NCBI GenBank assembly: GCA_031553775.1 | Contig: JAVBLA010000024.1 | Span: forward strand, 381-64,380 | DNA length: 64,000 nucleotides | DNA from: Bacteroidales bacterium | GTDB lineage: Bacteria; Bacteroidota; Bacteroidia; Bacteroidales; Azobacteroidaceae | Direction of reading: 5' to 3' | Part shown: piece by piece, positions 1 to 64,000 of the stretch | Layout of the letters: every line of letters starts with the position of its first letter | How positions within the stretch are numbered: the stretch's first letter is position 1 | Program-made: the position numbers and the translations under genes | Notes under the pieces: model-generated | What the model was told of the DNA's origin: nothing | Seen by the model: the letters and a program-made list of their open reading frames with translations, nothing else | The model's database searches: none

Positions 1-623
1 ATTTCCTGAGCCAGGACAGGGCCATACGTGCAAAACTCAGGTTAAACCTGGGCAGTGAAATACATAAAGGATCAGTAATGGATGATCTAAAATCAAATAG
101 TAATTCTTATGCTACTGTAGAAGATAAACAAACCATTAAACACACTGATATTCAGTTGGAAGTCGGATATGAATTTCGCAGAGGTTATGGCCGTTTGCAG
201 GGGTTTTACGGAGCAGGGGTCGCCATCGGATGTGAAAATCTACAAACCGATTATGAGTACGGTAATGCCATGACCAATAGCAACCGGACACCTTCTACTA
301 CAAATTTCGTAACCGGTACTACAATTTACCCTTCCTCAAGAATATTAGAAGCCAGCACGGGCACATCATTCAATATCGGTATCAACGGTTTTGTCGGGGT
401 TGAATATTTTGTGGCGCCTAAACTGAGTATCGGAGCAGAATTCAGCGCTAATCTGGCCTATGCTTTCAGTGGAAAAGGAAAATTCAAACAGGAAAATTAC
501 AATAGTACTAAATCTTCTGTTGAAATTATCGATGCTGATGTATATTCTCCTCAGATACCTGCCTCTAAGATAGGTTTTCATACTGTTACGGAAGGAAACT
601 TATACATCTTGTTTCATTTCTAA
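1..623 (+). CDS. outer-membrane beta-barrel (porin-like) protein, 5-prime end probably cut by window edge
   Basis: Frame is open from base 3 with no stop before the listed ATG at 78. Gly/aromatic-rich alternating strands; ends LYILFHF (C-terminal Phe typical of OM barrels). Confidence 0.55.
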   Translation, partial: FLSQDRAIRAKLRLNLGSEIHKGSVMDDLKSNSNSYATVEDKQTIKHTDIQLEVGYEFRRGYGRLQGFYGAGVAIGCENLQTDYEYGNAMTNSNRTPSTTNFVTGTTIYPSSRILEASTGTSFNIGINGFVGVEYFVAPKLSIGAEFSANLAYAFSGKGKFKQENYNSTKSSVEIIDADVYSPQIPASKIGFHTVTEGNLYILFHF

Positions 624-641
624 ATGGTGGGAGGCTTATTT

Positions 642-1073
642 ATGAAACAAAAGCTGTTTTTCATTTTTTTATTGAACATACTTTTGTTCACTGCCTGTTC
701 GGATAATGCAGCGGATTTCGGGATAAATACGATTAGTTATGATTATTCCGGCAAGTTAAACAGGTTGTATATCTATAGTTATAGCAATACACAATACCTA
801 ATATTGTATAATACATCAGATGATTCCAATTACGAGTTAGTATTCAAGTATACTACACCGTATGATGGCTCTATTCATGAAAAGTACAATTGTCCTGATG
901 AATTAGCTCTGATATCAATTCTTTGGGATAAAACACTTATTGACATTCGCAGTTTTTCAGGAACAGTAACCACTAAAAACTCCGGTGGCTCTCTTTGGGT
1001 TGAAATCAAAGGACAAACAGATAATCCAGATAATCCTGTATATATAAAAGGATATACTGAAATAACCCGTTGA
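642..1073 (+). CDS. hypothetical lipoprotein
   Basis: ATG at 642 gives MKQKLFFIFLLNILLFTAC, a signal peptide plus lipobox Cys. No family recognised. Resembles the next ORF (SYDYSGKLNRLYIYSY vs SYDYGNSLTYIYRYAY). Confidence 0.6.
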   Translation: MKQKLFFIFLLNILLFTACSDNAADFGINTISYDYSGKLNRLYIYSYSNTQYLILYNTSDDSNYELVFKYTTPYDGSIHEKYNCPDELALISILWDKTLIDIRSFSGTVTTKNSGGSLWVEIKGQTDNPDNPVYIKGYTEITR

Positions 1074-1096
1074 TCTTACTATTAAAATTAAACATC

Positions 1097-1558
1097 ATGA
1101 AATATTCATTATATTTGGCAAGTATCTTATTATTACTTGTATTAGCCGGATGCGAGAAAGAAGGAGATTTAGGTTACAATAAGAATGATGGAGGATTGGT
1201 TACTCCTCATTCTTACGATTATGGGAATTCGCTTACTTATATATACAGGTACGCATACAGCGACTTCATTATTTATAATAATTCAGGAAGTATGCAGGAA
1301 GTACGTATCAGATTTTCATCTACCTATAATAATCCGCCAACCGGAACATTCTATATTGAAAAAGAAGAGTTTTCAATACCTACTTTTTCATTTGGAGGAA
1401 AAAGCTATTACACAACTAAAAACATATCGGGGCACCTGAAAATTACTCCGGTTTTAAATAAAAATTATTATTATTCCGTCAGCTTTTATATAACAGTATT
1501 AGCAGACAACAAAACATTTCACCTGTCTGGCAATAATGATAACACTTATTATTATTGA
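1097..1558 (+). CDS. hypothetical lipoprotein, paralog of 642..1073
   Basis: ATG at 1097 gives MKYSLYLASILLLLVLAGC (lipobox). Shares motifs with the upstream ORF. Confidence 0.6.
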   Translation: MKYSLYLASILLLLVLAGCEKEGDLGYNKNDGGLVTPHSYDYGNSLTYIYRYAYSDFIIYNNSGSMQEVRIRFSSTYNNPPTGTFYIEKEEFSIPTFSFGGKSYYTTKNISGHLKITPVLNKNYYYSVSFYITVLADNKTFHLSGNNDNTYYY

Positions 1559-1596
1559 TAAATAATAGCGGAAAATATAATCCATCTATATTTATT

Positions 1597-3783
1597 TTAC
1601 CTGACAAACATCAATTCCCGGTACTTCGGTAATGGCCACATTTCGTTATCCACAATCAGTTCCAGCTCATCGATATGCTTGCGGATATCGTCCAGAAACG
1701 GAAGTACCGTATCGTGGTAAGCCAGGGCTTTTTCGCGACCGTCTTCCAAACGGTTGGAAACTTTACGTGCTTCGATCATGAACGCCACTTTAGAGCGGAC
1801 GGCCGACAGGTGATGTTTCATTTCCCGGATCAGGGATTCGACTTCCTGAATCTCATCTTCGGATGTCAGATTGAATAATTCTTTGTATTTCAGGGCATTT
1901 TCTATCAGTAAGGTCTGGTAGCGAATTCCTACGGGAATGATATGGTTCATGGCCAAATCGCCTAAAACACGGGATTCTATCTGGATTTTTTTTGTATAGA
2001 TTTCCCATTTCACCTCATTCCGGGCATGCAATTCCACTTCTGTAAAGATGTTTGTATTTTTGAATATCCGTACCGATTCGGGAGTAGTATAAGCATCGTA
2101 TATGACCGGGACACAGGTTTCACAATCCAATCCGCGACGTTCGGCTTCTTCTCTCCACTCACCGCTGTAACCATTTCCATCGAAACGAATCGGCTTGGAA
2201 GCTTCTATATAAGACTGCATCACATCGAAAAGTGCTTCTTCTTTCAATTTTCCGCTTTTGATCAAGGCATCCACTTCTTTTTTGAAATCCTGTAACTGGG
2301 CGGCCACAGCTGCATTCAATGCAATCATAGCAGAGGCACAGTTAGCAGAAGACCCTACTGCGCGGAACTCAAAGCGATTACCGGTAAAAGCGAAAGGAGA
2401 AGTCCGGTTCCGGTCGGTATTATCAATCAGCAACTCGGGAATTTGCCCCACGCCGAGACGCATTTTTTTCTTTCCGTCTGAAATCACCGCTTCCTTGGTA
2501 GAACTGTCTTCGAATTTGTCCAGAATTTTATTGATTTGCGTACCCAAAAACGTAGAAATGATCGCCGGAGGCGCTTCATTTGCTCCCAGGCGATGTGCAT
2601 TGGTAGCGGTAGAAATACTGGCTTTAAGCAGTGCATTATGTTTATGCACAGCCATCAGGATATTGGTAATAAAACAGATAAACTGCAGGTTCTCCGTCTG
2701 GTCTTTTCCCGGGGAAAGCAGGTTAACACCCTGTTCTGTTCCCAGTGACCAGTTGCAATGTTTACCCGATCCATTCACCCCTTTGAAAGGTTTTTCATGC
2801 AGTAATACCCGGAATTTATGTTTGCGTGCCACTTTTTTCATGACCGACATCAGCAAGAGATTGTGATCGACCGCCAGATTCGCTTCCTCATAAATCGGAG
2901 CCAATTCGAACTGATTGGGAGCCACTTCATTATGCCGCGTCTTCACCGGAATACCCAAGCGATAACATTCACGTTCCAGGTCTTTCATATAAGCCTGTAC
3001 CCGGGGTGGGATCGCTCCGAAATAATGGTCTTCCAGCTGCTGGTTCTTGGCAGACTCATGTCCCATGAGCGTACGCTGAGTGAGCGACAAATCCGGACGG
3101 GCCTGGTACAATGCATCGTCTACCAGGAAATATTCCTGTTCCCATCCCAAATAAGTGATCACCTTTTCCACATCGGCATTGAAATACCGGCAAACATCGG
3201 TGGCCGCTTTATTGATGGCACTGATCGATTTCAGCAGAGGAGTTTTATAATCTAAAGCTTCGCCTGTATAAGAAATAAATACAGTGGGAATACACAAAGT
3301 ATTATCTACGATGAATGCCGGAGAAGAAGGATCCCAGGCAGAATAACCGCGGGCTTCGAAAGTATTGCGGAGTCCACCACTGGGAAAACTGGAAGCATCC
3401 GGTTCCTGCTGCGCCAGGAGCTTACCGCTCAGTTCTTCGATCAGTCCCCCGTTCCCGTCCAATTCGATAAACGCATCGTGTTTCTCAGCCGTTCCATCGG
3501 TCAGCGGATGAAACCAGTGCGTATAATGTGTAGCGCCTTTCTCCATGGCCCACATCCGTAATCCGGCAGCCACATGTTCGGCTACGGAACGATCCAGGGT
3601 AGTGCCTTTGTCAATGGCATCGCTGATGAGCTGGAAAGTTTCCTTTGAAAGATATTTCCGCATAGTCTGCCGGTTAAAAACATCCACTCCGAAATATCCG
3701 GAAGTTTTTCCGACCGACGGTTCCATTTCTACCGGAATCCTGTTAAGCGCTCGCTCTACTGCGTTGAATCGTAAATTAGACAT
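1597..3783 (-). CDS. glnN: glutamine synthetase, type III
   Basis: 728 codons from the ATG at 3783 (MSNLRFNAVERAL...). Length and the NGSGKHCNWS signature fit Bacteroides-type GSIII (about 729 aa). The listed 846-aa ORF adds a 118-codon extension antisense to the sigma gene. Confidence 0.92.
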   Translation of the reverse strand: MSNLRFNAVERALNRIPVEMEPSVGKTSGYFGVDVFNRQTMRKYLSKETFQLISDAIDKGTTLDRSVAEHVAAGLRMWAMEKGATHYTHWFHPLTDGTAEKHDAFIELDGNGGLIEELSGKLLAQQEPDASSFPSGGLRNTFEARGYSAWDPSSPAFIVDNTLCIPTVFISYTGEALDYKTPLLKSISAINKAATDVCRYFNADVEKVITYLGWEQEYFLVDDALYQARPDLSLTQRTLMGHESAKNQQLEDHYFGAIPPRVQAYMKDLERECYRLGIPVKTRHNEVAPNQFELAPIYEEANLAVDHNLLLMSVMKKVARKHKFRVLLHEKPFKGVNGSGKHCNWSLGTEQGVNLLSPGKDQTENLQFICFITNILMAVHKHNALLKASISTATNAHRLGANEAPPAIISTFLGTQINKILDKFEDSSTKEAVISDGKKKMRLGVGQIPELLIDNTDRNRTSPFAFTGNRFEFRAVGSSANCASAMIALNAAVAAQLQDFKKEVDALIKSGKLKEEALFDVMQSYIEASKPIRFDGNGYSGEWREEAERRGLDCETCVPVIYDAYTTPESVRIFKNTNIFTEVELHARNEVKWEIYTKKIQIESRVLGDLAMNHIIPVGIRYQTLLIENALKYKELFNLTSEDEIQEVESLIREMKHHLSAVRSKVAFMIEARKVSNRLEDGREKALAYHDTVLPFLDDIRKHIDELELIVDNEMWPLPKYRELMFVR

Positions 3784-3800
3784 ATTGCTTATTTTTTTGG

Positions 3801-3808
3801 CAAAGGTA
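3801..3808 (-). promoter_or_regulatory. putative -7 promoter box (TACCTTTG on minus strand) for glnN
   Basis: Matches the Bacteroidota TAnnTTTG -7 consensus, 17 nt upstream of the glnN ATG. Confidence 0.5.
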
Positions 3809-3843
3809 GTATTTTTTTGAAATTGTTTATTGTATTTTTTTCC

Positions 3844-3851
3844 TACATTTG
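3844..3851 (+). promoter_or_regulatory. putative -7 promoter box (TACATTTG) for ECF sigma operon
   Basis: TAnnTTTG match 19 nt upstream of the ATG at 3871. Confidence 0.5.
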
Positions 3852-3870
3852 TCGCAAATTTTGTCTGAAT

Positions 3871-4416
3871 ATGTACAAAGAAGAAGAAATTATCGCCCAG
3901 TTGAGGGATCCGGTATCTCAAAAGCGTGCTTTCGGCATGGTTGTAACGCATTACAGCGAAAAAATATACTGGCAGATCCGGAAAATGGTGATCGATCACG
4001 AAGATACCAACGATCTGGTACAGAATACATTTCTCAAGGCATGGTCGAATATCAATTATTTCCGGGGAGATGCCAAACTTTCTACCTGGTTGTACCGGAT
4101 CGCTATTAATGAATGTATTACTTTTCTGACGAACCAACGCCAGAAAAACAATATATCGGTAGACGATGCCGATGTTTTTCTCCTGAATAAACTGGAAAGT
4201 GATAGCTATTTCGATGGAGACGAAGCAGTACTAAAACTTCAGAAAGCAATTCTGTCCCTGCCAGAAAAACAACGGCTGGTTTTCAATATGCGTTATTATA
4301 ATGAGATGAGCTACGATGAAATGTCGGATATACTCGGCACTTCAGTAGGTGCATTGAAAGCCTCTTATCATCATGCTGCCAAAAAAATTGAAAAATTTTT
4401 AACAAACGTACATTAA
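3871..4416 (+). CDS. RNA polymerase ECF-type sigma-70 family factor
   Basis: 181 aa from the ATG at 3871. Region 2 (DLVQNTFLKAWSNINYFRGDAKLSTWLYRIAINECI) and region 4 (LPEKQRLVFNMRYYNEMSYDEMSDILGTSVGALKASYHHA) signatures. Confidence 0.9.
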   Translation: MYKEEEIIAQLRDPVSQKRAFGMVVTHYSEKIYWQIRKMVIDHEDTNDLVQNTFLKAWSNINYFRGDAKLSTWLYRIAINECITFLTNQRQKNNISVDDADVFLLNKLESDSYFDGDEAVLKLQKAILSLPEKQRLVFNMRYYNEMSYDEMSDILGTSVGALKASYHHAAKKIEKFLTNVH

Positions 4417-4451
4417 ACCTTTAAATGACCTATTTGTCTAACATCCCGTAA

Positions 4452-4844
4452 ATGATTCCAATCATGAACAAAAAATATCCAAAAACAGAAGAAACAGGTA
4501 ATAAAAATCCGTATAAAGTGCCGGAAGGTTATTTTGACGAATTGAATCAAAATATCCTGAACCGGTTGGATGAAGTTACCGTAGAAATGCCGGAAACCAT
4601 CAGCCTGTGGAACCGTGTAAAACCCTGGGTTTATATGGCAGCCATGTTTATCGGTATTGCATTGATGTTTAAAGTCTTCAGTGGTGACTTTAATCCGTCG
4701 TCGGATAAACTGGCCAAGAGTGAAAGCATCAGGTTACAGCAAAATTATTTTGAAGATGAAAATTATGAGGAAGTCTACGATTACTTAGAGTACCAGACTA
4801 TCAAGCATAATTATAGAGAAAGCGTATATATCAGTGAAAATTAA
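4452..4844 (+). CDS. single-pass membrane protein, possible anti-sigma factor
   Basis: Immediately downstream of the ECF sigma gene. One hydrophobic helix (WVYMAAMFIGIALMFKVF). No conserved anti-sigma motif recognised; start could be 4464. Confidence 0.45.
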   Translation: MIPIMNKKYPKTEETGNKNPYKVPEGYFDELNQNILNRLDEVTVEMPETISLWNRVKPWVYMAAMFIGIALMFKVFSGDFNPSSDKLAKSESIRLQQNYFEDENYEEVYDYLEYQTIKHNYRESVYISEN

Positions 4845-4855
4845 ACAGATTAGTC

Positions 4856-5395
4856 ATGAAAAAATGTATTATTTTCAGTCTCCTGCTGTGTTTTACTTTT
4901 ACAGGTATTGTATCTGCACAAAACAAGGGTGATAAAAAAGATGACAAGAGAGACGAGAAAAGGAAAGAAAGTTTTGAAAATTTCCGGGCAAAAAGAGCAG
5001 CCTTCATCACTGAAAGAGTGAAGCTGACTCCCGAAGAAGCACAGGTTTTCTGGCCCTTGTGTAACGAATTACAGGAAAAAAAATTTGAGCTCAATAAACC
5101 GCTACGCGAAAACTGGAAGAAACTCCGCGACTCCAAAAAGGAAATGACCAGCGAAGAGTATCTGAAAATAATCGATATGAATGCGGATATTAAACTCAAA
5201 GAAGCCCAGTTAGACAAAGAGTATTTGGAGAAATTCAAGAAAGTTCTTTCTCCGGAAAAAATCTTTAAGTATCAACGGGCCGAAGAAGAATTTATGCGGC
5301 AAATGTTTACTCCGAGGAATAAGGAAATGCATGGACATGATAAATCAAGGCAGGTTCCGGGAGCTCCGCGGCCATCTGACAAGCCTAACAAATGA
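4856..5395 (+). CDS. secreted Lys/Glu-rich helical protein, Spy/CpxP-like periplasmic protein
   Basis: Signal peptide MKKCIIFSLLLCFTFTGIVSAQ. Charged helical repeats with LTPEEAQ / LSPEKI motifs. Third gene of the sigma operon. Confidence 0.45.
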   Translation: MKKCIIFSLLLCFTFTGIVSAQNKGDKKDDKRDEKRKESFENFRAKRAAFITERVKLTPEEAQVFWPLCNELQEKKFELNKPLRENWKKLRDSKKEMTSEEYLKIIDMNADIKLKEAQLDKEYLEKFKKVLSPEKIFKYQRAEEEFMRQMFTPRNKEMHGHDKSRQVPGAPRPSDKPNK

Positions 5396-5478
5396 GGCTT
5401 TTATAGAAATTTTCGAGAATCTATCTGTACGGATTTAAAATATTGAACCCGTACGGTGTAATCGCAAAAAGAATAAAA

Positions 5479-5520
5479 AAACAGGTTGTTTCTTTGAATT
5501 GAAACAGCCTGTTTTGCTTT
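5479..5520. terminator. bidirectional rho-independent terminator
   Basis: AAACAGGTTGTTTC / GAAACAGCCTGTTT 14-bp stem (one G:U), 8-nt loop. Followed by a T-run on both strands. Lies between convergent genes ending at 5395 and 5532. Confidence 0.75.
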
Positions 5521-5531
5521 TGGCCTGAAAG

Positions 5532-6527
5532 TTATTTATTCCCGACCTGTCTTCTCACTTCATCCAAAATTTCCATAGTGACCAGGGTATTTTGATGGGT
5601 ATTAGCGGGAGATTCTAATGTCCCGGATTGAATCTGGTCGATAAAATCTGCTATTTCATAATAATACTCATGATGGATAGCCGGTTGTGTGAGATTTTCT
5701 ATTGTTTTTTCCCTCCGGTTATGCAGACAGACATCACTGATGATATTGATGCGATCGAGGGTGATAGTGCCTTCTTCTCCCTGTATTTCCGTAGGAAGAG
5801 AAGAATCTGCAATTTTGGAATACATCACTGTGGCCAATAGATCATCATAAGTAAACTGAACGGTTCCGGCTCCATCCACTCCATTGTGAAGTAAAAAACC
5901 GGAAGCTTTGATTTGTTTCGGCCGTCCGAATAAAACGACCATTGGATAGATGGTATACACGCCGATATCCATTAATGCTCCGACAGACATGCCGGGTGTG
6001 AAGGCATTCAATACCTCTCCTGCCTTGAAACGGTCATATCTGGACGAATATTGGCAAAAACAGGAGAAATAACTCCTCACCTGCCCGATCCTGTTGAGAT
6101 TCCGGATTACCTGTATAAAATTGGGTGTCAGTGTAGGTTTCATGGCTTCCATCAGCACCAGATTCCGGTTCCGGGCCTCCCTGACCATAGATTCGGCTTC
6201 CGGAAACGAAGCGGCAAAAGCTTTTTCGCATAGCACATGTTTACCGTGTGAAAGGCACAACAAGGTATGCTCGGCATGCAGAAAATTTGGGGAGGCTACA
6301 TAGACGGCATCGATCAGATTGCCGGCAAGCATGTCTTCCAGACGGGTAAAAGTATGTGGAATGCCGTGTTTCCGGGCAAAAGCATCGGCGCTTTCCTGTG
6401 TACGGGAATAGATGGCGATGGCTTCGAAACGGGGATCTTCATGGCCGGCTTCTATGATCCGGTCGGAAATGAAGTTGGTGCCGATGATGCCGAATTTTAC
6501 TGGGGATTGTTTTTGTATCTCCTTCAT
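5532..6527 (-). CDS. Gfo/Idh/MocA family oxidoreductase
   Basis: N-terminal Rossmann fold (VKFGIIGTNFISDRI) and the EKAFA motif (HVLCEKAFA) typical of the family. Confidence 0.85.
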   Translation of the reverse strand: MKEIQKQSPVKFGIIGTNFISDRIIEAGHEDPRFEAIAIYSRTQESADAFARKHGIPHTFTRLEDMLAGNLIDAVYVASPNFLHAEHTLLCLSHGKHVLCEKAFAASFPEAESMVREARNRNLVLMEAMKPTLTPNFIQVIRNLNRIGQVRSYFSCFCQYSSRYDRFKAGEVLNAFTPGMSVGALMDIGVYTIYPMVVLFGRPKQIKASGFLLHNGVDGAGTVQFTYDDLLATVMYSKIADSSLPTEIQGEEGTITLDRINIISDVCLHNRREKTIENLTQPAIHHEYYYEIADFIDQIQSGTLESPANTHQNTLVTMEILDEVRRQVGNK

Positions 6528-6573
6528 ATATAGATTTTTTGCTTTCAGCCTAATTTACAATGTGAGAACTTAA

Positions 6574-7275
6574 TCAGAAAAAACAAGCCACAGAAATCTT
6601 GATATTACCATTCCGGATAGGAGAAAGACTATTCTCATCTTTCACTCTCTTCCAACCGTCCATATCCATGATATCCACAAGACCCAGATCATATCCGGCT
6701 GTAATCTGAGCTTTTTTGAATTCGACACCTATCATAAATGCCAATCCGGCATCGAAACGTTTCATTTTAAGGGCGGCATTATCGGAAAACATATCTTCAC
6801 TAGCATAAACTCCATAAGCAATATATGGGCCTGCTCCTAAGACACAACTTAGATTAGATGTTTCTGTTATTTTATAGCCTGCATAGACAGGTAATTGAAT
6901 GTAATTCAAATTTGCATCCATTGTCTCTGCTAACCCTAATATTTTAACCTTATATATAGCCCCTACAGTTGTAAATAACAATTCCGGCTGGATAAAAAAG
7001 CTATTAATGTTATATTGAGCAACACCCCCTACATGAAATCCTGTTTTATACGAAGTAGAAAATTTCATATCAATGCCAAATGTTTCAAACAGTTCAGGAA
7101 ATTCATTTTCTATTTCTCCTATTGCTTTATTCATCAGATTATCAAAACCGGTAATCGTTGAATTATTCATTCCTGCCTTGATTCCGAATCTTAGTTCTTG
7201 CCCGTTTGTAAAAATAATAAAGGCAAATAAGGATAACACCGTAAACAGCACTTTAAATAAATTTTTCTTACGCAT
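6574..7275 (-). CDS. porin-family outer-membrane beta-barrel protein
   Basis: Signal peptide, alternating beta-strand pattern, ends SVACFF. 233 aa; paralog of 7447..8139. Confidence 0.75.
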   Translation of the reverse strand: MRKKNLFKVLFTVLSLFAFIIFTNGQELRFGIKAGMNNSTITGFDNLMNKAIGEIENEFPELFETFGIDMKFSTSYKTGFHVGGVAQYNINSFFIQPELLFTTVGAIYKVKILGLAETMDANLNYIQLPVYAGYKITETSNLSCVLGAGPYIAYGVYASEDMFSDNAALKMKRFDAGLAFMIGVEFKKAQITAGYDLGLVDIMDMDGWKRVKDENSLSPIRNGNIKISVACFF

Positions 7276-7318
7276 AATGATTTTAATTTTTTCTTATACG
7301 TGGATTTTCATTCTCCAG

Positions 7319-7326
7319 CAAAGATA
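7319..7326 (-). promoter_or_regulatory. putative -7 box (TATCTTTG on minus strand) for porin gene 6574..7275
   Basis: TAnnTTTG match 43 nt upstream of the ATG at 7275. Confidence 0.4.
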
Positions 7327-7387
7327 AAAAAATATTGGCATTTAGGTTATTCATCAATAATAAATACCTGCTATTTCATAAAACGAG

Positions 7388-7423
7388 GAAAGCCTCTTCA
7401 AATAAAAATCTGAGGAGGCTTTC
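7388..7423 (-). terminator. putative terminator of porin gene 7447..8139
   Basis: GAAAGCCTC / GAGGCTTTC 9-bp stem, 24 nt after the stop. Followed on the minus strand by CTCGTTTTAT. Confidence 0.5.
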
Positions 7424-7446
7424 ATTATATCTAAGAATTAAAATAA

Positions 7447-8139
7447 TCAGAAGAAATAGGCAGCTGAAACTTTAATATTGCTATTTCTGATAGATGAAAG
7501 ATCAAGTGCTTTTTTGGCATCACTCCAACCTTCTGCTCCCACCATATCCACGAGGCCCAGGTCATATCCTACAGTTACCTGAATTTTGCTAATTTCAACT
7601 CCTCCCATAAAAGAAAGACCTGCATCAAATCTTTTTAGCAGACCATCATCAGAAAAAATATCATCAGAACCTGAAATTGCATATGCAAGATACGGACCGG
7701 CTCCTAAAATAACATTTAAGCCCAAACCTGCCGGTATTTTATAACCTACATAGATAGGTAATTGCAGATAATTTAAGTTTATATTTTCCGATTCACTAGC
7801 AGATACTCCGGCCACTTTTGCTTTTATTTCATTTCCCATTCCCAAGGAAGAATATAAAAGCTCGGGTTGAATAAAAAGGCTACCCATCTCAAATTGAGCA
7901 ACAAGTCCTAAATGGAATCCTAATTTGTAAGAAGTGGAGTAACTAATGTCTGCACCTTCAAATTCTTCAGAAAACTCATCTGCATAACTTAATGTTTTAT
8001 CCATCATATCTCCAAAACCAGACACGTTGGAGGCGTTCAAACCGGCCTTAACCCCAAATTTCAAACCTTGAGCATTCGTAAAAGCAACAAATGTAAATAA
8101 AACCAAAGCTGTAAACAGCACTTTAGATAAATTTTTCAT
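7447..8139 (-). CDS. porin-family outer-membrane beta-barrel protein (tandem paralog)
   Basis: ATG at 8139 (MKNLSKVLFTALVLFTFVAFTNAQ); the listed start at 8145 is TTG. Collinear similarity with 6574..7275; ends SAAYFF. Confidence 0.75.
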   Translation of the reverse strand: MKNLSKVLFTALVLFTFVAFTNAQGLKFGVKAGLNASNVSGFGDMMDKTLSYADEFSEEFEGADISYSTSYKLGFHLGLVAQFEMGSLFIQPELLYSSLGMGNEIKAKVAGVSASESENINLNYLQLPIYVGYKIPAGLGLNVILGAGPYLAYAISGSDDIFSDDGLLKRFDAGLSFMGGVEISKIQVTVGYDLGLVDMVGAEGWSDAKKALDLSSIRNSNIKVSAAYFF

Positions 8140-8204
8140 ATGCAAAAATCGATTAGTTTGCCCCTACTCTTTTGTGGATTTTCAGGATTCTCCATTTTTT
8201 TTAG

Positions 8205-8212
8205 CAAAGGTA
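8205..8212 (-). promoter_or_regulatory. putative -7 box (TACCTTTG on minus strand) for porin gene 7447..8139
   Basis: TAnnTTTG match 65 nt upstream of the ATG. Confidence 0.4.
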
Positions 8213-8272
8213 AAGATATTTATGAAATTTCCTACTTTTCTCAAAAATTTTTCAACAGAATTTTCTAAAAGG

Positions 8273-8302
8273 ATAAAAAAAAGGGTGTCAAAAGACACCC
8301 TT
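8273..8302 (-). terminator. rho-independent terminator of the EF-G paralog
   Basis: AAGGGTGTC-TTTT-GACACCCTT hairpin followed by a T-run on the minus strand, 26 nt after the stop at 8328. Confidence 0.85.
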
Positions 8303-8327
8303 TCAATAATTATCAAACGAATCCTGA

Positions 8328-10487
8328 TTATTCCGCTTCCTGTTGTGCAGCTTCGTATTCCTTCAGCAATTTTTCCTGTACATCGGTAGGAACCAGTTCA
8401 TAGCTGGCAAATTTCATTACGAAAGAAGCACGGCCTCCTGTCAGGGAACTTAATGAAGTAGAATAGCTGGACATTTCTTTCAACGGAACTTTGGCATTTA
8501 GTTTTTCGTAGCCTTTTTCGCTGCTCATACCCATAATAACTGCACGGCGTCCCTGCAAATCACCCATCACATCACCCATACAATCGGCAGGAAGGGAAAC
8601 TTCCACATCGTAGATCGGTTCGAGGATTTTGGGTCCGGCTTGTTTGAACGCTGTACTGAAGGCATTCCGTCCGGCCAGCATAAATGAAATTTCGTTGGAG
8701 TCTACCGGGTGCATTTTACCATCGTACACAATTACACGTACATCGCGGGCATAAGATCCGGTGAGCGGCCCCTGCTCTATGCGTCCCATAATTCCTTTCA
8801 GGATAGCGGGAAGAAAGCGGGTATCGATGGAACCACCTACAATGCTGTTGACAAACACCAGTTTACCACCCCAGTCCAGTTCGATTTCCTGAACATCACG
8901 GGCCTGGATCTTGAATTCCTGTCCGTTGAATTTATATACTTCCGGCATCGGCAACCCTTCGGAATACGGTTCCACGATCAGGTGTACTTCACCGAATTGC
9001 CCGGCTCCACCCGATTGTTTTTTATGACGGTAATCAGCCCGGGACGATTTAGTGATCGTTTCCCTGTAGGGTATTTTCGGTTCGATATACTCGATCAGGA
9101 TTTTATCATTATTCTCGAGTCTCCATTTCAGGGTTTTCAGGTGGAATTCTCCCTGACCGGAAACGATTGTTTGTTTCAGTTCTTTAGATATTTCTACTAC
9201 CCAGGTAGGGTCTTCCGCACGCATCCGGGTCAGGACTTCACTGAGTTTTTCAGCATCGGCTTCGTTGACCGGTTTAATGGCGCGGCGATATTTAGAGTTA
9301 GGATATTTGATAAAATTGAATTGGTTTTCGCAACCTTTTCCGTTCAAAGTATTGCCGGTATTCACATCTTTCAGTTTAACCGTGGCGCCGATATCTCCGG
9401 CTACCAATTCCGGCACTTCGTTACGGGTTTGCCCGGCCACTACAAACATCTGGGCGATACGTTCCTTGGAGCCTCGATCGGCATTGAGCAGGTCGTCTCC
9501 CGTTTTGATTTTACCCGACATTACTTTGAAATACGATACGCGTCCGATATGCGGTTCTACGGTTGTTTTGAAGAAAAAGGCGCTGGTAGGTCCATTCGGA
9601 TCCGGAGCGACCTCTTTTCCTTCGGCATTTTGATAATGCGGCATATCGCTAACAAAAGGCACAACGTTCCCGAGGAATTCCATGGTACGGCGAACGCACA
9701 TGTCCCGTCCGGCACATACGCAGAAAACAGGAAACATACCCCGTACGATCAATCCTTTACGGATACCTTCGCGCATTTCATCTTCTGTCAAGCTACCCTG
9801 ATCGAAGAATTTTTCCATCAGGTTTTCATCATTTTCAGCGGCTGCTTCCACCAAAGCCTGGTGCATTTCTTCCGCTTTATCTTTTTCGGAATCCGGAATA
9901 TCCAGAACTTCAGGCACTCCGCCCTCCGGTTTCCATTGGTACATTTTCATTTTAAGCACATCGACCACTGCATTGAACGATGGGCCACAGGTAATAGGAT
10001 ACTGGATGGGAACCACTTTGCTCCCGTATGTTTCTTTCAGCTGGTTCAACACATTGTCGAAATCGCATTTTTCATTATCCAGCTGATTGACAATGAAAAT
10101 AACCGGTTTGTTTAATTTTTCGGTATAGCGGAACATATTGATGGTTCCTACTTCCACACCATACTGTCCGTTGATTACCATCAGGGCCGTATCGGTAACG
10201 TTCAGGGCGGAAACAGCGCCACCCACAAAGTCGTCCGAACCCGGGCAATCGATGAAATTCAGTTTTTTGTTCATCCATTCCACACTGAATACTGTGGAAA
10301 ATACGGAATATCCGTATTCTTTTTCCACCGGGAAATAGTCGGAAACCGTATTGCCGGCTTCGACCGTACCCCTACGTTTTATAACTCCACCCTCGTAAAG
10401 CATTGCTTCTGCGAGAGTGGTTTTCCCAGCGCCAGAACTACCGATAATTGCGATGTTCTTGATTTCATTTGTTTGATAAACTTTCAT
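8328..10487 (-). CDS. elongation factor G paralog (EF-G2-like)
   Basis: 719 aa. G1 GSSGAGKTT, G3 DCPGSDDF, G4 NQLD, with EF-G domains II-V collinear. G3 has Ser where canonical EF-G has His (DTPGHVDF). Confidence 0.9.
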   Translation of the reverse strand: MKVYQTNEIKNIAIIGSSGAGKTTLAEAMLYEGGVIKRRGTVEAGNTVSDYFPVEKEYGYSVFSTVFSVEWMNKKLNFIDCPGSDDFVGGAVSALNVTDTALMVINGQYGVEVGTINMFRYTEKLNKPVIFIVNQLDNEKCDFDNVLNQLKETYGSKVVPIQYPITCGPSFNAVVDVLKMKMYQWKPEGGVPEVLDIPDSEKDKAEEMHQALVEAAAENDENLMEKFFDQGSLTEDEMREGIRKGLIVRGMFPVFCVCAGRDMCVRRTMEFLGNVVPFVSDMPHYQNAEGKEVAPDPNGPTSAFFFKTTVEPHIGRVSYFKVMSGKIKTGDDLLNADRGSKERIAQMFVVAGQTRNEVPELVAGDIGATVKLKDVNTGNTLNGKGCENQFNFIKYPNSKYRRAIKPVNEADAEKLSEVLTRMRAEDPTWVVEISKELKQTIVSGQGEFHLKTLKWRLENNDKILIEYIEPKIPYRETITKSSRADYRHKKQSGGAGQFGEVHLIVEPYSEGLPMPEVYKFNGQEFKIQARDVQEIELDWGGKLVFVNSIVGGSIDTRFLPAILKGIMGRIEQGPLTGSYARDVRVIVYDGKMHPVDSNEISFMLAGRNAFSTAFKQAGPKILEPIYDVEVSLPADCMGDVMGDLQGRRAVIMGMSSEKGYEKLNAKVPLKEMSSYSTSLSSLTGGRASFVMKFASYELVPTDVQEKLLKEYEAAQQEAE

Positions 10488-10619
10488 GTTATTTCATTTT
10501 TAATCAGATTAAACAATAAAGATTGTTTGATACTCTTTTCAGATGAGGGCGCAAATTAGGAAAAAAACTCAGATAATAAAATTAAAAAAAGATGTTATAT
10601 AACATAAAAAAGAAAAGTT

Positions 10620-10627
10620 TACCTTTG
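10620..10627 (+). promoter_or_regulatory. putative -7 box (TACCTTTG) for hemW
   Basis: TAnnTTTG match ending 4 nt before the ATG at 10632, which implies a leaderless or near-leaderless mRNA. Confidence 0.45.
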
Positions 10628-10631
10628 CAAC

Positions 10632-11777
10632 ATGGCCGGAATTTATATTCATATCCCTTTTTGCCTGAAACGATGCGTATATTGTGATTTTTTTTCGACG
10701 ACTTCCCTGAAAGAAAAAATGGCATATACCGACGCTTTGTGCCGGGAAATCGAACTAAGGAAAGACTATTTAAGCGAAAAGGATATCCAGACGGTTTATT
10801 TCGGAGGAGGTACTCCGTCTTTGCTGAAAGCAGATGATTTCGGTAAAATTTTCGAAAGCATTGCTGCCATTCCTGATAAACACAATAAAATATCCGTCAA
10901 CCTTCAGGAAGTAACTTTAGAAGCAAATCCGGACGATATCACACCTGATTACTTAGCAAATCTGCGGCAGCTCCCTTTCAACCGGATCAGTCTAGGCATA
11001 CAAAGTTTCCTGGATGAAGATTTACAATTCCTGAACCGCAGGCATGATGCCACCCGGGCATTGCAGGCTATAGATCAATGCCGGGATGCCGGATTCGACA
11101 ACATCAGTATCGACCTGATCTATGGTTTACCTGGGCAAACACAAGAAAACTGGATCAGGAATATAGACCTGGCTATCCGGTCGCGAGTCTGCCATATCTC
11201 AGCTTACCATTTGATTTATGAAGAAGGTACCCGTTTGTATCGCATGCTGCAGGAGAAAAAAATCCGTGCTATCGATGAAGAGTTGAGTGTAAATATGTTT
11301 TCCGATATGATCGACCGGTTAACAACAGCCAGCTTTATTCATTATGAGATATCCAATTTCGGCAAGTCCGGTTTTTTCTCCCGGCACAACAGTTCTTATT
11401 GGAACGGGACACATTACATGGGCATCGGAGCGTCAGCCCATTCTTATAATGGAACAGGCAGGCAATGGAATGTATCATCATTAAAAAGCTATATCGATCA
11501 CATTTCAGGGGGGATCGTTCCGGCAGAAGCAGAAATCATAGATCCGGCAACAGCCTATAACGATTATATCCTTACAGGATTAAGAACGATGTGGGGAATC
11601 AATCTTCAGCAAATAGAAAACCTTTTCGGAGAAAAACAACGGGAATATTGCCTGAAACAGGCCAGGAAACATATTTGCGGAAATATGCTATCATTGGAAG
11701 GAGATATTCTCCGGCTGCAACGGCCGGGTATTTTTGTATCCGACGGAATTATCAGCGATTTGCTGATTGTACCATAA
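10632..11777 (+). CDS. hemW: radical SAM heme chaperone HemW (HemN-like, oxygen-independent coproporphyrinogen oxidase family)
   Basis: IHIPFCLKRCVYCDF CxxxCxxC radical-SAM motif at the N-terminus. About 380 aa with HemN-family layout. Confidence 0.85.
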   Translation: MAGIYIHIPFCLKRCVYCDFFSTTSLKEKMAYTDALCREIELRKDYLSEKDIQTVYFGGGTPSLLKADDFGKIFESIAAIPDKHNKISVNLQEVTLEANPDDITPDYLANLRQLPFNRISLGIQSFLDEDLQFLNRRHDATRALQAIDQCRDAGFDNISIDLIYGLPGQTQENWIRNIDLAIRSRVCHISAYHLIYEEGTRLYRMLQEKKIRAIDEELSVNMFSDMIDRLTTASFIHYEISNFGKSGFFSRHNSSYWNGTHYMGIGASAHSYNGTGRQWNVSSLKSYIDHISGGIVPAEAEIIDPATAYNDYILTGLRTMWGINLQQIENLFGEKQREYCLKQARKHICGNMLSLEGDILRLQRPGIFVSDGIISDLLIVP

Positions 11778-12213
11778 ATGCATTATAGTACTCCGGATTG
11801 CCGGTCACTTCTTCGCCCAACCAATCCGGTTTTACATATTCTTCTTTTTCGTCCTGAAGTTCCAGTTCGGCTAAAATCAAACCTTCATTCAATCCGCTGA
11901 ACACATCGACTTCAAAAACATGACCGGCACAAGGTACATAATTCCGCACCTTGTCTATTACAGGAAACGGACTCATCCGGATCATTTCCCGGGCATCGGA
12001 CACGGGAATGGGATATTCAAATTCCAGGCGGGAAAATCCATTGTTATCTGCTGCACCTTTAACTGTAAGGAAGGCCTTCTCTCCCTTGATCCGGACACGG
12101 ATGGTCCGGTCTTCCGAAATACAAAGATAAGCCTGAACAATATGTACCGCATGGGTAATAAATGGAGTAAAATCTCCTTTTACCAGGAATTTACGTTCTA
12201 TTTCCAACGCCAT
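11752..12213 (-). CDS. CYTH domain protein (CyaB/ThTPase-like triphosphatase)
   Basis: ATG at 12213 gives MALEIERKFLVKG, the ExExK CYTH signature. About 153 aa. Confidence 0.8.
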   Translation of the reverse strand: MALEIERKFLVKGDFTPFITHAVHIVQAYLCISEDRTIRVRIKGEKAFLTVKGAADNNGFSRLEFEYPIPVSDAREMIRMSPFPVIDKVRNYVPCAGHVFEVDVFSGLNEGLILAELELQDEKEEYVKPDWLGEEVTGNPEYYNAFMVQSANR

Positions 12214-12223
12214 AAAGACAGTA

Positions 12224-12820
12224 TTACTTATAACCTTTTCCGTAAGTAAATGAAACAGGAATATATACGGGGCTCGTAATAACCTGACCGCCAACACTCA
12301 TGCTCGGGCGCAATTTAATAGTCACTTTACTGGGAGTATCGCTCAAACCGGCAAAATTGAAAGCCATATTTTTCACTGCATCGGCAGATTGCCCACTCAA
12401 TACCTTTTTCAAATCGAACGACAACTGCATAGGAAGTGTAGATGTTGCCCCACCTGCTACCGACAATTGCTGATTAAGTAAACCTTCGGTCATTTGCACA
12501 TCATCAATTTCCAGAATATACTGCAAACCACTCAGAGCAGCAGCCTGTGTACCCGGATTTTTCACATTCAGGTTCAGGGTGAACTGCAAGGGCAGTGAGC
12601 TTTTAGATAAAGATGCCAGTAAACTGGCTGCCGTAAGCGGATTTAAAGACGACAGGGAAGTGGCACTCTGTAAGTCTACTCCTCCTAAATTCAATCCCGA
12701 GATGGATTTATAGGTGTACTGGCACTGGGTGAGGTTGTAGGCACTGCCTGCGACTTGTTTAGCTACATCGCAAGAAAGGAATAACAGGATTACGCTTAGT
12801 AAAGAGATTGTTTTTTTCAT
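12224..12820 (-). CDS. lipoprotein, possibly LEA type 2 (LEA_2/WHy-like) family
   Basis: ATG at 12820 gives MKKTISLLSVILLFLSC (lipobox). Beta-rich, about 198 aa; the family call is tentative. Confidence 0.5.
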   Translation of the reverse strand: MKKTISLLSVILLFLSCDVAKQVAGSAYNLTQCQYTYKSISGLNLGGVDLQSATSLSSLNPLTAASLLASLSKSSLPLQFTLNLNVKNPGTQAAALSGLQYILEIDDVQMTEGLLNQQLSVAGGATSTLPMQLSFDLKKVLSGQSADAVKNMAFNFAGLSDTPSKVTIKLRPSMSVGGQVITSPVYIPVSFTYGKGYK

Positions 12821-12847
12821 CTGTTTGAAATTTAATGTTTGTGTAAT

Positions 12848-12933
12848 TAACTTTTTGTCTTGAAACAAAAAGTTACAAAAAATTCAAGGCTATGCATTGG
12901 AAAATGTTCCTTTTTTCTTGATAAAAAAGGAAC
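12848..12933. other. two perfect 11-bp hairpins with near-identical loops
   Basis: TAACTTTTTGT-CTTGAA-ACAAAAAGTTA (12848..12875) and GTTCCTTTTTT-CTTGAT-AAAAAAGGAAC (12906..12933), upstream of the lipoprotein start at 12820. Confidence 0.6.
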
Positions 12934-13026
12934 CAAAAATTAATTTCATTGAAAGTGCTACGCTCCACAATAACCATGCAAGCATGCTTATTGCTCTCGC
13001 TTAAACGCACTTTTCAAGGCTGCGTT

Positions 13027-13140
13027 CCATTGGCTAAAAAATACTGCGTTACGGCTAAGAGAAAAGAACTCGCACCTCCGGTGCTCAGACAGCTTTTCTC
13101 TTTTAACGCCTACACTGCGTATTTTTCTTTACGCCACTGG
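13027..13140. other. 114-nt extended imperfect hairpin in a GC-rich intergenic island (candidate ncRNA or palindromic element)
   Basis: Nested complementary arms: 13027-34/13133-40, 13037-44/13119-26, 13046-51/13104-09, 13057-66/13093-102, 13072-75/13081-84. Confidence 0.4.
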
Positions 13141-13306
13141 CCCGAGGCCGGATCGAAGCCTCATCAGCAACGCATTTAATCAAATTTAAAGACTTCAAAT
13201 ATCTTATTAACTTTAAGGACTTTAAATTAATCAGATGGGATCGACTCTTCAATTTTTCTGCAAAAATACAAAAACTGTTGAAGCATAGTTACAATAAGGT
13301 AAAAAA

Positions 13307-14359
13307 TTATTTTATTGTAACCATGGTTGCGCCGAAACCGTACTCCCGGAAAGAGGCATCCTGACAGGGATAATTTTTATATTTGGTTTTTAGCTCTGTA
13401 AGAATGGCATTGCGGAGTACACCATCGCCTTTTCCGTGGATAAACACGATTTTTTGTCCTTTCCGGTCCTTCATTTTTTCAAGAACTTCACGAAATTTTG
13501 TCAACTGGTATTCCAGGATATCAGCGTTAGACATTCCCGTGGTAGAATCTAATAATTGATTGATATGCAGATCTACTTCTTCCACCGGATTTACCCTGAC
13601 TTTTTTCTCTATCGGTTGAGGAAGACGTTTGTCTTCTTTCTTCTTTTGCATCATGGATTCCTGCAATTCAACAGAAGAAACGAGATATTCCCTTTCCGGA
13701 ACATCATTGATTACCACCGGATAAACGATGGCATCATCTTCGAAGAAATCGTTTTCCCGGAAACAGTGGATTTTATAGAATTTTACCGTATCTACCCTTA
13801 TTTCAACACTATAGGAGTTCTTTAGTGTATAAGGTTTATCCTGCTTGTATGCTACAAACTGGATACAAACATGTTCCAGGCTATTCAGGTTTTCTTTGCT
13901 GAACTCGTGGAGAAACATCTTGGTATTCGGTTCTATCAAACCATTGTAAAGACTCTGCCAGGCATTATTTTCCCGCGACATATAATTGAATAAGAGAAAA
14001 TAATTGCTATCGTTAATTAGATAGGCTTCATAATTTCCTTTGACAATATCTTTAATATCTTCTGGCAAATAAGCGATATATACATTCAACCGATCTCCTC
14101 CAGGAAGCTCTTTTACGAGAGATTGTTCCTGCACCTTCTTCATCTCAATTACAGGAACCGGCTCCGGCTGCACCCTTGTTGGCGGAGGTGTATGGCGTGT
14201 TTGTGTGTCATTTTCTTCAATCACCACGCATTCACGGATCAGTACCGGGGTTTCGAAACCGTCTTCTTCCTCTACCAAGACAATGTCTTTTCCCTGAAAA
14301 CTACGTACAATGCCTCCTCCTATAGAGCTGAGGAAGCGAACTTTATCTCCAACTTTCAT
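13307..14359 (-). CDS. Smr domain protein (DUF2027-like N-terminal region plus C-terminal Smr nuclease domain)
   Basis: ATG at 14359 (MKVGDKVRFLSS). C-terminus DLHINQLL...IVFIHGKGDGVLRNAI matches the Smr/MutS2 C-terminal signature. Confidence 0.8.
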   Translation of the reverse strand: MKVGDKVRFLSSIGGGIVRSFQGKDIVLVEEEDGFETPVLIRECVVIEENDTQTRHTPPPTRVQPEPVPVIEMKKVQEQSLVKELPGGDRLNVYIAYLPEDIKDIVKGNYEAYLINDSNYFLLFNYMSRENNAWQSLYNGLIEPNTKMFLHEFSKENLNSLEHVCIQFVAYKQDKPYTLKNSYSVEIRVDTVKFYKIHCFRENDFFEDDAIVYPVVINDVPEREYLVSSVELQESMMQKKKEDKRLPQPIEKKVRVNPVEEVDLHINQLLDSTTGMSNADILEYQLTKFREVLEKMKDRKGQKIVFIHGKGDGVLRNAILTELKTKYKNYPCQDASFREYGFGATMVTIK

Positions 14360-14366
14360 CTTTAGA

Positions 14367-14436
14367 AATTGATAATTGAAAATTGATAATTGAAAATTAG
14401 CATTCAGGCATTTCATTTTCAGTTTTCAATTTTCAA
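14367..14436. repeat. heptamer-built palindrome (AATTGAW x4, 17-nt loop, inverted copy)
   Basis: TTGAAAATTGATAATTGAAAAT (14376..14397) pairs 20/22 with ATTTTCAGTTTTCAATTTTCAA (14415..14436). Lies between the Smr start and its putative -7 box. Confidence 0.7.
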
Positions 14437-14452
14437 TTTTTAATTATTGAGG

Positions 14453-14460
14453 CAAAGGTA
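14453..14460 (-). promoter_or_regulatory. putative -7 box (TACCTTTG on minus strand) for Smr gene
   Basis: TAnnTTTG match 93 nt upstream of the ATG at 14359. Confidence 0.4.
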
Positions 14461-14544
14461 GGGAATTTTCATTACTTTCACAGAATATACGGAGTCGTCT
14501 CGGAGAAATTGCGAATAAATTCGCATTTCCCTCTCAGCTTTCAC

Positions 14545-14552
14545 TATATTTG
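14545..14552 (+). promoter_or_regulatory. putative -7 box (TATATTTG) for queA
   Basis: TAnnTTTG match 19 nt upstream of the ATG at 14572. Confidence 0.5.
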
Positions 14553-14571
14553 CGGAAAGTTTTACAGAAGA

Positions 14572-15798
14572 ATGGACAAAACTCAACAGATCAGGATCGA
14601 AGTGTATGATTATCCGTTACCAGATGAAAAGATTGCCAAATTTCCATTGGAAAAACGAGATGAGTCTAAATTATTAATATATCGGTCGGGCGAAATTTCG
14701 GAAACCAGATTCAAACAGATCAGTGATTACTTACCTGAAAATGCCCTGATGATCTTCAATAATACCCGGGTAATCCAGGCTCGTCTTATTTTCAGGAAAG
14801 AGACAGGTGCCCGGATCGAGATTTTTTGCCTGGAACCCAAAGAGCCGTCCGATTATGTTCTGGCATTCCAGGAAAGGAAATGTTGCAGCTGGCTTTGCAT
14901 GGTAGGGAATGCTAAAAAATGGAAAAACGGAAAATTGGAGTTGATTTCAACCCATGACATGGAAAATGTCATCCCGATTTCTGTTACCGCAGAAAAAATA
15001 GAAAGCTATGGAGAAACCGCTCTCATTCGTTTTGAATGGAATAACGACAAACTGTGTTTTGCCGATATCCTGGAACAATACGGAGAGTTACCCATTCCTC
15101 CTTACCTGAACCGGAAAACAGAAGAAAAAGACAAAGTAACTTATCAAACGATTTATTCTAAAATCAACGGTTCTGTGGCTGCACCCACAGCCGGGCTGCA
15201 TTTTACTCCGGCAGTTTTCGACAGTCTGAAAGAAAAAAATATTATCCGGGAAGAAGTTACACTGCATGTCGGCGCCGGTACTTTCAAACCAGTGAAGAGC
15301 GAAACCATCGAAAATCACGAGATGCACACCGAATTGATTTCGGCAAACAAAAAAACCATAGAGCTTCTCTTGCAATATACAGGCAAAGTATATGCAGTGG
15401 GAACCACTTCTGTCAGAACACTCGAAAGCTTGTACTATATAGGAGTAATACTTGAAAAAAATCCGGATCCCGAACTCTTCGAAATATCCCAGTGGATGCC
15501 TTATCAGGAAGAGAATAATAATATCTCCACCCGGAAAGCACTGGAAAATATTATCCAGTATCTCAATAAAAAACAACTGCAAACAGTAACCGCTCATACA
15601 CGCATCATGATTGCCCCCGGCTATACATTCAAAATTATGGATGGGATTATTACCAATTTTCATCAGCCGAAAAGCACGTTATTGTTGTTGATTTCAGCAT
15701 TTACAGGGGAAAACTGGAAAAAAATCTATGATTATGCACTGAGGAATGATTTTAGGTTTTTGAGTTATGGGGATAGTTGTTTGTTAGTTAAGAGTTAA
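14572..15798 (+). CDS. queA: S-adenosylmethionine:tRNA ribosyltransferase-isomerase
   Basis: ATG at 14572 (the listed start at 14509 is TTG). Motifs YDYPLPDEKIA, VGTTSVRTLES, TNFHQPKSTLLLLISAF and FLSYGDSCLL are QueA signatures. 408 aa. Confidence 0.9.
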   Translation: MDKTQQIRIEVYDYPLPDEKIAKFPLEKRDESKLLIYRSGEISETRFKQISDYLPENALMIFNNTRVIQARLIFRKETGARIEIFCLEPKEPSDYVLAFQERKCCSWLCMVGNAKKWKNGKLELISTHDMENVIPISVTAEKIESYGETALIRFEWNNDKLCFADILEQYGELPIPPYLNRKTEEKDKVTYQTIYSKINGSVAAPTAGLHFTPAVFDSLKEKNIIREEVTLHVGAGTFKPVKSETIENHEMHTELISANKKTIELLLQYTGKVYAVGTTSVRTLESLYYIGVILEKNPDPELFEISQWMPYQEENNNISTRKALENIIQYLNKKQLQTVTAHTRIMIAPGYTFKIMDGIITNFHQPKSTLLLLISAFTGENWKKIYDYALRNDFRFLSYGDSCLLVKS

Positions 15799-15930
15799 GA
15801 ATTAAGGATTTTATTCTCTGTATTTGGGAGAAGTAATTCTTTTGCACTATGTAGAAGGGATAAAAAAGATGATTTTTATTCAGGATTTGAAGATTCCTAA
15901 CTCTTAACTCTTAATTCTTAACTCTTAACT
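15786..15930. repeat. palindromic intergenic repeat, family A (RTTAAGA heptamer arms), copy 1
   Basis: Left arm AGTTAAGAGTTAAGAATTAAGGA; right arm is its inverted copy with two extra heptamers. The core of about 86 nt is homologous to the copy at 22032..22168. Confidence 0.75.
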
Positions 15931-15976
15931 TTTATTTTTCTGCAATATTTCAGCCATTTTTCAGTTATATTGTGTA

Positions 15977-17941
15977 GTGAAAACCGTATTTCCATATCTG
16001 GTGCTCATGATTTTGTTGTTTTCGTGCAAAACAGCCAAGTTAAGTGATGCCGTCGCCAAAGAAAATTTGGGTGAATACTATGATGCTGCCGATATATACA
16101 AAAAGGTTTACAGTAAAACTTCCAGTAAGGACAAGGCAATGAAGGGCAGCGTAGCTTTTCATATGGGAGAATGTTTCAGCAAGGTTAATAATGCGCCAAG
16201 GGCATTAACCGGTTATCAAAATGCGGTACGTTACGGATACAAAGACAGTACATCGTATTTGCATGCTGCACAAATGGCTCACAAATCCGGTCAATACGGA
16301 GAAGCGATCAAGTTTTACAACGAATATCTGACAAAAGATCCCGGTAGTATTCTGGCTAAAAACGGATTGAAAGGTTGTGACAGTGCCCGTGTGTGGAAAA
16401 GTAATCCTACCCGGTATGTGGTCAAAAGGGAGGAGAAGTTCAATTCGAGACGTGGCGAATTTTCACCGATGCTGTTCGGAAAAGCATATGACCAGCTATA
16501 CATCACTTCTTCCCGTGATGATGCCATGGGAGATACAAAAAGTGCGATCACAGGAATGAAAAACAACGATTTTTTCCTGATCAAAAAAGATGACAAAGGA
16601 CAATGGATGGCTCCGGAAGCTATCACGGACGGTATCAACACAGAATTCGACGAAGGTACATGTTCTATCACAGCCGACGGCACCACGATGTATTATACTT
16701 TCTGCTCTTTCGATGAGCAATCGCCAAGAACCGCACAAGTATACAAATCTTCCCGATCGGGAGCCCAATGGAATAAGGGAGTCCTGTTGGAAATATTCAA
16801 AGATTCCCTGGCAATGGCCGCACATCCGGCTGTTAGTCCCGATGGAGAATACTTGTATTTTGTATCGGATGTTCCCGGAGGATACGGCGGAAAGGATATC
16901 TGGAGAATGTCGCTTAGCGGCACTACAGCCAATGCAGTAGAAAATCTCGGCCCGGAGATCAATACTCCCGGTGATGAAATGTTCCCGTATGTGCGGGATT
17001 CGGTGACTCTTTATTTCGCCTCCAACGGTCACCCGGGCATGGGAGGATTAGATATCTTCAAAGCCACTAAACTCCCCAGTGGCAAATGGCAGGTGGAAAA
17101 CATGAAATCTCCGGTCAACAGTATGGGAGATGATTTCGGCATTACCTTTGCAGGAGAACATGAATACGGATTTTTCTCATCAAACAGGAATGACGGGCGC
17201 GGTAGCGACCACATTTATTCTTTTGCCTACCCTACCATTACCATACAAATGGAAGGATGGGTACTGGACCGGGATGAAATGGAAATCCAGGATGCTACCA
17301 TACGGATCGTTGGAAAAGATGGAACCAACGAAAAAATCATCGTCCGTAAAGACGGGACTTATGTTGCCAAAGCTAAGCCCGGCATGGAATATGTAATGAT
17401 GGCCAGCGCCAAAGGTTATCTCAATCAAAAACAAACGCTGACTACCAGCAATGAAGAGAAAAGCCAGATCTACTATGTGGATTTCTCCCTGCCATCCATC
17501 TCCAAACCAGTTCCGATAGATAATATTTTCTATGATTTCGATAAAGCTACTTTACGACCGGAATCGAAAGAAGCGTTGGATGAACTGATCAAAATGCTTG
17601 AAGATAATCCGAACGTAACCATCGAGCTGGCATCTCATACCGACCGGAAAGGAAAAGAAGAATACAATCAGAATCTATCGCAAAGACGCGCCCAATCAGT
17701 CGTAAACTACCTGATTGCCGGAGGAATTGAAAAAGACCGTCTGACAGCTGTTGGGTACGGCAAAATGAAACCCAAAACCATCAATAAGAAAATGCACGAA
17801 AAATATCCTTTCCTACCGGAAGAACAAATATTGGATGAAACTTTCATCCTTACCCTTACCCCGGAACAGCAGGAAATTGCGGACCAGATTAACAGGAGAA
17901 CGGAGTTTCAGGTGCTTCGGACTACGTATGGGCTTTATTAG
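15977..17941 (+). CDS. OmpA-family lipoprotein with TPR, TolB-like beta-propeller repeats and C-terminal OmpA peptidoglycan-binding domain
   Basis: GTG start gives MKTVFPYLVLMILLFSC (lipobox). The C-terminus ELASHTDRKGKEEYNQNLSQRRAQSVVNYL is the OmpA-like signature. Repeated P..S.DG..LYF motifs in the middle. Confidence 0.85.
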   Translation: MKTVFPYLVLMILLFSCKTAKLSDAVAKENLGEYYDAADIYKKVYSKTSSKDKAMKGSVAFHMGECFSKVNNAPRALTGYQNAVRYGYKDSTSYLHAAQMAHKSGQYGEAIKFYNEYLTKDPGSILAKNGLKGCDSARVWKSNPTRYVVKREEKFNSRRGEFSPMLFGKAYDQLYITSSRDDAMGDTKSAITGMKNNDFFLIKKDDKGQWMAPEAITDGINTEFDEGTCSITADGTTMYYTFCSFDEQSPRTAQVYKSSRSGAQWNKGVLLEIFKDSLAMAAHPAVSPDGEYLYFVSDVPGGYGGKDIWRMSLSGTTANAVENLGPEINTPGDEMFPYVRDSVTLYFASNGHPGMGGLDIFKATKLPSGKWQVENMKSPVNSMGDDFGITFAGEHEYGFFSSNRNDGRGSDHIYSFAYPTITIQMEGWVLDRDEMEIQDATIRIVGKDGTNEKIIVRKDGTYVAKAKPGMEYVMMASAKGYLNQKQTLTTSNEEKSQIYYVDFSLPSISKPVPIDNIFYDFDKATLRPESKEALDELIKMLEDNPNVTIELASHTDRKGKEEYNQNLSQRRAQSVVNYLIAGGIEKDRLTAVGYGKMKPKTINKKMHEKYPFLPEEQILDETFILTLTPEQQEIADQINRRTEFQVLRTTYGLY

Positions 17942-17958
17942 TTAACTCTTAACTCTTT
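17942..17958. repeat. solitary arm of family A repeat
   Basis: TTAACTCTTAACTCTTT fills the entire 17-nt gap between the convergent stops at 17941 and 17959. Confidence 0.5.
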
Positions 17959-19017
17959 TCACGCTAATTTAATCGTTTCATCCAAATAAACATCCTGAAT
18001 CGTATTCAGGAGTGCAATACCTTCGTTCATAGGACGTTGGAAAGCTTTCCGTCCGCTGATCAGGCCTATTCCTCCTGCCCGTTTATTGACTACTGCGGTT
18101 ATGACGGCTTCTTTTAAGTCGGAAGCGCCTTTGGATTCACCACCGGAATTGATCAGGCCTACACGGCCCATGTAACTGTTGGCTACCTGGTAGCGGCATA
18201 AGTCGATGGGGTGTATCGATGTTAATTTTTCATAGACTCTTTTATCTGTTTTAGAATAATTGAGGGCTACGAAACCTCCGTTATTGACAGGGAGTTTCTG
18301 TTTAACAATATCGGCCTGGATGGTAACACCCAGGTGATTGGCCTGCCCTGTCATATCAGCTGAAGCATGGTAATCAACACCATCTTTTTTGAATGCATCA
18401 TTTCGGAGGTAACACCACAAGATCGTGGCCATTCCCAGTTCGTGAGCATATTCAAAAGCTTCTGCTACTTCCTGTAAGTGCCGCCGGCTTTCTTCCGATC
18501 CCCAGTAGATCGTAGCACCTACGGCTACCGCTCCCATGTTCCAGGCTTCCCGGATACTGCCGAACATTACCTGATCGTAAGTATTCGGATAACTCAACAA
18601 TTCATTGTGATTGATCTTAACGATGAATGGAATTTTATGTGCATATTTCCTCGCTACCGATCCCAGAACACCGAAAGTAGATGCCACTGCATTACAGCCG
18701 CCTTCAATGGCTAATCTGACAATATTCTCCGGATCAAAATACAGGGGATTGGGCGCAAATGAAGCGCCCGCCGTATGTTCTATACCCTGGTCTACAGGCA
18801 GAATAGACATATATCCTGTATTCGCGAGGCGGCCATGTTCGAATAAGGACTGGAGACTTCTTAATGTTTGAGGATTCCTATCGGAAACGGTCCAGACCCG
18901 GTCGATCACATCAGGAGAAGGAGCATGTAACAACGATTTTTCGATTGTTTTGGATGTGTGGCCGAGATAATATTCTGCCTGTTCACCCAATAAACTGACA
19001 ATTTTTGAAGGATGCAT
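17959..19017 (-). CDS. fbaB: class I fructose-bisphosphate aldolase (FbaB/DhnA type)
   Basis: ATG at 19017; about 352 aa. Collinear with my recollection of E. coli FbaB ([57 protein letters not shown]). Confidence 0.92.
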
Positions 19018-19153
19018 AAAAAACTTTTTTAGGGAGTTATTGTTTTTTATTATAACAGTATCGGGAATCATTATGTTTTCAATCTGAGTATAAGATAATC
19101 GCTAAAAAATCTTTACAGGACGATATTGTTTTGTCCAATCACGGATTATTCTT

Positions 19154-19161
19154 TATTTTTG
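19154..19161 (+). promoter_or_regulatory. putative -7 box (TATTTTTG) for metY operon
   Basis: TAnnTTTG match 141 nt upstream of the ATG at 19303, bracketed by a CGGATTATTC direct repeat. Confidence 0.35.
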
Positions 19162-19302
19162 TTCCGGATTATTCCCCGAGCCTGTTGAAACTGCAAAAAG
19201 TCGAAAAAGATACGAGGGTTGAACTGAAGGGTAATGAGTAAAGCCGAATGACAAGTAAACAGGTGGTTGGACGAGTTCCACATTAAATCTAAAATTAATT
19301 TC

Positions 19303-20589
19303 ATGCCAAAGAAACAACTTCATTTCGAAACATTACAGGTATGCGCGGGCTATGTACAGTCAGATCCCGTCACGAACTCCCGTGCAGTACCTCTTTATCA
19401 GACAACTGCATATACATTCAATAATGCGGAACACGGGGCCGATTTGTTCAATCTCGATATACCAGGTTATATTTATACCCGGCTGAACAATCCCACAACG
19501 TCAATTTTCGAGCAACGGATGGCTGCACTCGAAGGCGGAGTTGCCGCTGTAGGTCTTGCATCCGGTATGTCGGCACAACTAATTACCTTCCTGAATTTGA
19601 TGAAATCGGGAGATAATTTTGTAACATCCCCCTATCTTTACGGAGGCACTTATAATCAATTTTTCGTATCTTTCAAAGACCTCGGATTAGATGCCCGTAA
19701 AGCGAAAAGCGATACCGCCGAAGATATGGAAAAACTGATCGACGAAAACACAAAAGCTTTATATGTGGAAATTATCGGTAATCCTTATTTCAGCATTCCC
19801 GATCTGGAAAAGTTATCTGCTTTAGGAGCCAAATATGGAATTCCCCTGATTGTAGACAATACATTCGGCTGTGGAGGCTATCTTTGCCAGCCTATCAAAT
19901 TCGGAGCGAATATTGTAGTAGAGTCTGCTACCAAATGGATTGGAGGCCATGGAAACAGTATGGGCGGAATCATTGTAGACGGAGGTAATTTCAACTGGGG
20001 CAAGGGCAAGTTTCCCAAATATTCGGAACCCTCTGCCGGATATCACGGCATTAAGTTCTGGGAAAAATTCGGTAATGTGGCTTTCACGATGCGTTGTGTG
20101 GCTGAAAACCTGAGGGATATGGGTCCCTGTATCAGTCCGTTCAATTCCTGGCAATTGATACAAGGTATCGAAACCCTGTCTGTGCGGGTCCAGAAAGAAT
20201 GCGATACAACGCTGGCTTTGGCCCAATGGCTGCAAAAACATCCCAAAGTATACGATGTATGTTATCCTGGATTAGATAATCATCCGTATCATACTTTGGC
20301 TAAAAAATATTTGTCGAACGGATTCGGGGCTGTGCTGACTTTCCGTGTAAAAGGGGAACTGAAACAGACTGTCCGTTTCGTGGAAAGTTTAGAATTGATT
20401 TCCCACCTGACCAATGTAGGGGACGTCCGTACGTTGATTACCCATCCTGCCAGTACCACACACAGGCAATTGAGTGAAGAAGCTCAGGCCGAAGCGGGTA
20501 TCTATCCAGATCTATTGCGTTTATCGGTCGGTCTGGAACATATAGACGATATTCAAGCTGATCTGGAACAAGCATTCCATCAAATCTAA
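19303..20589 (+). CDS. metY: O-acetylhomoserine sulfhydrylase (PLP-dependent Cys/Met metabolism family)
   Basis: ATG at 19303 (MPKKQLHFETLQV). PLP-lysine context ESATKWIGGHG; about 428 aa. Confidence 0.87.
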   Translation: MPKKQLHFETLQVCAGYVQSDPVTNSRAVPLYQTTAYTFNNAEHGADLFNLDIPGYIYTRLNNPTTSIFEQRMAALEGGVAAVGLASGMSAQLITFLNLMKSGDNFVTSPYLYGGTYNQFFVSFKDLGLDARKAKSDTAEDMEKLIDENTKALYVEIIGNPYFSIPDLEKLSALGAKYGIPLIVDNTFGCGGYLCQPIKFGANIVVESATKWIGGHGNSMGGIIVDGGNFNWGKGKFPKYSEPSAGYHGIKFWEKFGNVAFTMRCVAENLRDMGPCISPFNSWQLIQGIETLSVRVQKECDTTLALAQWLQKHPKVYDVCYPGLDNHPYHTLAKKYLSNGFGAVLTFRVKGELKQTVRFVESLELISHLTNVGDVRTLITHPASTTHRQLSEEAQAEAGIYPDLLRLSVGLEHIDDIQADLEQAFHQI

Positions 20590-20600
20590 AAAAAACTCAA

Positions 20601-22004
20601 ATGAAAATAGCATTTCACGGAGCCGCCCGTACTGTAACGGGATCCAAACATTTGGTGACATTAAACGACGGAACAAAGATACTGCTCGATTGCGGTATGT
20701 TCCAGGGTATGGGTAAAGAAACCGAACAACTGAACAAAAACCTGGGATTTCCAGCGGAAGAGATCAATTATGTGCTCCTATCTCATGCACATATCGACCA
20801 TTCCGGTTTACTTCCTCTGCTGGTTAAGCAGGGGTTTAGAGGAAAAATTTATGCAACACCGGCCACCATCGACCTGACCCGCTTATTATTATTGGATTCC
20901 GCATACATCCAGGAACAAGATGCTCGGTTCGTGAATAAAAAGCGTATTCTGGAAGGGAAACCACTACTCGAACCTCTCTACAAGGAAGAAGATGCCCGTA
21001 AAGTATTTGAGCATTTTCATCCGGTGAATTATGCAAGTCCTTTCAGCATCAACAAAGATATCGAACTTCAATTTTTCGATGTAGGACACATTCTCGGGAG
21101 CGCTACGGTTTTTCTTTCCATCCGGGAAGAAGGAAAGTTGAAAACATTGGTTTTCAGTGGGGATGTGGGAAGGTATGGAGATCCGATCCTGCGCTCGCCA
21201 CAACCGTTTCCACATGCAGATACCATCATTATAGAATCGACATACGGAAATAAAGTTCATCAACCGATCGATACTTATGCGGCCGAATTGAAAGAAAATA
21301 TTCTGGAGACTTGTATTGGTAAAAAAGGAAAATTGATTATTCCTGCTTTCAGTGTGGGACGTACACAGGAACTGTTATATGCATTGAATGAGCTGGAGGT
21401 AAATGGAGAATTGCCTAAACTAAAATACTATGTGGACAGTCCTTTGTCGACAGAAATCACCCTCGCCCTGAAAAGTCATCCGGAATGTTTTAACAAGTCC
21501 GTACAAAAACTGATGAAAATAGATGCCGATCCATTTATGTTCGAAGGTCTGACTTTTATCAAGGACAAACGGGAATCACAGGCTTTAAATACCAATTATG
21601 AACCCTGCGTAATTATCTCTGCATCGGGAATGGCCGAAGCCGGACGGGTTAAACACCATATTGCCAACAGTATTGAAAACTGGAGAAATACCATCTTACT
21701 TATCGGATACTGCGAACCTCATTCATTGGGAGCCCGGTTGAAAAACAAACCGGATACAGTGGGAATTTTCGGCATGCAATTTCCGGTAAAAGCAGATATC
21801 CGGACAATCGATTCGATGAGTGCCCACGCCGATTACAACGACCTGTGCCAATACCTTTCCTGCCAGAATCCGGTAGAAGTCGGCCAGATCTTTGTAGTTC
21901 ACGGAGAACCGGAAGTACAAGACGAATTTAAAGACCGACTGATCAAAAAGGGGTTTCAGGATGTTATTGTTCCTGAGTTTCATCAGGAAATTGGGGGAAT
22001 GTAG
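20601..22004 (+). CDS. MBL-fold beta-CASP family hydrolase (RNA-metabolising metallo-beta-lactamase)
   Basis: HAHIDHSG (HxHxDH) motif. About 467 aa with a beta-CASP-like central region and a C-terminal SAHAD motif. Confidence 0.85.
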   Translation: MKIAFHGAARTVTGSKHLVTLNDGTKILLDCGMFQGMGKETEQLNKNLGFPAEEINYVLLSHAHIDHSGLLPLLVKQGFRGKIYATPATIDLTRLLLLDSAYIQEQDARFVNKKRILEGKPLLEPLYKEEDARKVFEHFHPVNYASPFSINKDIELQFFDVGHILGSATVFLSIREEGKLKTLVFSGDVGRYGDPILRSPQPFPHADTIIIESTYGNKVHQPIDTYAAELKENILETCIGKKGKLIIPAFSVGRTQELLYALNELEVNGELPKLKYYVDSPLSTEITLALKSHPECFNKSVQKLMKIDADPFMFEGLTFIKDKRESQALNTNYEPCVIISASGMAEAGRVKHHIANSIENWRNTILLIGYCEPHSLGARLKNKPDTVGIFGMQFPVKADIRTIDSMSAHADYNDLCQYLSCQNPVEVGQIFVVHGEPEVQDEFKDRLIKKGFQDVIVPEFHQEIGGM

Positions 22005-22029
22005 TTTTTTGCGAATTCTTCGTAAAAAA
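22005..22029 (+). terminator. hairpin directly after the MBL gene stop
   Basis: TTTTTTGCGAA-TTC-TTCGTAAAAAA, 11 bp including one G:U. No downstream T-run on the plus strand. Confidence 0.35.
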
Positions 22030-22031
22030 CC

Positions 22032-22168
22032 AGTTAAGAGTTAAGAGTTCAGAATTAATGGTATTCGAAAAAGCAGTTCTTTTACTCTATAGAGGTTTTG
22101 AACTGATGATCAGCATATAGGGATTCGAAGAATCCCAACTCTTAATTCTTAACTCTTAACTCTTAATT
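22032..22168. repeat. palindromic intergenic repeat, family A, copy 2
   Basis: Arms AGTTAAGAGTTAAGAGTTCAGAATTAA / AACTCTTAATTCTTAACTCTTAACTCTTAATT. The core shares TTCTTTTRCWCTAT..AGAGG and GGATTYGAAGAWTCC with copy 1. Confidence 0.75.
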
Positions 22169-22175
22169 AGTTTGT

Positions 22176-22376
22176 TTACGCCTTTTCAGCTTCTTCTATT
22201 TTTTCTTCCACTTCATCAGCGCAACAGGTTAGCTTACCTTTAAACTGAGAAACTTTATCTCCCAGAAGGTATAGCCATTGTTTTCTTTTTTCGGCATCAG
22301 TTCCTAAAATGTAACCTACACCTACTCCAACTAAGGCTCCTACGGCCAAACCACCTAAAAAATGACTTGTTTTCAT
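22176..22376 (-). CDS. YtxH-like small membrane-anchored protein
   Basis: ATG at 22376. Gly-rich N-terminal helix GGLAVGALVGVGVGYILG followed by a charged helix. Confidence 0.6.
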   Translation of the reverse strand: MKTSHFLGGLAVGALVGVGVGYILGTDAEKRKQWLYLLGDKVSQFKGKLTCCADEVEEKIEEAEKA

Positions 22377-22456
22377 ACGCAAAAAAATAAAAAATTAAAT
22401 GACCTGCATTTTACTAATAAACAAGTGACCCGATCAGGATGTTGTACAAAATAAGG

Positions 22457-24178
22457 TTAAAAACTATAATTATAGCCTACTGTTCCTACAGAAGCATGAT
22501 GGGTACCCTGTTCTGAATGAGAACGCCATTGAAAATTACAGGAAAGATTGATTGCATGTCGCATACACGGCCGGTAAACAGCATTGGCGCGAAACGAATA
22601 GACCTCCTGTTGCCTGGCTTTTGACAAATAGCTTGCATTATACGAAATATTATTTGAAATCTGGAGTTTTTTCCGGAAAAACTTATGCGAAGAACCGATT
22701 GCCGGCCCCCAGGTAATCATTTGTTTTCCGGAAATTCTGTTTTCATTCAGGTTCAGGCCGGCATGTAAACCGGATCCGGAAGCCAGAAATGCAAGAGTAT
22801 AAACAAATGCCGCATTGGTCCATCCGGAAACGCTTCCCGGATGATAAACACCTCCCTGTTTATCGGCAACATCCTGATAATTCAGGTTTATATTGAGATT
22901 CTGTTGTTGAGTCTCATTTTTACGCATGAGAATATTGAGGTTCAGGCCGGCAGAGCGGGATAGTTGGGCAAAACTGAGCGTATCCGGCCGGTCCAGTGTA
23001 TTGAGCCGGTTGATTTGCTCAAAATCGGAACGTACATGTGTAAATGTCTGGAAATTACTGAAAGATACGGAAGCTGAAACTTTTTCTCCGAAACCGGCAT
23101 TGATCTGGGCATTTCCGACCCAACGGGAAGTTGCATTCAATCTGTCATTTGCCAGGTTATCATGCTGGTAACCCATACTGAGAGCAATATTCAACCGGTT
23201 GGAAAGCAGGGATTGGGAAGCATTGACTGTGATATTTTCCAGATCATTGGCAAAATAATAGGCGCCTAAAGTCTGATAACCCGGATCTATCCGTTCATAC
23301 CCCAGTCCTATCATACTATGTGGCAGAACATAACTCAACTGTACCTGAACAGCATCAAAAACGGCTGATGACATTTTCGACGCCGGCCAGTATTTCAGAA
23401 TACCCGGAAGAGCATTTTCTCCCGGAGAACGAATATCATTTGTCCAAAGACTGAGGGCATATTCTGCCGTCAAGCGGATTTTTTCAATCGGGGAACATGT
23501 CAGTCGCAGACTCCCGGCCAGGTTCTGTACAGGTGTTATGCCTAAACTATCCGGTGGGTATTCTAAAGATCCGGGATCATCTTTGGCGGTAAATACATTC
23601 AGGGAAATATCGTTCTCTCTTTTTTTCCAGCCGACTTTAACTCCATATCCCATTCTTTCATAGGCAGGATACAAGAACGATTCTGTTTCATTATATTCCA
23701 CAGCTTTCTGCAAACGTCCGCACATTACACTAAAATTCCAGTTCGTACCGGGTGAAAGATCTACTCCCGCACCCGTAAACAAATGTCCATTCAGGGTATA
23801 TGGAGAAAATACCATGGAAATATCGCCGGCGTGTAGCCTGATCCATTTATAAGAAGGATGGATACTGAAGCGATTCGGCAGGGAAGGAAGTTTATAACTA
23901 TTACCTGAATTTGTGAGACTGAACATAAAAGGCATATTCATTATATTGCAGATATTCAGGTTAAGATTTCCATTGAAATAATAGGTGAACGGATCCCTTT
24001 CCCCGAGATCTCCCGAGCTTTCGTAACAGATCGCGCTGAGATTGAATCCTCCGTTGACTTTCAAAAGATTCCCCTTTCCGAACAAATTCCCAACTTTTTC
24101 CAGGTCAATACTTTGTGTATACGACATCAATATATTCATGCCAGTAAGCAAGAGCGATATTCCGGTCCGCCTAATCAT
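22457..24178 (-). CDS. predicted outer-membrane beta-barrel protein, unknown family (gene 6 of exported-protein operon)
   Basis: 573 aa. Hydrophobic N-terminus, pervasive alternating Y/F/L-polar strands with N/G/S turns, ends GYNYSF. Start overlaps the upstream stop by 8 nt. Confidence 0.6.
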   Translation of the reverse strand: MIRRTGISLLLTGMNILMSYTQSIDLEKVGNLFGKGNLLKVNGGFNLSAICYESSGDLGERDPFTYYFNGNLNLNICNIMNMPFMFSLTNSGNSYKLPSLPNRFSIHPSYKWIRLHAGDISMVFSPYTLNGHLFTGAGVDLSPGTNWNFSVMCGRLQKAVEYNETESFLYPAYERMGYGVKVGWKKRENDISLNVFTAKDDPGSLEYPPDSLGITPVQNLAGSLRLTCSPIEKIRLTAEYALSLWTNDIRSPGENALPGILKYWPASKMSSAVFDAVQVQLSYVLPHSMIGLGYERIDPGYQTLGAYYFANDLENITVNASQSLLSNRLNIALSMGYQHDNLANDRLNATSRWVGNAQINAGFGEKVSASVSFSNFQTFTHVRSDFEQINRLNTLDRPDTLSFAQLSRSAGLNLNILMRKNETQQQNLNINLNYQDVADKQGGVYHPGSVSGWTNAAFVYTLAFLASGSGLHAGLNLNENRISGKQMITWGPAIGSSHKFFRKKLQISNNISYNASYLSKARQQEVYSFRANAVYRPCMRHAINLSCNFQWRSHSEQGTHHASVGTVGYNYSF

Positions 24179-25499
24179 TTTTCTGTATTTTTATATCGGT
24201 TATTATATGAGAATTGAGAATTCCGGCATCTACCATCTCTTTGACCAGGATCACTCCTTTCCGCTTGTCGGCTGTATGGAACAGCACAATATCACCTTTA
24301 GTACAAACAGGATGAGAAATGGGTTCCCAAATGGTATTTTCCAATAAATAATCATCTTCCATCTCCAGAAAAGTCTCCGGGGTGATCTTATTTCCAACCT
24401 CTTTGTAAAAAACAGTATGAGAGGCATCCTGAATTGGCAGTAAAGGATAGAGTATACATGAATCCGGAGAAATAAATTTATTTAATGAGAAATTTTTATT
24501 CAGACCCAGGAATACAAGATCAATTTCTTTTCCGGAAGTATATGAAATTTCCGTTTGAGTAAATATTTTTCTTCGTTTTGTTGAATAGCAGCAACCTATT
24601 ATTTCTGAAGCCGTATTGATTCCAAAACAAACATTACGATGAATTCGTAGATTATGGTTCTGGCGGATCGTTATGTTTTGAGAAACCGTCCGGATTTGTT
24701 TTCCATTCCCGATATGCATATTTACCTGGTAGTTTCCCGGTAAATGAAAGAATATCTCTGTTTTTTCACAGGCAGGATTTGCCAACCGGGCACCGGAGCA
24801 ATCCCATGAAATGGTTTCTGTCCCCTGTAAATCAGCAATTAATTCAGCTGTCAGCGGAGCTTCATAATCCTCATCTTCCCAGGAAGGATAGATCCCGAAT
24901 GTACCTGCAAGTTCCGGCATTACGGTAATTTTGTCCGATATAGTAAATATTTTGCTACCGTTATCAATACGGAGTGATACCATGTGAACTCCTGCCTGCG
25001 GGAAAGTAATATCCGGAGGATGTTTCCCTGTAAACTTCGCAGGCTCTCCTCCCTCGAAGATCCATTCATAGGTAGTTCCTCCGGTAGAAAAGTTCGTGAA
25101 TTTCACTTCTGCCGGAGCGTAACAGTTGATTACCGGTTTCCAGTTAAAACCGGTTGTAACGGCACTATCTACCTGTATATACAAGGTTTTTGAAAGCCGG
25201 GAAGCATCGTTTGCCGCTTCCAGAACAATTGCATGTTTACCCGGAGTATCAAAACGGACTACCGGAGGATGTTTTCCTGTGAAAACCGAGGGGACTCCTC
25301 CTTCAAATCTCCAATGAAATTCCCGGGCATATTCCGAATGGTTCTCTATGGAGACATATAAGGGGGAAGTATGATTCCGGTCCTTTACATTCAGAGAGAT
25401 ATTGATCTCCACAGGAATAATCTGTTCCTCCGGCAGGCATCCTGCTCCACACCCGCCTATTACAATAAACAGCGTTCGAAGCAATAATTTACAGTTCAT
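24171..25499 (-). CDS. PKD-repeat lipoprotein (gene 5 of operon)
   Basis: MNCKLLLRTLFIVIGGCGAGC signal/lipobox. Repeats FHWRFEGGVPSVFTGKHPPVVRFDTPGKH and YEWIFEGGEPAKFTGKHPPDITFPQAGVH are PKD-like. Confidence 0.7.
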   Translation of the reverse strand: MNCKLLLRTLFIVIGGCGAGCLPEEQIIPVEINISLNVKDRNHTSPLYVSIENHSEYAREFHWRFEGGVPSVFTGKHPPVVRFDTPGKHAIVLEAANDASRLSKTLYIQVDSAVTTGFNWKPVINCYAPAEVKFTNFSTGGTTYEWIFEGGEPAKFTGKHPPDITFPQAGVHMVSLRIDNGSKIFTISDKITVMPELAGTFGIYPSWEDEDYEAPLTAELIADLQGTETISWDCSGARLANPACEKTEIFFHLPGNYQVNMHIGNGKQIRTVSQNITIRQNHNLRIHRNVCFGINTASEIIGCCYSTKRRKIFTQTEISYTSGKEIDLVFLGLNKNFSLNKFISPDSCILYPLLPIQDASHTVFYKEVGNKITPETFLEMEDDYLLENTIWEPISHPVCTKGDIVLFHTADKRKGVILVKEMVDAGILNSHIITDIKIQKND

Positions 25500-25514
25500 A
25501 CCATGTGGTTTTAA

Positions 25515-26288
25515 TTATCTGATATGCACATACTCAATAAAAGATACGGACTTATCTCCATAATCATCTTCATATTGAATTTCCACAGGGTATCCGGATT
25601 CGTTGTAGGTATATCCGGATGTTTCCCTATATGTGTAGGCATCATGGGTACTTGCCTTTACCAGTACATTATTTACCCGGTGCTGGTATTTATGCAGGAA
25701 TATGAAAAAAGTCCAGTCAGGCATATTGATCCGGCTGCAAATACCAGGGTGATTATCATACCGGTATGTATTGACATATAAACGATTCCGGAAGCTGATG
25801 GAATCTACGGAAATATTCCCTGCCGGATCGTATAAAAGACCGGTAACTTCTGTCTGATCGACTACCATCCGGAATAATCTCTCTTTGTTGTCTACAAAAA
25901 GACTGTCTTTCGGGTAAGTGTGGCCATCAGATCCTGTATATTCCTGCAATATCAGGTTTCCTTTATAGGTATAGCGGTATTTTTCTATCCATGTGTAGTT
26001 TCCCTGTATGGTTTGTTTCTCCACTTTATCTACCTTTCCGTCTTTATTGTAGGTAATAGATGTAATTGCTTTTCCCCCATAATAAACATATTCATAAACT
26101 ACGCAACGACTTTGCGTATCATAAACAAACGACTCTGTTTCAGATATACCGTTTCTGTCGCAGGTGATTTTTACCGGAAGAAAGATTCCGCAATTGTCTT
26201 CCGGATCATTATCTATACAAGAAGACAGAAAGACCGGTGCCATCAGGCAAATAATCGGCAAAGCCGACAAAAATTTCATTTTTTTCAT
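25515..26288 (-). CDS. hypothetical lipoprotein with Tyr-rich beta-hairpin repeats (gene 4 of operon)
   Basis: MKKMKFLSALPIICLMAPVFLSSC lipobox. YD/RHS-like short repeats (YEYVYYGGK, YNKDGKVDKV, YRYTYKGNL). Confidence 0.6.
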   Translation of the reverse strand: MKKMKFLSALPIICLMAPVFLSSCIDNDPEDNCGIFLPVKITCDRNGISETESFVYDTQSRCVVYEYVYYGGKAITSITYNKDGKVDKVEKQTIQGNYTWIEKYRYTYKGNLILQEYTGSDGHTYPKDSLFVDNKERLFRMVVDQTEVTGLLYDPAGNISVDSISFRNRLYVNTYRYDNHPGICSRINMPDWTFFIFLHKYQHRVNNVLVKASTHDAYTYRETSGYTYNESGYPVEIQYEDDYGDKSVSFIEYVHIR

Positions 26289-26353
26289 TTTTAAAATAAT
26301 TAATTGGTTAAATATTCAACAGGTGCTTATAAATCACTAAACTTATACATACA

Positions 26354-29300
26354 CTAATAAACTATTATTTTTGCCGGTATCTGTGCTGATAATGTTTCAA
26401 GTACCAACACATAGGTACCCGGTGCCAGGTAGATATGATAAGGAATGTTATAAATGTCCGAACCTTCTTTCTTGAGGTCCTGCAACACCCGGCCTGTTCC
26501 CGGATGGATCAATCGCAAACGGACCGGGGCTTCTTTTTCCAGTAAAATAGTGGCAGTAAACTGTCCCTGGTTAGGATTCGGACTGACTACATATTGTTTG
26601 ATCAATGGTTGAAAAAGGGGATCCCGGTTATAAAAATATTCCGGTTCCACAACAGTTAGTATTTTATAGCTTTCTTCATAGCACTGGCCGGTATAAGTGC
26701 GTCGTCCTACCATGAATTGTCCATTTTCAGAAATGATGATTTTCAGGATATGATTACCTTCTTCTACTATTTCCAGGGCAGGATCGGGGTTGTACAACCA
26801 CTCAGCCTGCTCCGGATCCGGATCGCTGATGTCTACCAGTACTATCGTATCATTCCTGAAAGTTGTGGATGAAACGATAAATTCTGAACGGACAATAGTT
26901 GATGGTAGCTGATAGACAGACAGTGTATCGCAGGCCCGGCAATTCCGGTTATCGGATATTTGCAGGATATATAAGCCTCTATCTGTCACTGTTATTTTTT
27001 CTCCGGTGGAAAAATACTTTCCGTCCTTAGTCCACAAGAAATCAATTGCATCACCTGTGATTTGCGGAAAAACGATCAGTGACTGACCGGCACATAAAGT
27101 TCGGTCTTCCCCTATATTCAGTTCTAAAGGTGGCGGGTCTTCCAGTATAAATTCCCGGAGAAGTACACAGCCATTCCGGTCCTTCACCTCCAGGTGATAT
27201 ATGCCGGCAGACAAGCCGGAAATACAGGGTGTTGTTTGTCCCGTATGCCATTGATATGTATAATCAGGCACACCTCCGGAAAGATCGACTGCAATACTTC
27301 CATCTTCCGATCGATGGCATACCGGCTGTTCCACACTATATTGTAACTTCATCTGTTCCGGGGAATCTACATGGACTGTCGTTTCCCTGAAACAACCACG
27401 GGCATCACTTACTTTAACCCAATAAGTACCGATTCCGGCTCGGAACAAAGTATCTCCGATCTCACCTGTATTCCATTCAAACAGATAAGGAGTTGTTCCA
27501 CCGGAGGCTGTTACATGTATTTTTTCCGAATGACCATCACTACAACTTATCACAGCATGAGAAGGTACAGGCACAATCTCATCCGGTTGTTCCAGATGAA
27601 AAATCCCGGTTGTATCCACATTGTTATTTTTGTCACTTACAATCAGGAAATAATCGCCTGCGGACAGTTGATCCCAAATGCTGTCATTCGGTTCTAGCCG
27701 GTCTTTTACTTCATTTCCGTCGAGTTCTTTCCAGCGATACCTGTAGGGAAGGCCATTCTCAAAGGGAATGCCCCCTTGTACACGGGCAGATAGCTCTCCG
27801 TCTTTCCATCCGTGACAACTAACCACATGGGTTTCTTCTATGGTGGTAAGCAGAGGTTCAGGTTCAACGAGAATGAATGTATCCCGTAAAATACATCCTT
27901 GCCTATCGGAAAAATAAGCACTGGAGTAATTACGGTCGGTAACTTCCATTGTATAGATGCCCTGTCCCAGAGCAGGTAAAAAGCTGTAAAATTCCCGATC
28001 TGCAGCAAAACTGTGGTAAGATTTTCCGCTGAGATCTTCTCCCGATTCATTCTTCCAGACCACATCATAAAAACCAGCTGTATCCACGGTTCCTCCGCCA
28101 ATAGAGACTTCCAATGAGCCGTCTTTTCTAGCATATCCCAGGGGATGGATGACAGAGCAGTCTATTTTGTGGATGGCCTGTTCCGGTTGCGATATCATGA
28201 TTTCACCCAACACCTTATTTCCTTTGATATCTTTTTCGAAGCAACCATTTCCATCGGTTAGATAAAACAAATATTCTCCGGCCGGAAGCCGGTCTATTTT
28301 ACATACGGAATCTTCCGGTAATTGAAAACGAATGGTTTCAAACTCAGGATCTGCGATCTCTGCCCAATGAATGGAATAGTTTTTCACTCCGCCCCAGGCA
28401 CTGATGGAAAATGCACCATCCATTCCACCGAAACAATGCACATCCCGAAGAATATTTGCATTAAAAGTTACCGGTAGCGGACTTTGAATCAAAGCTTTTA
28501 CCTGATGCCTTGCCGATCCGCTGTAAGTTGTTTTTTGCCGGTAAAAACCGGCAACCCGGATATCGTATAATCCCGGGGAAAGATTAGTGATCACAACAGA
28601 ATCTGCGGCATAGGGATATTCATAATATAACACTTTGTGATTATAATATACTTCCATCTTTTCTTCTGCTATCAGAGAACGGTCGAAATAAACGATCAAC
28701 TGTCCGTTTTCTTCATCATGACACTTGTTGGGAAGCACTTTCACTGTTTTAATAAAAGGAGATGCATAACGTTCACTCAAAGTAATAATATTAGAATAAT
28801 CCATTTCCTTAACGGTTTTCAGGGTTTGATACTTCAACCGGATCATTGTTTGAGAATTGGTTTGCTTCAGGCGGGATTCTGCCAATCCGGCACCATAAAT
28901 ATCCACTGCAGAAAAACGGATTACCGAATCGCCCTGAAAAGCTTGCGGGAGTAAGCTCCAGGTAATTCCGTTATCCCCGGAATACTCCCAGAGATACACA
29001 TCCCTGTGATACCCTGATGGAGCGGCAACTCTAATCTGTTCATCGAAGGGAAGCAGCCGGCTTTCATCTCCCCGGTAAGCAATCCGGATATCTTTCGGAT
29101 AAATGACAATATCGAGGTAACCATACCAGATTTTATACAATCTCCTGTGGGGAGCATATGATTCGCAGGAAGAATCATCACAATAAGAAATCTGCTGGTA
29201 ATTGATTGGTTCATTAACACTCTGTATAGACTGATAGATCCATTCTCCATCATCATTAGATGCATTTTTCAGGCCATATTTGCTGTACATATTGATTCCC

Positions 29301-29578
29301 GTTAACCGTTGTTGCATGTTGTATGTTTTGGTTACGCTCCAATATATCCAGTTATTTTTGTCTGTTCCGTATAAATCGTAATCCAATACTACCTCACCAT
29401 AATAATCATCGTTGATGTGGTGAAGAATAACCAGCTTACTACCATCTCTTGCTGTCCTGCTCTCATAGTGCACCATTCCCCCGGAAAGTCTGACGCCCCA
29501 TTCTCCCGACTGGGAATATACAGTAGCAGTACAAATAAAAAACAGAATAACGCATTTTATTTTTTCCATTTCATTCAT
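26354..29578 (-). CDS. SprB-repeat cell-surface protein with type A T9SS C-terminal sorting domain (gene 3 of operon)
   Basis: At least four C-x-G/D-x-DG ... GG..PY.Y.W repeats, e.g. VSCHGWKDGELSARVQGG...YRYRW and QPVCHRSEDGSIAVDLSGGVPDYTYQW. C-terminus VSPNPNQGQFTATILL...GTYVLVLETL...AKIIVY. Confidence 0.8.
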   Translation of the reverse strand: MNEMEKIKCVILFFICTATVYSQSGEWGVRLSGGMVHYESRTARDGSKLVILHHINDDYYGEVVLDYDLYGTDKNNWIYWSVTKTYNMQQRLTGINMYSKYGLKNASNDDGEWIYQSIQSVNEPINYQQISYCDDSSCESYAPHRRLYKIWYGYLDIVIYPKDIRIAYRGDESRLLPFDEQIRVAAPSGYHRDVYLWEYSGDNGITWSLLPQAFQGDSVIRFSAVDIYGAGLAESRLKQTNSQTMIRLKYQTLKTVKEMDYSNIITLSERYASPFIKTVKVLPNKCHDEENGQLIVYFDRSLIAEEKMEVYYNHKVLYYEYPYAADSVVITNLSPGLYDIRVAGFYRQKTTYSGSARHQVKALIQSPLPVTFNANILRDVHCFGGMDGAFSISAWGGVKNYSIHWAEIADPEFETIRFQLPEDSVCKIDRLPAGEYLFYLTDGNGCFEKDIKGNKVLGEIMISQPEQAIHKIDCSVIHPLGYARKDGSLEVSIGGGTVDTAGFYDVVWKNESGEDLSGKSYHSFAADREFYSFLPALGQGIYTMEVTDRNYSSAYFSDRQGCILRDTFILVEPEPLLTTIEETHVVSCHGWKDGELSARVQGGIPFENGLPYRYRWKELDGNEVKDRLEPNDSIWDQLSAGDYFLIVSDKNNNVDTTGIFHLEQPDEIVPVPSHAVISCSDGHSEKIHVTASGGTTPYLFEWNTGEIGDTLFRAGIGTYWVKVSDARGCFRETTVHVDSPEQMKLQYSVEQPVCHRSEDGSIAVDLSGGVPDYTYQWHTGQTTPCISGLSAGIYHLEVKDRNGCVLLREFILEDPPPLELNIGEDRTLCAGQSLIVFPQITGDAIDFLWTKDGKYFSTGEKITVTDRGLYILQISDNRNCRACDTLSVYQLPSTIVRSEFIVSSTTFRNDTIVLVDISDPDPEQAEWLYNPDPALEIVEEGNHILKIIISENGQFMVGRRTYTGQCYEESYKILTVVEPEYFYNRDPLFQPLIKQYVVSPNPNQGQFTATILLEKEAPVRLRLIHPGTGRVLQDLKKEGSDIYNIPYHIYLAPGTYVLVLETLSAQIPAKIIVY

Positions 29579-31676
29579 ATTTAAGGGTTAAACTTTGTGG
29601 TTTACAGGAACGTTTATCTTTTGTCAACAGAATGATATCATATCGATAAGTGCTTGCCGGATAAAGGTCTTCATCCAGTATTTTAGTTATATCTGCAGAT
29701 AATTCTTTCCATAAAAAACCCGGTTTTCCCTGCACAGACTTATAAATACGAAAAGCAACCGCTTCCGGATGGCGTTGCCAGGCCAGCTCTATGTATCCGT
29801 TTTTCCTATCGGCATAGGCTGTGAAATTGTTCACCTTCAGTATTGTTTTAGAGATTTGCACACATATATTCATCTCCGTAGGAGAAGAGGATATATTATT
29901 GGCTGGATCTATTGCCAGTACACGGTATTCATAACAACCTGAACGAGGTAGTCTATCCGTATGAGATTGTTGCTTCTTATCTCCGATAAACACAGTCACC
30001 GGATCGAGCATACTTCCGGATTCTTTCCGGAGCAAATAATAGGTTGCCTGGTCGGTTTCATCTGTTATCCAGGAAATTGTTACTTGTCCCTCCTCTCCTA
30101 TCTTATAGTCTGTAAAAACAGGTTCTGCCGGAGGAATTTTATCGGGCTTCAAGGCTAAAAAAACGGGAGAAAGATTCGACTCATTATAACGGAAATCAAC
30201 AGAAGAAACGGCATAATATACCTTTTGATTGATGGTTTTCAATGACAAGGTATCCATATATTCATGTTTTGTCAGGATTTGAGGGGTGAGTACAGACATT
30301 TCATCACCCTCCGTAAAAGAGCGGAATACCCGGTAACCTCTCAGGTCATTCTCATGGTTGGGGCTCCAGGATAAATGAGCAATTCCTATGGTGTCTATTT
30401 GTACTAATAAATTTTCAGGAATCATTGGAGGGATGGAATCGATCTGTCGAACCAGGAAAGGCAGTGATATTCTTTTTTCTCCCCGGATGGTATGGGCAGT
30501 AAGCACCCAATAATCGCTTTCCCGGGTCACCGGAAAAGTCCACTCCCTGGCATCCGGTGATATGTATGCAACAATAGGGGAATCGATGTCCTGTAATTCT
30601 TCTCTGCCCTCTATACTGAATGAGACTACTTCTTCCGGGGATTCACAAGTCAGTTTCCAGGAAAGGTTTACCTGATTCCGGCCTATAAATTCCCCTGAAA
30701 TTATTTCCGGCATACAGATTTCCGCGGGCATCCCTACTCCTTTTACGGATTTGGAAGGAGGTCCTTCCCTTCCAAAAGAGTCGATGCCCCGGATCCTGTA
30801 AATATAAACGGTTTGGTTATCCTCCAAAGAATCGGTAAAAAATATTTCCTGCATAGAAGTGAGGGCGGTAAGTGGCAATTCCGTTATCCGGAAAAAACGT
30901 TCCTCCGGTATGGTTTCCGATATGTTCTCAGCTTCATCTACGGAAAAGGCAGCTCTTTCCACATGATAGGAATGGTATTCTCCTGATAATGTTCCGTAAT
31001 TCCAGATCAGTAAAACTGACCGGTTCCCAAAAACAGCTTCAGGAGGCATCGGTTGAGAAAAAGATTTCCGCAAAGCGGTTTCTATCCATACAACAGCGGT
31101 ATCTGCAGATGTTCGCCGGGGCTTATTGATAAATACCCGGTACAAATAGCTGCAACTATCGGATATTTGTTGATCCTCCCACCCCCAACCGGCCAGTAAA
31201 GCTGCCTGGAAATCATATTCCGCCATGAATACCAATGTCAGAAAACGCTGTTGAAGTTCTTCTGCCCGGTTGATTATTCTGGCAATCCCCTTTGACTGAT
31301 TTCCTTCCAGACTGAAACGTTCTCCATACAGAGCCTGTGCGATTACGGCTGCATAATCGGATTGCCGGATATAATCTGTCCATTTCTCCGGTTTTGCAGG
31401 GAATAAAACACTTCCTGCAGGGAGTTCTTTAGACGGATAATCATGCCATCCGGATGTATCTTTCACCACATATTTTTCCAGAACATATCCGTATTTTTTT
31501 CCATCCAGCCAGGAGAGTTCATCTACTGGTGCCCAACGAATTAAAATACTGCTTTCGGTTACACAAGCCTTTATTTTCAGATGAGCATCCGGTTCTGCAT
31601 GTATTTCTGTTGCATAGGTATTTACAACAAAAGTCGTCCATAGCAGGCTGATTAAATGGTGGGGGGTGAAGGTCAT
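29571..31676 (-). CDS. fibronectin type III repeat protein, secreted (gene 2 of operon)
   Basis: N-terminal hydrophobic segment. Several FN3-like units (LSWSPNHENDLRGYRVFRS, VTISWITDE..YYLLRK, IELAWQRHPEAVAFRIYKS). Confidence 0.65.
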   Translation of the reverse strand: MTFTPHHLISLLWTTFVVNTYATEIHAEPDAHLKIKACVTESSILIRWAPVDELSWLDGKKYGYVLEKYVVKDTSGWHDYPSKELPAGSVLFPAKPEKWTDYIRQSDYAAVIAQALYGERFSLEGNQSKGIARIINRAEELQQRFLTLVFMAEYDFQAALLAGWGWEDQQISDSCSYLYRVFINKPRRTSADTAVVWIETALRKSFSQPMPPEAVFGNRSVLLIWNYGTLSGEYHSYHVERAAFSVDEAENISETIPEERFFRITELPLTALTSMQEIFFTDSLEDNQTVYIYRIRGIDSFGREGPPSKSVKGVGMPAEICMPEIISGEFIGRNQVNLSWKLTCESPEEVVSFSIEGREELQDIDSPIVAYISPDAREWTFPVTRESDYWVLTAHTIRGEKRISLPFLVRQIDSIPPMIPENLLVQIDTIGIAHLSWSPNHENDLRGYRVFRSFTEGDEMSVLTPQILTKHEYMDTLSLKTINQKVYYAVSSVDFRYNESNLSPVFLALKPDKIPPAEPVFTDYKIGEEGQVTISWITDETDQATYYLLRKESGSMLDPVTVFIGDKKQQSHTDRLPRSGCYEYRVLAIDPANNISSSPTEMNICVQISKTILKVNNFTAYADRKNGYIELAWQRHPEAVAFRIYKSVQGKPGFLWKELSADITKILDEDLYPASTYRYDIILLTKDKRSCKPQSLTLKYE

Positions 31677-31772
31677 AATTGAAAAATTAAAAATTGAGAA
31701 TCGTTAGATCGGCCTTAGCCAGTTGAAAATTAGTTATGGTGATTTTTGATTGAAAATGATATTTGTTTTGGT
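31677..31772. repeat. intergenic AATTGAR-type repeat, family B
   Basis: AATTGAAAAATTAAAAATTGAGAAT ... AGTTGAAAATTAG ... ATTGAAAATGATATTT. The last 16-mer (31749..31764) is identical to 55345..55360. Confidence 0.55.
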
Positions 31773-34700
31773 TTATTCTCTCCAGTCGATCGGATTATGG
31801 TAATCCAGGTCTTTTGTTGTTCCGGGCTGACCTCCCGGCAAAACATAGCTGAATCTGACAACATAAGATCCTTTGGGAATAAATGGGAAATAGCTGTCAA
31901 TGAGAAATTTCCATTGGGCAAGGTATCCCGTATGCAGGAAGCTATTGATTACCTGAGTTTTCAGATCGTGATAATCCTGCTGATAATATAGCGGCAGGGA
32001 ATAAATGTAAGGCCATGTATGTAGAAACTCCGGTTGATATATTCCTGAAGAAACGGCATACAGGTAGCCATCCAGTAACGGAACAGCCCTGACAGGTGGG
32101 ACTCCCAGCACATCCGGCAAACGGTTCCGGATCGTAATACCGGGATACGGATACCAATCATAAATCAAAGGTTTGATATCTTTCAGGAAGTAGGCATCGT
32201 TGAGTAGTGCTTCCGCCTGTACCAATGGCAATCCGGCAGTATGGACCGTACCAGTGAGTTCTGCCTGATCCAATAATTCGGATGTGGTTTCTGTTTGCAG
32301 CAACAGCGAGCGGATATCCGAATTGACATACCTGGTTGTTCCCGTTAATTGCATATCACTCAATTTTTCCTCAAAAGTAGCATAACGGGAGCTTTCAAAG
32401 CGGTAGTTTAATAACTCCATGGAACCGGACTGGCTGATCCTTTGTGCCATTTTCTGCTTGAATAATAATTCGTAATCTGCTCCATTTTCCTGATCTTCCA
32501 GCACAATTTTCTGAGCTACAATATGATCCTCATCAATTGTTTCCTCCGGACTTTCTGCTCCTTGTTCCTCGTCCATCGATTCATTTTCATCTTCCCCGTC
32601 CCACTCGGAAGCAGCTGCCAGGCGAAGGTAATACCGGGATTCTCTTCCCATTTTTTCAGGAAAGGAAAAAGTAATCCGGGCCTGGGCTTCATCGTAGGTA
32701 AAAGAGCTTGGAACTGTTTTAACTCCCTGTCTCGTACATTTAGCCTGATACACAAATCCTTCCGGGAAAAGATAGCGCTGTCCTTTTTTCAACTGGATGT
32801 AACCGGTAGCCGATTCATTCTGATAAAAATTCTTCTGATCTACTACCGGATAACAATAGGCAATATTTGTAAGCGGAATACGATCGGGTGCATTTCCTGT
32901 TTTGAAAGATACTTTTTTGGTTTCCACAGCATCTTTTCCGCTTTGACGCACCACTTGCCAATTTCCGTTTGCATATTCTTCGAATCTCACCGATACGGAA
33001 GCAAACCATTGTGTTTTAGGCGACAGGATCTCTTTGGAGATAAAAGTTGCTTCGTCTTTTTTAGTATTCCAACGGATGTTTCCTTCCACCAATTGTCCGG
33101 AGGCATTTTTAACCACAAACTCTGCCAATTGAATCCGGTATGTTCTGGTACCGGATTCATCATCCAGGTTGAATGCTTTACCGACAGGCATGCTGAATGT
33201 AGCCTGAGGAGAGGTAAATACATCCACTTCTCCCGATTGATTGGGACTGAGGTCGCTGATCATCGGCATCTCCACCGGAGAATATTCTCCATCTGCCCGA
33301 ACAATTTTACAATCGTCACCCAGGCTTATTTTCATACGCATCCGTCCTTCCAGCAGACCTCCCAGTATATTGACCTCCACTGCCATATAGCCTCCAAACC
33401 AGGTTGGATTGGGTAGTTTTGCCTGTAACAAAGCAGCTGTAGCTCCCCGGATGACCGGTATCGTTTTTTTTAATCCCAGGATTTTGATATTCACTCCCAG
33501 TTCGCCGAGCAAAGCAGCATAACATTGTCCATTGGCATACCAGCCGTCTATCCCTATTTTTTCATTTTTTCCTTCGCAGTAATAATCGCTGTAATCTTTA
33601 AGCATCAAATCAAAACCCAACTCAGATGCAAAACGGGCATAGAGGATCAGGAAATTCATATTTCCGGTATCAAAAGAGAGGTTAGAGCCAAAGGCAAATC
33701 CTTTTCCAAGTCCTATCTGATCGAGATCCTTAGTATATCCGACTTCTTCGGCAGAAAGACCAAGTATTTGGGTGACCAATGCCGGAGGTGCAGGAGAAAC
33801 CGGAATATCGTCACCAATCATCAGGTATGAACCTGACTGCACTGAGAATTTTCCGAAGCCGACCTGCAATCCGATAGGATGTGCCGGTGTTCCTGCATGT
33901 ATATACCATTTTCCGGGAGAAATATGCAGGCAGGCGGCACCGGCAGCATCGCCGGCACCTGTACCATGGATTAATCCACCGGCCACATTTACACTCAGGC
34001 TGAAATTGGCATCAAAACTTCGGGTTGGAAAATCGTATTCCATGGTCAGGTATGCCGTAATACCGTCTTTTTTCTTTTTGGCAGGATACACCATCTGAGC
34101 GATTTCCGATCCGCTCAATCCTTTGGGTAAGCGGGAACTTAGGGATTCACTCATATCGTTGAAATTTTGGGCAGCCTGTGTATAGAGTTCACGGACATTG
34201 TCGAAGACTTCGACGCGATCCATCAGTTTTAGCTGTCCGTAAAAACGGGTTTTACCAATACCTCCTCCATTCAGGAAACAAACTTCAAAAAGAGCATTGC
34301 CATTGGCAATTTTCTTGTCCGCTACGGAAAAAGACATTCCGGCACGGATACCCAAACCACATTTTTCATCCGGAACATATGTCGTCTTTCCCAAAGGATC
34401 TCCTTTTGCCCTGACTTTATAATAAGCTCCTCCGCAAAAACCGTTAATTGATAAAGGTCCGACAGGAATTCCGGGAAATCCGGCATCTCCTTCTACAAAC
34501 CAATACCGGAGACTATCTTTACAGCCGAAATGAGCACTGGCTTTCAATTTCAGTTCATCCGACAAGATGTTAAAGCGAGCCTCCAACGAACCACCTATAT
34601 AATCTCCGTACTCCTTGTCGTCTTCTTCCAACAAAAGACTTCCACTCAACGTAAAACCTTGCAAAGCAATGCTGTCCAGTATGATCTTATCAAGATCAAA

Positions 34701-36242
34701 ACCCTTATATTTCCAATGTTTATCGGCATATTCAGCAGAAAAACCAAATGTAGAACGGGCCGATATTTTATTTTTCATCAGAAGAATTTTCACATCGAAA
34801 TCCAGATTTGCTTTTTTACCGGATGCCTTTAAAGAAATATTTTCAATAGAAAGAGGAAAATGGGCTAAACGGAGATCGCCCTCACAGTCCAGGGACTCCA
34901 CGCTCAGGTAAGGAGATTCAGTAGAAACGGTTAATTTTTTGAAGATAAATTTTTCCAAATGAAGCGCTTTGCCTGCAGAGATTTGCATGTAACCATTCAT
35001 CACGAGACTGGGTTTGAATGTTTGATCTTCCACCAGCATTTGCACATACGATGTTTTTTCTAAATAGACATCGGCCGTACCAAACATATCAATGGACAAT
35101 TTTTCACCCAGGTTTACTTTGAAGAGATACTTTCCTCCCTGTTCAATCAATGCGCTGTAACGCAATGTTTTGATTTTTTCCGTCAAAGGAATTCCCAATT
35201 CTCCGCCAAATCCGAAGCCGGTAATTTTGTTTGCAGTTAAAAACAGTTCCAGATCCGTTACTGAAAAAGCCCATCCGTTTGCATCTCCCTTTTCCAATGG
35301 CAAGACGTCTAAAGCAGAAACACCTCCACTGAGTCCATTCTCGTCTATCAACAGATTTTCACCCTCCAACGCTATGCGTTCGGAAGAGTCTTTTATTTTG
35401 AACTCCGGAGGAAGAACAAGAGAGAATTTATCGATAAAGACGCCTCGCCATTGATTTTTATCAGGATAAGAACAATAGTCTCTGAAATAATTTTTAGGAG
35501 CTGAAAAGGCAGCCGGATTTTCATAGTCACTCAGGTCCAGGGTCGCTTTTTTCACCTCGAAAGTAAAACCTTCCAGGGATTTAATTTCAAAAGGAGCCAG
35601 GGATATTTCAACCAGAAAATGATTCCAATTTTCAATCTCAGCCTTAAAAGAAGAAGTAAGAGTCTTCGGTTCATTTTTACCTGATCCAGCCGGAACAAAA
35701 ATACCCGGATTCATTTCCAGTTCCATCCCGAGGGATAATTTTTTAAATTCCGCATTACAATCAAGGCTCAGGAATGTTTCGGAATTTCCTCTTCCGGTTT
35801 TATCATCTAAAGAACCTTTGATAATCAGGTTTCCCATTTCTCCAAGAGGGATGGTAACATTGCTCAATAATGCCAGTTTGATATCTCCGATCAGATTTCC
35901 ATCAAAAGATATTTGTATGTTTTCGGCACCAAAAACCAGTATGCGCGATTGCTGGGGAACTTCCACCTTAACCAATACGGTAGCTTCTGCATATTCGGGA
36001 TAGAAACGCATATTGGTTATGGCCACTGTAGCAGGCACATTGGCAATCATCTTCCGCATACCCAAAGGAAAGACCGCCGGTTTGTTCAGATCGATATCTT
36101 CTACAAAATTTTTGATCTTTTCAATGAAGGCAAATTTAGACATTGCCCATTCAAGGGAAAATTCAAACGACTGGCTATGACCGTGTAACGGGCAACAAAG
36201 AAAGGCCAGAATCAGGCATAACAGAGAAAAGGTCCGGTTCAT
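31773..36242 (-). CDS. 1489-aa secreted protein with no recognisable domain (gene 1 of operon)
   Basis: ATG at 36242 gives MNRTFSLLCLILAFLCCPLHGHSQ (signal peptide). Uninterrupted ORF, beta-rich composition. I recognise no family signature. Confidence 0.75.
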   Translation of the reverse strand: MNRTFSLLCLILAFLCCPLHGHSQSFEFSLEWAMSKFAFIEKIKNFVEDIDLNKPAVFPLGMRKMIANVPATVAITNMRFYPEYAEATVLVKVEVPQQSRILVFGAENIQISFDGNLIGDIKLALLSNVTIPLGEMGNLIIKGSLDDKTGRGNSETFLSLDCNAEFKKLSLGMELEMNPGIFVPAGSGKNEPKTLTSSFKAEIENWNHFLVEISLAPFEIKSLEGFTFEVKKATLDLSDYENPAAFSAPKNYFRDYCSYPDKNQWRGVFIDKFSLVLPPEFKIKDSSERIALEGENLLIDENGLSGGVSALDVLPLEKGDANGWAFSVTDLELFLTANKITGFGFGGELGIPLTEKIKTLRYSALIEQGGKYLFKVNLGEKLSIDMFGTADVYLEKTSYVQMLVEDQTFKPSLVMNGYMQISAGKALHLEKFIFKKLTVSTESPYLSVESLDCEGDLRLAHFPLSIENISLKASGKKANLDFDVKILLMKNKISARSTFGFSAEYADKHWKYKGFDLDKIILDSIALQGFTLSGSLLLEEDDKEYGDYIGGSLEARFNILSDELKLKASAHFGCKDSLRYWFVEGDAGFPGIPVGPLSINGFCGGAYYKVRAKGDPLGKTTYVPDEKCGLGIRAGMSFSVADKKIANGNALFEVCFLNGGGIGKTRFYGQLKLMDRVEVFDNVRELYTQAAQNFNDMSESLSSRLPKGLSGSEIAQMVYPAKKKKDGITAYLTMEYDFPTRSFDANFSLSVNVAGGLIHGTGAGDAAGAACLHISPGKWYIHAGTPAHPIGLQVGFGKFSVQSGSYLMIGDDIPVSPAPPALVTQILGLSAEEVGYTKDLDQIGLGKGFAFGSNLSFDTGNMNFLILYARFASELGFDLMLKDYSDYYCEGKNEKIGIDGWYANGQCYAALLGELGVNIKILGLKKTIPVIRGATAALLQAKLPNPTWFGGYMAVEVNILGGLLEGRMRMKISLGDDCKIVRADGEYSPVEMPMISDLSPNQSGEVDVFTSPQATFSMPVGKAFNLDDESGTRTYRIQLAEFVVKNASGQLVEGNIRWNTKKDEATFISKEILSPKTQWFASVSVRFEEYANGNWQVVRQSGKDAVETKKVSFKTGNAPDRIPLTNIAYCYPVVDQKNFYQNESATGYIQLKKGQRYLFPEGFVYQAKCTRQGVKTVPSSFTYDEAQARITFSFPEKMGRESRYYLRLAAASEWDGEDENESMDEEQGAESPEETIDEDHIVAQKIVLEDQENGADYELLFKQKMAQRISQSGSMELLNYRFESSRYATFEEKLSDMQLTGTTRYVNSDIRSLLLQTETTSELLDQAELTGTVHTAGLPLVQAEALLNDAYFLKDIKPLIYDWYPYPGITIRNRLPDVLGVPPVRAVPLLDGYLYAVSSGIYQPEFLHTWPYIYSLPLYYQQDYHDLKTQVINSFLHTGYLAQWKFLIDSYFPFIPKGSYVVRFSYVLPGGQPGTTKDLDYHNPIDWRE

Positions 36243-36388
36243 AGATGGTTTTGCTAATGCATACAAAGTCCTGTGAGAACATTGCACACAACGGTTAATG
36301 CATTTTGGTTAAACAATCTGATGTTTATGTGATTTATTTTTCAGAGGAAAGAAAATAAAATTCACATAGCCAGGTTTTGTTTCTGAGG

Positions 36389-36396
36389 CAAAGGTA
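36389..36396 (-). promoter_or_regulatory. putative -7 box (TACCTTTG on minus strand) for the six-gene operon
   Basis: Only TAnnTTTG match between 36243 and the REP-like palindrome; 146 nt upstream of the ATG. Confidence 0.4.
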
Positions 36397-36487
36397 AATG
36401 AATATTTAGAAAAGCAAAATAAATTAAAGAAATTTAACTAAAAATCAATTTTTAATACTAAAGGGAGTCATCAAAATATAAAAAAAA

Positions 36488-36563
36488 CGTCATTGCGAGG
36501 AGAAACAAAGCAATCTCCTGATAATTCCGGCAGATTGCTTCAGGCTTCGCCTTCGCAATGACG
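36488..36563. repeat. REP-like nested palindrome
   Basis: Outer arms CGTCATTGCGAGG / CTTCGCAATGACG (13 bp, one G:U); inner arms AAGCAATCT / AGATTGCTT (9 bp). Sits after the stop of 36637..37158. Confidence 0.7.
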
Positions 36564-36636
36564 ATCGAAAATCGGCGTTCTACACCTCTTTTATTATACT
36601 ATTCTTACTAAACTAATTCTGTTTGGAGATATCCGC

Positions 36637-37158
36637 TTATTCGGCAATTCCATTTGCTTTGGCAAATTTTCCCTGTTTTTCGAACAATACGGCCTGTACT
36701 TTTTTCAGTTCAATCCGGAAATCGGAGAGTACTTTGCGGGCTGCATCGAAATCAGGTCCGAAATTCAATTTCGTAGCAGGTTGTTTTCCGCTGGCAATAT
36801 CGGCTTGTTCCCGCTCATTTGCTGCCTGGAACATACCGATAGCTTTATTGAATACTTCCGGTCCCTGTACTTCAATAAACGCAATATAATCTATAGCACT
36901 TTGTTTGTAAGCTACTGCCTTTTTGTTTTTCAACTGGTTAATAATCTCTTGAGATGCTGTTGTCTGCACCTTCAATGAGTCTACATTTGCTTTGGCCAGA
37001 TCGAACTCATTTGCAGTAATATTCTGCGAAATGGTTTCCAGCACATCGTTCACTTTTCTTACTTCATGAATCACCACTCCGTTGACTTCCACCGCATTAT
37101 CACCACATGAAGAAAAGATCAGAGCCACCGCCAACAGCGAAAAAATAACTTTTTTCAT
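36637..37158 (-). CDS. hypothetical helical lipoprotein
   Basis: MKKVIFSLLAVALIFSSC lipobox; the remainder is predicted helical. No family recognised. Confidence 0.6.
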   Translation of the reverse strand: MKKVIFSLLAVALIFSSCGDNAVEVNGVVIHEVRKVNDVLETISQNITANEFDLAKANVDSLKVQTTASQEIINQLKNKKAVAYKQSAIDYIAFIEVQGPEVFNKAIGMFQAANEREQADIASGKQPATKLNFGPDFDAARKVLSDFRIELKKVQAVLFEKQGKFAKANGIAE

Positions 37159-37201
37159 AACTTTTTGAATTAAAGATAATATTAAAAAATGAATTTTGTT
37201 A

Positions 37202-37209
37202 CAAATATA
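37202..37209 (-). promoter_or_regulatory. putative -7 box (TATATTTG on minus strand) for lipoprotein gene
   Basis: TAnnTTTG match 43 nt upstream of the ATG at 37158. Confidence 0.4.
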
Positions 37210-37281
37210 ATTATAAGAACAGAATTAATACAATTTTTGTTGATCTTTGAAAGATATTTTTCATTCCTGAAATTTTTATTT

Positions 37282-37289
37282 TAACTTTG
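37282..37289 (+). promoter_or_regulatory. putative -7 box (TAACTTTG) for symporter-acyltransferase pair
   Basis: TAnnTTTG match 25 nt upstream of the ATG at 37315. Confidence 0.5.
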
Positions 37290-37314
37290 GCACCGAAAAC
37301 AAAGCCCCTGCAGA

Positions 37315-38265
37315 ATGTACGAACAATTACAATCCCTTGATGGCTTAACCATCAATTTTAACGCATCCGGCATACATATCGTTAATATCATTCTGGCAAT
37401 AGTGATGTTCGGAATTGCGTTGGAAATCAAAATAGCAGATTTCCGTCGGGTTTTAATGCATCCCAAGTCCCTGATCATCGGCCTTTGTTCCCAACTTTTC
37501 GTGCTTCCTCTATTAACCTTTTTGATTGTGGCATCAGGCTATCATTTTATTCCTCCCGGAGTTGCTATGGGGATGATTCTGGTAGCAGCCTGTCCGGGTG
37601 GTAATATGTCGAATTTCATTTCCTCAATCGCTAAAGGAAATGTTGCATTATCTGTCAGCATGTCTGCTGCAAACACGGCCGTGGCAATATTTATGACTCC
37701 GTTGAACTTTGAATTCTGGGGACGAATGTATGTCAACTTCCTGAATAAAAGATCGGAATCTTTGTTACAACCACTGGAAATGAGCATTCCCCATATGCTT
37801 TTTGCACTATGTATATTATTGGTAATTCCTTTAATCGCAGGGATGTTGTTTGCCAAATACTTTCCAATAGTAAGGGACAAAATTCTCAAGCCTGTGAAAT
37901 CGGTTTCCCTGTTTGCTTTTTTCCTGATACTTGCTTTTGCTTTGGCTAATAACATGGAGGCTTTTTTACATAATCTTTTTTATATTTTCATTATCGTATT
38001 AATACATAACGGAACAGCCTTGGCGGGAGGATTCTCTTTTGCGGCTCTTTTTAAATGCCCAATTCCCGATCGACGTTCCATTATGATTGAAACCGGCATA
38101 CAAAATTCAGGTTTAGGATTGGCGATGCTATTCAACACCAAGATATTTCCTGAAGGAGTAGTTACGGGAGGCATGTTGTTCGTCACCGCCTGGTGGGGTA
38201 TCTGGCATATTATTTCCGGATTGATTGTTGCCACGGGTTGCCGCTACAAAAAGATTTCCTCATGA
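37315..38265 (+). CDS. bile acid:sodium symporter (BASS/SBF) family transporter
   Basis: About 10 hydrophobic helices. N-terminal IILAIVMFGIALEIKIADF and ACPGGNMSNF motifs are typical of the SBF family. Confidence 0.82.
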   Translation: MYEQLQSLDGLTINFNASGIHIVNIILAIVMFGIALEIKIADFRRVLMHPKSLIIGLCSQLFVLPLLTFLIVASGYHFIPPGVAMGMILVAACPGGNMSNFISSIAKGNVALSVSMSAANTAVAIFMTPLNFEFWGRMYVNFLNKRSESLLQPLEMSIPHMLFALCILLVIPLIAGMLFAKYFPIVRDKILKPVKSVSLFAFFLILAFALANNMEAFLHNLFYIFIIVLIHNGTALAGGFSFAALFKCPIPDRRSIMIETGIQNSGLGLAMLFNTKIFPEGVVTGGMLFVTAWWGIWHIISGLIVATGCRYKKISS

Positions 38266-39566
38266 AAAAAAAAATCCAGGATTTCAATATCGGGTACTGG
38301 TTGCTGAAGGGATATGTAAGATTTGCCATCCGCCAGTTTTATAGTGGAATTAAAATTTCCGGAATGGAAAATATTCCCCGGAATAAATCCGTTATTTTTG
38401 CACCCAACCATCAGAATGCACTGATGGATCCCCTGTTATTGCTTTATTCCCGACCCGGGAGGACCGTATTTATGGCCCGTGCCGATATTTTTAAAAAGAA
38501 AACGGTAGCCAATATCCTATATTTTCTAAAAATCCTTCCTATTTACCGTATCCGCGACGGTGTAGACGAATTAGATAAAAACTATGCCATTTTCGAACAG
38601 GCAGCAGGTGTATTACGCGATGATGTGCCGCTTTGCCTGATGCCCGAGGGGAAACAGAGTTTCCAACGAAAATTACTTCCGTTAGTGAAAGGTATGTTCC
38701 GCATAGCGTTCAAGGCACAGGAAGAAATGCCCGGTAAAGAAATCGTCATTATTCCTACGGGTATCGATTATGAAGATTATGTCCATTCCGGAACTCAGGT
38801 AGTTATTCGTTTCGGCAAACCGATAGAAATACGGGAGTATATGCCGCTTTACCGGGAAAACCTGCCGAAAGCCATGAATATCCTGAGGGATGACGTTTCC
38901 CAGGCAATTAGCACTCTTATACAGGATATCCGGTCGGATACACATTATGAAGATTTTTATCAGCTATCGCTCATCGGAGATGAATCTGTTTGCCGGTTGA
39001 ATCAAAAGGAAGAAACGCCTTTACATTTGCTGCAGGCCCGGCAGGAAATTGCCCGGGAGTTAGATACTCTGGAATCTTCGGATCCTGAAAAAGCTGATAA
39101 ACTTTGTGAAGCCTGCCGCCAATATATGTCAGTATTAAAGAAACTCCGCGTCAGGGACAAGGAAATACAATCGCCTCCTTCATTGATCTTGTTGATTGTT
39201 CAACTGACCGGGTTAATTACGGGATTACCTTTTTTTATCACCGGATGGATTGCCAATGGTATTCCGGCATATACACCCCGGTTAATCACCCGCAAACTCA
39301 AGACCGATGATTTCAGAAGTTCCTTCACCTTTGTCCTCTGGCTGGTTTTCTACTTAGTTTATTATCTGATCCTTTTTATTACGGCAGGATTTGTAACCGG
39401 CTGGATAGAGTCATTGGGAATAATTGTATGCTCCGCACTCTGTGGAAAATTTGCTTACCTGTATCTCGGATGGATGAAAGATTTCGGTCATAAACTCCGT
39501 TACTTATTTGCCGGAACAGAGAAGTATTCCATTCACCCGCCACGAATAGCGGATTTTCTTCGTTAA
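38262..39566 (+). CDS. PlsC-type lysophospholipid acyltransferase with C-terminal membrane domain
   Basis: ATG at 38262 overlaps the upstream TGA (ATGA). Acyltransferase blocks FAPNHQNALMDP, FMARADIF and LMPEG. C-terminal hydrophobic helices. Confidence 0.72.
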   Translation: MKKKIQDFNIGYWLLKGYVRFAIRQFYSGIKISGMENIPRNKSVIFAPNHQNALMDPLLLLYSRPGRTVFMARADIFKKKTVANILYFLKILPIYRIRDGVDELDKNYAIFEQAAGVLRDDVPLCLMPEGKQSFQRKLLPLVKGMFRIAFKAQEEMPGKEIVIIPTGIDYEDYVHSGTQVVIRFGKPIEIREYMPLYRENLPKAMNILRDDVSQAISTLIQDIRSDTHYEDFYQLSLIGDESVCRLNQKEETPLHLLQARQEIARELDTLESSDPEKADKLCEACRQYMSVLKKLRVRDKEIQSPPSLILLIVQLTGLITGLPFFITGWIANGIPAYTPRLITRKLKTDDFRSSFTFVLWLVFYLVYYLILFITAGFVTGWIESLGIIVCSALCGKFAYLYLGWMKDFGHKLRYLFAGTEKYSIHPPRIADFLR

Positions 39567-40765
39567 AAAGTTTCAGCAATATCGATATATAAACCGGAAG
39601 AGTTTTTACCGATCGCATAATCTACCGATATATTCGTACGGGAGAATTTGTTCAGTTTGATCCGAAGTCCCACCCCTCCCGCAGGATCGAGGTAATCGAA
39701 CAGTTTTACCGTATGATCGGGAGCAGAAACGGTAGTTGCATTACCGAATAGCACAGCCCCCAATAAATCATTATTTGTTAAACCTACACGGTACTCCAGT
39801 TGTCCGAATAGCAATTTATCTCCTCTGAAACGGCCAATGGTATAGCCATAAGAAGATTTACCCATGAGATCATATCCTGTGGCCGGCAGATTCATATAAG
39901 GTACCTCTCCGTCTAATATCATGGACGCATTAGCCCAGAATGCCAACCGGTGACGGTGGTTCTGTGTTAAACTTTTGAAAGCCCGGAATTCCAGCCAAAG
40001 ATGCTGCCAGGCCTGGTCCGATCCCATAATTTTCAACAAAGAAGAATAAACAGCCCGGGCGTTGATACCGCTATAGGCATTGATAATATTATCGCGGGTA
40101 TCGAATAAAGCAGAGATATTATATCCTGCCGCTATAGATTTCGTCGGGTCTATTCCCCTGGATGAATTGTATTGGAAATAAGGATCACTTGCCGATTCGG
40201 CATAGCCGGTAATATCGTAATACCGGTTATAATTGACTCCTCCCCCCACATACAAAGTAGGTAAGATACCATACATCAGCGATATGTTGGTACGGATAGT
40301 ACTGAAATCGAGTTGTTCTTTGGCTTCTTTAGGAGTGCCGCTTCCCAAACCGTAAGTATTTTCGTTATTGTTATTGTAACGAATATCAAAATCGGCCGCC
40401 CATTTATTCCTTGAAAAATAAGTCAGATCACGCAAATAGAAAAACAATTGCTTTTTGGTGGTGTAGGCCAGTGATATGGTTCCTGCTGATTTTTTGGTAT
40501 CAGGGTGATTGCCGATCCGGTAATGGGCATTGGTCACAGCCCCGAATTTCACTCCTGCCGAAGGGCTGGAAGCCACATAAGGCAGGGCTCCGAATTCTTT
40601 TTTCCGCTCTTTGCGGCCGGTTTTTTTCTCATTTTCTTTTTTTTCTCCGAAGATAATACCCATCAAATCTTTCAGTTGTGTGCTGTCTGCTTCCTGCGCC
40701 TGAAGAAAAGATGGCAGAAAAATATTGACCAGAAAAAAAAGGACCGGAACAAAATGTTTTTTCAT
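39563..40765 (-). CDS. Omp85-family (bacterial surface antigen D15) beta-barrel without POTRA domains
   Basis: ATG at 40765, signal peptide ...LQAQ. DTRDNIINAYSG and GGVGLRIKL...DYAIG...YIDIAETF match the Omp85 barrel C-terminal pattern. Confidence 0.7.
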   Translation of the reverse strand: MKKHFVPVLFFLVNIFLPSFLQAQEADSTQLKDLMGIIFGEKKENEKKTGRKERKKEFGALPYVASSPSAGVKFGAVTNAHYRIGNHPDTKKSAGTISLAYTTKKQLFFYLRDLTYFSRNKWAADFDIRYNNNNENTYGLGSGTPKEAKEQLDFSTIRTNISLMYGILPTLYVGGGVNYNRYYDITGYAESASDPYFQYNSSRGIDPTKSIAAGYNISALFDTRDNIINAYSGINARAVYSSLLKIMGSDQAWQHLWLEFRAFKSLTQNHRHRLAFWANASMILDGEVPYMNLPATGYDLMGKSSYGYTIGRFRGDKLLFGQLEYRVGLTNNDLLGAVLFGNATTVSAPDHTVKLFDYLDPAGGVGLRIKLNKFSRTNISVDYAIGKNSSGLYIDIAETF

Positions 40766-40785
40766 ACGATCGTCAAATATGATGA

Positions 40786-40793
40786 CAAATATA
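40786..40793 (-). promoter_or_regulatory. putative -7 box (TATATTTG on minus strand) for Omp85-like gene
   Basis: TAnnTTTG match 20 nt upstream of the ATG at 40765. Confidence 0.4.
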
Positions 40794-40848
40794 GTGAAAT
40801 TTTTCAAAACGCTTGATATTCCGGCCCTATCCTATTTTAGACAGACGA

Positions 40849-42399
40849 TCAACGTACAGGTTTATTATACATATAATCGAATGAAGGCCCTACCCTGTCG
40901 AGTGTAGCGCAATTAAACGTTTTTCCTGTATTGGCAATGTGTTGTGCGCCGGCACAGGCAACAATATCCGGACGGGTGCTTCCCGTAATATCTTCCATAA
41001 CAAAATCTACCGGATATTTAGCGATAATGGGAGCTGTACATTCTCCCAGGCCGGACATTCCAAAGTGGTTCGTTTCAAAAGAAAGCGGTTTTTCCGTAAA
41101 ACCCGGTTCTTTGTAGTTCCCGTCTTTTGTTGTTACATAATTGGAAGATATGATCAGATCTGCCTTATTGACATTGTTCTGGAACTGGATCATCTGATTC
41201 CCGGTTCTCCGGGTATTATAAAACAAATTGTTTACAATGGCCGTATTGATAGGATCTTCAATCTGGGTAGCCGCATCTCTGGGGTTGACAAATCCGATCA
41301 GGATAGAATCGCAATCGACAAACGTATTATTCGTAATCACTACATTCCGCACTCTGTGATAACCATTGGAAGCAGAATTTTTAATTCCTTTCAGGATACA
41401 TAGGGGAGCATGAAAATCGGAACCCACACAGGCCTGTACAAAATTGTTGTATATTTTATGATCGGCATTAATCACCCGGATGGCGCCCGTCAGGGGTTTA
41501 TAGTTTCCGAAGATATAATTGGATTCGACGGTATTTCCGTTTCCGTGACGCAATACGATACCTCCTACACTTTCATAAATTGTATTTCTTCTGATGATAT
41601 TTTTTCCAGATTTAATCGAAAGAATTTCTGATTCTCCATCACAATGATAGAAAAAATTATCTTCGATCATTGTATAAGCATCATTCAGAGAAGTATTCGA
41701 GTCACCCAGGCGAATAGTTTCCCCTCCGTTCTTGCCATTATCAGGGCGGTCTCCGAAAAAATTATGGTCGATCCGGCAATAATTATCACTGGTAGTAGGT
41801 CCTTCCAGTTTCAGCATAATATTGGTATTGCTGGAACTTTTTCCCCCGATATAGCAGTGATCGATCCTGTTATATTTTCCGAATATCAGAATCCAGTTCA
41901 CATCTGTTCCCTCAGGAACCGTGTTGTCTTTTCCATCCAGCACACAATTGGTCATCCGGCAGTTAAAAGCATGAACAGAAGAACTCCATTTGAAGGTAAC
42001 TACGGTTCCTTCCTTGAATTCTTTCATTACGATTCCATTCAGGATCATGTATTCACCACCGAATTTAATGGTACTTGCACCATTCAGGATTACCTTTCCC
42101 GGAGTTTCGGCTGTGACAACAATCGGTTTCTCGGCAGTACCCGTACCTGAAATATTCAGGTTTCCGGTATAGGTACCATTCTTGATAACGATCAGTTCTC
42201 CGGGCGAAGCAGAAGCACATGCTTTGGTGGCATTTGAGAGGGTGGTGACTTCCGTTACTTTGGTGTACTGGCTTCTGTCTTTCAGTTCGAACCGGGTTCC
42301 ATCGGGAGACCCCGAATCATAAACATTGAAGGCAGTCTGCGACAACAATGAACTTACAAAACCCGATAAAATAAATACTAAAAATATATTGCGTTTCAT
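40849..42399 (-). CDS. PL6-like polysaccharide lyase (parallel beta-helix, alginate/chondroitinase-B type)
   Basis: Signal peptide. Beta-helix repeats with SEILSIKSGKNIIRRNTIYESVGGIVLRHGNGNTVESNYIFG, which is the PL6 core pattern as I recall it. Confidence 0.78.
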   Translation of the reverse strand: MKRNIFLVFILSGFVSSLLSQTAFNVYDSGSPDGTRFELKDRSQYTKVTEVTTLSNATKACASASPGELIVIKNGTYTGNLNISGTGTAEKPIVVTAETPGKVILNGASTIKFGGEYMILNGIVMKEFKEGTVVTFKWSSSVHAFNCRMTNCVLDGKDNTVPEGTDVNWILIFGKYNRIDHCYIGGKSSSNTNIMLKLEGPTTSDNYCRIDHNFFGDRPDNGKNGGETIRLGDSNTSLNDAYTMIEDNFFYHCDGESEILSIKSGKNIIRRNTIYESVGGIVLRHGNGNTVESNYIFGNYKPLTGAIRVINADHKIYNNFVQACVGSDFHAPLCILKGIKNSASNGYHRVRNVVITNNTFVDCDSILIGFVNPRDAATQIEDPINTAIVNNLFYNTRRTGNQMIQFQNNVNKADLIISSNYVTTKDGNYKEPGFTEKPLSFETNHFGMSGLGECTAPIIAKYPVDFVMEDITGSTRPDIVACAGAQHIANTGKTFNCATLDRVGPSFDYMYNKPVR

Positions 42400-42417
42400 T
42401 TTTATTCCGATTGAGGG

Positions 42418-45105
42418 TTATTTTTTGATTAATACACCTTTCTTCAGGGTTCCGTCGGCCGACAATGCCGTTACGATATACAGGCCGGAAGAGAAACCGG
42501 TAATATCCACATCTACTTCCAAACGATCGGTTTGTATATCTTTCAATTTCACACCCAAAGAATTATATACCCGGACAGATCTCAAATGCACATCAGATTT
42601 CACACCGAAATAATTATGCGCAGGATTCGGATAGATAACAAGCTGGCTTTCTCCGGAAGGAAGAAACGGGATATCCGTTCCGTCATCAACTATGAAAACA
42701 ATCTTCCACTCTGCCGTTGTACCGTCGTTTGCCGTCACCTCGTAATACTGAGGACAAGCACTTCCTCCGAAATTCCAGATCAGACGGTACGAATTACCAT
42801 TGATCGCTATATCCGGGATTTCATTCTTTATATCTGTACCTTCAAGTACTTTCACCGTAACCGTTTTAGAGGGTTTATCTATCATTGCACTTCCTTTTTG
42901 TCCATTAACAGAAAACGAAGTAATATCTTTATTAGAATCTCCGGGAGAAGCTTCGGTCCTAAATTCCGCTACAGTAAATGTTTCCCGGATTCCATTTACG
43001 GCCTCTACTGTTCCTTCTATGACAATTTGATAGCTTGTAAGAATCGTCAATGGAGAAACCGGCTTGATCGTAACCCGTTTATTTTCATTACTGATTGAAA
43101 CGGATGAAGGCACCTCCGTCGAATTACTTTTTTGCACCAACTTAATATTAGACAATGCATCCGGCAGGCTCACCCCGTTGATTTTTAGAATGGGTGTATC
43201 AAAAATAATGACAGGTTCTACATCTAAAGGGACACTGGTTTCATTATTTTCCGGATAATAAGATGCGCGTATATGCTTTGGTGTAACCGTAATCCCGTCT
43301 ACTATAGCATTTCCTCCTATGGCTGGTTTGTGAGTTAAAATAAAGCGGACATATCTCACTGTATCGTCGAGCGTGACCGGAATTTGCTGTGCGCAATTGG
43401 TAGAAGAAGGAATGACCAGTTCTTCATGGGTTCTTACGACCTCCCAGTATTGTCCTCCGGCAGAAACCTGTACCTGCATAATTCCTTCCCAATTATCTCC
43501 CGAACTTCCGGTAGGGCGGAACCGGTAATCCAATTGTTCCGGAATCAGGTCAAAATACAGCATTACAAAGCTACCTTCGGATGCAATATTTGCCGCTCCA
43601 TTCGGATCGGAGCCTGTTTTAGTGTCATCGTCTCCCAGGTTATAGGCAATCCATCCCTGACGGGACATGGTCTTCCACGGTCCTTCGTAAGTAACCGGAG
43701 ATACGGCAGGTTGGAGCACTTTCACATTGACTTTCCAGGTTTTAACCGCACTTTTATCTTCCGATGTAATAATATATTCTTTTTGTGAGGTAAAATCAGC
43801 CGGAACGGTCAAATTTATATTACAGGTAGCATTAGCAGAAAGAGTTATAAATGGCGAAAGCGAGGCCAGGCTTGTATATCCCCAAACCGTCACTTCTACC
43901 GTAGCGGTTGATACGTTGATCACGGCAATTCCTCTTTCAATTTCAAATTTTGTTATGTCGGCTGCCGTATTAGGCAGTTTTTTCACCGTCAGTGTCCAGG
44001 TTTTCGTAGATCCATCTTCAGCCTTCACAATGAACGTAACCGGAGATGAAATATCTATTTCGTCCGTAACGGATGCCCCGACCAATGAAGCGGCTTCTGA
44101 TAAATTAAACTCGGTAGGCACCAGGCGGTCAGCAGTCGCAAATTTCACGTCTATTTCTATTTTTCCATCCGACGGAAAACGGGTACTTCCCTGCTGCCCG
44201 GGTAATTTAAGGGAAAGAATCTCTTTTGCAGAATTCAATGTACTGCGGGTGGTAAAACTCCATACGGCATCAGACTGGATACCGGGGAAATAAGTATCCG
44301 ACACATCCTTGAACAAAGTCGCCGGAATCAGGATATAATATGTTGTATTGATTGCCAACGCATTCTGCAACTGGAATTCCGCTGTTTTATCTTCAATATC
44401 GATATCACCGGAAGTTACCTGTACAAAGGGTACCGAAGTATTTTCCGTATTAAAAATGGAAATATTACCTGTGCCTTTTTGTATATTTTTATTAAATGTG
44501 AATCGGAATACGGGATTGACCGATATACCGGTTTGCTCGTTTTGAGGAGAAAGGCTTACAATCTGCGGAGGTCCCTGGTCCGGTTTGGACTCGACATAAA
44601 TATCCCAGATATACAATGAGCTTCCCGTATTACTACGCATCCGCAGGGTAATGGCACCTGATGCGTTCAAGGTATAAGTAAACTGGCCGCAGGTATTCTG
44701 GGTAGTAAACGATTCCAACAAATCCCAGTTGGATCCATTCTTTTTTTCCAGGGCGAAAGAGCGGTCGTTGCTTCCTGTGGTGGCATTGATCCTGATCAGA
44801 CCTATATCTTTTAGTTCGGGTAACTCTACGACTCCCTTATTGGAAGCGCAAACAATCCGACCTTTACTGCACTCTCCGGAAGTTCCTGCTCCGGGAGCGC
44901 TTTGGGTAGGAGTTACGGAGCAATCGGTCATTTTGATTACTTTAGTTACTCCTTGTACTGTGATATTTTGCGTATATGATCCGGAAGTCGATTGTGCTGT
45001 CCAGTCCTGGATATTGGTATCGATCAATACTTCCTGAGAGAATATAGCTGTTGATGTTAAAAGGAACAGTATATATAGAAGATATTTGGATAGAGTGGAT
45101 TGCAT
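42418..45105 (-). CDS. multi-domain cell-surface protein with type A T9SS C-terminal domain, function unknown
   Basis: Signal peptide. N-terminal module of about 130 aa shared with the 505-aa protein, Ig-like units, and three beta-sandwich repeats of about 75 aa. C-terminus IYPNPAHNYFGV...GLYIVTALSADGTLKKGVLIKK. Confidence 0.7.
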   Translation of the reverse strand: MQSTLSKYLLYILFLLTSTAIFSQEVLIDTNIQDWTAQSTSGSYTQNITVQGVTKVIKMTDCSVTPTQSAPGAGTSGECSKGRIVCASNKGVVELPELKDIGLIRINATTGSNDRSFALEKKNGSNWDLLESFTTQNTCGQFTYTLNASGAITLRMRSNTGSSLYIWDIYVESKPDQGPPQIVSLSPQNEQTGISVNPVFRFTFNKNIQKGTGNISIFNTENTSVPFVQVTSGDIDIEDKTAEFQLQNALAINTTYYILIPATLFKDVSDTYFPGIQSDAVWSFTTRSTLNSAKEILSLKLPGQQGSTRFPSDGKIEIDVKFATADRLVPTEFNLSEAASLVGASVTDEIDISSPVTFIVKAEDGSTKTWTLTVKKLPNTAADITKFEIERGIAVINVSTATVEVTVWGYTSLASLSPFITLSANATCNINLTVPADFTSQKEYIITSEDKSAVKTWKVNVKVLQPAVSPVTYEGPWKTMSRQGWIAYNLGDDDTKTGSDPNGAANIASEGSFVMLYFDLIPEQLDYRFRPTGSSGDNWEGIMQVQVSAGGQYWEVVRTHEELVIPSSTNCAQQIPVTLDDTVRYVRFILTHKPAIGGNAIVDGITVTPKHIRASYYPENNETSVPLDVEPVIIFDTPILKINGVSLPDALSNIKLVQKSNSTEVPSSVSISNENKRVTIKPVSPLTILTSYQIVIEGTVEAVNGIRETFTVAEFRTEASPGDSNKDITSFSVNGQKGSAMIDKPSKTVTVKVLEGTDIKNEIPDIAINGNSYRLIWNFGGSACPQYYEVTANDGTTAEWKIVFIVDDGTDIPFLPSGESQLVIYPNPAHNYFGVKSDVHLRSVRVYNSLGVKLKDIQTDRLEVDVDITGFSSGLYIVTALSADGTLKKGVLIKK

Positions 45106-45155
45106 GTCTGTGTTTTTTTAGGGATTGGAGATTTCGGGATCGTATTTCAAGTTTT

Positions 45156-45204
45156 TTTTACCACGGAGTACATGGAGTTTTTAAATATATACTCCGTGGT
45201 AAAA
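45156..45204 (-). terminator. 15-bp perfect hairpin between PUL genes (terminator or RNA-stabilising structure)
   Basis: TTTTACCACGGAGTA / TACTCCGTGGTAAAA with a 19-nt loop. No clear U-tract on the minus strand. Confidence 0.45.
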
Positions 45205-45236
45205 TGGATTTTAGTTACACGTAAAAGCTAAACAAA

Positions 45237-47669
45237 TTATTTAATTTGTTTCAGCACTTTAAATGATTGCATGCTTCCGTCTTCATAGATTACTTTTCTA
45301 ATCAATAATCCTGTGGCAGACGGAGAGGCTACGGCACCCGTTACGGTGTAAAATTGTTCGGATACGACTTTCAGGTCGGCAACATCTACAGAATTAATTG
45401 CCGTATTGGTATTGGGAATCCAACGGAAATTATCGACAGAAACCTGTCCTCCGCTGAGGTTTTTCACGATTACTTTAGACGCAGTCTTCAGATTGAAAGT
45501 AATATCTCCTGTATTGACCGGCCAGGGAGTTCCTGCCACGGTAATCGTTTCTATCAGGTTATCTTCTGTTCCTGCATCGTTTTTATAGATTCCCAGGGTT
45601 ACTGTTCCGGAGCATTGTAATACATCCAGGTTGATTGTTCCTACGGAAGGCAGGCTGACTGCCATGGCTCCGTTGCTGGCTGATTTTTCTAACAGAATAG
45701 AAGTCCCTTCAATTGCTTTTGTACTTGAATTTCTGGTTGTACCTGTAAATGAATAAGCTATATCAGCATTGGTGATCACAATCGGCTCTGTAGGTATGCT
45801 ACCTGTCGATGTAGGCAATGTGGTAAAACCGGTATTGAAATTTTCTATTTTATCATATGCTTTATATACGGGAGCCCAGTATACAGAAGATGTAAGAATA
45901 GAAGAAGCATCCGTAATCTTCAGTTGGTAATACAAGGTATCTCCTGATTTCAGGGCAGGAATAGTTGCCGATTCATACAAACCACCGGTAGTAGTTAAAG
46001 GAAGCACTCCTCCCGTCAGACCAGGATCTGTTCCCCATTTCACTTCTACAGCTTCAATATCCGTATCTGTGATCTTTCCTATGAATTTAATGGCATCTGT
46101 TTCACTCGGGAAACGCGGGCTGGTATACATATCCTCGATTACAGGAACTTTGTTGGCTTTATACGCAGTCAGGGTCATATTATCCAAGCCAATCTGTGTA
46201 GTTCCGGCACCATCAGCTTCGATCCTGACCACAATCGGTCCGTTATAATCGATATCCACTTTCTTTTGTGCAAAAACCGTATTGGTCGGTTTTACGATAC
46301 GGCTATCTACCAACTCGGTAAAGGTTCCGGTATTTCCTTTATCGACGCTGATCTTCAAGTCGAGAGAAGTATTGGTGCTACTGCTGTGTTTTTGCCAGAA
46401 AACCAGAGAACCGGCGCTGTTCATGACAGCAGTCTGCAATACCGGATTAGCAACGGACAAAGCCATGGAATTTCCTCCTCCATAAATCAGGTTGGCAGTA
46501 CTGAACAAGCCGGTTGAAACTGCAGCATCCCAATAATTGGATTCCAGTTCTCCACTATCGAAATCGTCATTGATCAGAAAATCAGTGGAAGACAGGCTTC
46601 CGATGGTAGTGAAATTACGAACAATCGCCGGGGATGTTTCAGTTCCTGCTTCAAAAGCACCTGCAGGAATGGTCAATGTATACGATTTATCTGAGAGCAG
46701 AGTCATAGGAATAGTAGCCACTGCACCATCAACCGTTACATTTTCAAGAGAAATATCGGTAATACTTGCTCCATCGGATAATATAATAGTTCCAGTTCCT
46801 TTAGTCACTGCTTTATTGAATGTTACTGTAGCCTCGGTTAATGCAGAATACAAAAATTCCGCGTTCTGTTCCGGTACAACCGACTCAATTTCCAAGGCTG
46901 TAGCAGCGTAAGAAGCCACTGCTTCCGTCCACTCGGTACAGACACGGGCTCCTCCTACATAAAAATTAGCAATGGATGATCCGTTATGTTTGAACATTAA
47001 TTTGCTAAGAGAAGTTCTTACTGTTCCTTTCGAGTCGTCATAAACTTCTGAAGCTGTTGGTTCTGTTGCCGAACCGATTACAGGATTAATGAACAAAGTT
47101 GCTTTCTGTGCGGTAAAATCATATTTCACCACAAGCAGGTATACTTCTCCAGTACTTATATCTGAACTTCCCCACTGAATTTCACCGCTGGTTGTACTTA
47201 CCCTTGTTACTCCCAGGCGGAATGGATTTTTCGAACCACTTGCCGATTTACCGGCCCACGGTTTTACCGCTGAGTTAGAGGTCTGATCAGCCAGGCCTAT
47301 CACTTCCGAAGCAGTTTGTCCCTGGTCGCCATCTCCTTTATACAAGAATGAAAGATAGACAACTCCCGAAGTAACCGCTGTAAAACTCCTGTATGAAATA
47401 TAGTTGCTTCCGGATGCATAATTATTGCGAACAGATTTTCCAAGTCCCGAGAGGATGTAAGTACCTCCAATATTAGAGTAAGTAAGTGGATTCGTTAATA
47501 TCCGGCCATCTCCGGTAGTGAGAGTACCTGTGGTAGTCCACGATGAGACCGATGCATCTGTCAGAGTAGCCGCAGTATAATCGAATGTTTCATCCAGGAT
47601 AACCGTAGCTTGTAGAGAAAATGCCACTGCCAGAGGCAGCATCAATGCGATTAAACGTTTCATATTCAT
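45237..47669 (-). CDS. secreted protein of unknown function with T9SS-CTD-like tail; paralog of 47677..49194
   Basis: Signal peptide. N-terminal domain of about 250 aa (ILDETFDY ... LFINPVIG ... GGARVCTEWTEAV) shared with the 505-aa protein, one Ig-like unit, and the tail FYTVTGAVASPSATGLLIRKVIYEDGSMQSFKVLK. Confidence 0.7.
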   Translation of the reverse strand: MNMKRLIALMLPLAVAFSLQATVILDETFDYTAATLTDASVSSWTTTGTLTTGDGRILTNPLTYSNIGGTYILSGLGKSVRNNYASGSNYISYRSFTAVTSGVVYLSFLYKGDGDQGQTASEVIGLADQTSNSAVKPWAGKSASGSKNPFRLGVTRVSTTSGEIQWGSSDISTGEVYLLVVKYDFTAQKATLFINPVIGSATEPTASEVYDDSKGTVRTSLSKLMFKHNGSSIANFYVGGARVCTEWTEAVASYAATALEIESVVPEQNAEFLYSALTEATVTFNKAVTKGTGTIILSDGASITDISLENVTVDGAVATIPMTLLSDKSYTLTIPAGAFEAGTETSPAIVRNFTTIGSLSSTDFLINDDFDSGELESNYWDAAVSTGLFSTANLIYGGGNSMALSVANPVLQTAVMNSAGSLVFWQKHSSSTNTSLDLKISVDKGNTGTFTELVDSRIVKPTNTVFAQKKVDIDYNGPIVVRIEADGAGTTQIGLDNMTLTAYKANKVPVIEDMYTSPRFPSETDAIKFIGKITDTDIEAVEVKWGTDPGLTGGVLPLTTTGGLYESATIPALKSGDTLYYQLKITDASSILTSSVYWAPVYKAYDKIENFNTGFTTLPTSTGSIPTEPIVITNADIAYSFTGTTRNSSTKAIEGTSILLEKSASNGAMAVSLPSVGTINLDVLQCSGTVTLGIYKNDAGTEDNLIETITVAGTPWPVNTGDITFNLKTASKVIVKNLSGGQVSVDNFRWIPNTNTAINSVDVADLKVVSEQFYTVTGAVASPSATGLLIRKVIYEDGSMQSFKVLKQIK

Positions 47670-47676
47670 TTGTGTT

Positions 47677-49194
47677 TTATTGGTGGTTGATAAATACTTT
47701 GGAAGTTTTCAGGCTACCGTCTTCATATAAGTCTTTTTTGATGTAGAGTCCTTTTTGCGGTTCACGGACTTCCATTCCTGTAATCGTATAATATCTGGAA
47801 GATACCACTTCACCTTTATTTACGATAACCCAATTGATCGGAGAATTATCTTTTACATAATCCGTCATCCATACTTCGTAAAAATAAAGAGTAGAACTGG
47901 TATTGTTAATCAGTCGCACAGTAACGGGAGTAGCCGAATTGACATCATAAGAAAAACTGGCACAAGCCGAGGCTGAAGAAGTTTCAGATAAAGTTTCAGA
48001 TGGTGTGGTAAAGGTGGCCAGGTCATCCCAGTTGGCTCCATTTTTCTTCTGTAACTTGAATGTTTTACTTACGCTTCCGGTATTGGCATTTACCGTTACT
48101 TTTCCACAACTCGTTACCTGAGGAAATTCAAGTACTCCGGCAGCTGTTTTACTATCCGTTTTTTGAAGGATAATTCTACCCACTGAAGAAGCTCCGGCTA
48201 TTTCCTTTGTAGTTTCGACAGAACAATTTTCCAGCAACATATTTCCGGTACCTGTACCTACAGGGACAGAAACCGTATAATTTCCCAAAGCCTGGTCTGT
48301 CCATGGTGTTGCATTGAATTGTTCATGTATGATTTCTTTGGAAGTATAATTTCCTCCATCGTCAGAACCTTGTCCTTCCACCACGCTTTCCCAGGTAGAG
48401 CCCAAGCGGATACCTCCGATCAGGGCACTGATTCCTCTTTGGCGAAGGTTGATAGCAACACCGGCGCTTGCACCATAATCAGCAACAGTAGTATTATCGG
48501 CTGCCGTTAATTTCACGGAAGAAGCTTGTTCCGCTTCCGTTTTTAGAGGATCTGGATTGAGGAATAATTCAATAATATCATTTCCGGTCGCACCACCAGG
48601 ATCACTTTCATTGTATGTATAAACCAATACCATCAGGTTTGTCTTTCCACAATCGACTTCAGGAAAACTCGTTGGAGTTGAAGCATTTTTACTAATACCG
48701 AATGTAACTTTTCCTGCAGTACTGACTTTAGCAAAAACACGTCCTCTCGTACTTGAGCTGGTCAGAGAAGCTTCAAAGTCAAAAAAATCCCGGTCAGCAC
48801 TGGTTTTGGAGTCTGCGCCCACATTGACTAAGAAAGCTACATATACCTTTTTCATTTCGCTGTATTTTGCAGTATCTCCTGCTGCATCGATCACGAACCT
48901 TGTAGTAATCCGTTGATCGGCAGACGTTGCTCCGATAGCCGGATCTAATTTAGCCACAGCAGTTTCGCTTTTTCCTTTATATCCGGAATAGTTCAGACTA
49001 CCAGCAACTATCTGAGGCGACGCACCTCCATTTTCACCGCTTTTCTTACAAACATACCAGGCTCCTTTTCCAGAAACGCCTCCTTGTCCTTCCAGCGCTC
49101 CGCTGGGATAATCAAAATTTTCCTCAAACAACAATTGTGCATGGACTGCCAAAACAGAAATACACATAAACATTAAAAGTACAATCTTCTTCAT
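47677..49194 (-). CDS. secreted protein of unknown function with T9SS-CTD-like tail; paralog of 45237..47669
   Basis: Signal peptide. LFEENFDY ... LFLNPDP ... GGIRLGSTWESVV, then a GVLEFPQV...KKNGANWDDLATFTT module shared with the 895-aa protein. Tail YYTITGMEVREPQKGLYIKKDLYEDGSLKTSKVF. Confidence 0.7.
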   Translation of the reverse strand: MKKIVLLMFMCISVLAVHAQLLFEENFDYPSGALEGQGGVSGKGAWYVCKKSGENGGASPQIVAGSLNYSGYKGKSETAVAKLDPAIGATSADQRITTRFVIDAAGDTAKYSEMKKVYVAFLVNVGADSKTSADRDFFDFEASLTSSSTRGRVFAKVSTAGKVTFGISKNASTPTSFPEVDCGKTNLMVLVYTYNESDPGGATGNDIIELFLNPDPLKTEAEQASSVKLTAADNTTVADYGASAGVAINLRQRGISALIGGIRLGSTWESVVEGQGSDDGGNYTSKEIIHEQFNATPWTDQALGNYTVSVPVGTGTGNMLLENCSVETTKEIAGASSVGRIILQKTDSKTAAGVLEFPQVTSCGKVTVNANTGSVSKTFKLQKKNGANWDDLATFTTPSETLSETSSASACASFSYDVNSATPVTVRLINNTSSTLYFYEVWMTDYVKDNSPINWVIVNKGEVVSSRYYTITGMEVREPQKGLYIKKDLYEDGSLKTSKVFINHQ

Positions 49195-49245
49195 AACTTA
49201 AAAAAATTAAATGTTGATTCTTTATTCAGTTTTCTATTTTACACA

Positions 49246-50130
49246 TCATCCAATCACCTTTATTTTTTTCAAAAAGGTAATCATCGCCTCACTGATTTTT
49301 TTATTTTCTTCTTTTGAAAATTTCCCATGTTCACCACCCGGGACAGTCATAAACTCGCAGTACACTCCATTTTCTTTCAGCTTTTTCTCCAGACGGACAG
49401 ATTGATCGTACGGAACGATCGGATCGGCATCACCATGCACAATAAATGTGGGAGGTGTATTTTTGTTAACATAATATATAGGAGAGATGGAACGGATAAA
49501 TTCCACATCATTGATCCGGTCGGCCACCCAACGGACAGCCGATTTATAGGGTTTGGGCCCCACAGAAAAATCGACCATATCGGAAATGCCGTACTTATCC
49601 AATACAGCCGCCGCTTTGATGGTTTTTACTCCCTGCCTGTCGATATCGTACAGCGGGTTGTTGGCCAGATAGCCACCCATCAAAGCCAGATGTCCTCCGG
49701 CCGATCCTCCCATTAATACGATTTTATCGGGATCGATATTCAATTCTTTCGCATGTTTGACCAGATAGATCATCAGAGAACGCACATCCTGGATAGCTGC
49801 CGGAGCCGGAGCCTCATCTACCAGGCGATAAGAGATATTGGCAACTGCCATGTTGTTCTTAAAAAAAGACGAAAAACCCCGTTGACTTTCTTTGTTTCCA
49901 TGGTTCCAGCCGCCTCCGTAAATATTGATAAGCACCGGAGCCGGTTTGCCGGTATTGGGGGGAAGGTACAGATCGACTTTCCCTTCCCACCCATTCACCA
50001 CCTCATAAACCACATCTAACTGATATGTAAAACCTTTCGGGATAACCACCCCATAAGCAGTAGAATCGCTTTGGGCATACAAGCCGCTAATACGGCACAT
50101 TACCAGTATGATCAATAATAATTTCTTCAT
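49246..50130 (-). CDS. alpha/beta-hydrolase esterase (carbohydrate esterase candidate)
   Basis: Signal peptide. Oxyanion GGGWNHG, nucleophile elbow MGGSAGGH (GxSxG), and HGDADPIVP supplying the acid/His region. Confidence 0.8.
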   Translation of the reverse strand: MKKLLLIILVMCRISGLYAQSDSTAYGVVIPKGFTYQLDVVYEVVNGWEGKVDLYLPPNTGKPAPVLINIYGGGWNHGNKESQRGFSSFFKNNMAVANISYRLVDEAPAPAAIQDVRSLMIYLVKHAKELNIDPDKIVLMGGSAGGHLALMGGYLANNPLYDIDRQGVKTIKAAAVLDKYGISDMVDFSVGPKPYKSAVRWVADRINDVEFIRSISPIYYVNKNTPPTFIVHGDADPIVPYDQSVRLEKKLKENGVYCEFMTVPGGEHGKFSKEENKKISEAMITFLKKIKVIG

Positions 50131-50132
50131 TT

Positions 50133-53054
50133 TTACTTCAGGATAAATTTAGTTGTAGCTTTGTATGTATCTGTGTTCAATTCGAAAATATAGATTCCTC
50201 CGGGAAGATCCACAGGAATTATTACGCTGTTCATTCCTTCGGACGATTTGATTGCAATACTTTTCATTAGTCTGCCATTCACATCGTATAAGTTAATCGT
50301 TCCTTCTGCAATTGTTTGTGCCGAAAATTCGGCTTTTACGATGCCCGGAGCATATCCGTAAACCTGCACAACAGGTCTGTATCCCGCATTTTCAGGAAGA
50401 TGACTATTCACAATCAACTCAAAATCAATGGCATCCGGGCCTACATGTTCTGTTCCCAGCACACCGGCTGTAATAGATGTATTATTATAAGCATCGGCTC
50501 CAATGGTTTTAACCGATCCTCTCGGCTGACCTTCGAAATCCAGTGTGACATAATCAAAATTGCCTGTTGCTGCATTTATCGCCGGACTTCCCGCCGTTAG
50601 CTTATAAACAGCATAAGGAAGTTTATGTGAACAATCATCACCTGCCGTCCGGCAATCGGATCTTACCAATTGCGGATCTACCTGTTTTACCTGGCTTTCC
50701 GTAACAGTGATACCAATGGAGGAAGCTCCTGTAGGATACATGATATTATTAGAAAAAGAAACTCCGGCCAAAGCATTGGTACTGTAAGCCTTCACTATGG
50801 GAGCCGTATCATCGATAAAAATATTATTGGCGATCTGGCAGTTTACCGGATACTTCTTATAATTCTCATTATTGGTAAATCCTATCTCAATGTTCGATTT
50901 GTTATTCACATAAGTATTGAATGCAAAAATCACATTTTCAGGAATATAATGAGAGCTGTAACTGGTCGATGTATTGGCATTGTCGCCATTGGTAATGGTA
51001 CAGGCTGCATCCCATTTTTCACCGGTTAATCCTTCAAAATAATTATTGAAGATTTTATGATCTTTTGCGTATACCCGGATACCACCGCAACCATTACCAT
51101 CCACGGTTTTACCCTCTCCGAAAAAATAATTGCCTTCTACCGTGTTACGGAATCCCTGGCGAAGACTCAGGGTACCCAGGCATCTGCGGAATGTATTATA
51201 GCGGATGATATTGTCGCAAGACTTGACCGAAACGATTTCCGGATCCCCGTCGCAATCTTCAAACAGGTTATATTCTACTGTGCAATAGGCGCTGCAAGGC
51301 GTCAGATCGCTGACTCCAAGACGAATGGTTTCTTTTTCATTGTCTACGCGAGGTGTATTGTTCCGGAAATAATTGTGATCGATCCGGTCGTATTTCGAGA
51401 TATCGCCGGGATCCGTTCCGTGAGCACCATCCAATACCACCCAGGCGCCACCGTCTACTTTTGTATCGAAATAATTATGGTCGATCCGGTTATGGTGACT
51501 GATACAAACCTTATTGTTCCAGACATCGCCTATTAAAATCCATTTGGAAGTTTGCCCCTCGGTAAGCTTATTCATCCGGAGCACATTTTTTGTAATGCGG
51601 ATATTGTTACATCCTTCTAATTTAAAAAGACTCTCCACCGGATCCGATTCAATGGTCAATCCTTCGAAAGTAAGATATTCCAAACCATTTTTCAATGTAA
51701 AAGCCACTTTTCCTTTCAATACGGCTTTGCCCTGGTTTTTTGCCTTAATATAGATCGGACGATCCGGACAACCGCTCCGGGCGACCGACAGAGCAGTACA
51801 AGTATATTCTCCATCGGCCAACTCGATGATATCTCCCGGGTTCATTACGCCCAAGGCAGATTTCAGTTCTGTAAAATTCTTCACGGAACGGGTCTGGGCC
51901 GGCGTTGTATTTTCTGTGATACCTACTCCAATCTGCATATTGGAAGTGATCGTAAAGGTTTTCGTGACTTCAGTTCCGGACAAATCGCCTGTCCATCCGT
52001 TGAATTGCTCACAGTTCGAATAACTAACATTCGCTGTAATATTTGTATGGCTGTAATAATAAGAGTCTGCCGATTCCGGAGTAATCGTAATACTTCCTTT
52101 GACCGGCTGAACAACTGTCAATAAATATTTGGCGGGAGGATCAGATTCGTCGATGATTACATTTGCACCGATCGTCATATTCCTATCTACAGTAAATATC
52201 TTTATTAATTCCGTACCATCCAGGTCGCCGGTCCAACCGGCATTTTTATATCCCTGGGGAACCGACAATGTGGCTGTTACCTGCGTACCGTTTTCATATT
52301 CCGGTTGATCGGGGTTCAATGTAATCTTACCAATTTCCGGTTGGGCTAATGTAATTACCCTGGCGTTTGCCGTTCCTCCGAAAGAGATATCAGATATGGG
52401 GTTGGTACCTACATACATATCGTCGATCGCAATATCACAATCTGTTGTAGATGCTGCATGAGCAAAACGCAGGGAATGGAAATCCATCGGAGTCGCCCGG
52501 ACTTCCCTGAAACTCAATTCATTGTCGTAAGCCGATCCATTCAAAGCGAAACGATATTTCTGTGTGGAATTGCTGAGTTTGAAAGAAATGCGGAACCATG
52601 TATTCAGGGTATAAGTGGGTTTGATGGTGGAAGACCCTGAACTTCCGTCGAATATCTTAATTTTATTATCGGTACCAAATTCCACTAAAAAATGCCGGCT
52701 ATTGGAAGACGCCAGATCAAATCCCGTAATAGAAAAAGTTGCTCCGATCGACTTGATTTTCAACCAAAGATCCACATATACATCATCGGAAATACCAGCG
52801 GCGTTTTTGGCATAAGGTTCGAAATCCACCTGGGTTTGTACTTTGTTCAGCAACTGTAATCCCTTGGTTCCCGTATGTGCGTAATCGGAATTGCTTACCA
52901 CAACACCCGTACCGTTAGTAATGGTCCAGTTTTGTTGCCCTTTAATACTCCCCGGCGTATAATCTTCAAAAGAAGAATTGATCGCAATGGTTTGCCCGTA
53001 GCTCAGAAAAGGAGCCAACAGTAGCAAAGAGATGATATGTAAAAACTGTTTCAT
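50133..53054 (-). CDS. multi-domain PL6-like lyase with N-terminal jelly-roll-like domain, two InlB-B/Listeria-Bacteroides-type repeats and type A T9SS C-terminal domain
   Basis: ATG at 53054 (MKQFLHIISLLLLAPFLSYGQ). Repeats ...GWTGDLDGTE / ...GWTGDLSGTE. PL6 core PEIVSVKSCDNIIRYNTFRRCLGTLSLRQGFRNTVEGNYFFG. C-terminus INLYDVNGRLMKSI...GGIYIFELNT...KFILK. Confidence 0.78.
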   Translation of the reverse strand: MKQFLHIISLLLLAPFLSYGQTIAINSSFEDYTPGSIKGQQNWTITNGTGVVVSNSDYAHTGTKGLQLLNKVQTQVDFEPYAKNAAGISDDVYVDLWLKIKSIGATFSITGFDLASSNSRHFLVEFGTDNKIKIFDGSSGSSTIKPTYTLNTWFRISFKLSNSTQKYRFALNGSAYDNELSFREVRATPMDFHSLRFAHAASTTDCDIAIDDMYVGTNPISDISFGGTANARVITLAQPEIGKITLNPDQPEYENGTQVTATLSVPQGYKNAGWTGDLDGTELIKIFTVDRNMTIGANVIIDESDPPAKYLLTVVQPVKGSITITPESADSYYYSHTNITANVSYSNCEQFNGWTGDLSGTEVTKTFTITSNMQIGVGITENTTPAQTRSVKNFTELKSALGVMNPGDIIELADGEYTCTALSVARSGCPDRPIYIKAKNQGKAVLKGKVAFTLKNGLEYLTFEGLTIESDPVESLFKLEGCNNIRITKNVLRMNKLTEGQTSKWILIGDVWNNKVCISHHNRIDHNYFDTKVDGGAWVVLDGAHGTDPGDISKYDRIDHNYFRNNTPRVDNEKETIRLGVSDLTPCSAYCTVEYNLFEDCDGDPEIVSVKSCDNIIRYNTFRRCLGTLSLRQGFRNTVEGNYFFGEGKTVDGNGCGGIRVYAKDHKIFNNYFEGLTGEKWDAACTITNGDNANTSTSYSSHYIPENVIFAFNTYVNNKSNIEIGFTNNENYKKYPVNCQIANNIFIDDTAPIVKAYSTNALAGVSFSNNIMYPTGASSIGITVTESQVKQVDPQLVRSDCRTAGDDCSHKLPYAVYKLTAGSPAINAATGNFDYVTLDFEGQPRGSVKTIGADAYNNTSITAGVLGTEHVGPDAIDFELIVNSHLPENAGYRPVVQVYGYAPGIVKAEFSAQTIAEGTINLYDVNGRLMKSIAIKSSEGMNSVIIPVDLPGGIYIFELNTDTYKATTKFILK

Positions 53055-53092
53055 GGACTGAGATTTAATGAACAGAAATAGAGTGTAAATCA

Positions 53093-53126
53093 CTTGTTGT
53101 TGCGGAACCAGATCCGCAACAACAAG
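53093..53126 (-). terminator. 14-bp hairpin between SDR gene and PL6 gene (internal terminator/attenuator candidate)
   Basis: CTTGTTGTTGCGGA-ACCAGA-TCCGCAACAACAAG, 17 nt after the SDR stop. Followed on the minus strand by TGATTT. Confidence 0.5.
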
Positions 53127-53143
53127 CAAGCATCTTTTTATAT

Positions 53144-53896
53144 TTAAGAGAAATAAGTTCCACCGTTGATATCGATATTCGTTCCGGTGATGAATGAAGA
53201 TTCTTCAGAAGCCAAATAGGTTACCAGGTCGGCGATTTCGTAAGCGACACCTTCCCTGCGCAAGGGAGTTCCGGCTGCTACGTTTTTCCGTCCTTCAGGA
53301 GTACTGAACCTGTCATGGAAAGAAGTGGCGATCATGCCCGGAGCCAGTGCATTGACACGGATTCCATCGGGGCCTAATTCTTTGGCCATAGAACGGGTGA
53401 AAGTCATTACAGCACCTTTAGCTGTTGCATACATGGATGCGCCCGGACCTCCTCCGTCGCGAGCCGCCTGGGAGGAAAAGTTAACGATAGACGACCCTTT
53501 TCCCATCATGGGAACAGCTTCACGGGTACAGAGGAAACAACTTTTCATATTGACATCCATCAGGAAATTGTACCAATTCAGATCTTGTTCTCCGATTTTC
53601 TTACGGCCGACCAGTCCACCGACTACATTGACCAAGACATCCAGTTTTTCTCCATAAGCTTTTTTGCATTCGGCAAAGAGTTTTTTCACATCGGGTTCCT
53701 GGGTCATGTCGCCCTGGACAACGACACATTGTCCTCCGGCTTCTACAATCAGTTTCTTTGTTTCTTCCGCATCTTGTTCGTTATCAAAATAATTGATAAC
53801 CACTTTGGCGCCTTCTTTCGCCAGTTTGAGGGAAATTTCCCTGCCTAAGTCCCTTGCACCGCCTGTAACAACGGCTACTTTTCCTTTTAACTTCAT
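53144..53896 (-). CDS. short-chain dehydrogenase/reductase (candidate DEH / 4-deoxy-L-erythro-5-hexoseulose uronate reductase)
   Basis: VTGGARDLG cofactor motif and YATAKGAV (YxxxK) catalytic motif. The substrate assignment is inferred only from the alginate-PUL context. Confidence 0.82.
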   Translation of the reverse strand: MKLKGKVAVVTGGARDLGREISLKLAKEGAKVVINYFDNEQDAEETKKLIVEAGGQCVVVQGDMTQEPDVKKLFAECKKAYGEKLDVLVNVVGGLVGRKKIGEQDLNWYNFLMDVNMKSCFLCTREAVPMMGKGSSIVNFSSQAARDGGGPGASMYATAKGAVMTFTRSMAKELGPDGIRVNALAPGMIATSFHDRFSTPEGRKNVAAGTPLRREGVAYEIADLVTYLASEESSFITGTNIDINGGTYFS

Positions 53897-54008
53897 GTCT
53901 TTAATTTTGTTGTAAATGATGTTTTAGTTGAGTTATTTTTTCGTAAACGAATGCACCGGTAGAGAAAAATATTTCTAAATACCGGATCATCCGTTTTTAA
54001 TTTGTTTT

Positions 54009-55316
54009 TTATTTTTTGTTTTGCTGATTTTCAATTTTTCCTCCAAAAAAGAATACCGATCCGATGGATAACGGGACCAAAAAGGCTCCCAGGATGAAGA
54101 ACGGCAACCAATTGCCTCCTGCCGTCAGGCTGGGAATAAATACCATGGAAAGGATCACTCCGAGCGTAGCGGCTGCACCACCCAAACCTGCCAGAGAGCC
54201 CACTGTTTTCCCGGAGAAGAAATCGGCCGGTAAAGTCTGGATATTTCCCATGGCAAACTGAAATCCTGCCAGGATGAAGGCCATCAGTGCAATGGCAACG
54301 GCAACATCAGAAGCGAATGCCGTAGCAATCAATGCCGGTAACATGATACAGGCTCCGATAACCATTGCTGCTTTCCGGGCATAATTCAATGTTTTTCCTT
54401 TTTTAATCAGGTAACCGGAGAACCATCCTCCGATCAGGCTGCCGGCCATGGCTCCGATATACGGAATACCGGCGTACATCCCGATACTCTTGATATCGAA
54501 TCCGTGAACATCGAACAGGTAGATCGGCAGCCAGGCAACGAACATCCACCAAACCGGATCCAGAAAAAAACGACCGGCGATGACCGACCAACTTTTCTTG
54601 TTTTTAACCAGTTCTCCCCACGACAAAGCTTTATCGTTTGTCATGGTTGCTTCCGGCTGTCCGCTCAGGATATACTCCCGTTCCTGTTCCGTAATCCAAT
54701 CGTGATATTTCGGGCCTTTTTTATTGATGATCAACCAGGGAATCAGCCACAACAGGCCTAATCCTCCGATGATCACAAAAGTCATTTTCCATCCGAAGTT
54801 CGTATAAAGCAAGGCGATTAAAATCGGCGAAATAATGGCACCAACAGATGCTCCCGCATTGAAAAGTCCTTGTGCAAAGGCCCTTTCTTTAGTAGGGAAC
54901 CATTCGGCATTGCTTTTGGCTGCACCCGGCCAGGGACCCGCTTCTCCCAATCCCAGCATGGAACGGAAAAAACACAGAGAACCGATTCCACGGGCAAAAG
55001 CAGTACAGGCATCGGCAATGGCCCATATTGTTACGGAAACTACGAAACCGATCCGGGTTCCGATCTTATCGTACAGTTTTCCGGAAAGCATTTGGCTGAT
55101 CCCATAGGCCACCATGAAAAACATGTAGATGTAAGAATACATCTCTTTGGATTTCTGGGAGTATTCTTCGGGAGAAAGAGAGTCTATATCTATCAGTCCC
55201 AGGTCTTTTACAATACCCTGCCACATGATGGACAAAGTATTCCGGTCCAGGTAGTTAATAATCGTGACTAATACGATCATTCCGATTACCCACCAGCGTA
55301 GTCCTTTTACTTTCAT
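54009..55316 (-). CDS. MFS transporter, hexuronate (ExuT-like) type
   Basis: 12 predicted helices. N-terminus LRWWVIGMIVLVTIINYLDRNTLSI is typical of ACS/hexuronate MFS carriers. Confidence 0.83.
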   Translation of the reverse strand: MKVKGLRWWVIGMIVLVTIINYLDRNTLSIMWQGIVKDLGLIDIDSLSPEEYSQKSKEMYSYIYMFFMVAYGISQMLSGKLYDKIGTRIGFVVSVTIWAIADACTAFARGIGSLCFFRSMLGLGEAGPWPGAAKSNAEWFPTKERAFAQGLFNAGASVGAIISPILIALLYTNFGWKMTFVIIGGLGLLWLIPWLIINKKGPKYHDWITEQEREYILSGQPEATMTNDKALSWGELVKNKKSWSVIAGRFFLDPVWWMFVAWLPIYLFDVHGFDIKSIGMYAGIPYIGAMAGSLIGGWFSGYLIKKGKTLNYARKAAMVIGACIMLPALIATAFASDVAVAIALMAFILAGFQFAMGNIQTLPADFFSGKTVGSLAGLGGAAATLGVILSMVFIPSLTAGGNWLPFFILGAFLVPLSIGSVFFFGGKIENQQNKK

Positions 55317-55322
55317 TTTTTT

Positions 55323-55357
55323 AATTGAAAATTGAGAATTGAGAATTGAAAATGATA
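55323..55357. repeat. tandem AATTGAR heptamers (family B) filling the kdgF-MFS intergenic gap
   Basis: AATTGAA AATTGAG AATTGAG AATTGAA AATGATA. The 16-mer ATTGAAAATGATATTT is identical to 31749..31764. Confidence 0.65.
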
Positions 55358-55364
55358 TTTATAA

Positions 55365-55715
55365 TCAGATGGTTGCGTGAAAGTCTTCACGGATCGGGCT
55401 GAACACATCGATCAGGATACCGGCTTCCAGGCATACGCATCCATGGATGATATTGGGTTCCGTATAAAAACCGTCGCCTGCCTGCAATATCTTCGTTTCG
55501 TTTCCGATGGTCATTTCAAATTTACCGGATACAACATAGGTTGTTTGAGCGTGGACATGTGCATGTTGTATGCCTATGGCACCTTTTTCAAACATGACTT
55601 TCACCATCATGATACTGTTGTCATACCCTACAAATTGGCGGGTAATTCCTTCGCCTGCGGTGTAGATTTTCTCGTCCGCTGCAATAAAGAACGGCTTACT
55701 TTGAATTTTTTCCAT
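55365..55715 (-). CDS. kdgF: cupin-domain protein KdgF-like
   Basis: 116 aa. Cupin His cluster (GIQHAHVHAQ ... HG). Position next to uronate catabolism genes. Confidence 0.75.
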   Translation of the reverse strand: MEKIQSKPFFIAADEKIYTAGEGITRQFVGYDNSIMMVKVMFEKGAIGIQHAHVHAQTTYVVSGKFEMTIGNETKILQAGDGFYTEPNIIHGCVCLEAGILIDVFSPIREDFHATI

Positions 55716-55730
55716 GATTTTATTGAATTG

Positions 55731-57866
55731 CTAATTGATTGGTATTGATACTGTTTTGTTGTCCGTAGTAGTAATCAGAAGAACCGTTTTTCCTTTTTCC
55801 GGTCCTACTGATTTTTTCTCAAACAGCCGGACCTCCTTAATATTGGAATATGGCTGAATAGTGTATTCTTCCCAGGGATTAAATTCACCGTGTGGTTCCA
55901 CGATCGAAAGAAAAACCCGGTTCGCCGTTTTTTCCCGCAACATAAATGCAGGTTCGTTTCTCAGGTTGAAATCCGGGTCGCTTGCCCCTATCCTGTTCAA
56001 ATATAATTCCGTACCGGAATCCGTAAGCGTAGTAATTGTGTAAAAGCGGTTTCCGTTGAGGAATGTCATTGCAGCAGTTTCCTTTTCACTCTTCCCTGTT
56101 GCTTCTTTCCAAAGATACTGGTATCCGTTTTTAGTACCCAAAGGCTCACGGGAAACCGTGAAAGGCGTATACTTGAAATCCGTATGGATCAATTGCCCCA
56201 GAAAATAGTAAGGCAGATCGTATTGGTGTACCTGATTGGATTCCACTTTCAGGTAATCGATCAGGAGCGGTTTTCCAAAGCCGTTTTTATCGAGAGTATC
56301 CTGATATAAGATAACGGTTCTACTCATTTTCACACCCGGGTATGCGTTGGTTTCTTCTGCAGAAACCATTTTATAAGTGGGTTTATTTACAAAGCCCGTA
56401 ATAGCCGGGGCATATTTTTCCGCAACATCGAGAACTCCGTTATAGTCGGATGTTTCATCCACCACCAGAGTATTATGGGCAATTGTTTGTTTCGCCCAGG
56501 TATCATTCTCCGGCAAATAATGTCCGCCGTTTTTCGGTTCGATATTCAGGAAACGGACGGCACCGTAATCCTGCAGGATTTCTTTTCCATTGTCATAAAA
56601 CGAAATGGAAAGTTTATCAAAATGTCCGTGTCCCATTCCCTGTGCCGTAGCTTTTAATACCACACAGGTCTGGTCGCTGGCATTTCCCATGCGCAGGACT
56701 CCTATTCCTCCGTCTTTTCCGTCGACACCGTCACGTATCAGAGAAGTGCGAAGAACAAACGGTTGTTCCTTATTCCGGTTAATATCACGCGCCACCTGCA
56801 AGCCGGCATCACTCAATATCACCTGGTTCTGTTCGCGGGCGATACTCAACAAAGAAGCATCTTTCGTAACATGGTAAACTATATCCACCCCGTAGACCAG
56901 TTCTATACTGTGCCAGGTTTTATCCAGGGCATCATTCAGATGAAAAAATTGTCCGTCGGTGTAGGCCAGTTGCAGAGAGGTCTGAACCGCTTTAACCAGG
57001 ATACTATCCCGGTAAGCAAAAATATTCCGTACAGGTTCATTGTTTTGAATGGCCTGTGCAAACAGGATGAACGGTTGCAGTGAATACCGTTGATAGTAAG
57101 GACCTTCCTTGAAATATCCGTCCGGAGAAAACAGCAAATCTATTTGACGGAGGAAACCTGTTTTCCCGTCTTTTTTAGAACCCAGGAGCGCTTTTTCCAC
57201 CAGGTTGTTATCTTTCATTACATAACCGATCATTCCAACCCCGGCTGTAGCCCAGGTAGCATGGTTATGAATTTTATTGAATGTAGCAGAATTATCTTCC
57301 GAGATGAATTTCACCATTGGGTAAAAAAGGTTTTGTTCGATATTTTTTCTTTCTTCCGGTGAAAGAAAATCATAGATACAATCGTATGCCTGGGCCGTGT
57401 GTACCAGCCAGACACATTCGTTGAGTCCCTGCCAGAAAAGTTTTCCGCGATAATTCGATTTCTGTACCGGATGTAAAGGCAGGGCCGGATACATCCTGGC
57501 ATATTCTATCAGCATCCGTTTTACAAATGCAGCATATTTGGGATCTTTGTATACCTGATACAAAACACCGGCCTGCTGCATTTGCACATAATTTTTCTTA
57601 TGACATTCATGTGTATAGCCCCCTCCCGCATCTTTAGGCAGCGGAACATTGACCGGTTGCAAAACAGCAACATCTATTTCAGCTTTTGCATCCCCAAGTA
57701 TCCGGTCGAACAAGGGAGCATCTCCCAGGTTCTTCTGGATTTCACCTGCTCCATTTTTGGTAAGAATCAGGCAGGGATGTTCTTGTGCCGCAGAGAATTG
57801 TATGGCGGAAACCCAAAACATAGCCGCACAAATCAAGCTGTAGATAGATGTCTGTTTTTTGTACAT
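55731..57866 (-). CDS. PL17-like oligoalginate lyase (alginate-lyase N-domain plus heparinase II/III-like C-domain)
   Basis: ATG at 57866, signal peptide. N-terminal HPCLILTKNG, alpha/alpha-toroid-like helices, then MGHGHFDKLS typical of the heparinase II/III domain. About 711 aa. Confidence 0.75.
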   Translation of the reverse strand: MYKKQTSIYSLICAAMFWVSAIQFSAAQEHPCLILTKNGAGEIQKNLGDAPLFDRILGDAKAEIDVAVLQPVNVPLPKDAGGGYTHECHKKNYVQMQQAGVLYQVYKDPKYAAFVKRMLIEYARMYPALPLHPVQKSNYRGKLFWQGLNECVWLVHTAQAYDCIYDFLSPEERKNIEQNLFYPMVKFISEDNSATFNKIHNHATWATAGVGMIGYVMKDNNLVEKALLGSKKDGKTGFLRQIDLLFSPDGYFKEGPYYQRYSLQPFILFAQAIQNNEPVRNIFAYRDSILVKAVQTSLQLAYTDGQFFHLNDALDKTWHSIELVYGVDIVYHVTKDASLLSIAREQNQVILSDAGLQVARDINRNKEQPFVLRTSLIRDGVDGKDGGIGVLRMGNASDQTCVVLKATAQGMGHGHFDKLSISFYDNGKEILQDYGAVRFLNIEPKNGGHYLPENDTWAKQTIAHNTLVVDETSDYNGVLDVAEKYAPAITGFVNKPTYKMVSAEETNAYPGVKMSRTVILYQDTLDKNGFGKPLLIDYLKVESNQVHQYDLPYYFLGQLIHTDFKYTPFTVSREPLGTKNGYQYLWKEATGKSEKETAAMTFLNGNRFYTITTLTDSGTELYLNRIGASDPDFNLRNEPAFMLREKTANRVFLSIVEPHGEFNPWEEYTIQPYSNIKEVRLFEKKSVGPEKGKTVLLITTTDNKTVSIPIN

Positions 57867-57882
57867 AATGTCTGTTATTCTG

Positions 57883-58623
57883 TTACGCCGTTCCCGACGC
57901 AAGCATTTTTTCTGAAACAATTTGAGAACGGGCGTATTCCATAACCCCTTTCAGATGTTGGACCATCATGGTTACAGCCGCTTCTTCATCCCGGTTGCGA
58001 ATATATTCGAGCAGCAGACGGTGTTCCATGGCAGCCACCGAGCGCTGCGTTGTATCGCAACAAGTTTTATATTTCCTGTAATTCGTCATAATATCCGGCG
58101 CAATAATCAACATCATCGATTTCATTACCTGATTTTTAGAAGCTTCGGCTATCTGCCTGTGAAAACATAAATCTTCTTCTACCGCAGGAGTACCTGTTTT
58201 AATTTTGTTTTCATAAGCCTCTATCCAGTTTTCTATCTGTTGCAGGTCTTCTTCATCTCTTCGCTGGCAGGCTAATCGCACAATACTGGTTTCCAATATC
58301 AGACGGGACTCTGCCAATGAATAAAAATCGTAAGTTTCGATGTGCAATGCATCTGAGATTAATCCTTCCAATGCGGAAATATCCAATCCGGCGACAAAAG
58401 TTCCACTTTGAGGCAGGGTTTTCAGAATTCCGTAGAATTCCAGTTTTTTGATCGCCTCACGCACATGTGTGCGACCTACCCCGAATTTTTCTGCCAATTT
58501 ACGTTCTGAAAGAAGCCTGTCGCCCGGACTTAGCTGACCCGTATTCAGCAAATGTTTCAATTGCCTGATGATCGAATCTACCGGTTTCTCTGTATCTACT
58601 GGTTTGTTAATTGTTAGTTCCAT
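57883..58623 (-). CDS. GntR/FadR-family transcriptional regulator
   Basis: Winged HTH LLSERKLAEKFGVGRTHVREAIKKLEFYGIL followed by an FCD-type all-helical ligand domain. Confidence 0.88.
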   Translation of the reverse strand: MELTINKPVDTEKPVDSIIRQLKHLLNTGQLSPGDRLLSERKLAEKFGVGRTHVREAIKKLEFYGILKTLPQSGTFVAGLDISALEGLISDALHIETYDFYSLAESRLILETSIVRLACQRRDEEDLQQIENWIEAYENKIKTGTPAVEEDLCFHRQIAEASKNQVMKSMMLIIAPDIMTNYRKYKTCCDTTQRSVAAMEHRLLLEYIRNRDEEAAVTMMVQHLKGVMEYARSQIVSEKMLASGTA

Positions 58624-58654
58624 AACATTTTGAGCCTTTTAATTTTTCAAACAG

Positions 58655-58662
58655 CAAAGGTA
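58655..58662 (-). promoter_or_regulatory. putative -7 box (TACCTTTG on minus strand) for GntR-led catabolic operon
   Basis: TAnnTTTG match 31 nt upstream of the ATG at 58623. Confidence 0.5.
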
Positions 58663-58706
58663 CGAAATTATCACCTCTAAAGACTGTTAAATAAAAAGAA
58701 CACTTA

Positions 58707-58745
58707 TTGGTTTACCAAAGTGGTCTGCCAAATTGGTCTGCCAAA
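58707..58745. promoter_or_regulatory. three TTGGTnnACCAA-like boxes (putative GntR operators O1-O3)
   Basis: TTGGTTTACCAA (58707..58718), GTGGTCTGCCAA (58720..58731), TTGGTCTGCCAA (58733..58744). Confidence 0.5.
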
Positions 58746-58931
58746 AGTATGGAAGATTTTTAAATGAAAAAAATTTTTAATGAAAATATTTACCATCAAA
58801 AAACATGTTGTTAAACATGTTTTTAATTAATATACTGATATACAAATAATTATAAGCTATTTTTAATGCTTTGACAATCATTGAGACAAAAATATTAATA
58901 TTAAATCGAACGGTTTAGAAAAATGTTTATT

Positions 58932-58939
58932 TATATTTG
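58932..58939 (+). promoter_or_regulatory. putative -7 box (TATATTTG) for susC/susD
   Basis: TAnnTTTG match immediately upstream of operator-like palindrome O4; about 200 nt upstream of the susC-like ATG. Confidence 0.4.
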
Positions 58940-58948
58940 CAGCAAAAT

Positions 58949-59004
58949 AATTGGTTCACCAATTGAATAAATAAAAATAAACACACATAATTGGTTATCC
59001 AATT
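58949..59004. promoter_or_regulatory. two 16-nt palindromes (putative GntR operators O4, O5)
   Basis: AATTGGTTCACCAATT (58949..58964) and AATTGGTTATCCAATT (58989..59004), 40 nt apart centre to centre. Confidence 0.55.
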
Positions 59005-59141
59005 AATCATACATAAGGCTTAAAATATTTAATTGTTATAGTATATATGTACCATAATATAATAAAGGCGAAATTTAGAACATATAAGGAGTGTCAGAAA
59101 ACAATTTTCAGAACAATTTAATATCATGTAAAAAAAATCCT

Positions 59142-62100
59142 ATGAACAAGATCAGATTTTCTTTGATGGGTAGACTGGAATATGCCTTGTTAATACTTGG
59201 CATCTTTCTTTGTTCGGTACCTGCATTAACGGCAGCCCCGGCTGGAATACAGCAACAGCCTGCCATAACGGGTACGGTGGTAGACGCAGGCAATATGCCT
59301 TTGATCGGGGTAACGGTATCGATACCGGGCACCACTACCGGTACTGTTACGGATATAGACGGGAATTACAAAATTACGGTGCCAGATACGAAAGCCGTGC
59401 TACAGTTTTCCTTTATGGGTTATAATACAAAATCCGTCACAGTAGGTTCTCAAACTACAATTAATGTAATACTGGAGGAGGATACCAAATTACTCGACGA
59501 AGTAGTAGTGGTTGGATATGGTGTGCAAAAAAAATCGCATCTTACAGGTTCCATCGCTAAACTGAACACCGAAGGTTTGGAAGATCTTCCCGTTACACGC
59601 GCCGACCAGGCTCTGCAGGGAAAAATTGCCGGGGTTAATATACAAAATGTGACTTCCGAAGCCGGGGTAGCTCCTCAAATCCGTGTCAGGGGAATCGGAT
59701 CGATCAGTGCGAATGCAACACCTCTTGTAGTAGTCGACGGTTATCCCGTAGCCGATGGTTTATCTTTCGTTGAAATGGCCGATGTCGAATCTATTGAAGT
59801 TCTGAAGGATGCCGCCTCTGCCGCTATCTACGGTTCCAGGGCGGCTAACGGTGTGATCCTGGTAACTACCAAAAGCGCCAAGATCAACAAGCCGAAATAC
59901 ACTTTCAACACTTATCATGGGGTTAAAACGCCGTATAAGCTGAATCCTATCATGAAATACAGCGACTATGTAAAAATGCTCTATCAGAATGCAGCCAACG
60001 GCGGAGTCGATTATGCCGGAAACGCTGAAAAAACCGGATATATCCTCGCTACTCAGATTATAGGCGATGAAGTGGATTATCAGAAAGAAGCCTTGAGAGA
60101 TGAAGCGTGGATTCACAATTATCAGTTGAATATTTCAGGTGGAACTAAAGAAGTGAAATATTTCTTGTCAGGCAACTATACCTCTGAAGACGGTATCATG
60201 AAGAGAAATATTTACGACAAACTCAGTCTCCGGGCCAAATTAGACGCCACACTGAGCAAAGCTGTAAGCATAGGAATCAATATGAACCCTACCTATTCAA
60301 AAAGAGAACGCCCCAGCAATAACTTCACGGATTACACCCGCTTCTATTCCTGGGTACCGGTACGCTATACCGCCGAACTGGCCGAATATGTAAGTTCTGT
60401 AGGACAATTTAATGTATCGGAAGGCGATTATGCCCATCCCCGTCATTTTTCCAACTGGAAACCAGGTTCATACAATGGAATTCTTCCGGATGGAACAGAA
60501 TTCATTTCTACCGCAAGTAATATTACGCCCTGGTCTTCACAGAACAATAACCCGGTGGCCATCCTTAACGGAGACACACGCCAGAGAAACGAATACCGGA
60601 TGATGTCTAACAGTTACATCAATATCAACTTAATGAAAGATCTCGTATTCAGGTCTACCCAGGGTGTGTATGCCAATTACAGCGAAAATAATGAATTTAT
60701 AGCTTATGGAGCCAAGAAAGAAGGCGAACCGAGTGTGGGAACTTATTACAACCAATTGATCATAGGACTACTTACAGAAAACACCCTGACATACGATCTG
60801 ACTGTAAATAAAGATCACAAACTGAATATCCTGGCCGGGTTCTCCTATCAACGAACCGACACCAAATTAGCAGGAATACAGGGTACCGACTATGCATCGG
60901 ACGCCATTCCATCATTGGATTACGCCAATACTTTCCTAAAAAATGGTACATACACCAAAGAACTACCACCTGATGAACTGTACTCTGTTCTCGGACGTGT
61001 CAACTACTCTTTTCAGGATAGGTACTTGCTTTCAGTAAGTTTTCGTTCAGACTATAGCTCCAAACTGGCACCGGGATATCGTTGGAGCAGCTTCCCCTCT
61101 GTTTCTTTAGGATGGAGACTTTCAGAAGAAAAATTCATGGAATCGCTTACATTTCTTTCCAACGCAAAAATCCGCGCCAGCTACGGAGTGACCGGAAACA
61201 ATGCCATTGAAGATTATGCTTACGACAACCCGCTTTATACTGCGAACTATTCTTTAGGCAACGGAACGGGGAGCCTAATTCCTGGCCTCGCCTTGGGAAC
61301 AACACTGGGTAACAGCACACTGGGTTGGGAAAAAACGAACGAGACCAATGTCGGTATCGATCTCGGATTCATCAATAACAGAATCTCTCTTACTTTCGAT
61401 TACTACTATTCCATCACCGACCAGATGCTGTTCAAACAACCTTCGCTCAGCTTTGCCGGCTTTGTAGACCATTGGAACAATATCGGACAGGTCCGCAACA
61501 AAGGGGTGGAAATAGAATTGAACACCATCAATGTTATGAATAAAAAATTCCAATGGGAAACTACTTTCAATATTTCGGCCAACAAAAACAGATTATTGGA
61601 ACTCGGAGGTGAAGCTGCCCAATATTATACCGGAGAAAGGAATGAAATGTATGCTGCTATCGTAGGAGGCCCGTCTATACAGTACTTCGGATATAAAACC
61701 GACGGAGTATGGTCGCAAGAAGAAGTAAACGCCTTCGGAACCGGTACGGAAGCCGACAAAAACCGGGTCAAAATGTATGCGGTTGCAGGAGGGCTGAAAG
61801 TGGTAGACCAGAATAAAGACGGCAAGATCGATGCCAGCGACCGTGTAGTATTCGATGCCAATCCTTTCCCGGAATTCACCTGGGGTCTCACGAACAAACT
61901 TACTTACAGAAATTTCGATATGAGCTTCATGTTCCAGGGAGTACAGGGAAACAGCATTGTCAACGGGGATATTTTCTACAATGAAAACAAGCGATTCAAC
62001 GAACATTTTGCAAACAACCAATGGGTATCGGATGTATTTCCGGGCGATGGAAAAACGCCGAATGCCCGTGCCGGCGGTATGGACTGGATGCTGACCGATT

Positions 62101-62375
62101 TTGCAATCGAAGACGGATCTTATATCGCACTCCGTGATATTTCTTTAGGCTACAAGCTTCCTGCAAAAAGCGCTAAGAAAATGCATCTGAAAGGATTAAG
62201 AGTTTATGGAACCGCGCAAAATCTATTATACATCATGAGTAATGACTACCGGGGGATCAATCCTGAATATAAATATACCAGTGATACCTACGCCTCTCCT
62301 TTCATGGATGGCTACCAACGGGGAGCATTTCCTTTACAGAGAGCTTATACTTTAGGATTGCAATTAACTTTCTAA
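59142..62375 (+). CDS. SusC/RagA-family TonB-dependent outer-membrane transporter
   Basis: ATG at 59142 (MNKIRFSLMG...). Carboxypeptidase-regulatory-like domain (ITGTVVDAGNMPLIGVTVSIPG), TonB box DEVVVVGYG, plug and a large barrel ending LGLQLTF. Confidence 0.92.
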   Translation: MNKIRFSLMGRLEYALLILGIFLCSVPALTAAPAGIQQQPAITGTVVDAGNMPLIGVTVSIPGTTTGTVTDIDGNYKITVPDTKAVLQFSFMGYNTKSVTVGSQTTINVILEEDTKLLDEVVVVGYGVQKKSHLTGSIAKLNTEGLEDLPVTRADQALQGKIAGVNIQNVTSEAGVAPQIRVRGIGSISANATPLVVVDGYPVADGLSFVEMADVESIEVLKDAASAAIYGSRAANGVILVTTKSAKINKPKYTFNTYHGVKTPYKLNPIMKYSDYVKMLYQNAANGGVDYAGNAEKTGYILATQIIGDEVDYQKEALRDEAWIHNYQLNISGGTKEVKYFLSGNYTSEDGIMKRNIYDKLSLRAKLDATLSKAVSIGINMNPTYSKRERPSNNFTDYTRFYSWVPVRYTAELAEYVSSVGQFNVSEGDYAHPRHFSNWKPGSYNGILPDGTEFISTASNITPWSSQNNNPVAILNGDTRQRNEYRMMSNSYININLMKDLVFRSTQGVYANYSENNEFIAYGAKKEGEPSVGTYYNQLIIGLLTENTLTYDLTVNKDHKLNILAGFSYQRTDTKLAGIQGTDYASDAIPSLDYANTFLKNGTYTKELPPDELYSVLGRVNYSFQDRYLLSVSFRSDYSSKLAPGYRWSSFPSVSLGWRLSEEKFMESLTFLSNAKIRASYGVTGNNAIEDYAYDNPLYTANYSLGNGTGSLIPGLALGTTLGNSTLGWEKTNETNVGIDLGFINNRISLTFDYYYSITDQMLFKQPSLSFAGFVDHWNNIGQVRNKGVEIELNTINVMNKKFQWETTFNISANKNRLLELGGEAAQYYTGERNEMYAAIVGGPSIQYFGYKTDGVWSQEEVNAFGTGTEADKNRVKMYAVAGGLKVVDQNKDGKIDASDRVVFDANPFPEFTWGLTNKLTYRNFDMSFMFQGVQGNSIVNGDIFYNENKRFNEHFANNQWVSDVFPGDGKTPNARAGGMDWMLTDFAIEDGSYIALRDISLGYKLPAKSAKKMHLKGLRVYGTAQNLLYIMSNDYRGINPEYKYTSDTYASPFMDGYQRGAFPLQRAYTLGLQLTF

Positions 62376-62386
62376 ATTTAAAAATC

Positions 62387-63883
62387 ATGAAGACAAAGAT
62401 AAAAAATATACTGTATCCGATCATGATATCCATCCTGGTCTTCTGCTACGGATGTGAAGACGCCGATTACACCCAGATACTGCTGGACAAACAGGTGCCT
62501 ACGAATGAAAAAGATGTGGTTGCCCTGTTGATCGGCAGTTACAACGGGCTTCGTACTCCTCTCAATACCGAATGGATGATGACAGAACTGAGAAGCGACA
62601 ACTCTTACCAGTATTCGGTTAATTCCACCAATACCACCAACCTGGAATTCAACGATCTGGATATGTTCAGGCCGATGACTACCAATACACAGGTATATCA
62701 ATATTGGGGAGATGTTTTCAGAAATATCCGTAATGCCAACCTGGTATTAAAATACCTGGATCTGGTAGAAAATGAAAGCGACAGAAACCAATATGAAGGT
62801 GAGATGCGCTTTATCAGGGCCTATCACTATTATAATCTGGTACAATTGTTCGGACCGGTACCTCTCGTGACCAAATATATCAGTACTGAAGAAGCACAGA
62901 AAATAAACCGTTCGTCTGTAAGTGCTGTTTATGCCCAGATTATCGATGACCTGCAAACTGCCGGGAATCTCAAAGGCGACACCTATCTGCCGAAAAAATA
63001 TACCGATAATTCGGATCTGGGACGAGTGACCGAATGGAGTGCAAAAACTTTATTAGCTAAAGTTTACCTGATTCAAAAGAATTATGATGCAGCCAGAACA
63101 ATTTTACTGGATATCAAAAATTACAGTGACGCACATAGCAATGAAATCGGGCTGATGGAGAACTATGCCGATGTTTTTTCCACCATTAACGAGATGAGTA
63201 AAGAAACCATTTTCGCCATTCGTTTCAAATCCGGTCCGGGGAATGAAGGAAACCCGTTGGCCAACAGATTCAGTCCAGCCAGCTCGGGAGATAAATACAT
63301 TATCGGCGATGGAAACAGTTACAACTATCCGTCGGACGACTTGATGAAAAATGTTTTCGAAGACAACGATGCCAGAAAAGCAGTTACCATTGACGCAACC
63401 AACCGCTTCGTCAAAAAATATTTCTCGCAGGTAAAACGGAAAGATGATGCAGAAAACGATTGGCAGGTACTGCGATACTCCGATGTGATACTGATGCTGG
63501 GAGAAGTAGAAAACGAATTATCAGGTCCCTCTGCCGGACTTCCTTATCTGAATCAGATAAGATTCCGTGCAGGACTTGGCACCCTGACCTCTACCGACAT
63601 CCCCAGTCAGTCGGCTTTCCGCTTAGCCATGGAAAAAGAACGCCGTGCCGAATTTGCTTTCGAAAACCAGCGTTTTTACGATCTGGTCAGAACTAACCGT
63701 TTGATCCCCGTCATGAATAATCAATTTTTCGTAACGGAAAGAGGCTGGTATGCCAGCTACGGCTCCGGCACACAAGGCCCGGCATTCGCATCTGTTCCGG
63801 AAGAAAAAATTCTTTTGCCCATTCCGCAAAAAGAAATCGACACCAGCACGGAGTTCATTCTTACGCAAAACTATGGTTATTGA
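62387..63883 (+). CDS. SusD/RagB-family nutrient-binding lipoprotein
   Basis: Lipobox LVFCYGC, TPR-like helices, RAYHYYNLVQLFGPVPL and ERRAEFAFENQRFYDLVR signatures. Immediately follows SusC. Confidence 0.9.
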   Translation: MKTKIKNILYPIMISILVFCYGCEDADYTQILLDKQVPTNEKDVVALLIGSYNGLRTPLNTEWMMTELRSDNSYQYSVNSTNTTNLEFNDLDMFRPMTTNTQVYQYWGDVFRNIRNANLVLKYLDLVENESDRNQYEGEMRFIRAYHYYNLVQLFGPVPLVTKYISTEEAQKINRSSVSAVYAQIIDDLQTAGNLKGDTYLPKKYTDNSDLGRVTEWSAKTLLAKVYLIQKNYDAARTILLDIKNYSDAHSNEIGLMENYADVFSTINEMSKETIFAIRFKSGPGNEGNPLANRFSPASSGDKYIIGDGNSYNYPSDDLMKNVFEDNDARKAVTIDATNRFVKKYFSQVKRKDDAENDWQVLRYSDVILMLGEVENELSGPSAGLPYLNQIRFRAGLGTLTSTDIPSQSAFRLAMEKERRAEFAFENQRFYDLVRTNRLIPVMNNQFFVTERGWYASYGSGTQGPAFASVPEEKILLPIPQKEIDTSTEFILTQNYGY

Positions 63884-63910
63884 TTATCCAAAATGCAAAA
63901 TATTACAGTC

Positions 63911-64000
63911 ATGAAATATTTCAAATATTATATTTTTCCGCTTTTCAGTCTCTGCCTGCTGTTGTCAGCCTGTGACGAGACGTTACATATCAATGAAAAC
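63911..64000 (+). CDS. lipoprotein, 3-prime end cut by window edge (PUL-associated surface protein candidate)
   Basis: ATG at 63911 gives MKYFKYYIFPLFSLCLLLSACDETLHINEN with a lipobox. Open to the window end. Confidence 0.45.
   Translation, partial: MKYFKYYIFPLFSLCLLLSACDETLHINEN

Follow-up and report, generated by a model that had tools for sequence, protein, structure and literature searches.

The window (the entire 64-kb stretch of DNA analyzed here) contains six collinear open reading frames on the minus strand, which we found at the coordinates given in the original prediction (Table 1). Two of the junctions are 8-nt start/stop overlaps, as verified by reading the sequence: 29571-29578 (ATGAATGA) and 24171-24178 (ATGATTAG), the latter formed by the stop of G5 and the start of G6. 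The remaining intergenic gaps in the cluster are 96, 65 and 15 nt long, and no terminator-like sites were found in them. The products are exclusively exported, as originally proposed, with Sec or lipoprotein signals in all six, and Pfam and NCBIfam scans identified no enzyme, ATPase or regulator domain in any of these proteins.

Table 1. Genes and sequence elements of the cluster.
Feature	Coordinates	Strand	Description
G1 (“giant”)	31773-36242	-	1489 aa from ATG, Sec signal peptide, all-beta
G2	29571-31676	-	701 aa; ~200-aa N-terminal domain without a match and four to five FN3 domains
G3	26354-29578	-	1074 aa; SprB repeats and a T9SS type A C-terminal sorting domain (CTD)
G4	25515-26288	-	257-aa lipoprotein, lipobox FLSSC, ORFan
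G5	24171-25499	-	442-aa lipoprotein, invariant Cys17, three PKD domains, ~160-aa C-terminal domain without a match
G6	22457-24178	-	573-aa outer-membrane beta-barrel, ~26 strands, C-terminus ...YNYSF
-7 promoter box match, TACCTTTG	36389-36396	-	fits the Bacteroidota TAnnTTTG; the G1 ATG follows 147 nt downstream
Intrinsic-terminator-like element	36480-36563	-	extended hairpin followed by U8; ends the upstream 173-aa gene and insulates the cluster

The single TAnnTTTG box that had been noted upstream of the cluster, TACCTTTG, is the sole minus-strand match in the intergenic part of the cluster. Given that this motif exceeds expectation only slightly in the window, without statistical enrichment (72 matches vs 60 expected), the box is a weak datum by itself; a scan for sigma-70 promoters found 38 sites vs 35 expected, using a model that is uninformative for Bacteroidota. 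The hairpin of the terminator-like element has a predicted RNA folding energy of -41.6 kcal/mol (z -6.3), and none of 200 shuffled sequences was equally stable. The six genes for exported proteins thus make up a genuine operon-like cluster.

The G1 reading frame can be extended upstream to a GTG at 36287. In agreement with the original prediction, its product has no recognizable domain: there was no match in Pfam or NCBIfam, and a search of the PDB sequences with the family profile returned zero matches. G1 founds a family of 2159 representative clusters, with the nearest relatives, at 44-46% identity, coming from Dysgonomonas and Tannerellaceae. The AF2 model of residues 26-1010 (pLDDT 76.5, pTM 0.45) consists of ~60 long strands, and the top Foldseek matches in the PDB are LptD, SlpA, ApoB100 and porins, with TM scores of only 0.10-0.18. 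G1 is not regarded here as a relative of LptD, these fold matches being of a generic large-barrel/beta-sheet kind. TamB is absent from the best 50 fold matches, comparison with viral structures produced nothing meaningful (TM <0.13), and no relation between G1 and G6 was detected by profile-profile comparison. Because the fold matches are this weak and the pTM of the model is low, the location and role that we assign to G1 below are guesses. The FN3 repeats attributed to G2 are sub-threshold when a single sequence is searched and clear when the family profile is used; this profile matches the FN3 arrays of titin and RPTP in the PDB at positions ~215-690. The G2 family adjoins the giant in 75 loci, with a median gap of 1 nt, and is its near-universal downstream partner.

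Both modules ascribed to G3 were recovered, namely, the SprB repeats (PF13573, E 1e-26) and the type A CTD (TIGR04183, 30.5 bits, with a cutoff of 23). Orthologues of G3 are present in 75 loci, and TIGR04183 was matched by all nine complete orthologues examined. Given that it carries a type A CTD, G3 is predicted to be a T9SS cargo, putatively, a surface fibril or adhesin.

The PKD domains of G5 (PF00801, E 9e-12) were likewise confirmed, and comparison of the G5 profile with the PDB places them at 31-107, 123-190 and 212-281. The proposal that G6 is a barrel is borne out by the AF2 model (pLDDT 80.8, pTM 0.65, 26 strands), for which Foldseek ranks MtrB first (6r2q_B, E 5e-9, TM 0.56/0.50), followed by LptD, SlpA, ushers and SprA, the last of these being a generic large-barrel fold match (TM 0.30/0.11). 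The family of G6 includes >1100 homologues, none of which contains a Pfam domain. G6 itself matches no Pfam or NCBIfam model, and the family profile has 0 matches among the PDB sequences; specifically, Pfam and NCBIfam detected neither a Plug nor a TonB-dependent receptor domain in G6. MtrB and LptD both house a partner protein. G6 is in the same size class as the barrels of MtrB-MtrA/C (6r2q) and LptD-LptE. Translation of its gene is coupled to that of a lipoprotein gene, much as the function of lptD is coupled to LptE, and G6 may pair with G5. The resemblance of G6 to the MtrB and LptD barrels is, however, in strand number only: there is no sequence similarity, and no match to a cytochrome, LptE, OstA or the LptD N-terminal jellyroll.

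The set of G1, G2, G3, G5 and G6 was found in at least 538 genome loci from five Bacteroidota classes. Genomes and MAGs of Dysgonomonas, Prevotellaceae and Tannerellaceae carry the module. In the loci that were fetched, we identified orthologues of the giant in 87, of the FN3 protein in 79, of the SprB-repeat protein in 75, of the PKD lipoprotein in at least 32 and of the barrel in at least 28, where the last two counts are minima because the 10-kb flank cuts many loci. The order of the blocks is shuffled among lineages, with median gaps of 1-28 nt: Niastella and Chitinophaga have G5-G6-G1-G2-G3, and in Aquimarina and Tenacibaculum the order is barrel-toxin-x-G1-G2-G3. Being conserved in 80 or more loci, the juxtaposition of these genes is not a matter of chance. 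The survey of co-occurrence across Bacteroidota therefore leaves the original prediction of a dedicated gene set standing, given that five of the six genes (all but G4) are kept together far outside close relatives.

Besides the five conserved families, the only recurrent neighbor family in the 87 loci is a TANFOR-domain polymorphic toxin of 1400-2200 aa. A T6SSiii membrane complex was considered as well, and the recurrent families are limited to these six. The toxin family was found in 45 of the 86 related loci, a count that refers to the fetched flanks, with only 2 of the 86 loci reaching >2.5 kb past the module on both sides. The toxins match TIGR02542 (TANFOR) along the entire model, below the curated cutoff (E 6e-7 and 3e-8). 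Their C-termini are variable (TNT, EndoU), and the toxin genes are followed by small ORFs that matched no family and are located at the position expected for immunity genes, which is their putative role. Two distant, fully covered loci, L005 and L009, retain the giant and the FN3 gene, and L009 also the barrel, and contain neither the toxin nor the SprB gene; hence the core set may have a toxin-independent job. In the 64-kb window, neither a tblastn search with 42 members of the family nor an HMM of the N-terminal region detected a TANFOR homologue, and no immunity-like gene is present. For the window, therefore, the link to the toxins is made solely through the orthology of the neighbor genes. 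G4 occupies the slot in which the closest relatives encode the TANFOR toxin. The sole match of G4 among 5.8 billion clusters is G4 itself, Pfam and NCBIfam contain no matching family, and the gene is missing from all 87 loci; by its distribution, G4 is outside the conserved module.

TANFOR toxins are recognized polymorphic toxins of Bacteroidota, and the route of their export has been open since 2020, when it was stated to be unknown by Jana, Salomon and Bosis (Life Sci Alliance; PMC7073777), who favored T9SS itself. These authors found SprB in 173 of the 339 TANFOR neighborhoods vs 8 of 678 controls, and additionally reported enrichment of Fn3 (COG3401-type), PKD and type A CTD near TANFOR genes (PMC7073777). 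As far as the available portion of that paper extends, it reports domain enrichment only, and neither the giant nor the barrel family is named (PMC7073777); in the literature that we searched, no follow-up on TANFOR export since 2020 was found. Our loci overlap directly with the published catalogue: the toxin genes in L078 and L090 have coordinates identical to those of WP_081203147.1 and WP_035086125.1 (PMC7073777). L078 (Niastella yeongjuensis) holds homologues of G1, G2, G3, G5 and G6 at 31-44% identity, and L090 (Aquimarina latercula) holds homologues of G1, G2, G3 and G6. Thus, the cluster resembles the published TANFOR loci (PMC7073777) in the SprB-repeat/type A CTD, Fn3 and PKD classes, represented by G3, G2 and G5, respectively, but differs from them in that the TANFOR toxin and immunity-like genes are lacking and the orphan lipoprotein is found there instead.

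The original claim that the cluster matches no named system holds for curated models, but in the literature the same gene set is the published TANFOR neighborhood (PMC7073777). None of the six proteins matches the models for Sus-type loci (Plug, TonB_dep_Rec, SusD), for the Gld/Spr/Por core and the T9SS core and attachment components (SprA/Sov, PorV, PorP, PorU, PorZ, GldJKLMN; no match at E <= 0.1), for PorP/SprF, for type V pili (FimA/Mfa pilin families, both lipoproteins included) or for Bam, Tam and AsmA (Omp85/POTRA, DUF490/AsmA). The cluster is not unprecedented, although no curated model describes it.

The interpretation that we favor, with moderate confidence, is that the cluster belongs, as a copy devoid of the toxin, to an envelope gene set found throughout the phylum, which is elsewhere encoded together with a TANFOR toxin and small ORFs. 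Roughly one in two of the related loci fetched here has the toxin gene inside the cluster, so that the family context points to the presentation or export of interbacterial toxins instead of a pure adhesin. The original view of a surface or adhesin module is thus only partly upheld: the exported set is tightly packed and insulated by the upstream terminator, whereas the neighbors in related genomes include a toxin. As to the mechanism, we infer that G3, once exported by T9SS, would stay attached to the cell and form a SprB-type surface fibril touching other cells or surfaces. G6 and the translationally coupled lipoprotein G5 would form a barrel-lipoprotein complex in the outer membrane, comparable to LptD-LptE or MtrB-MtrC, with the PKD domains facing outward on the surface, and G1 and G2 might constitute a second envelope complex. 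In the toxin-bearing loci, the conserved TANFOR N-terminus could dock on this apparatus, so that the toxin would be moved across, or displayed on, the outer membrane beside the adhesin. In the window copy, where the orphan lipoprotein G4 takes the slot of the toxin, the apparatus might either serve a toxin whose gene lies in another part of the genome or act as a bare adhesion structure.

These observations show that the TANFOR-enriched domains of the 2020 paper are parts of a single, fixed envelope set of five genes. Two of its members, the ~1500-aa all-beta family and the 26-strand barrel family, are large and were invisible to domain searches. The possibility of a new outer-membrane machine is thereby raised, in which the giant, the FN3 protein, the barrel and the PKD lipoprotein would export or present CTD-less TANFOR toxins, with T9SS supplying only the SprB-type contact fibril; we consider this specific proposal rather doubtful at present. 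If it is correct, toxin-less copies like that in the window would show the machine to be modular and autonomous. The gene set offers concrete targets for deletion in studies of the export of CTD-less toxins in Bacteroidota, and the window, as a natural toxin-less variant, can help to reveal the function of the apparatus alone.

A less likely reading, and the one originally proposed, is that the cluster forms an independent module for a surface adhesin or fibril, in which the SprB-repeat protein is the end product that the other proteins anchor or assemble; the TANFOR toxins found elsewhere would be opportunistic passengers in the same islands. In its favor, SprB repeats, FN3 and PKD are typical of adhesins and spacers, the toxin gene is less constant than the G1-G2-G3 trio, and the toxin is missing both in the window copy and in the fully covered L005 and L009. 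The same two loci, however, keep core genes without the SprB gene, indicating that the core does not solely serve the adhesin. Furthermore, cargo with a type A CTD is normally anchored via the PorU/PorV attachment complex, with no need for a dedicated barrel, and in Aquimarina and Tenacibaculum the toxin gene lies inside the operon, between the barrel and the giant.

A variant of the sprCDBF-type gliding-motility operon, with G3 as the mobile adhesin and the other products as SprC/SprD/SprF-like accessory factors, is a very unlikely reading. The SprB repeats of G3 are in its favor, as is the co-transcription of sprB with envelope accessory genes in F. johnsoniae; the likeness to sprCDBF and remFG-sprCDBF of Flavobacterium consists in a T9SS-dependent SprB-repeat surface protein that is co-transcribed with exported accessory proteins. 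But SprB itself carries a type B CTD, whereas that of G3 and its nine orthologues is of type A, no PorP/SprF-family barrel is encoded among the six proteins, and the accessory proteins are of other kinds and far greater size. SprD appears to be SprF/PorP-like because both match S. grandis SGRA_0444, so that the cluster is set apart from SprC and SprD by an indirect argument. Moreover, some lineages that carry the module, namely, Dysgonomonas, Prevotellaceae and Tannerellaceae, are taken to be non-gliding. Likewise very unlikely is a nutrient-capture surface complex composed of a non-Sus barrel and polymer-binding surface lipoproteins, notwithstanding the arrangement of barrel and surface lipoprotein, which resembles SusC/D-like systems, the occurrence of PKD and FN3 domains in glycan-binding proteins and the presence of an alginate or uronate utilization locus 4 kb from the cluster. 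The lack of Plug and TonB-dependent receptor domains in G6 speaks against this function, neither the window cluster nor the recurrent families of the 87 loci include a SusD, a hydrolase or a lyase, and the additional gene that recurs encodes a toxin instead of an enzyme acting on polymers. A true SusC/D pair was detected in the window at 59142-63883, away from the cluster.

With the preferred reading of a toxin-associated envelope set, the related loci can be compared with CdiB-CdiA two-partner secretion, given that they encode a large Sec-dependent toxin with a variable C-terminus, and small ORFs, beside an outer-membrane barrel. In contrast to CdiB, the G6-family barrel is not an Omp85/POTRA protein; the body of the toxin is built of TANFOR, fn3 and a zincin motif instead of FHA repeats, and the related loci contain four extra conserved envelope genes along with the T9SS cargo. 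Separately, an Omp85-family gene is located near the cluster and outside of it, at 39563-40765.

The six minus-strand genes of the cluster (table below) were found exactly at the coordinates originally predicted, and the description of them, including the two overlaps and the lone intergenic TAnnTTTG element, proved accurate. The cluster is a real, conserved and uncharacterised envelope module and appears to be the gene neighbourhood of TANFOR toxins in a form that lacks the toxin.

Genes of the cluster and catalogued TANFOR toxin genes found in the fetched loci
Feature	Sequence	Coordinates	Strand	Length
G1 (giant)	window	31773-36242	-	1489 aa
G2	window	29571-31676	-	701 aa
G3	window	26354-29578	-	1074 aa
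G4	window	25515-26288	-	257 aa
G5	window	24171-25499	-	442 aa
G6	window	22457-24178	-	573 aa
L078 TANFOR gene, Niastella yeongjuensis (Jana et al. entry)	NZ_FOCZ01000005.1	57352-63066
L090 TANFOR gene, Aquimarina latercula (Jana et al. entry)	NZ_KE387185.1	560305-565125

G1, read from its ATG, is the recorded gene call P0001 (NCBI and Logan sources), with a GTG at 36287 as a possible longer start. Two junctions overlap (ATGAATGA and ATGATTAG), and the remaining gaps are 96, 65 and 15 nt. The sole intergenic minus-strand TAnnTTTG of the cluster, TACCTTTG, lies at 36389-36396; across the window this element is barely enriched (72 matches versus 60 expected). A single transcription unit is plausible from the sequence, because a long hairpin after the upstream 173-aa gene (36488-36563; -41.6 kcal/mol, z -6.3) is followed by U8 (36480-36487) and, among the terminator-like sites found on the minus strand, none falls in the three intergenic gaps. 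The cluster is flanked by housekeeping genes. An ORF of 66-68 aa (MKTSHFLGGLAVGALVGVGVGYILG...; 22176-22382, minus strand), with a single hydrophobic segment and no Pfam match, lies 75-80 nt downstream of G6 on the same strand. Outside the cluster, 3.3 kb upstream and with two plus-strand genes in between, a 400-aa Omp85-superfamily protein is encoded (39563-40765, minus strand; E 2e-6).

All six proteins carry export signals and, as originally noted, none contains an enzyme, ATPase or regulator domain. G1 carries a Sec signal peptide and matched nothing in Pfam, NCBIfam or PDB sequences, even with an 18-sequence profile. Modelling its residues 26-1010 with AF2 gave an all-beta structure of about 60 long strands (pLDDT 76.5, pTM 0.45); Foldseek retrieved LptD, Deinococcus SlpA, ApoB100, porins and ushers (best E 2e-7), at TM scores of only 0.10-0.18. 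Its modelled local geometry is OM-barrel-like or beta-sheet-like, without a family assignment. G6 models as a 26-strand barrel (pLDDT 80.8, pTM 0.65) most similar to MtrB (TM 0.56/0.50), followed by LptD, SlpA, ushers and SprA. Neither a plug domain nor a relative among PDB sequences was found for G6. By family profile, G2 comprises four to five FN3 domains (residues ~215 to 690) after an N-terminal domain of ~200 aa without a match. G3 is a T9SS type A cargo, combining SprB repeats with a type A sorting domain that is present in 9 of 9 orthologues tested. G5, a lipoprotein whose Cys17 is invariant, has three PKD domains; its C-terminal domain is unmatched. G4, with a good lipobox, is an orphan, having no relative but itself among 5.8 billion clusters; it contains YxY/G-rich hairpin-like repeats, and the acidic stretch directly after its lipid-modified Cys (CIDNDPEDN) is reminiscent of a Bacteroidota surface-export signal.

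A word-indexed search yielded only 23 homologues of the giant, already with giant, FN3 and SprB genes in series, and the locus of a Niastella barrel homologue has the order PKD-barrel-giant-FN3-SprB. Scanning species-representative genomes gave at least 538 stretches with giant relatives, spanning Flavobacteriia, Chitinophagia, Cytophagia, Sphingobacteriia and Bacteroidia; by exhaustive phmmer the giant family comprises 2159 representative clusters, and the barrel family exceeds 1100 members. When all ORFs of 87 fetched loci were clustered, the giant was present in all 87, the FN3 protein in 79, the SprB-like protein in 75, the PKD lipoprotein in at least 32 and the barrel in at least 28, the last two counts being minima because long SprB genes push both past the 10-kb flank; G4 was found in none. 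The neighbourhood survey bore out the co-occurrence of giant, FN3 and barrel genes, in loci from five Bacteroidota classes. Block order differs by lineage, adjacency and spacing stay tight (median giant-to-FN3 gap 1 nt, 75 pairs; other pairs, medians of 3-28 nt), and several genomes hold two copies (L029 and L033; L022 and L044; L020 and L030). Giant and FN3 genes are retained in two distant variants, L005 and L009, the latter with the barrel as well; SprB and TANFOR genes are absent from both, which argues that giant, FN3 protein and barrel are the core, with adhesin and toxin as add-ons. Recognition of the giant and barrel families as members of a fixed five-gene set appears to be new.

The link to toxins comes from a further gene family, present in 45 of 86 loci, that encodes proteins of 1400-2200 aa with a signal peptide and an fn3 domain near residue 290. 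Their N-termini match the full TIGR02542 (TANFOR) model, below its curated cutoff, and two of the genes (L078 and L090) coincide to the base with TANFOR entries in the catalogue of Jana, Salomon and Bosis 2020 (PMC7073777), where these toxins were defined. The body is conserved and carries, ~850 residues in and upstream of the variable toxin end, an invariant zincin-like motif, HELGHGxFGLEH...MDY (alignment A6; e.g. L067:3013-9117, L081:2442-9014, L090:2477-7297), possibly a protease acting in self-processing or release; a weak archaemetzincin match was obtained for one member. The C-termini vary (TNT, an NAD-glycohydrolase, in L004; EndoU in L067; a CRCPHCY tail common to L081 and L088), and small unrelated ORFs, candidate immunity genes, follow the genes; this arrangement is that of polymorphic toxins. 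According to the neighbourhood analysis in that paper, SprB repeats occur in 173 of 339 TANFOR neighbourhoods versus 8 of 678 controls, and Fn3 (COG3401), PKD and type A CTD are also enriched; its remarks on export speculate on T9SS and leave the route open. No later paper on a TANFOR-associated apparatus was found in the literature searched, and the cluster makes the export question directly testable. The gene order of the closest relatives is giant-FN3-SprB-TANFOR; the window has no TANFOR homologue anywhere within 64 kb, and its orphan G4 follows the SprB gene, in the slot of the toxin.

The cluster did not show the tested defining features of a Sus locus, T9SS core components, a PorP/SprF-dependent SprB operon, type V pili or Omp85/Tam/AsmA, nor those of MtrB or LptD as families; on indirect evidence, SprD appears to be SprF-like. 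The original prediction that the cluster matches no named system held for all of these but missed a precedent, the TANFOR locus, every neighbourhood feature of which is present, the toxin itself missing; the adhesin idea was partly right.

We infer that G3 would be secreted via T9SS to become a surface-attached contact fibril. G5 and G6 may form a barrel-lipoprotein complex in the OM, as suggested by translational coupling and fold class only, in analogy with MtrB and LptD, 26-strand barrels that enclose or hold a partner. G1 and G2, whose genes usually abut or overlap, might form a second complex. The conserved TANFOR N-terminal body of complete loci would engage this apparatus and cross or sit on the OM, and the zincin motif might free the toxin. 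For the window copy, the toxin could be supplied in trans, or the role could be toxin-independent and adhesive.

Proteins with a T9SS CTD encoded at 40849-63883 indicate that the window organism uses T9SS. This uronate or alginate-type polysaccharide utilisation region includes two chondroitinase-B-like lyases, of which one matches the T9SS CTD below threshold, a Big_5/DUF5018 protein bearing a T9SS CTD, an alginate-lyase/heparinase II/III protein, an MFS transporter, an SDR, an esterase and a SusC/SusD pair.

Several fetched loci depart from the common layout. In L011 (Dysgonomonas sp. 520), a PKD-barrel pair close to G5 and G6 (44% and 54% identity) is followed, instead of giant-FN3-SprB, by six unrelated unannotated genes (152-1154 aa), so this pair can combine with other partners. 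In the Aquimarina and Tenacibaculum loci L061, L067, L081, L087, L088 and L090, the barrel homologue measures at least 716-816 aa (lower bounds, most ORFs being cut at the locus start) and has a non-barrel C-terminal tail, the TANFOR gene follows directly, and no separate PKD lipoprotein gene was seen in the fetched sequence. Tandem arrays of 2-5 separate ORFs (390-630 aa), grouped by clustering into the SprB-repeat family, lie between the FN3 and large SprB-like genes in Flavobacterium (L054, L055, L059, L062, L063, L076) and in Tenacibaculum and relatives (L039, L050, L053, L071). Immediately upstream of the module in a Niastella locus (L010:5096-7996), a TPR/histidine-kinase protein and a LytTR response regulator are encoded, possibly a dedicated regulator with no counterpart in the window. 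Upstream of the module in L004 (471-4731) are genes for a PTL_trimer protein and two L-type-lectin-like proteins.

Follow-up and report, generated by a model that had tools for sequence, protein, structure and literature searches.

Three secreted proteins of a Bacteroidales alginate locus carry two candidate new families of polyuronate-binding modules

What do three secreted proteins without a recognisable enzyme domain contribute to an alginate locus? This question is raised by three open reading frames in a 64,000-nucleotide stretch of Bacteroidales DNA (the window), which encode p505 (505 aa, 47677..49194), p810 (810 aa, 45237..47669) and p895 (895 aa, 42418..45105). All features given here with coordinates lie on the minus strand. 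We verified the three reading frames and found that the modules they have in common are similar far above chance. The genes are co-directional with intergenic gaps of 2–131 nt, and each protein starts with a Sec signal peptide that lacks a lipobox (in the database p810 starts at M3, which gives 808 aa). Within the 131 nt that separate p810 from p895 lies an 18-bp hairpin (45156..45204; -27 kcal/mol, z=-4.57), the stability of which was equalled in 0 of 200 shuffles. On the sense strand this hairpin is followed by an A-run and not by a U-run.

The first-pass annotation of this DNA had proposed that p810 and p505 share an N-terminal domain, and profile searches bore this out. This module A (about 235–255 aa) covers aa 19–275 of p505 (48370..49140; A-HMM domain E=7.9e-84) and aa 21–254 of p810 (46908..47609; pLDDT about 85). 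In pairwise BLASTP the first 34 residues alone could be aligned (E=2e-4); an HMM built from p505 19–276 alone matched p810 21–254 along its full length (domain E=9.7e-50). The three proposed pairs of motifs fall into shared alignment columns (p505/p810), which are E25/E27, F27/F29 and Y29/Y31 for the first pair, L210/L192, N213/N195 and P214/P196 for the second and G261/G240, R263/R242 and W268/W247 for the third. Module B (about 150 aa) is present in p505 (aa 284–446, 47857..48345; B-HMM E=2.8e-50 to 3.5e-55) and in p895 (aa 23–174, 44584..45039; B-HMM E=2.1e-47 to 9.4e-52). Comparison of p505 285–443 with p895 23–171 gave 33% identity across 160 aa (E=3e-20), which confirmed the second module suggested for these two proteins.

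The C-terminal tails of p810 and p505, described earlier as nearly superimposable, share 44% identity over 52 aa (p810 755–806, p505 450–501; E=5e-9). A tail HMM located the common segment at aa 454–503 of p505 (47686..47835; three predicted strands) and, together with BLASTP to the p505 tail and hhalign, at aa 759–808 of p810 (45246..45395). This short tail scored below both curated models (Pfam, NCBIfam) of the C-terminal domain (CTD) of the type IX secretion system (T9SS). With hhalign, canonical type-A CTDs aligned with the 50-aa tail through their C-terminal half (E=2.6e-5, probability 75%). The tail shares with these domains (PF18962/TIGR04183) the motifs YYT.TG ... G.YI.K ... K.., but lacks their first 30 or so residues and a loop, and has three predicted strands only. 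At the tail position, 35 of 87 family members end with PF18962, and the C-terminus of the family profile matches the solved T9SS CTDs 8glj/8glk. The tail is also C-terminal in a PL1+CBM77 pectate lyase. On the basis of these sequence comparisons, we assign the tail shared by p505 and p810 to the type IX secretion sorting domains, as a shortened version. The C-terminus of p895 (aa 824–895, 42421..42636) matches both type-A models directly (PF18962 34 bits, cut-off 27; TIGR04183 29.1 bits, cut-off 23), and the genome encodes SprA (2801 bits). Since each protein combines a signal peptide with a T9SS sorting domain, export across the outer membrane via T9SS is to be expected and the proteins are probably held on the surface.

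Whereas p505 consists of signal peptide, module A, module B and the short CTD-like tail, p810 has the order signal peptide, A, Ig, X1, Ig, Y and tail. The first Ig-like domain of p810 (aa 259–356, 46602..46895) is Big_5-like (BLASTP to the Big_5 region of p895, E=0.005); its beta strands were modeled at pLDDT 60–74 and it is 61–65% identical in two orthologs. The X1 region (aa 360–505, 46155..46592; no Pfam match, pLDDT below 40) has relatives only in P0184/L008_725 and G388 and is the most locus-specific part of the protein; hhalign related it to module B with a probability of only 41%. The second Ig-like domain (aa 506–603, 45861..46154; beta strands at pLDDT 52–77) alone among the core regions has counterparts in other proteins (28–38% identity). 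The Y region (aa 604–752, 45414..45860) is probably a divergent module B, since the Y sequences of three orthologs aligned with the B alignment in hhalign (probability 91.5%, E=8.5e-7, 84 columns); against a single-profile B HMM, Y reached an E-value of only about 1e-3. The modules carried by the conserved p810 core are exchangeable: a p810-type A is found here, a p505-type A in G388 and B plus Big_5 in L008. According to Pfam, p895 comprises signal peptide, B, Big_5 (aa 176–286, 44248..44580; PF13205 E=1.5e-21), DUF5018-related Ig pairs, an F5/8-C-like region, Big_5/DUF5018 and the type-A CTD. No full-length ortholog of p895 was detected among 400 genomes of the order, and its separate pieces match different proteins. 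The probable divergent B of p810, the Big_5-type Ig domain shared by p810 and p895 and the canonical sorting domain of p895 had not been mentioned before.

In Pfam (up to E<=10), NCBIfam and the PDB sequences, modules A, B, X1, Y and the tail gave neither a catalytic nor any other match. The AF2 model of p505 (mean pLDDT 88.4) is all-beta and has three parts. Its best PDB fold match was 8x8h (E=9.6e-7, TMt 0.63), followed by CBM22, CBM4, SGBP-B (7kwb) and a gingipain adhesin domain. Foldseek names no matched module for the p505–8x8h pair; this match most likely involves module B because a fold search with A only does not list 8x8h. Module B is most likely a CBM-like beta-sandwich. The p810 model is confident only in the A and Ig parts, and its module A matched the calreticulin lectin domain, legume lectins and the Emp47p CRD (TMt about 0.5). 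Module A is thus predicted to be a jelly roll of the L-type-lectin/concanavalin-A-like kind, to which calreticulin also belongs. These fold matches are moderate (TM about 0.5–0.63). There was no lyase among the 50 matches listed for p505 or among the 50 listed for p810, the latter out of 139 with E<=1e-3. The first-pass annotation had suggested either new alginate-binding modules or a new lyase family, and lectin-like and CBM-like folds favor the former.

When compared with known systems, the best folds for module A are the L-type lectins 3o0v (calreticulin lectin domain), 1sbf (soybean agglutinin) and 2a6z (Emp47p CRD), with E-values of 3.5e-6 to 1e-4 and TMt of 0.45–0.54. However, identity is only 9–12% at a TM of about 0.5, A has no lectin Pfam match and it occurs in bacterial T9SS cargo. 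Like 8x8h, a carbohydrate-binding domain of a putative pectate lyase for which our literature search found no paper, module B is attached to polyuronate-acting enzymes, but identity is 12% and the B profile has no sequence match to 8x8h. CBM96 is the alginate-specific module of the Defluviitalea phaphyphila lyase Dp0100 (PDB 7VBO) and relies for binding on Lys/Arg and Tyr residues that line a groove (PMC9971899). It resembles our modules as a non-catalytic beta-sandwich on alginate-active enzymes, and A of the alginate clades gains Arg/Lys. In contrast, searches of the PDB chains with single sequences or with profiles did not recover 7VBO, and it is absent from the 50 matches listed for each of the two fold searches. 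Module A is larger (about 250 aa) and has a predicted L-type lectin fold, and A and B sit on T9SS cargo and esterases, whereas CBM96 sits on a lyase. SusE/SusF and SGBP-B, the latter (7kwb, B. thetaiotaomicron) being among the p505 fold matches, are likewise PUL-encoded non-catalytic multi-domain beta-sandwiches, which are thought to keep substrate beside SusC/D. They are lipoproteins encoded directly after susD, whereas p505, p810 and p895 have lipobox-less Sec signal peptides, T9SS sorting domains and genes in the enzyme operon. In this locus, a TIG-domain protein holds the post-SusD position.

The three genes are surrounded by two PL6 genes, an esterase, an SDR, an MFS transporter, a KdgF cupin, PL17, GntR and SusC/D. 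The upstream PL6 lyase (998 aa, 50133..53129; PF14592 E=3.1e-55) carries a T9SS CTD (TIGR04183 32.2 bits) and the downstream one (516 aa, 40849..42399; PF14592 E=2.4e-86) lies 18 nt past p895. The neighboring BD-FAE esterase (294 aa, 49246..50130; PF20434 E=3.3e-66) shares 48% identity with the esterase portion of P0030, a protein of the architecture A-B-Ig-esterase, and a 780-aa protein of the same locus combines a MAM-like domain, B, Big_5 and an esterase. An endolytic lyase had appeared to be missing, but this premise was an artefact of the window edge because the locus continues 0.4–12 kb beyond the window end with a PL38-type alginate lyase (BoPL38 E=6e-59; 3nfv E=5e-149), two further PL6 genes and GH88. 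In total, its lyase genes comprise five PL6, one PL17 and one PL38-type.

The co-occurrence with PL6/PL17 genes, which had been proposed as a check, recurs elsewhere. All 8 loci examined around relatives are of the alginate type; each of them has 1–4 genes with A, B or both, and only L010, a short metagenome contig, has fewer than two. Several of these genes are acetylesterase fusions in which A and B are N-terminal to BD-FAE esterases (A-fn3-B-Big_5-esterase), and the p505 orthologs P0002/P0003/P0004 are all encoded within alginate PULs. Gene order and architecture vary between the loci, some of which have no SusC/D in the stretch examined. An unbiased scan that covered 401 genomes of the order detected module A in 61, of which 55 lack PL6. 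In PL6 genomes, the A genes inside the PL6 locus numbered 2 of 2 (G000), 4 of 7 (G001), 4 of 4 (G149) and 1 of 2 (G254). In the PL6-less genomes, A forms part of large adhesin-like proteins with a CTD, which are non-CAZyme T9SS cargo and are encoded next to housekeeping genes. Module B accompanies fn3, LTD, Endonuclease I and Calx-beta domains and is joined twice to a CE8 pectinesterase on C71; B of p505 and p895 falls into a superclade with nuclease-type proteins, outside the esterase-fusion superclade. Neither family is specific to alginate in its wider membership, since A is mostly found in PL6-less genomes and Endonuclease I and LTD domains are joined to distant B domains. On a tree of 62 A sequences, a single branch (98% SH-aLRT) separates 29 of 29 alginate-locus copies from 32 of 32 others, and the alginate-locus label changes once, which was matched by 0 of 500 shuffles. 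The alginate-locus copies form three clades; p505-type A belongs to one with 10 members (97% support) and p810-type A to one with 16 (100%). These clades have conserved Arg/Lys at sites that carry Asp, Gly, Ile or Asn in the other clade (R95, R135, R150 and R253 for the p505 type). Their net charge is less negative, although the pI of the module is nonetheless acidic (median 5.1–5.6).

On balance, we consider it probable that p505, p810 and p895 are T9SS-displayed, non-catalytic polyuronate-binding proteins and that A and B are two candidate new families of binding modules. A new polysaccharide lyase or another catalytic domain, in either module A or the orphan X1, is very improbable. It is true that A, a jelly roll of about 250 aa, has the size and fold class of PL7, PL14 and PL18, that minimal A-CTD proteins are encoded between lyase genes in operons and that conserved residues of A include Y72, Y118, R150, R152 and R251-Q252. 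Moreover, PL7 (PF08787) was not found in a search of the whole genome, which was run without a positive control, and X1, to which no fold could be assigned, shows a conservation of about 60% and is confined to three alginate loci. However, the best folds for A are non-catalytic lectins, with no lyase among the 50 listed, and the A alignment contains no conserved His. Residues of A that are invariant throughout the family also occur in the non-alginate clade, and those specific to a clade are Arg/Lys. A is used in a CBM-like manner, as a tandem pair (A-A) and attached N-terminally to esterases, and also occurs in non-CAZyme cargo. With five PL6, a PL17 and a PL38-type lyase, a further lyase is not needed, and X1 is merely about 145 aa long and flanked by Ig domains.

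Alternatively, A and B might be generic adhesin or scaffold domains of T9SS cargo without alginate specificity, which reached the locus by descent and whole-locus horizontal transfer. The PL6-less genomes, the adhesin-like A proteins near housekeeping genes, the diverse partners of B and the ortholog-less p895, a mosaic of widespread Ig-type modules, are consistent with this, and common ancestry of the loci alone can cluster tree labels. We nevertheless regard it as unlikely, since the three alginate clades recur over loci differing in gene order and architecture, A paralogs of one genome divide on the tree by location, the conserved basic residues were gained independently in both main alginate clades, and A and B are fused to substrate-specific esterases. 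We are similarly doubtful that the ligand is another acidic polymer (O-acetylated bacterial alginate, alginate-like exopolymer, glucuronan or polyanions) taken up during biofilm-matrix foraging. This locus encodes two BD-FAE esterases and a GH88; SASA/SGNH esterases and GH88 are further found in related loci. According to PMC13377030, seaweed-alginate PULs have no esterases and bacterial alginate would need them. In addition, relatives come from non-marine MAGs (e.g. Dysgonamonadaceae, Paludibacteraceae, Ignavibacteriaceae), and B occurs on a pectinesterase and, among distant relatives, on nucleases. On the other hand, PL6, PL17, PL38, KdgF, SDR and MFS make up the canonical set for alginate. 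Such a ligand is a refinement of polyuronate binding and not opposed to it.

Taken together, the lack of a recognisable enzyme domain and the closest relatives in alginate clusters suggest that alginate capture, not cutting, is the most likely function of the three proteins. T9SS would carry p505, p810 and p895 across the outer membrane, with anchoring on the cell surface being probable. There, A and B would hold the polyuronate chain and the Ig-like domains (Big_5, DUF5018-related) would space them apart. The bound polyuronate might thus be concentrated beside the T9SS-secreted PL6 lyase, the acetylesterases and the SusC/SusD importer. In other alginate loci, A and B may direct BD-FAE esterases to their substrate.

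The three secreted proteins of the alginate-degradation locus, p505, p810 and p895 (505, 810 and 895 aa), are encoded on the minus strand of the window at 47677-49194, 45237-47669 and 42418-45105, respectively, exactly where the first-pass annotation had placed them, and the shared modules it had proposed are real. For the module common to p505 and p895 (module B, ~150 aa), BLASTP aligned residues 285-443 of p505 with residues 23-171 of p895 (33% identity, 160 aa, E=3e-20), and the C-terminal tails (~50 aa) of p810 and p505 were 44% identical over 52 aa (BLASTP, E=5e-9). Pairwise BLASTP of the N-termini of p505 and p810 gave no alignment past residue 34; an HMM built from p505 only covered p810 residues 21-254 end to end (E=9.7e-50), bridging proteins matched both N-termini (~1e-16), and the motif pairs from which this N-terminal domain (module A, ~250 aa) had been deduced share alignment columns in the two proteins. 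Thus, p505 consists of A, B and the tail, and p810 of A, an Ig domain, a middle region X1, a second Ig domain, a middle region Y and the tail. p895 is composed of B, Big_5, DUF5018-related Ig pairs, a weak F5/8-C-like region, Big_5/DUF5018 and a canonical type IX secretion (T9SS) C-terminal sorting domain (CTD). Its Big_5 assignment (PF13205) scored 77.6 bits in two stretches (Pfam cut-off 23.6), and a full-length ortholog of p895 was not found in 400 genomes of the order.

The three genes lie in a run of genes that all point the same way and are spaced by 2-131 nt; it reads GntR, PL17, a KdgF-like cupin, MFS, SDR, PL6 with a T9SS CTD (998 aa), a BD-FAE esterase, p505, p810, p895 and PL6 (516 aa); SusC/SusD are divergent from it. 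The cupin (116 aa; 55365-55715, minus strand) shares 85% identity with the Cupin_2 protein in another alginate PUL (L008). A scan for sigma-70 promoters and terminators performed no better than on shuffled sequence, the sigma-70 model being unsuited to Bacteroidota. The 131-nt gap between p810 and p895 holds a perfect 18-bp hairpin (45156-45204, minus strand; -27 kcal/mol, z=-4.6); on the sense strand, a run of U precedes it and a run of A follows. A classical terminator of this operon was rejected; the hairpin may serve to stabilise or process the transcript, or to terminate antisense transcription.

The window edge cuts the locus, and the PUL runs for at least 12 kb further in the stretch directly after the window end (L001; contig C84:64000-76118). 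There, SusD is followed by a TIG-domain protein (501 aa) and a PL6 (763 aa). The same stretch encodes a conserved 628-aa protein (L001:4039-5925, plus strand), a 417-aa alginate lyase of PL38 type (matching 3nfv at E=5e-149 and, at 6e-59, the chain common to the BoPL38 entries 9FHT-9FHV), a GH88 (418 aa; L001:7202-8458, plus strand), a 780-aa protein with MAM-like, module B, Big_5 and BD-FAE esterase parts, and the fifth PL6 of the locus, which is cut by the contig end. The earlier argument from a missing endolytic lyase therefore fails, because it was drawn from a truncated locus with the PL38-type lyase and further PL6 genes beyond the edge. PL7 (PF08787) had no match anywhere in the genome in a search run without a positive control. 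The 628-aa protein matched no Pfam model and no PDB sequence; it shares 64% identity with a protein of 604 aa in a Dysgonamonadaceae alginate PUL (L006) and 59% with its L008 counterpart, and in all three loci the TIG/PL6 genes lie on one side of it and the PL38-type lyase on the other. We consider it a better candidate for an undescribed enzyme than p505, p810 or p895.

Modules A and B, X1, Y and the tails, searched as whole proteins, pieces and family profiles, matched no Pfam model (even at E<=10) and no NCBIfam model. Similarly, A, B, the tail and the p810 middle found no PDB chain by single sequence, and profiles of 87 (A) and 18 (B) sequences were likewise negative, the sole profile matches being the solved T9SS CTDs 8glj and 8glk at the C-terminal columns. 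In this locus Pfam negatives are weak evidence and no proof by themselves, because PF07470 misses the GH88 even at E<=1, yet this protein matches 3wiw, a GH88 structure, at E=2e-109. The L-type lectin models PF00139, PF03388 and PF00262 gave no Pfam match to the three proteins. The LamG-like N-terminus of the 998-aa PL6 was considered as a further copy of module A and rejected, since the A-HMM did not match it.

The AF2 model of p505 (87-sequence alignment, mean pLDDT 88.4) is all-beta, with A (21-275) and B (285-445) as separate beta-sandwich domains and a three-strand tail. Its best PDB fold match was 8x8h (E=9.6e-7, TMt 0.63), a carbohydrate-binding domain from a putative pectate lyase, and no paper mentioning this entry was found; further matches were CBM22, CBM4, lectin-like toxin domains, SGBP-B and a gingipain adhesin domain. 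The model of p810 is confident for module A and the Ig parts only and fails at residues 356-510 and 602-763 because the alignment there holds just 2 sequences; its fold search is therefore in effect specific for module A. This search returned the calreticulin lectin domain, legume lectins and the Emp47p CRD (E 3.5e-6 to 1e-4), although the likeness of module A to L-type lectins is one of fold at TMt ~0.5 only, with 9-12% identity. Since 8x8h is missing from the A-only list, the predicted match most likely belongs to module B.

Modules A and B occur with alginate genes elsewhere, a point that the first-pass annotation had suggested checking for PL6/PL17. All eight loci fetched around relatives (P0002, P0003, P0004, P0005, P0021, P0030, P0041) are alginate-type, with PL6, a PF05426/PL38-type lyase, a PL17-like protein, cupin, MFS and SDR and often esterases and GH88. 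Each holds 1-4 genes with A and/or B (at least 2 everywhere except on the short contig L010), in architectures such as A-fn3-B-Big_5-BD-FAE esterase, A-fn3-B-fn3-CTD, A-A and a minimal A-CTD. A related-locus search seeded with four orthologs yielded only two MAG loci, both already known. When 401 genomes of the order were scanned without bias, module A was present in 61, PL6 in 15 and both in 6; in PL6 genomes the fraction of A genes inside the PL6 locus was 2/2 (G000), 4/7 (G001), 4/4 (G149) and 1/2 (G254). In the 55 A-bearing genomes without PL6, the module sits in adhesin-like CTD proteins beside housekeeping genes.

Two sets of related loci deserve separate description. Three metagenome or MAG contigs (L019, L021, L023), possibly from Ignavibacteriota-like lineages, carry alginate-type loci with two or three esterases (BD-FAE, SASA), GH88 and several CTD proteins. 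They show no SusC/SusD within the ~17-23 kb fetched, and thus A and B seem to accompany alginate genes outside classical PULs as well. In two related PULs for alginate (L010:3252-5975 and L006:6922-9891), the gene preceding the p505 ortholog codes for a protein of 907-989 aa with a p810-type A, ~500 aa without Pfam match, InlB B-repeats (Flg_new_2) and the short tail. This gene takes the place of the PL6-CTD gene of our genome, and BLAST detects no resemblance of its product to PL6.

In a maximum-likelihood tree built from 62 copies of module A (quick search, SH-aLRT support only), 29 of 29 alginate-locus copies fell into three clades, p810-type (n=16, 100%), p505-type (n=10, 97%) and a third (n=3, 99%), a clustering that is in part built in because 16 of these 29 had been reached via similarity to p505 or p810. 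One branch (98% SH-aLRT) parts the 29 from all 32 others, and label shuffles never did as well (0/500; shuffled mean 20.6 changes). The 13 copies from the unbiased scan all obey this split, two of them (G388) having been assigned through orthology, since so short a contig could not reveal a neighbouring PL6. Paralogs within G001 and within G254 also separate by location. Residues conserved across the family are mostly aromatic or hydrophobic (W46, Y69, Y72, Y118, L187, V189, N213-P214, G261, R263, W268). The p505-type and p810-type clades have both gained conserved basic residues at positions that are acidic or neutral in the non-alginate clade: R95 (vs D), R135 (vs D), R150 and R253 (vs G) in the p505-type, and R56 (vs I), K78 (vs N), K111 (vs N), K141 and R156 in the p810-type. 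The median net charge is -2 and -4.5 in the two alginate clades versus -6 in the non-alginate clade. As far as sequence can tell, this pattern would fit adaptation to a polyanion.

On locus association, module B is less informative than A. In this genome it occurs in p505, p895, the 780-aa esterase and, twice, in a CE8 pectinesterase (921 aa; L002:3739-6504, minus strand, contig C71) that combines CE8, fn3, a type-A CTD and two divergent B copies (aa 504-653 and 666-837). Thus, one carrier of B is a pectin-active enzyme encoded away from the alginate locus. A preference of module B for acidic polymers is a reasonable guess. Its tree has one superclade with esterases and A-fn3-B proteins of alginate loci and another with p505, p895 and nuclease-type proteins; distant members stand at the head of giant fn3/LTD/Endonuclease I proteins. 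Region Y of p810 (604-752) is probably a divergent B, judged by profile comparison (hhalign 91.5%, E=8.5e-7). The p810 core (Ig-X1-Ig-Y-tail) is ~60% identical in two other genomes only: a word-based search found one homolog, and a six-frame search of 400 genomes added G388 only. The head on this core varies, being a p810-type A here, a p505-type A in G388 and B plus Big_5 in L008, and A and B therefore behave as interchangeable heads.

As for export, p895 ends in a type-A CTD (aa 824-889; PF18962 34.0 bits, cut-off 27; TIGR04183 29.1 bits, cut-off 23) and the genome encodes SprA (2801 bits). The tails of p505 and p810 matched neither PF18962 nor TIGR04183, even at E<=10 with isolated 65-aa tails. 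By hhalign the tail aligns with canonical type-A CTDs over their C-terminal half only (E=2.6e-5, probability 75%), and PF18962 occurs at its position in 35 of 87 family members. We read the tail as a putative truncated T9SS sorting signal that the curated models do not recognise. It ends about six proteins of this genome, including a PL1 pectate lyase with CBM77 (L004:5054-7219, plus strand, contig C29) and proteins of 421 aa (C29), 798 aa (C65) and 572 aa (C57), and looks like a genome-wide minor variant of the signal that curated CTD models miss. Lipoprotein SGBPs were rejected: the N-termini MKKIVLLMFMCISVLAVHAQ, MNMKRLIALMLPLAVAFSLQA and MQSTLSKYLLYILFLLTSTAIFSQ carry no [GAS]-C lipobox. 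SusE/F-like SGBPs, in contrast, have a lipobox Cys and a gene after susD, and here susD lies 10-17 kb from the three genes on the opposite strand.

The modules had been put forward as either new alginate-binding modules or a new lyase family, and the evidence favours the former. A and B are discrete folds appended to carbohydrate-active enzymes, as generically expected of CBMs; both are fused to BD-FAE esterases, and B also to the CE8 pectinesterase. As for a lyase, Foldseek listed 50 PDB matches for each of the p505 and p810 models with no lyase among them, and no His is conserved in 164 module-A sequences. The jelly-roll lyases of PL7, PL14 and PL18, by comparison, would show as fold matches and carry a catalytic Arg-Gln-His-Tyr set on the concave sheet. 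PF08787 gave no match at E<=10 in module A of p505 or p810 and none in the 87 family members, and no PL7 chain was recovered for A from PDB sequences. A catalytic role for module A is thus unlikely; the X1 region of p810, which lies outside the confident part of the model, might have one. The alginate clades of A or the X1/Y core of p810, ~60% conserved and confined to three alginate loci, could still act catalytically on polyuronates, for instance as a jelly-roll lyase family sequence-unrelated to PL7/14/18, a deacetylase or an epimerase, but we hold this to be highly improbable.

We favour p505, p810 and p895 as non-catalytic polyuronate binders that would be exported by the T9SS and probably held at the surface. 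Heads A and B would be candidate new binding-module families and the Ig domains spacers, and the three proteins would act alongside the PL6 with a CTD, the esterases and SusC/D. The data also fit a picture in which A and B form a layer for glycan capture, displayed through the T9SS and independent of lipoproteins, with heads swapped freely onto conserved cores and esterases. The esterases and GH88 suggest as substrate O-acetylated bacterial alginate or a related, alginate-like exopolymer (biofilm, granular-sludge matrix), which fits the remark in a ruminant alginate-PUL paper (PMC13377030) that esterases are missing from seaweed-alginate PULs; the paper describes no proteins of this kind.

To our knowledge, alginate retention at the Bacteroidota cell surface is poorly described. 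CBM96 (2022) is reported to be the only CBM family specific for internal alginate chains (PMC9971899), and its structure (7VBO) was absent from our PDB sequence searches and from the 50 fold matches listed per search. If A and B bind polyuronates, they would constitute two new binding-module families with candidate specificity residues (R95/R135/R150/R253 in p505; R56/K78/K111/K141/R156 in p810) and, for A, a natural negative control in the non-alginate clade, which includes paralogs of the same genomes; a true glycan-capture layer would make them two new alginate-specific CBM families. An acetylated-alginate or exopolymer substrate would bear on biofilm turnover, and the modules could probe such polymers. 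If our reading is true, CTD-anchored cargo with swappable binding heads could take the place of SusE/F-type lipoproteins in glycan capture in T9SS-bearing anaerobic Bacteroidales and related lineages.
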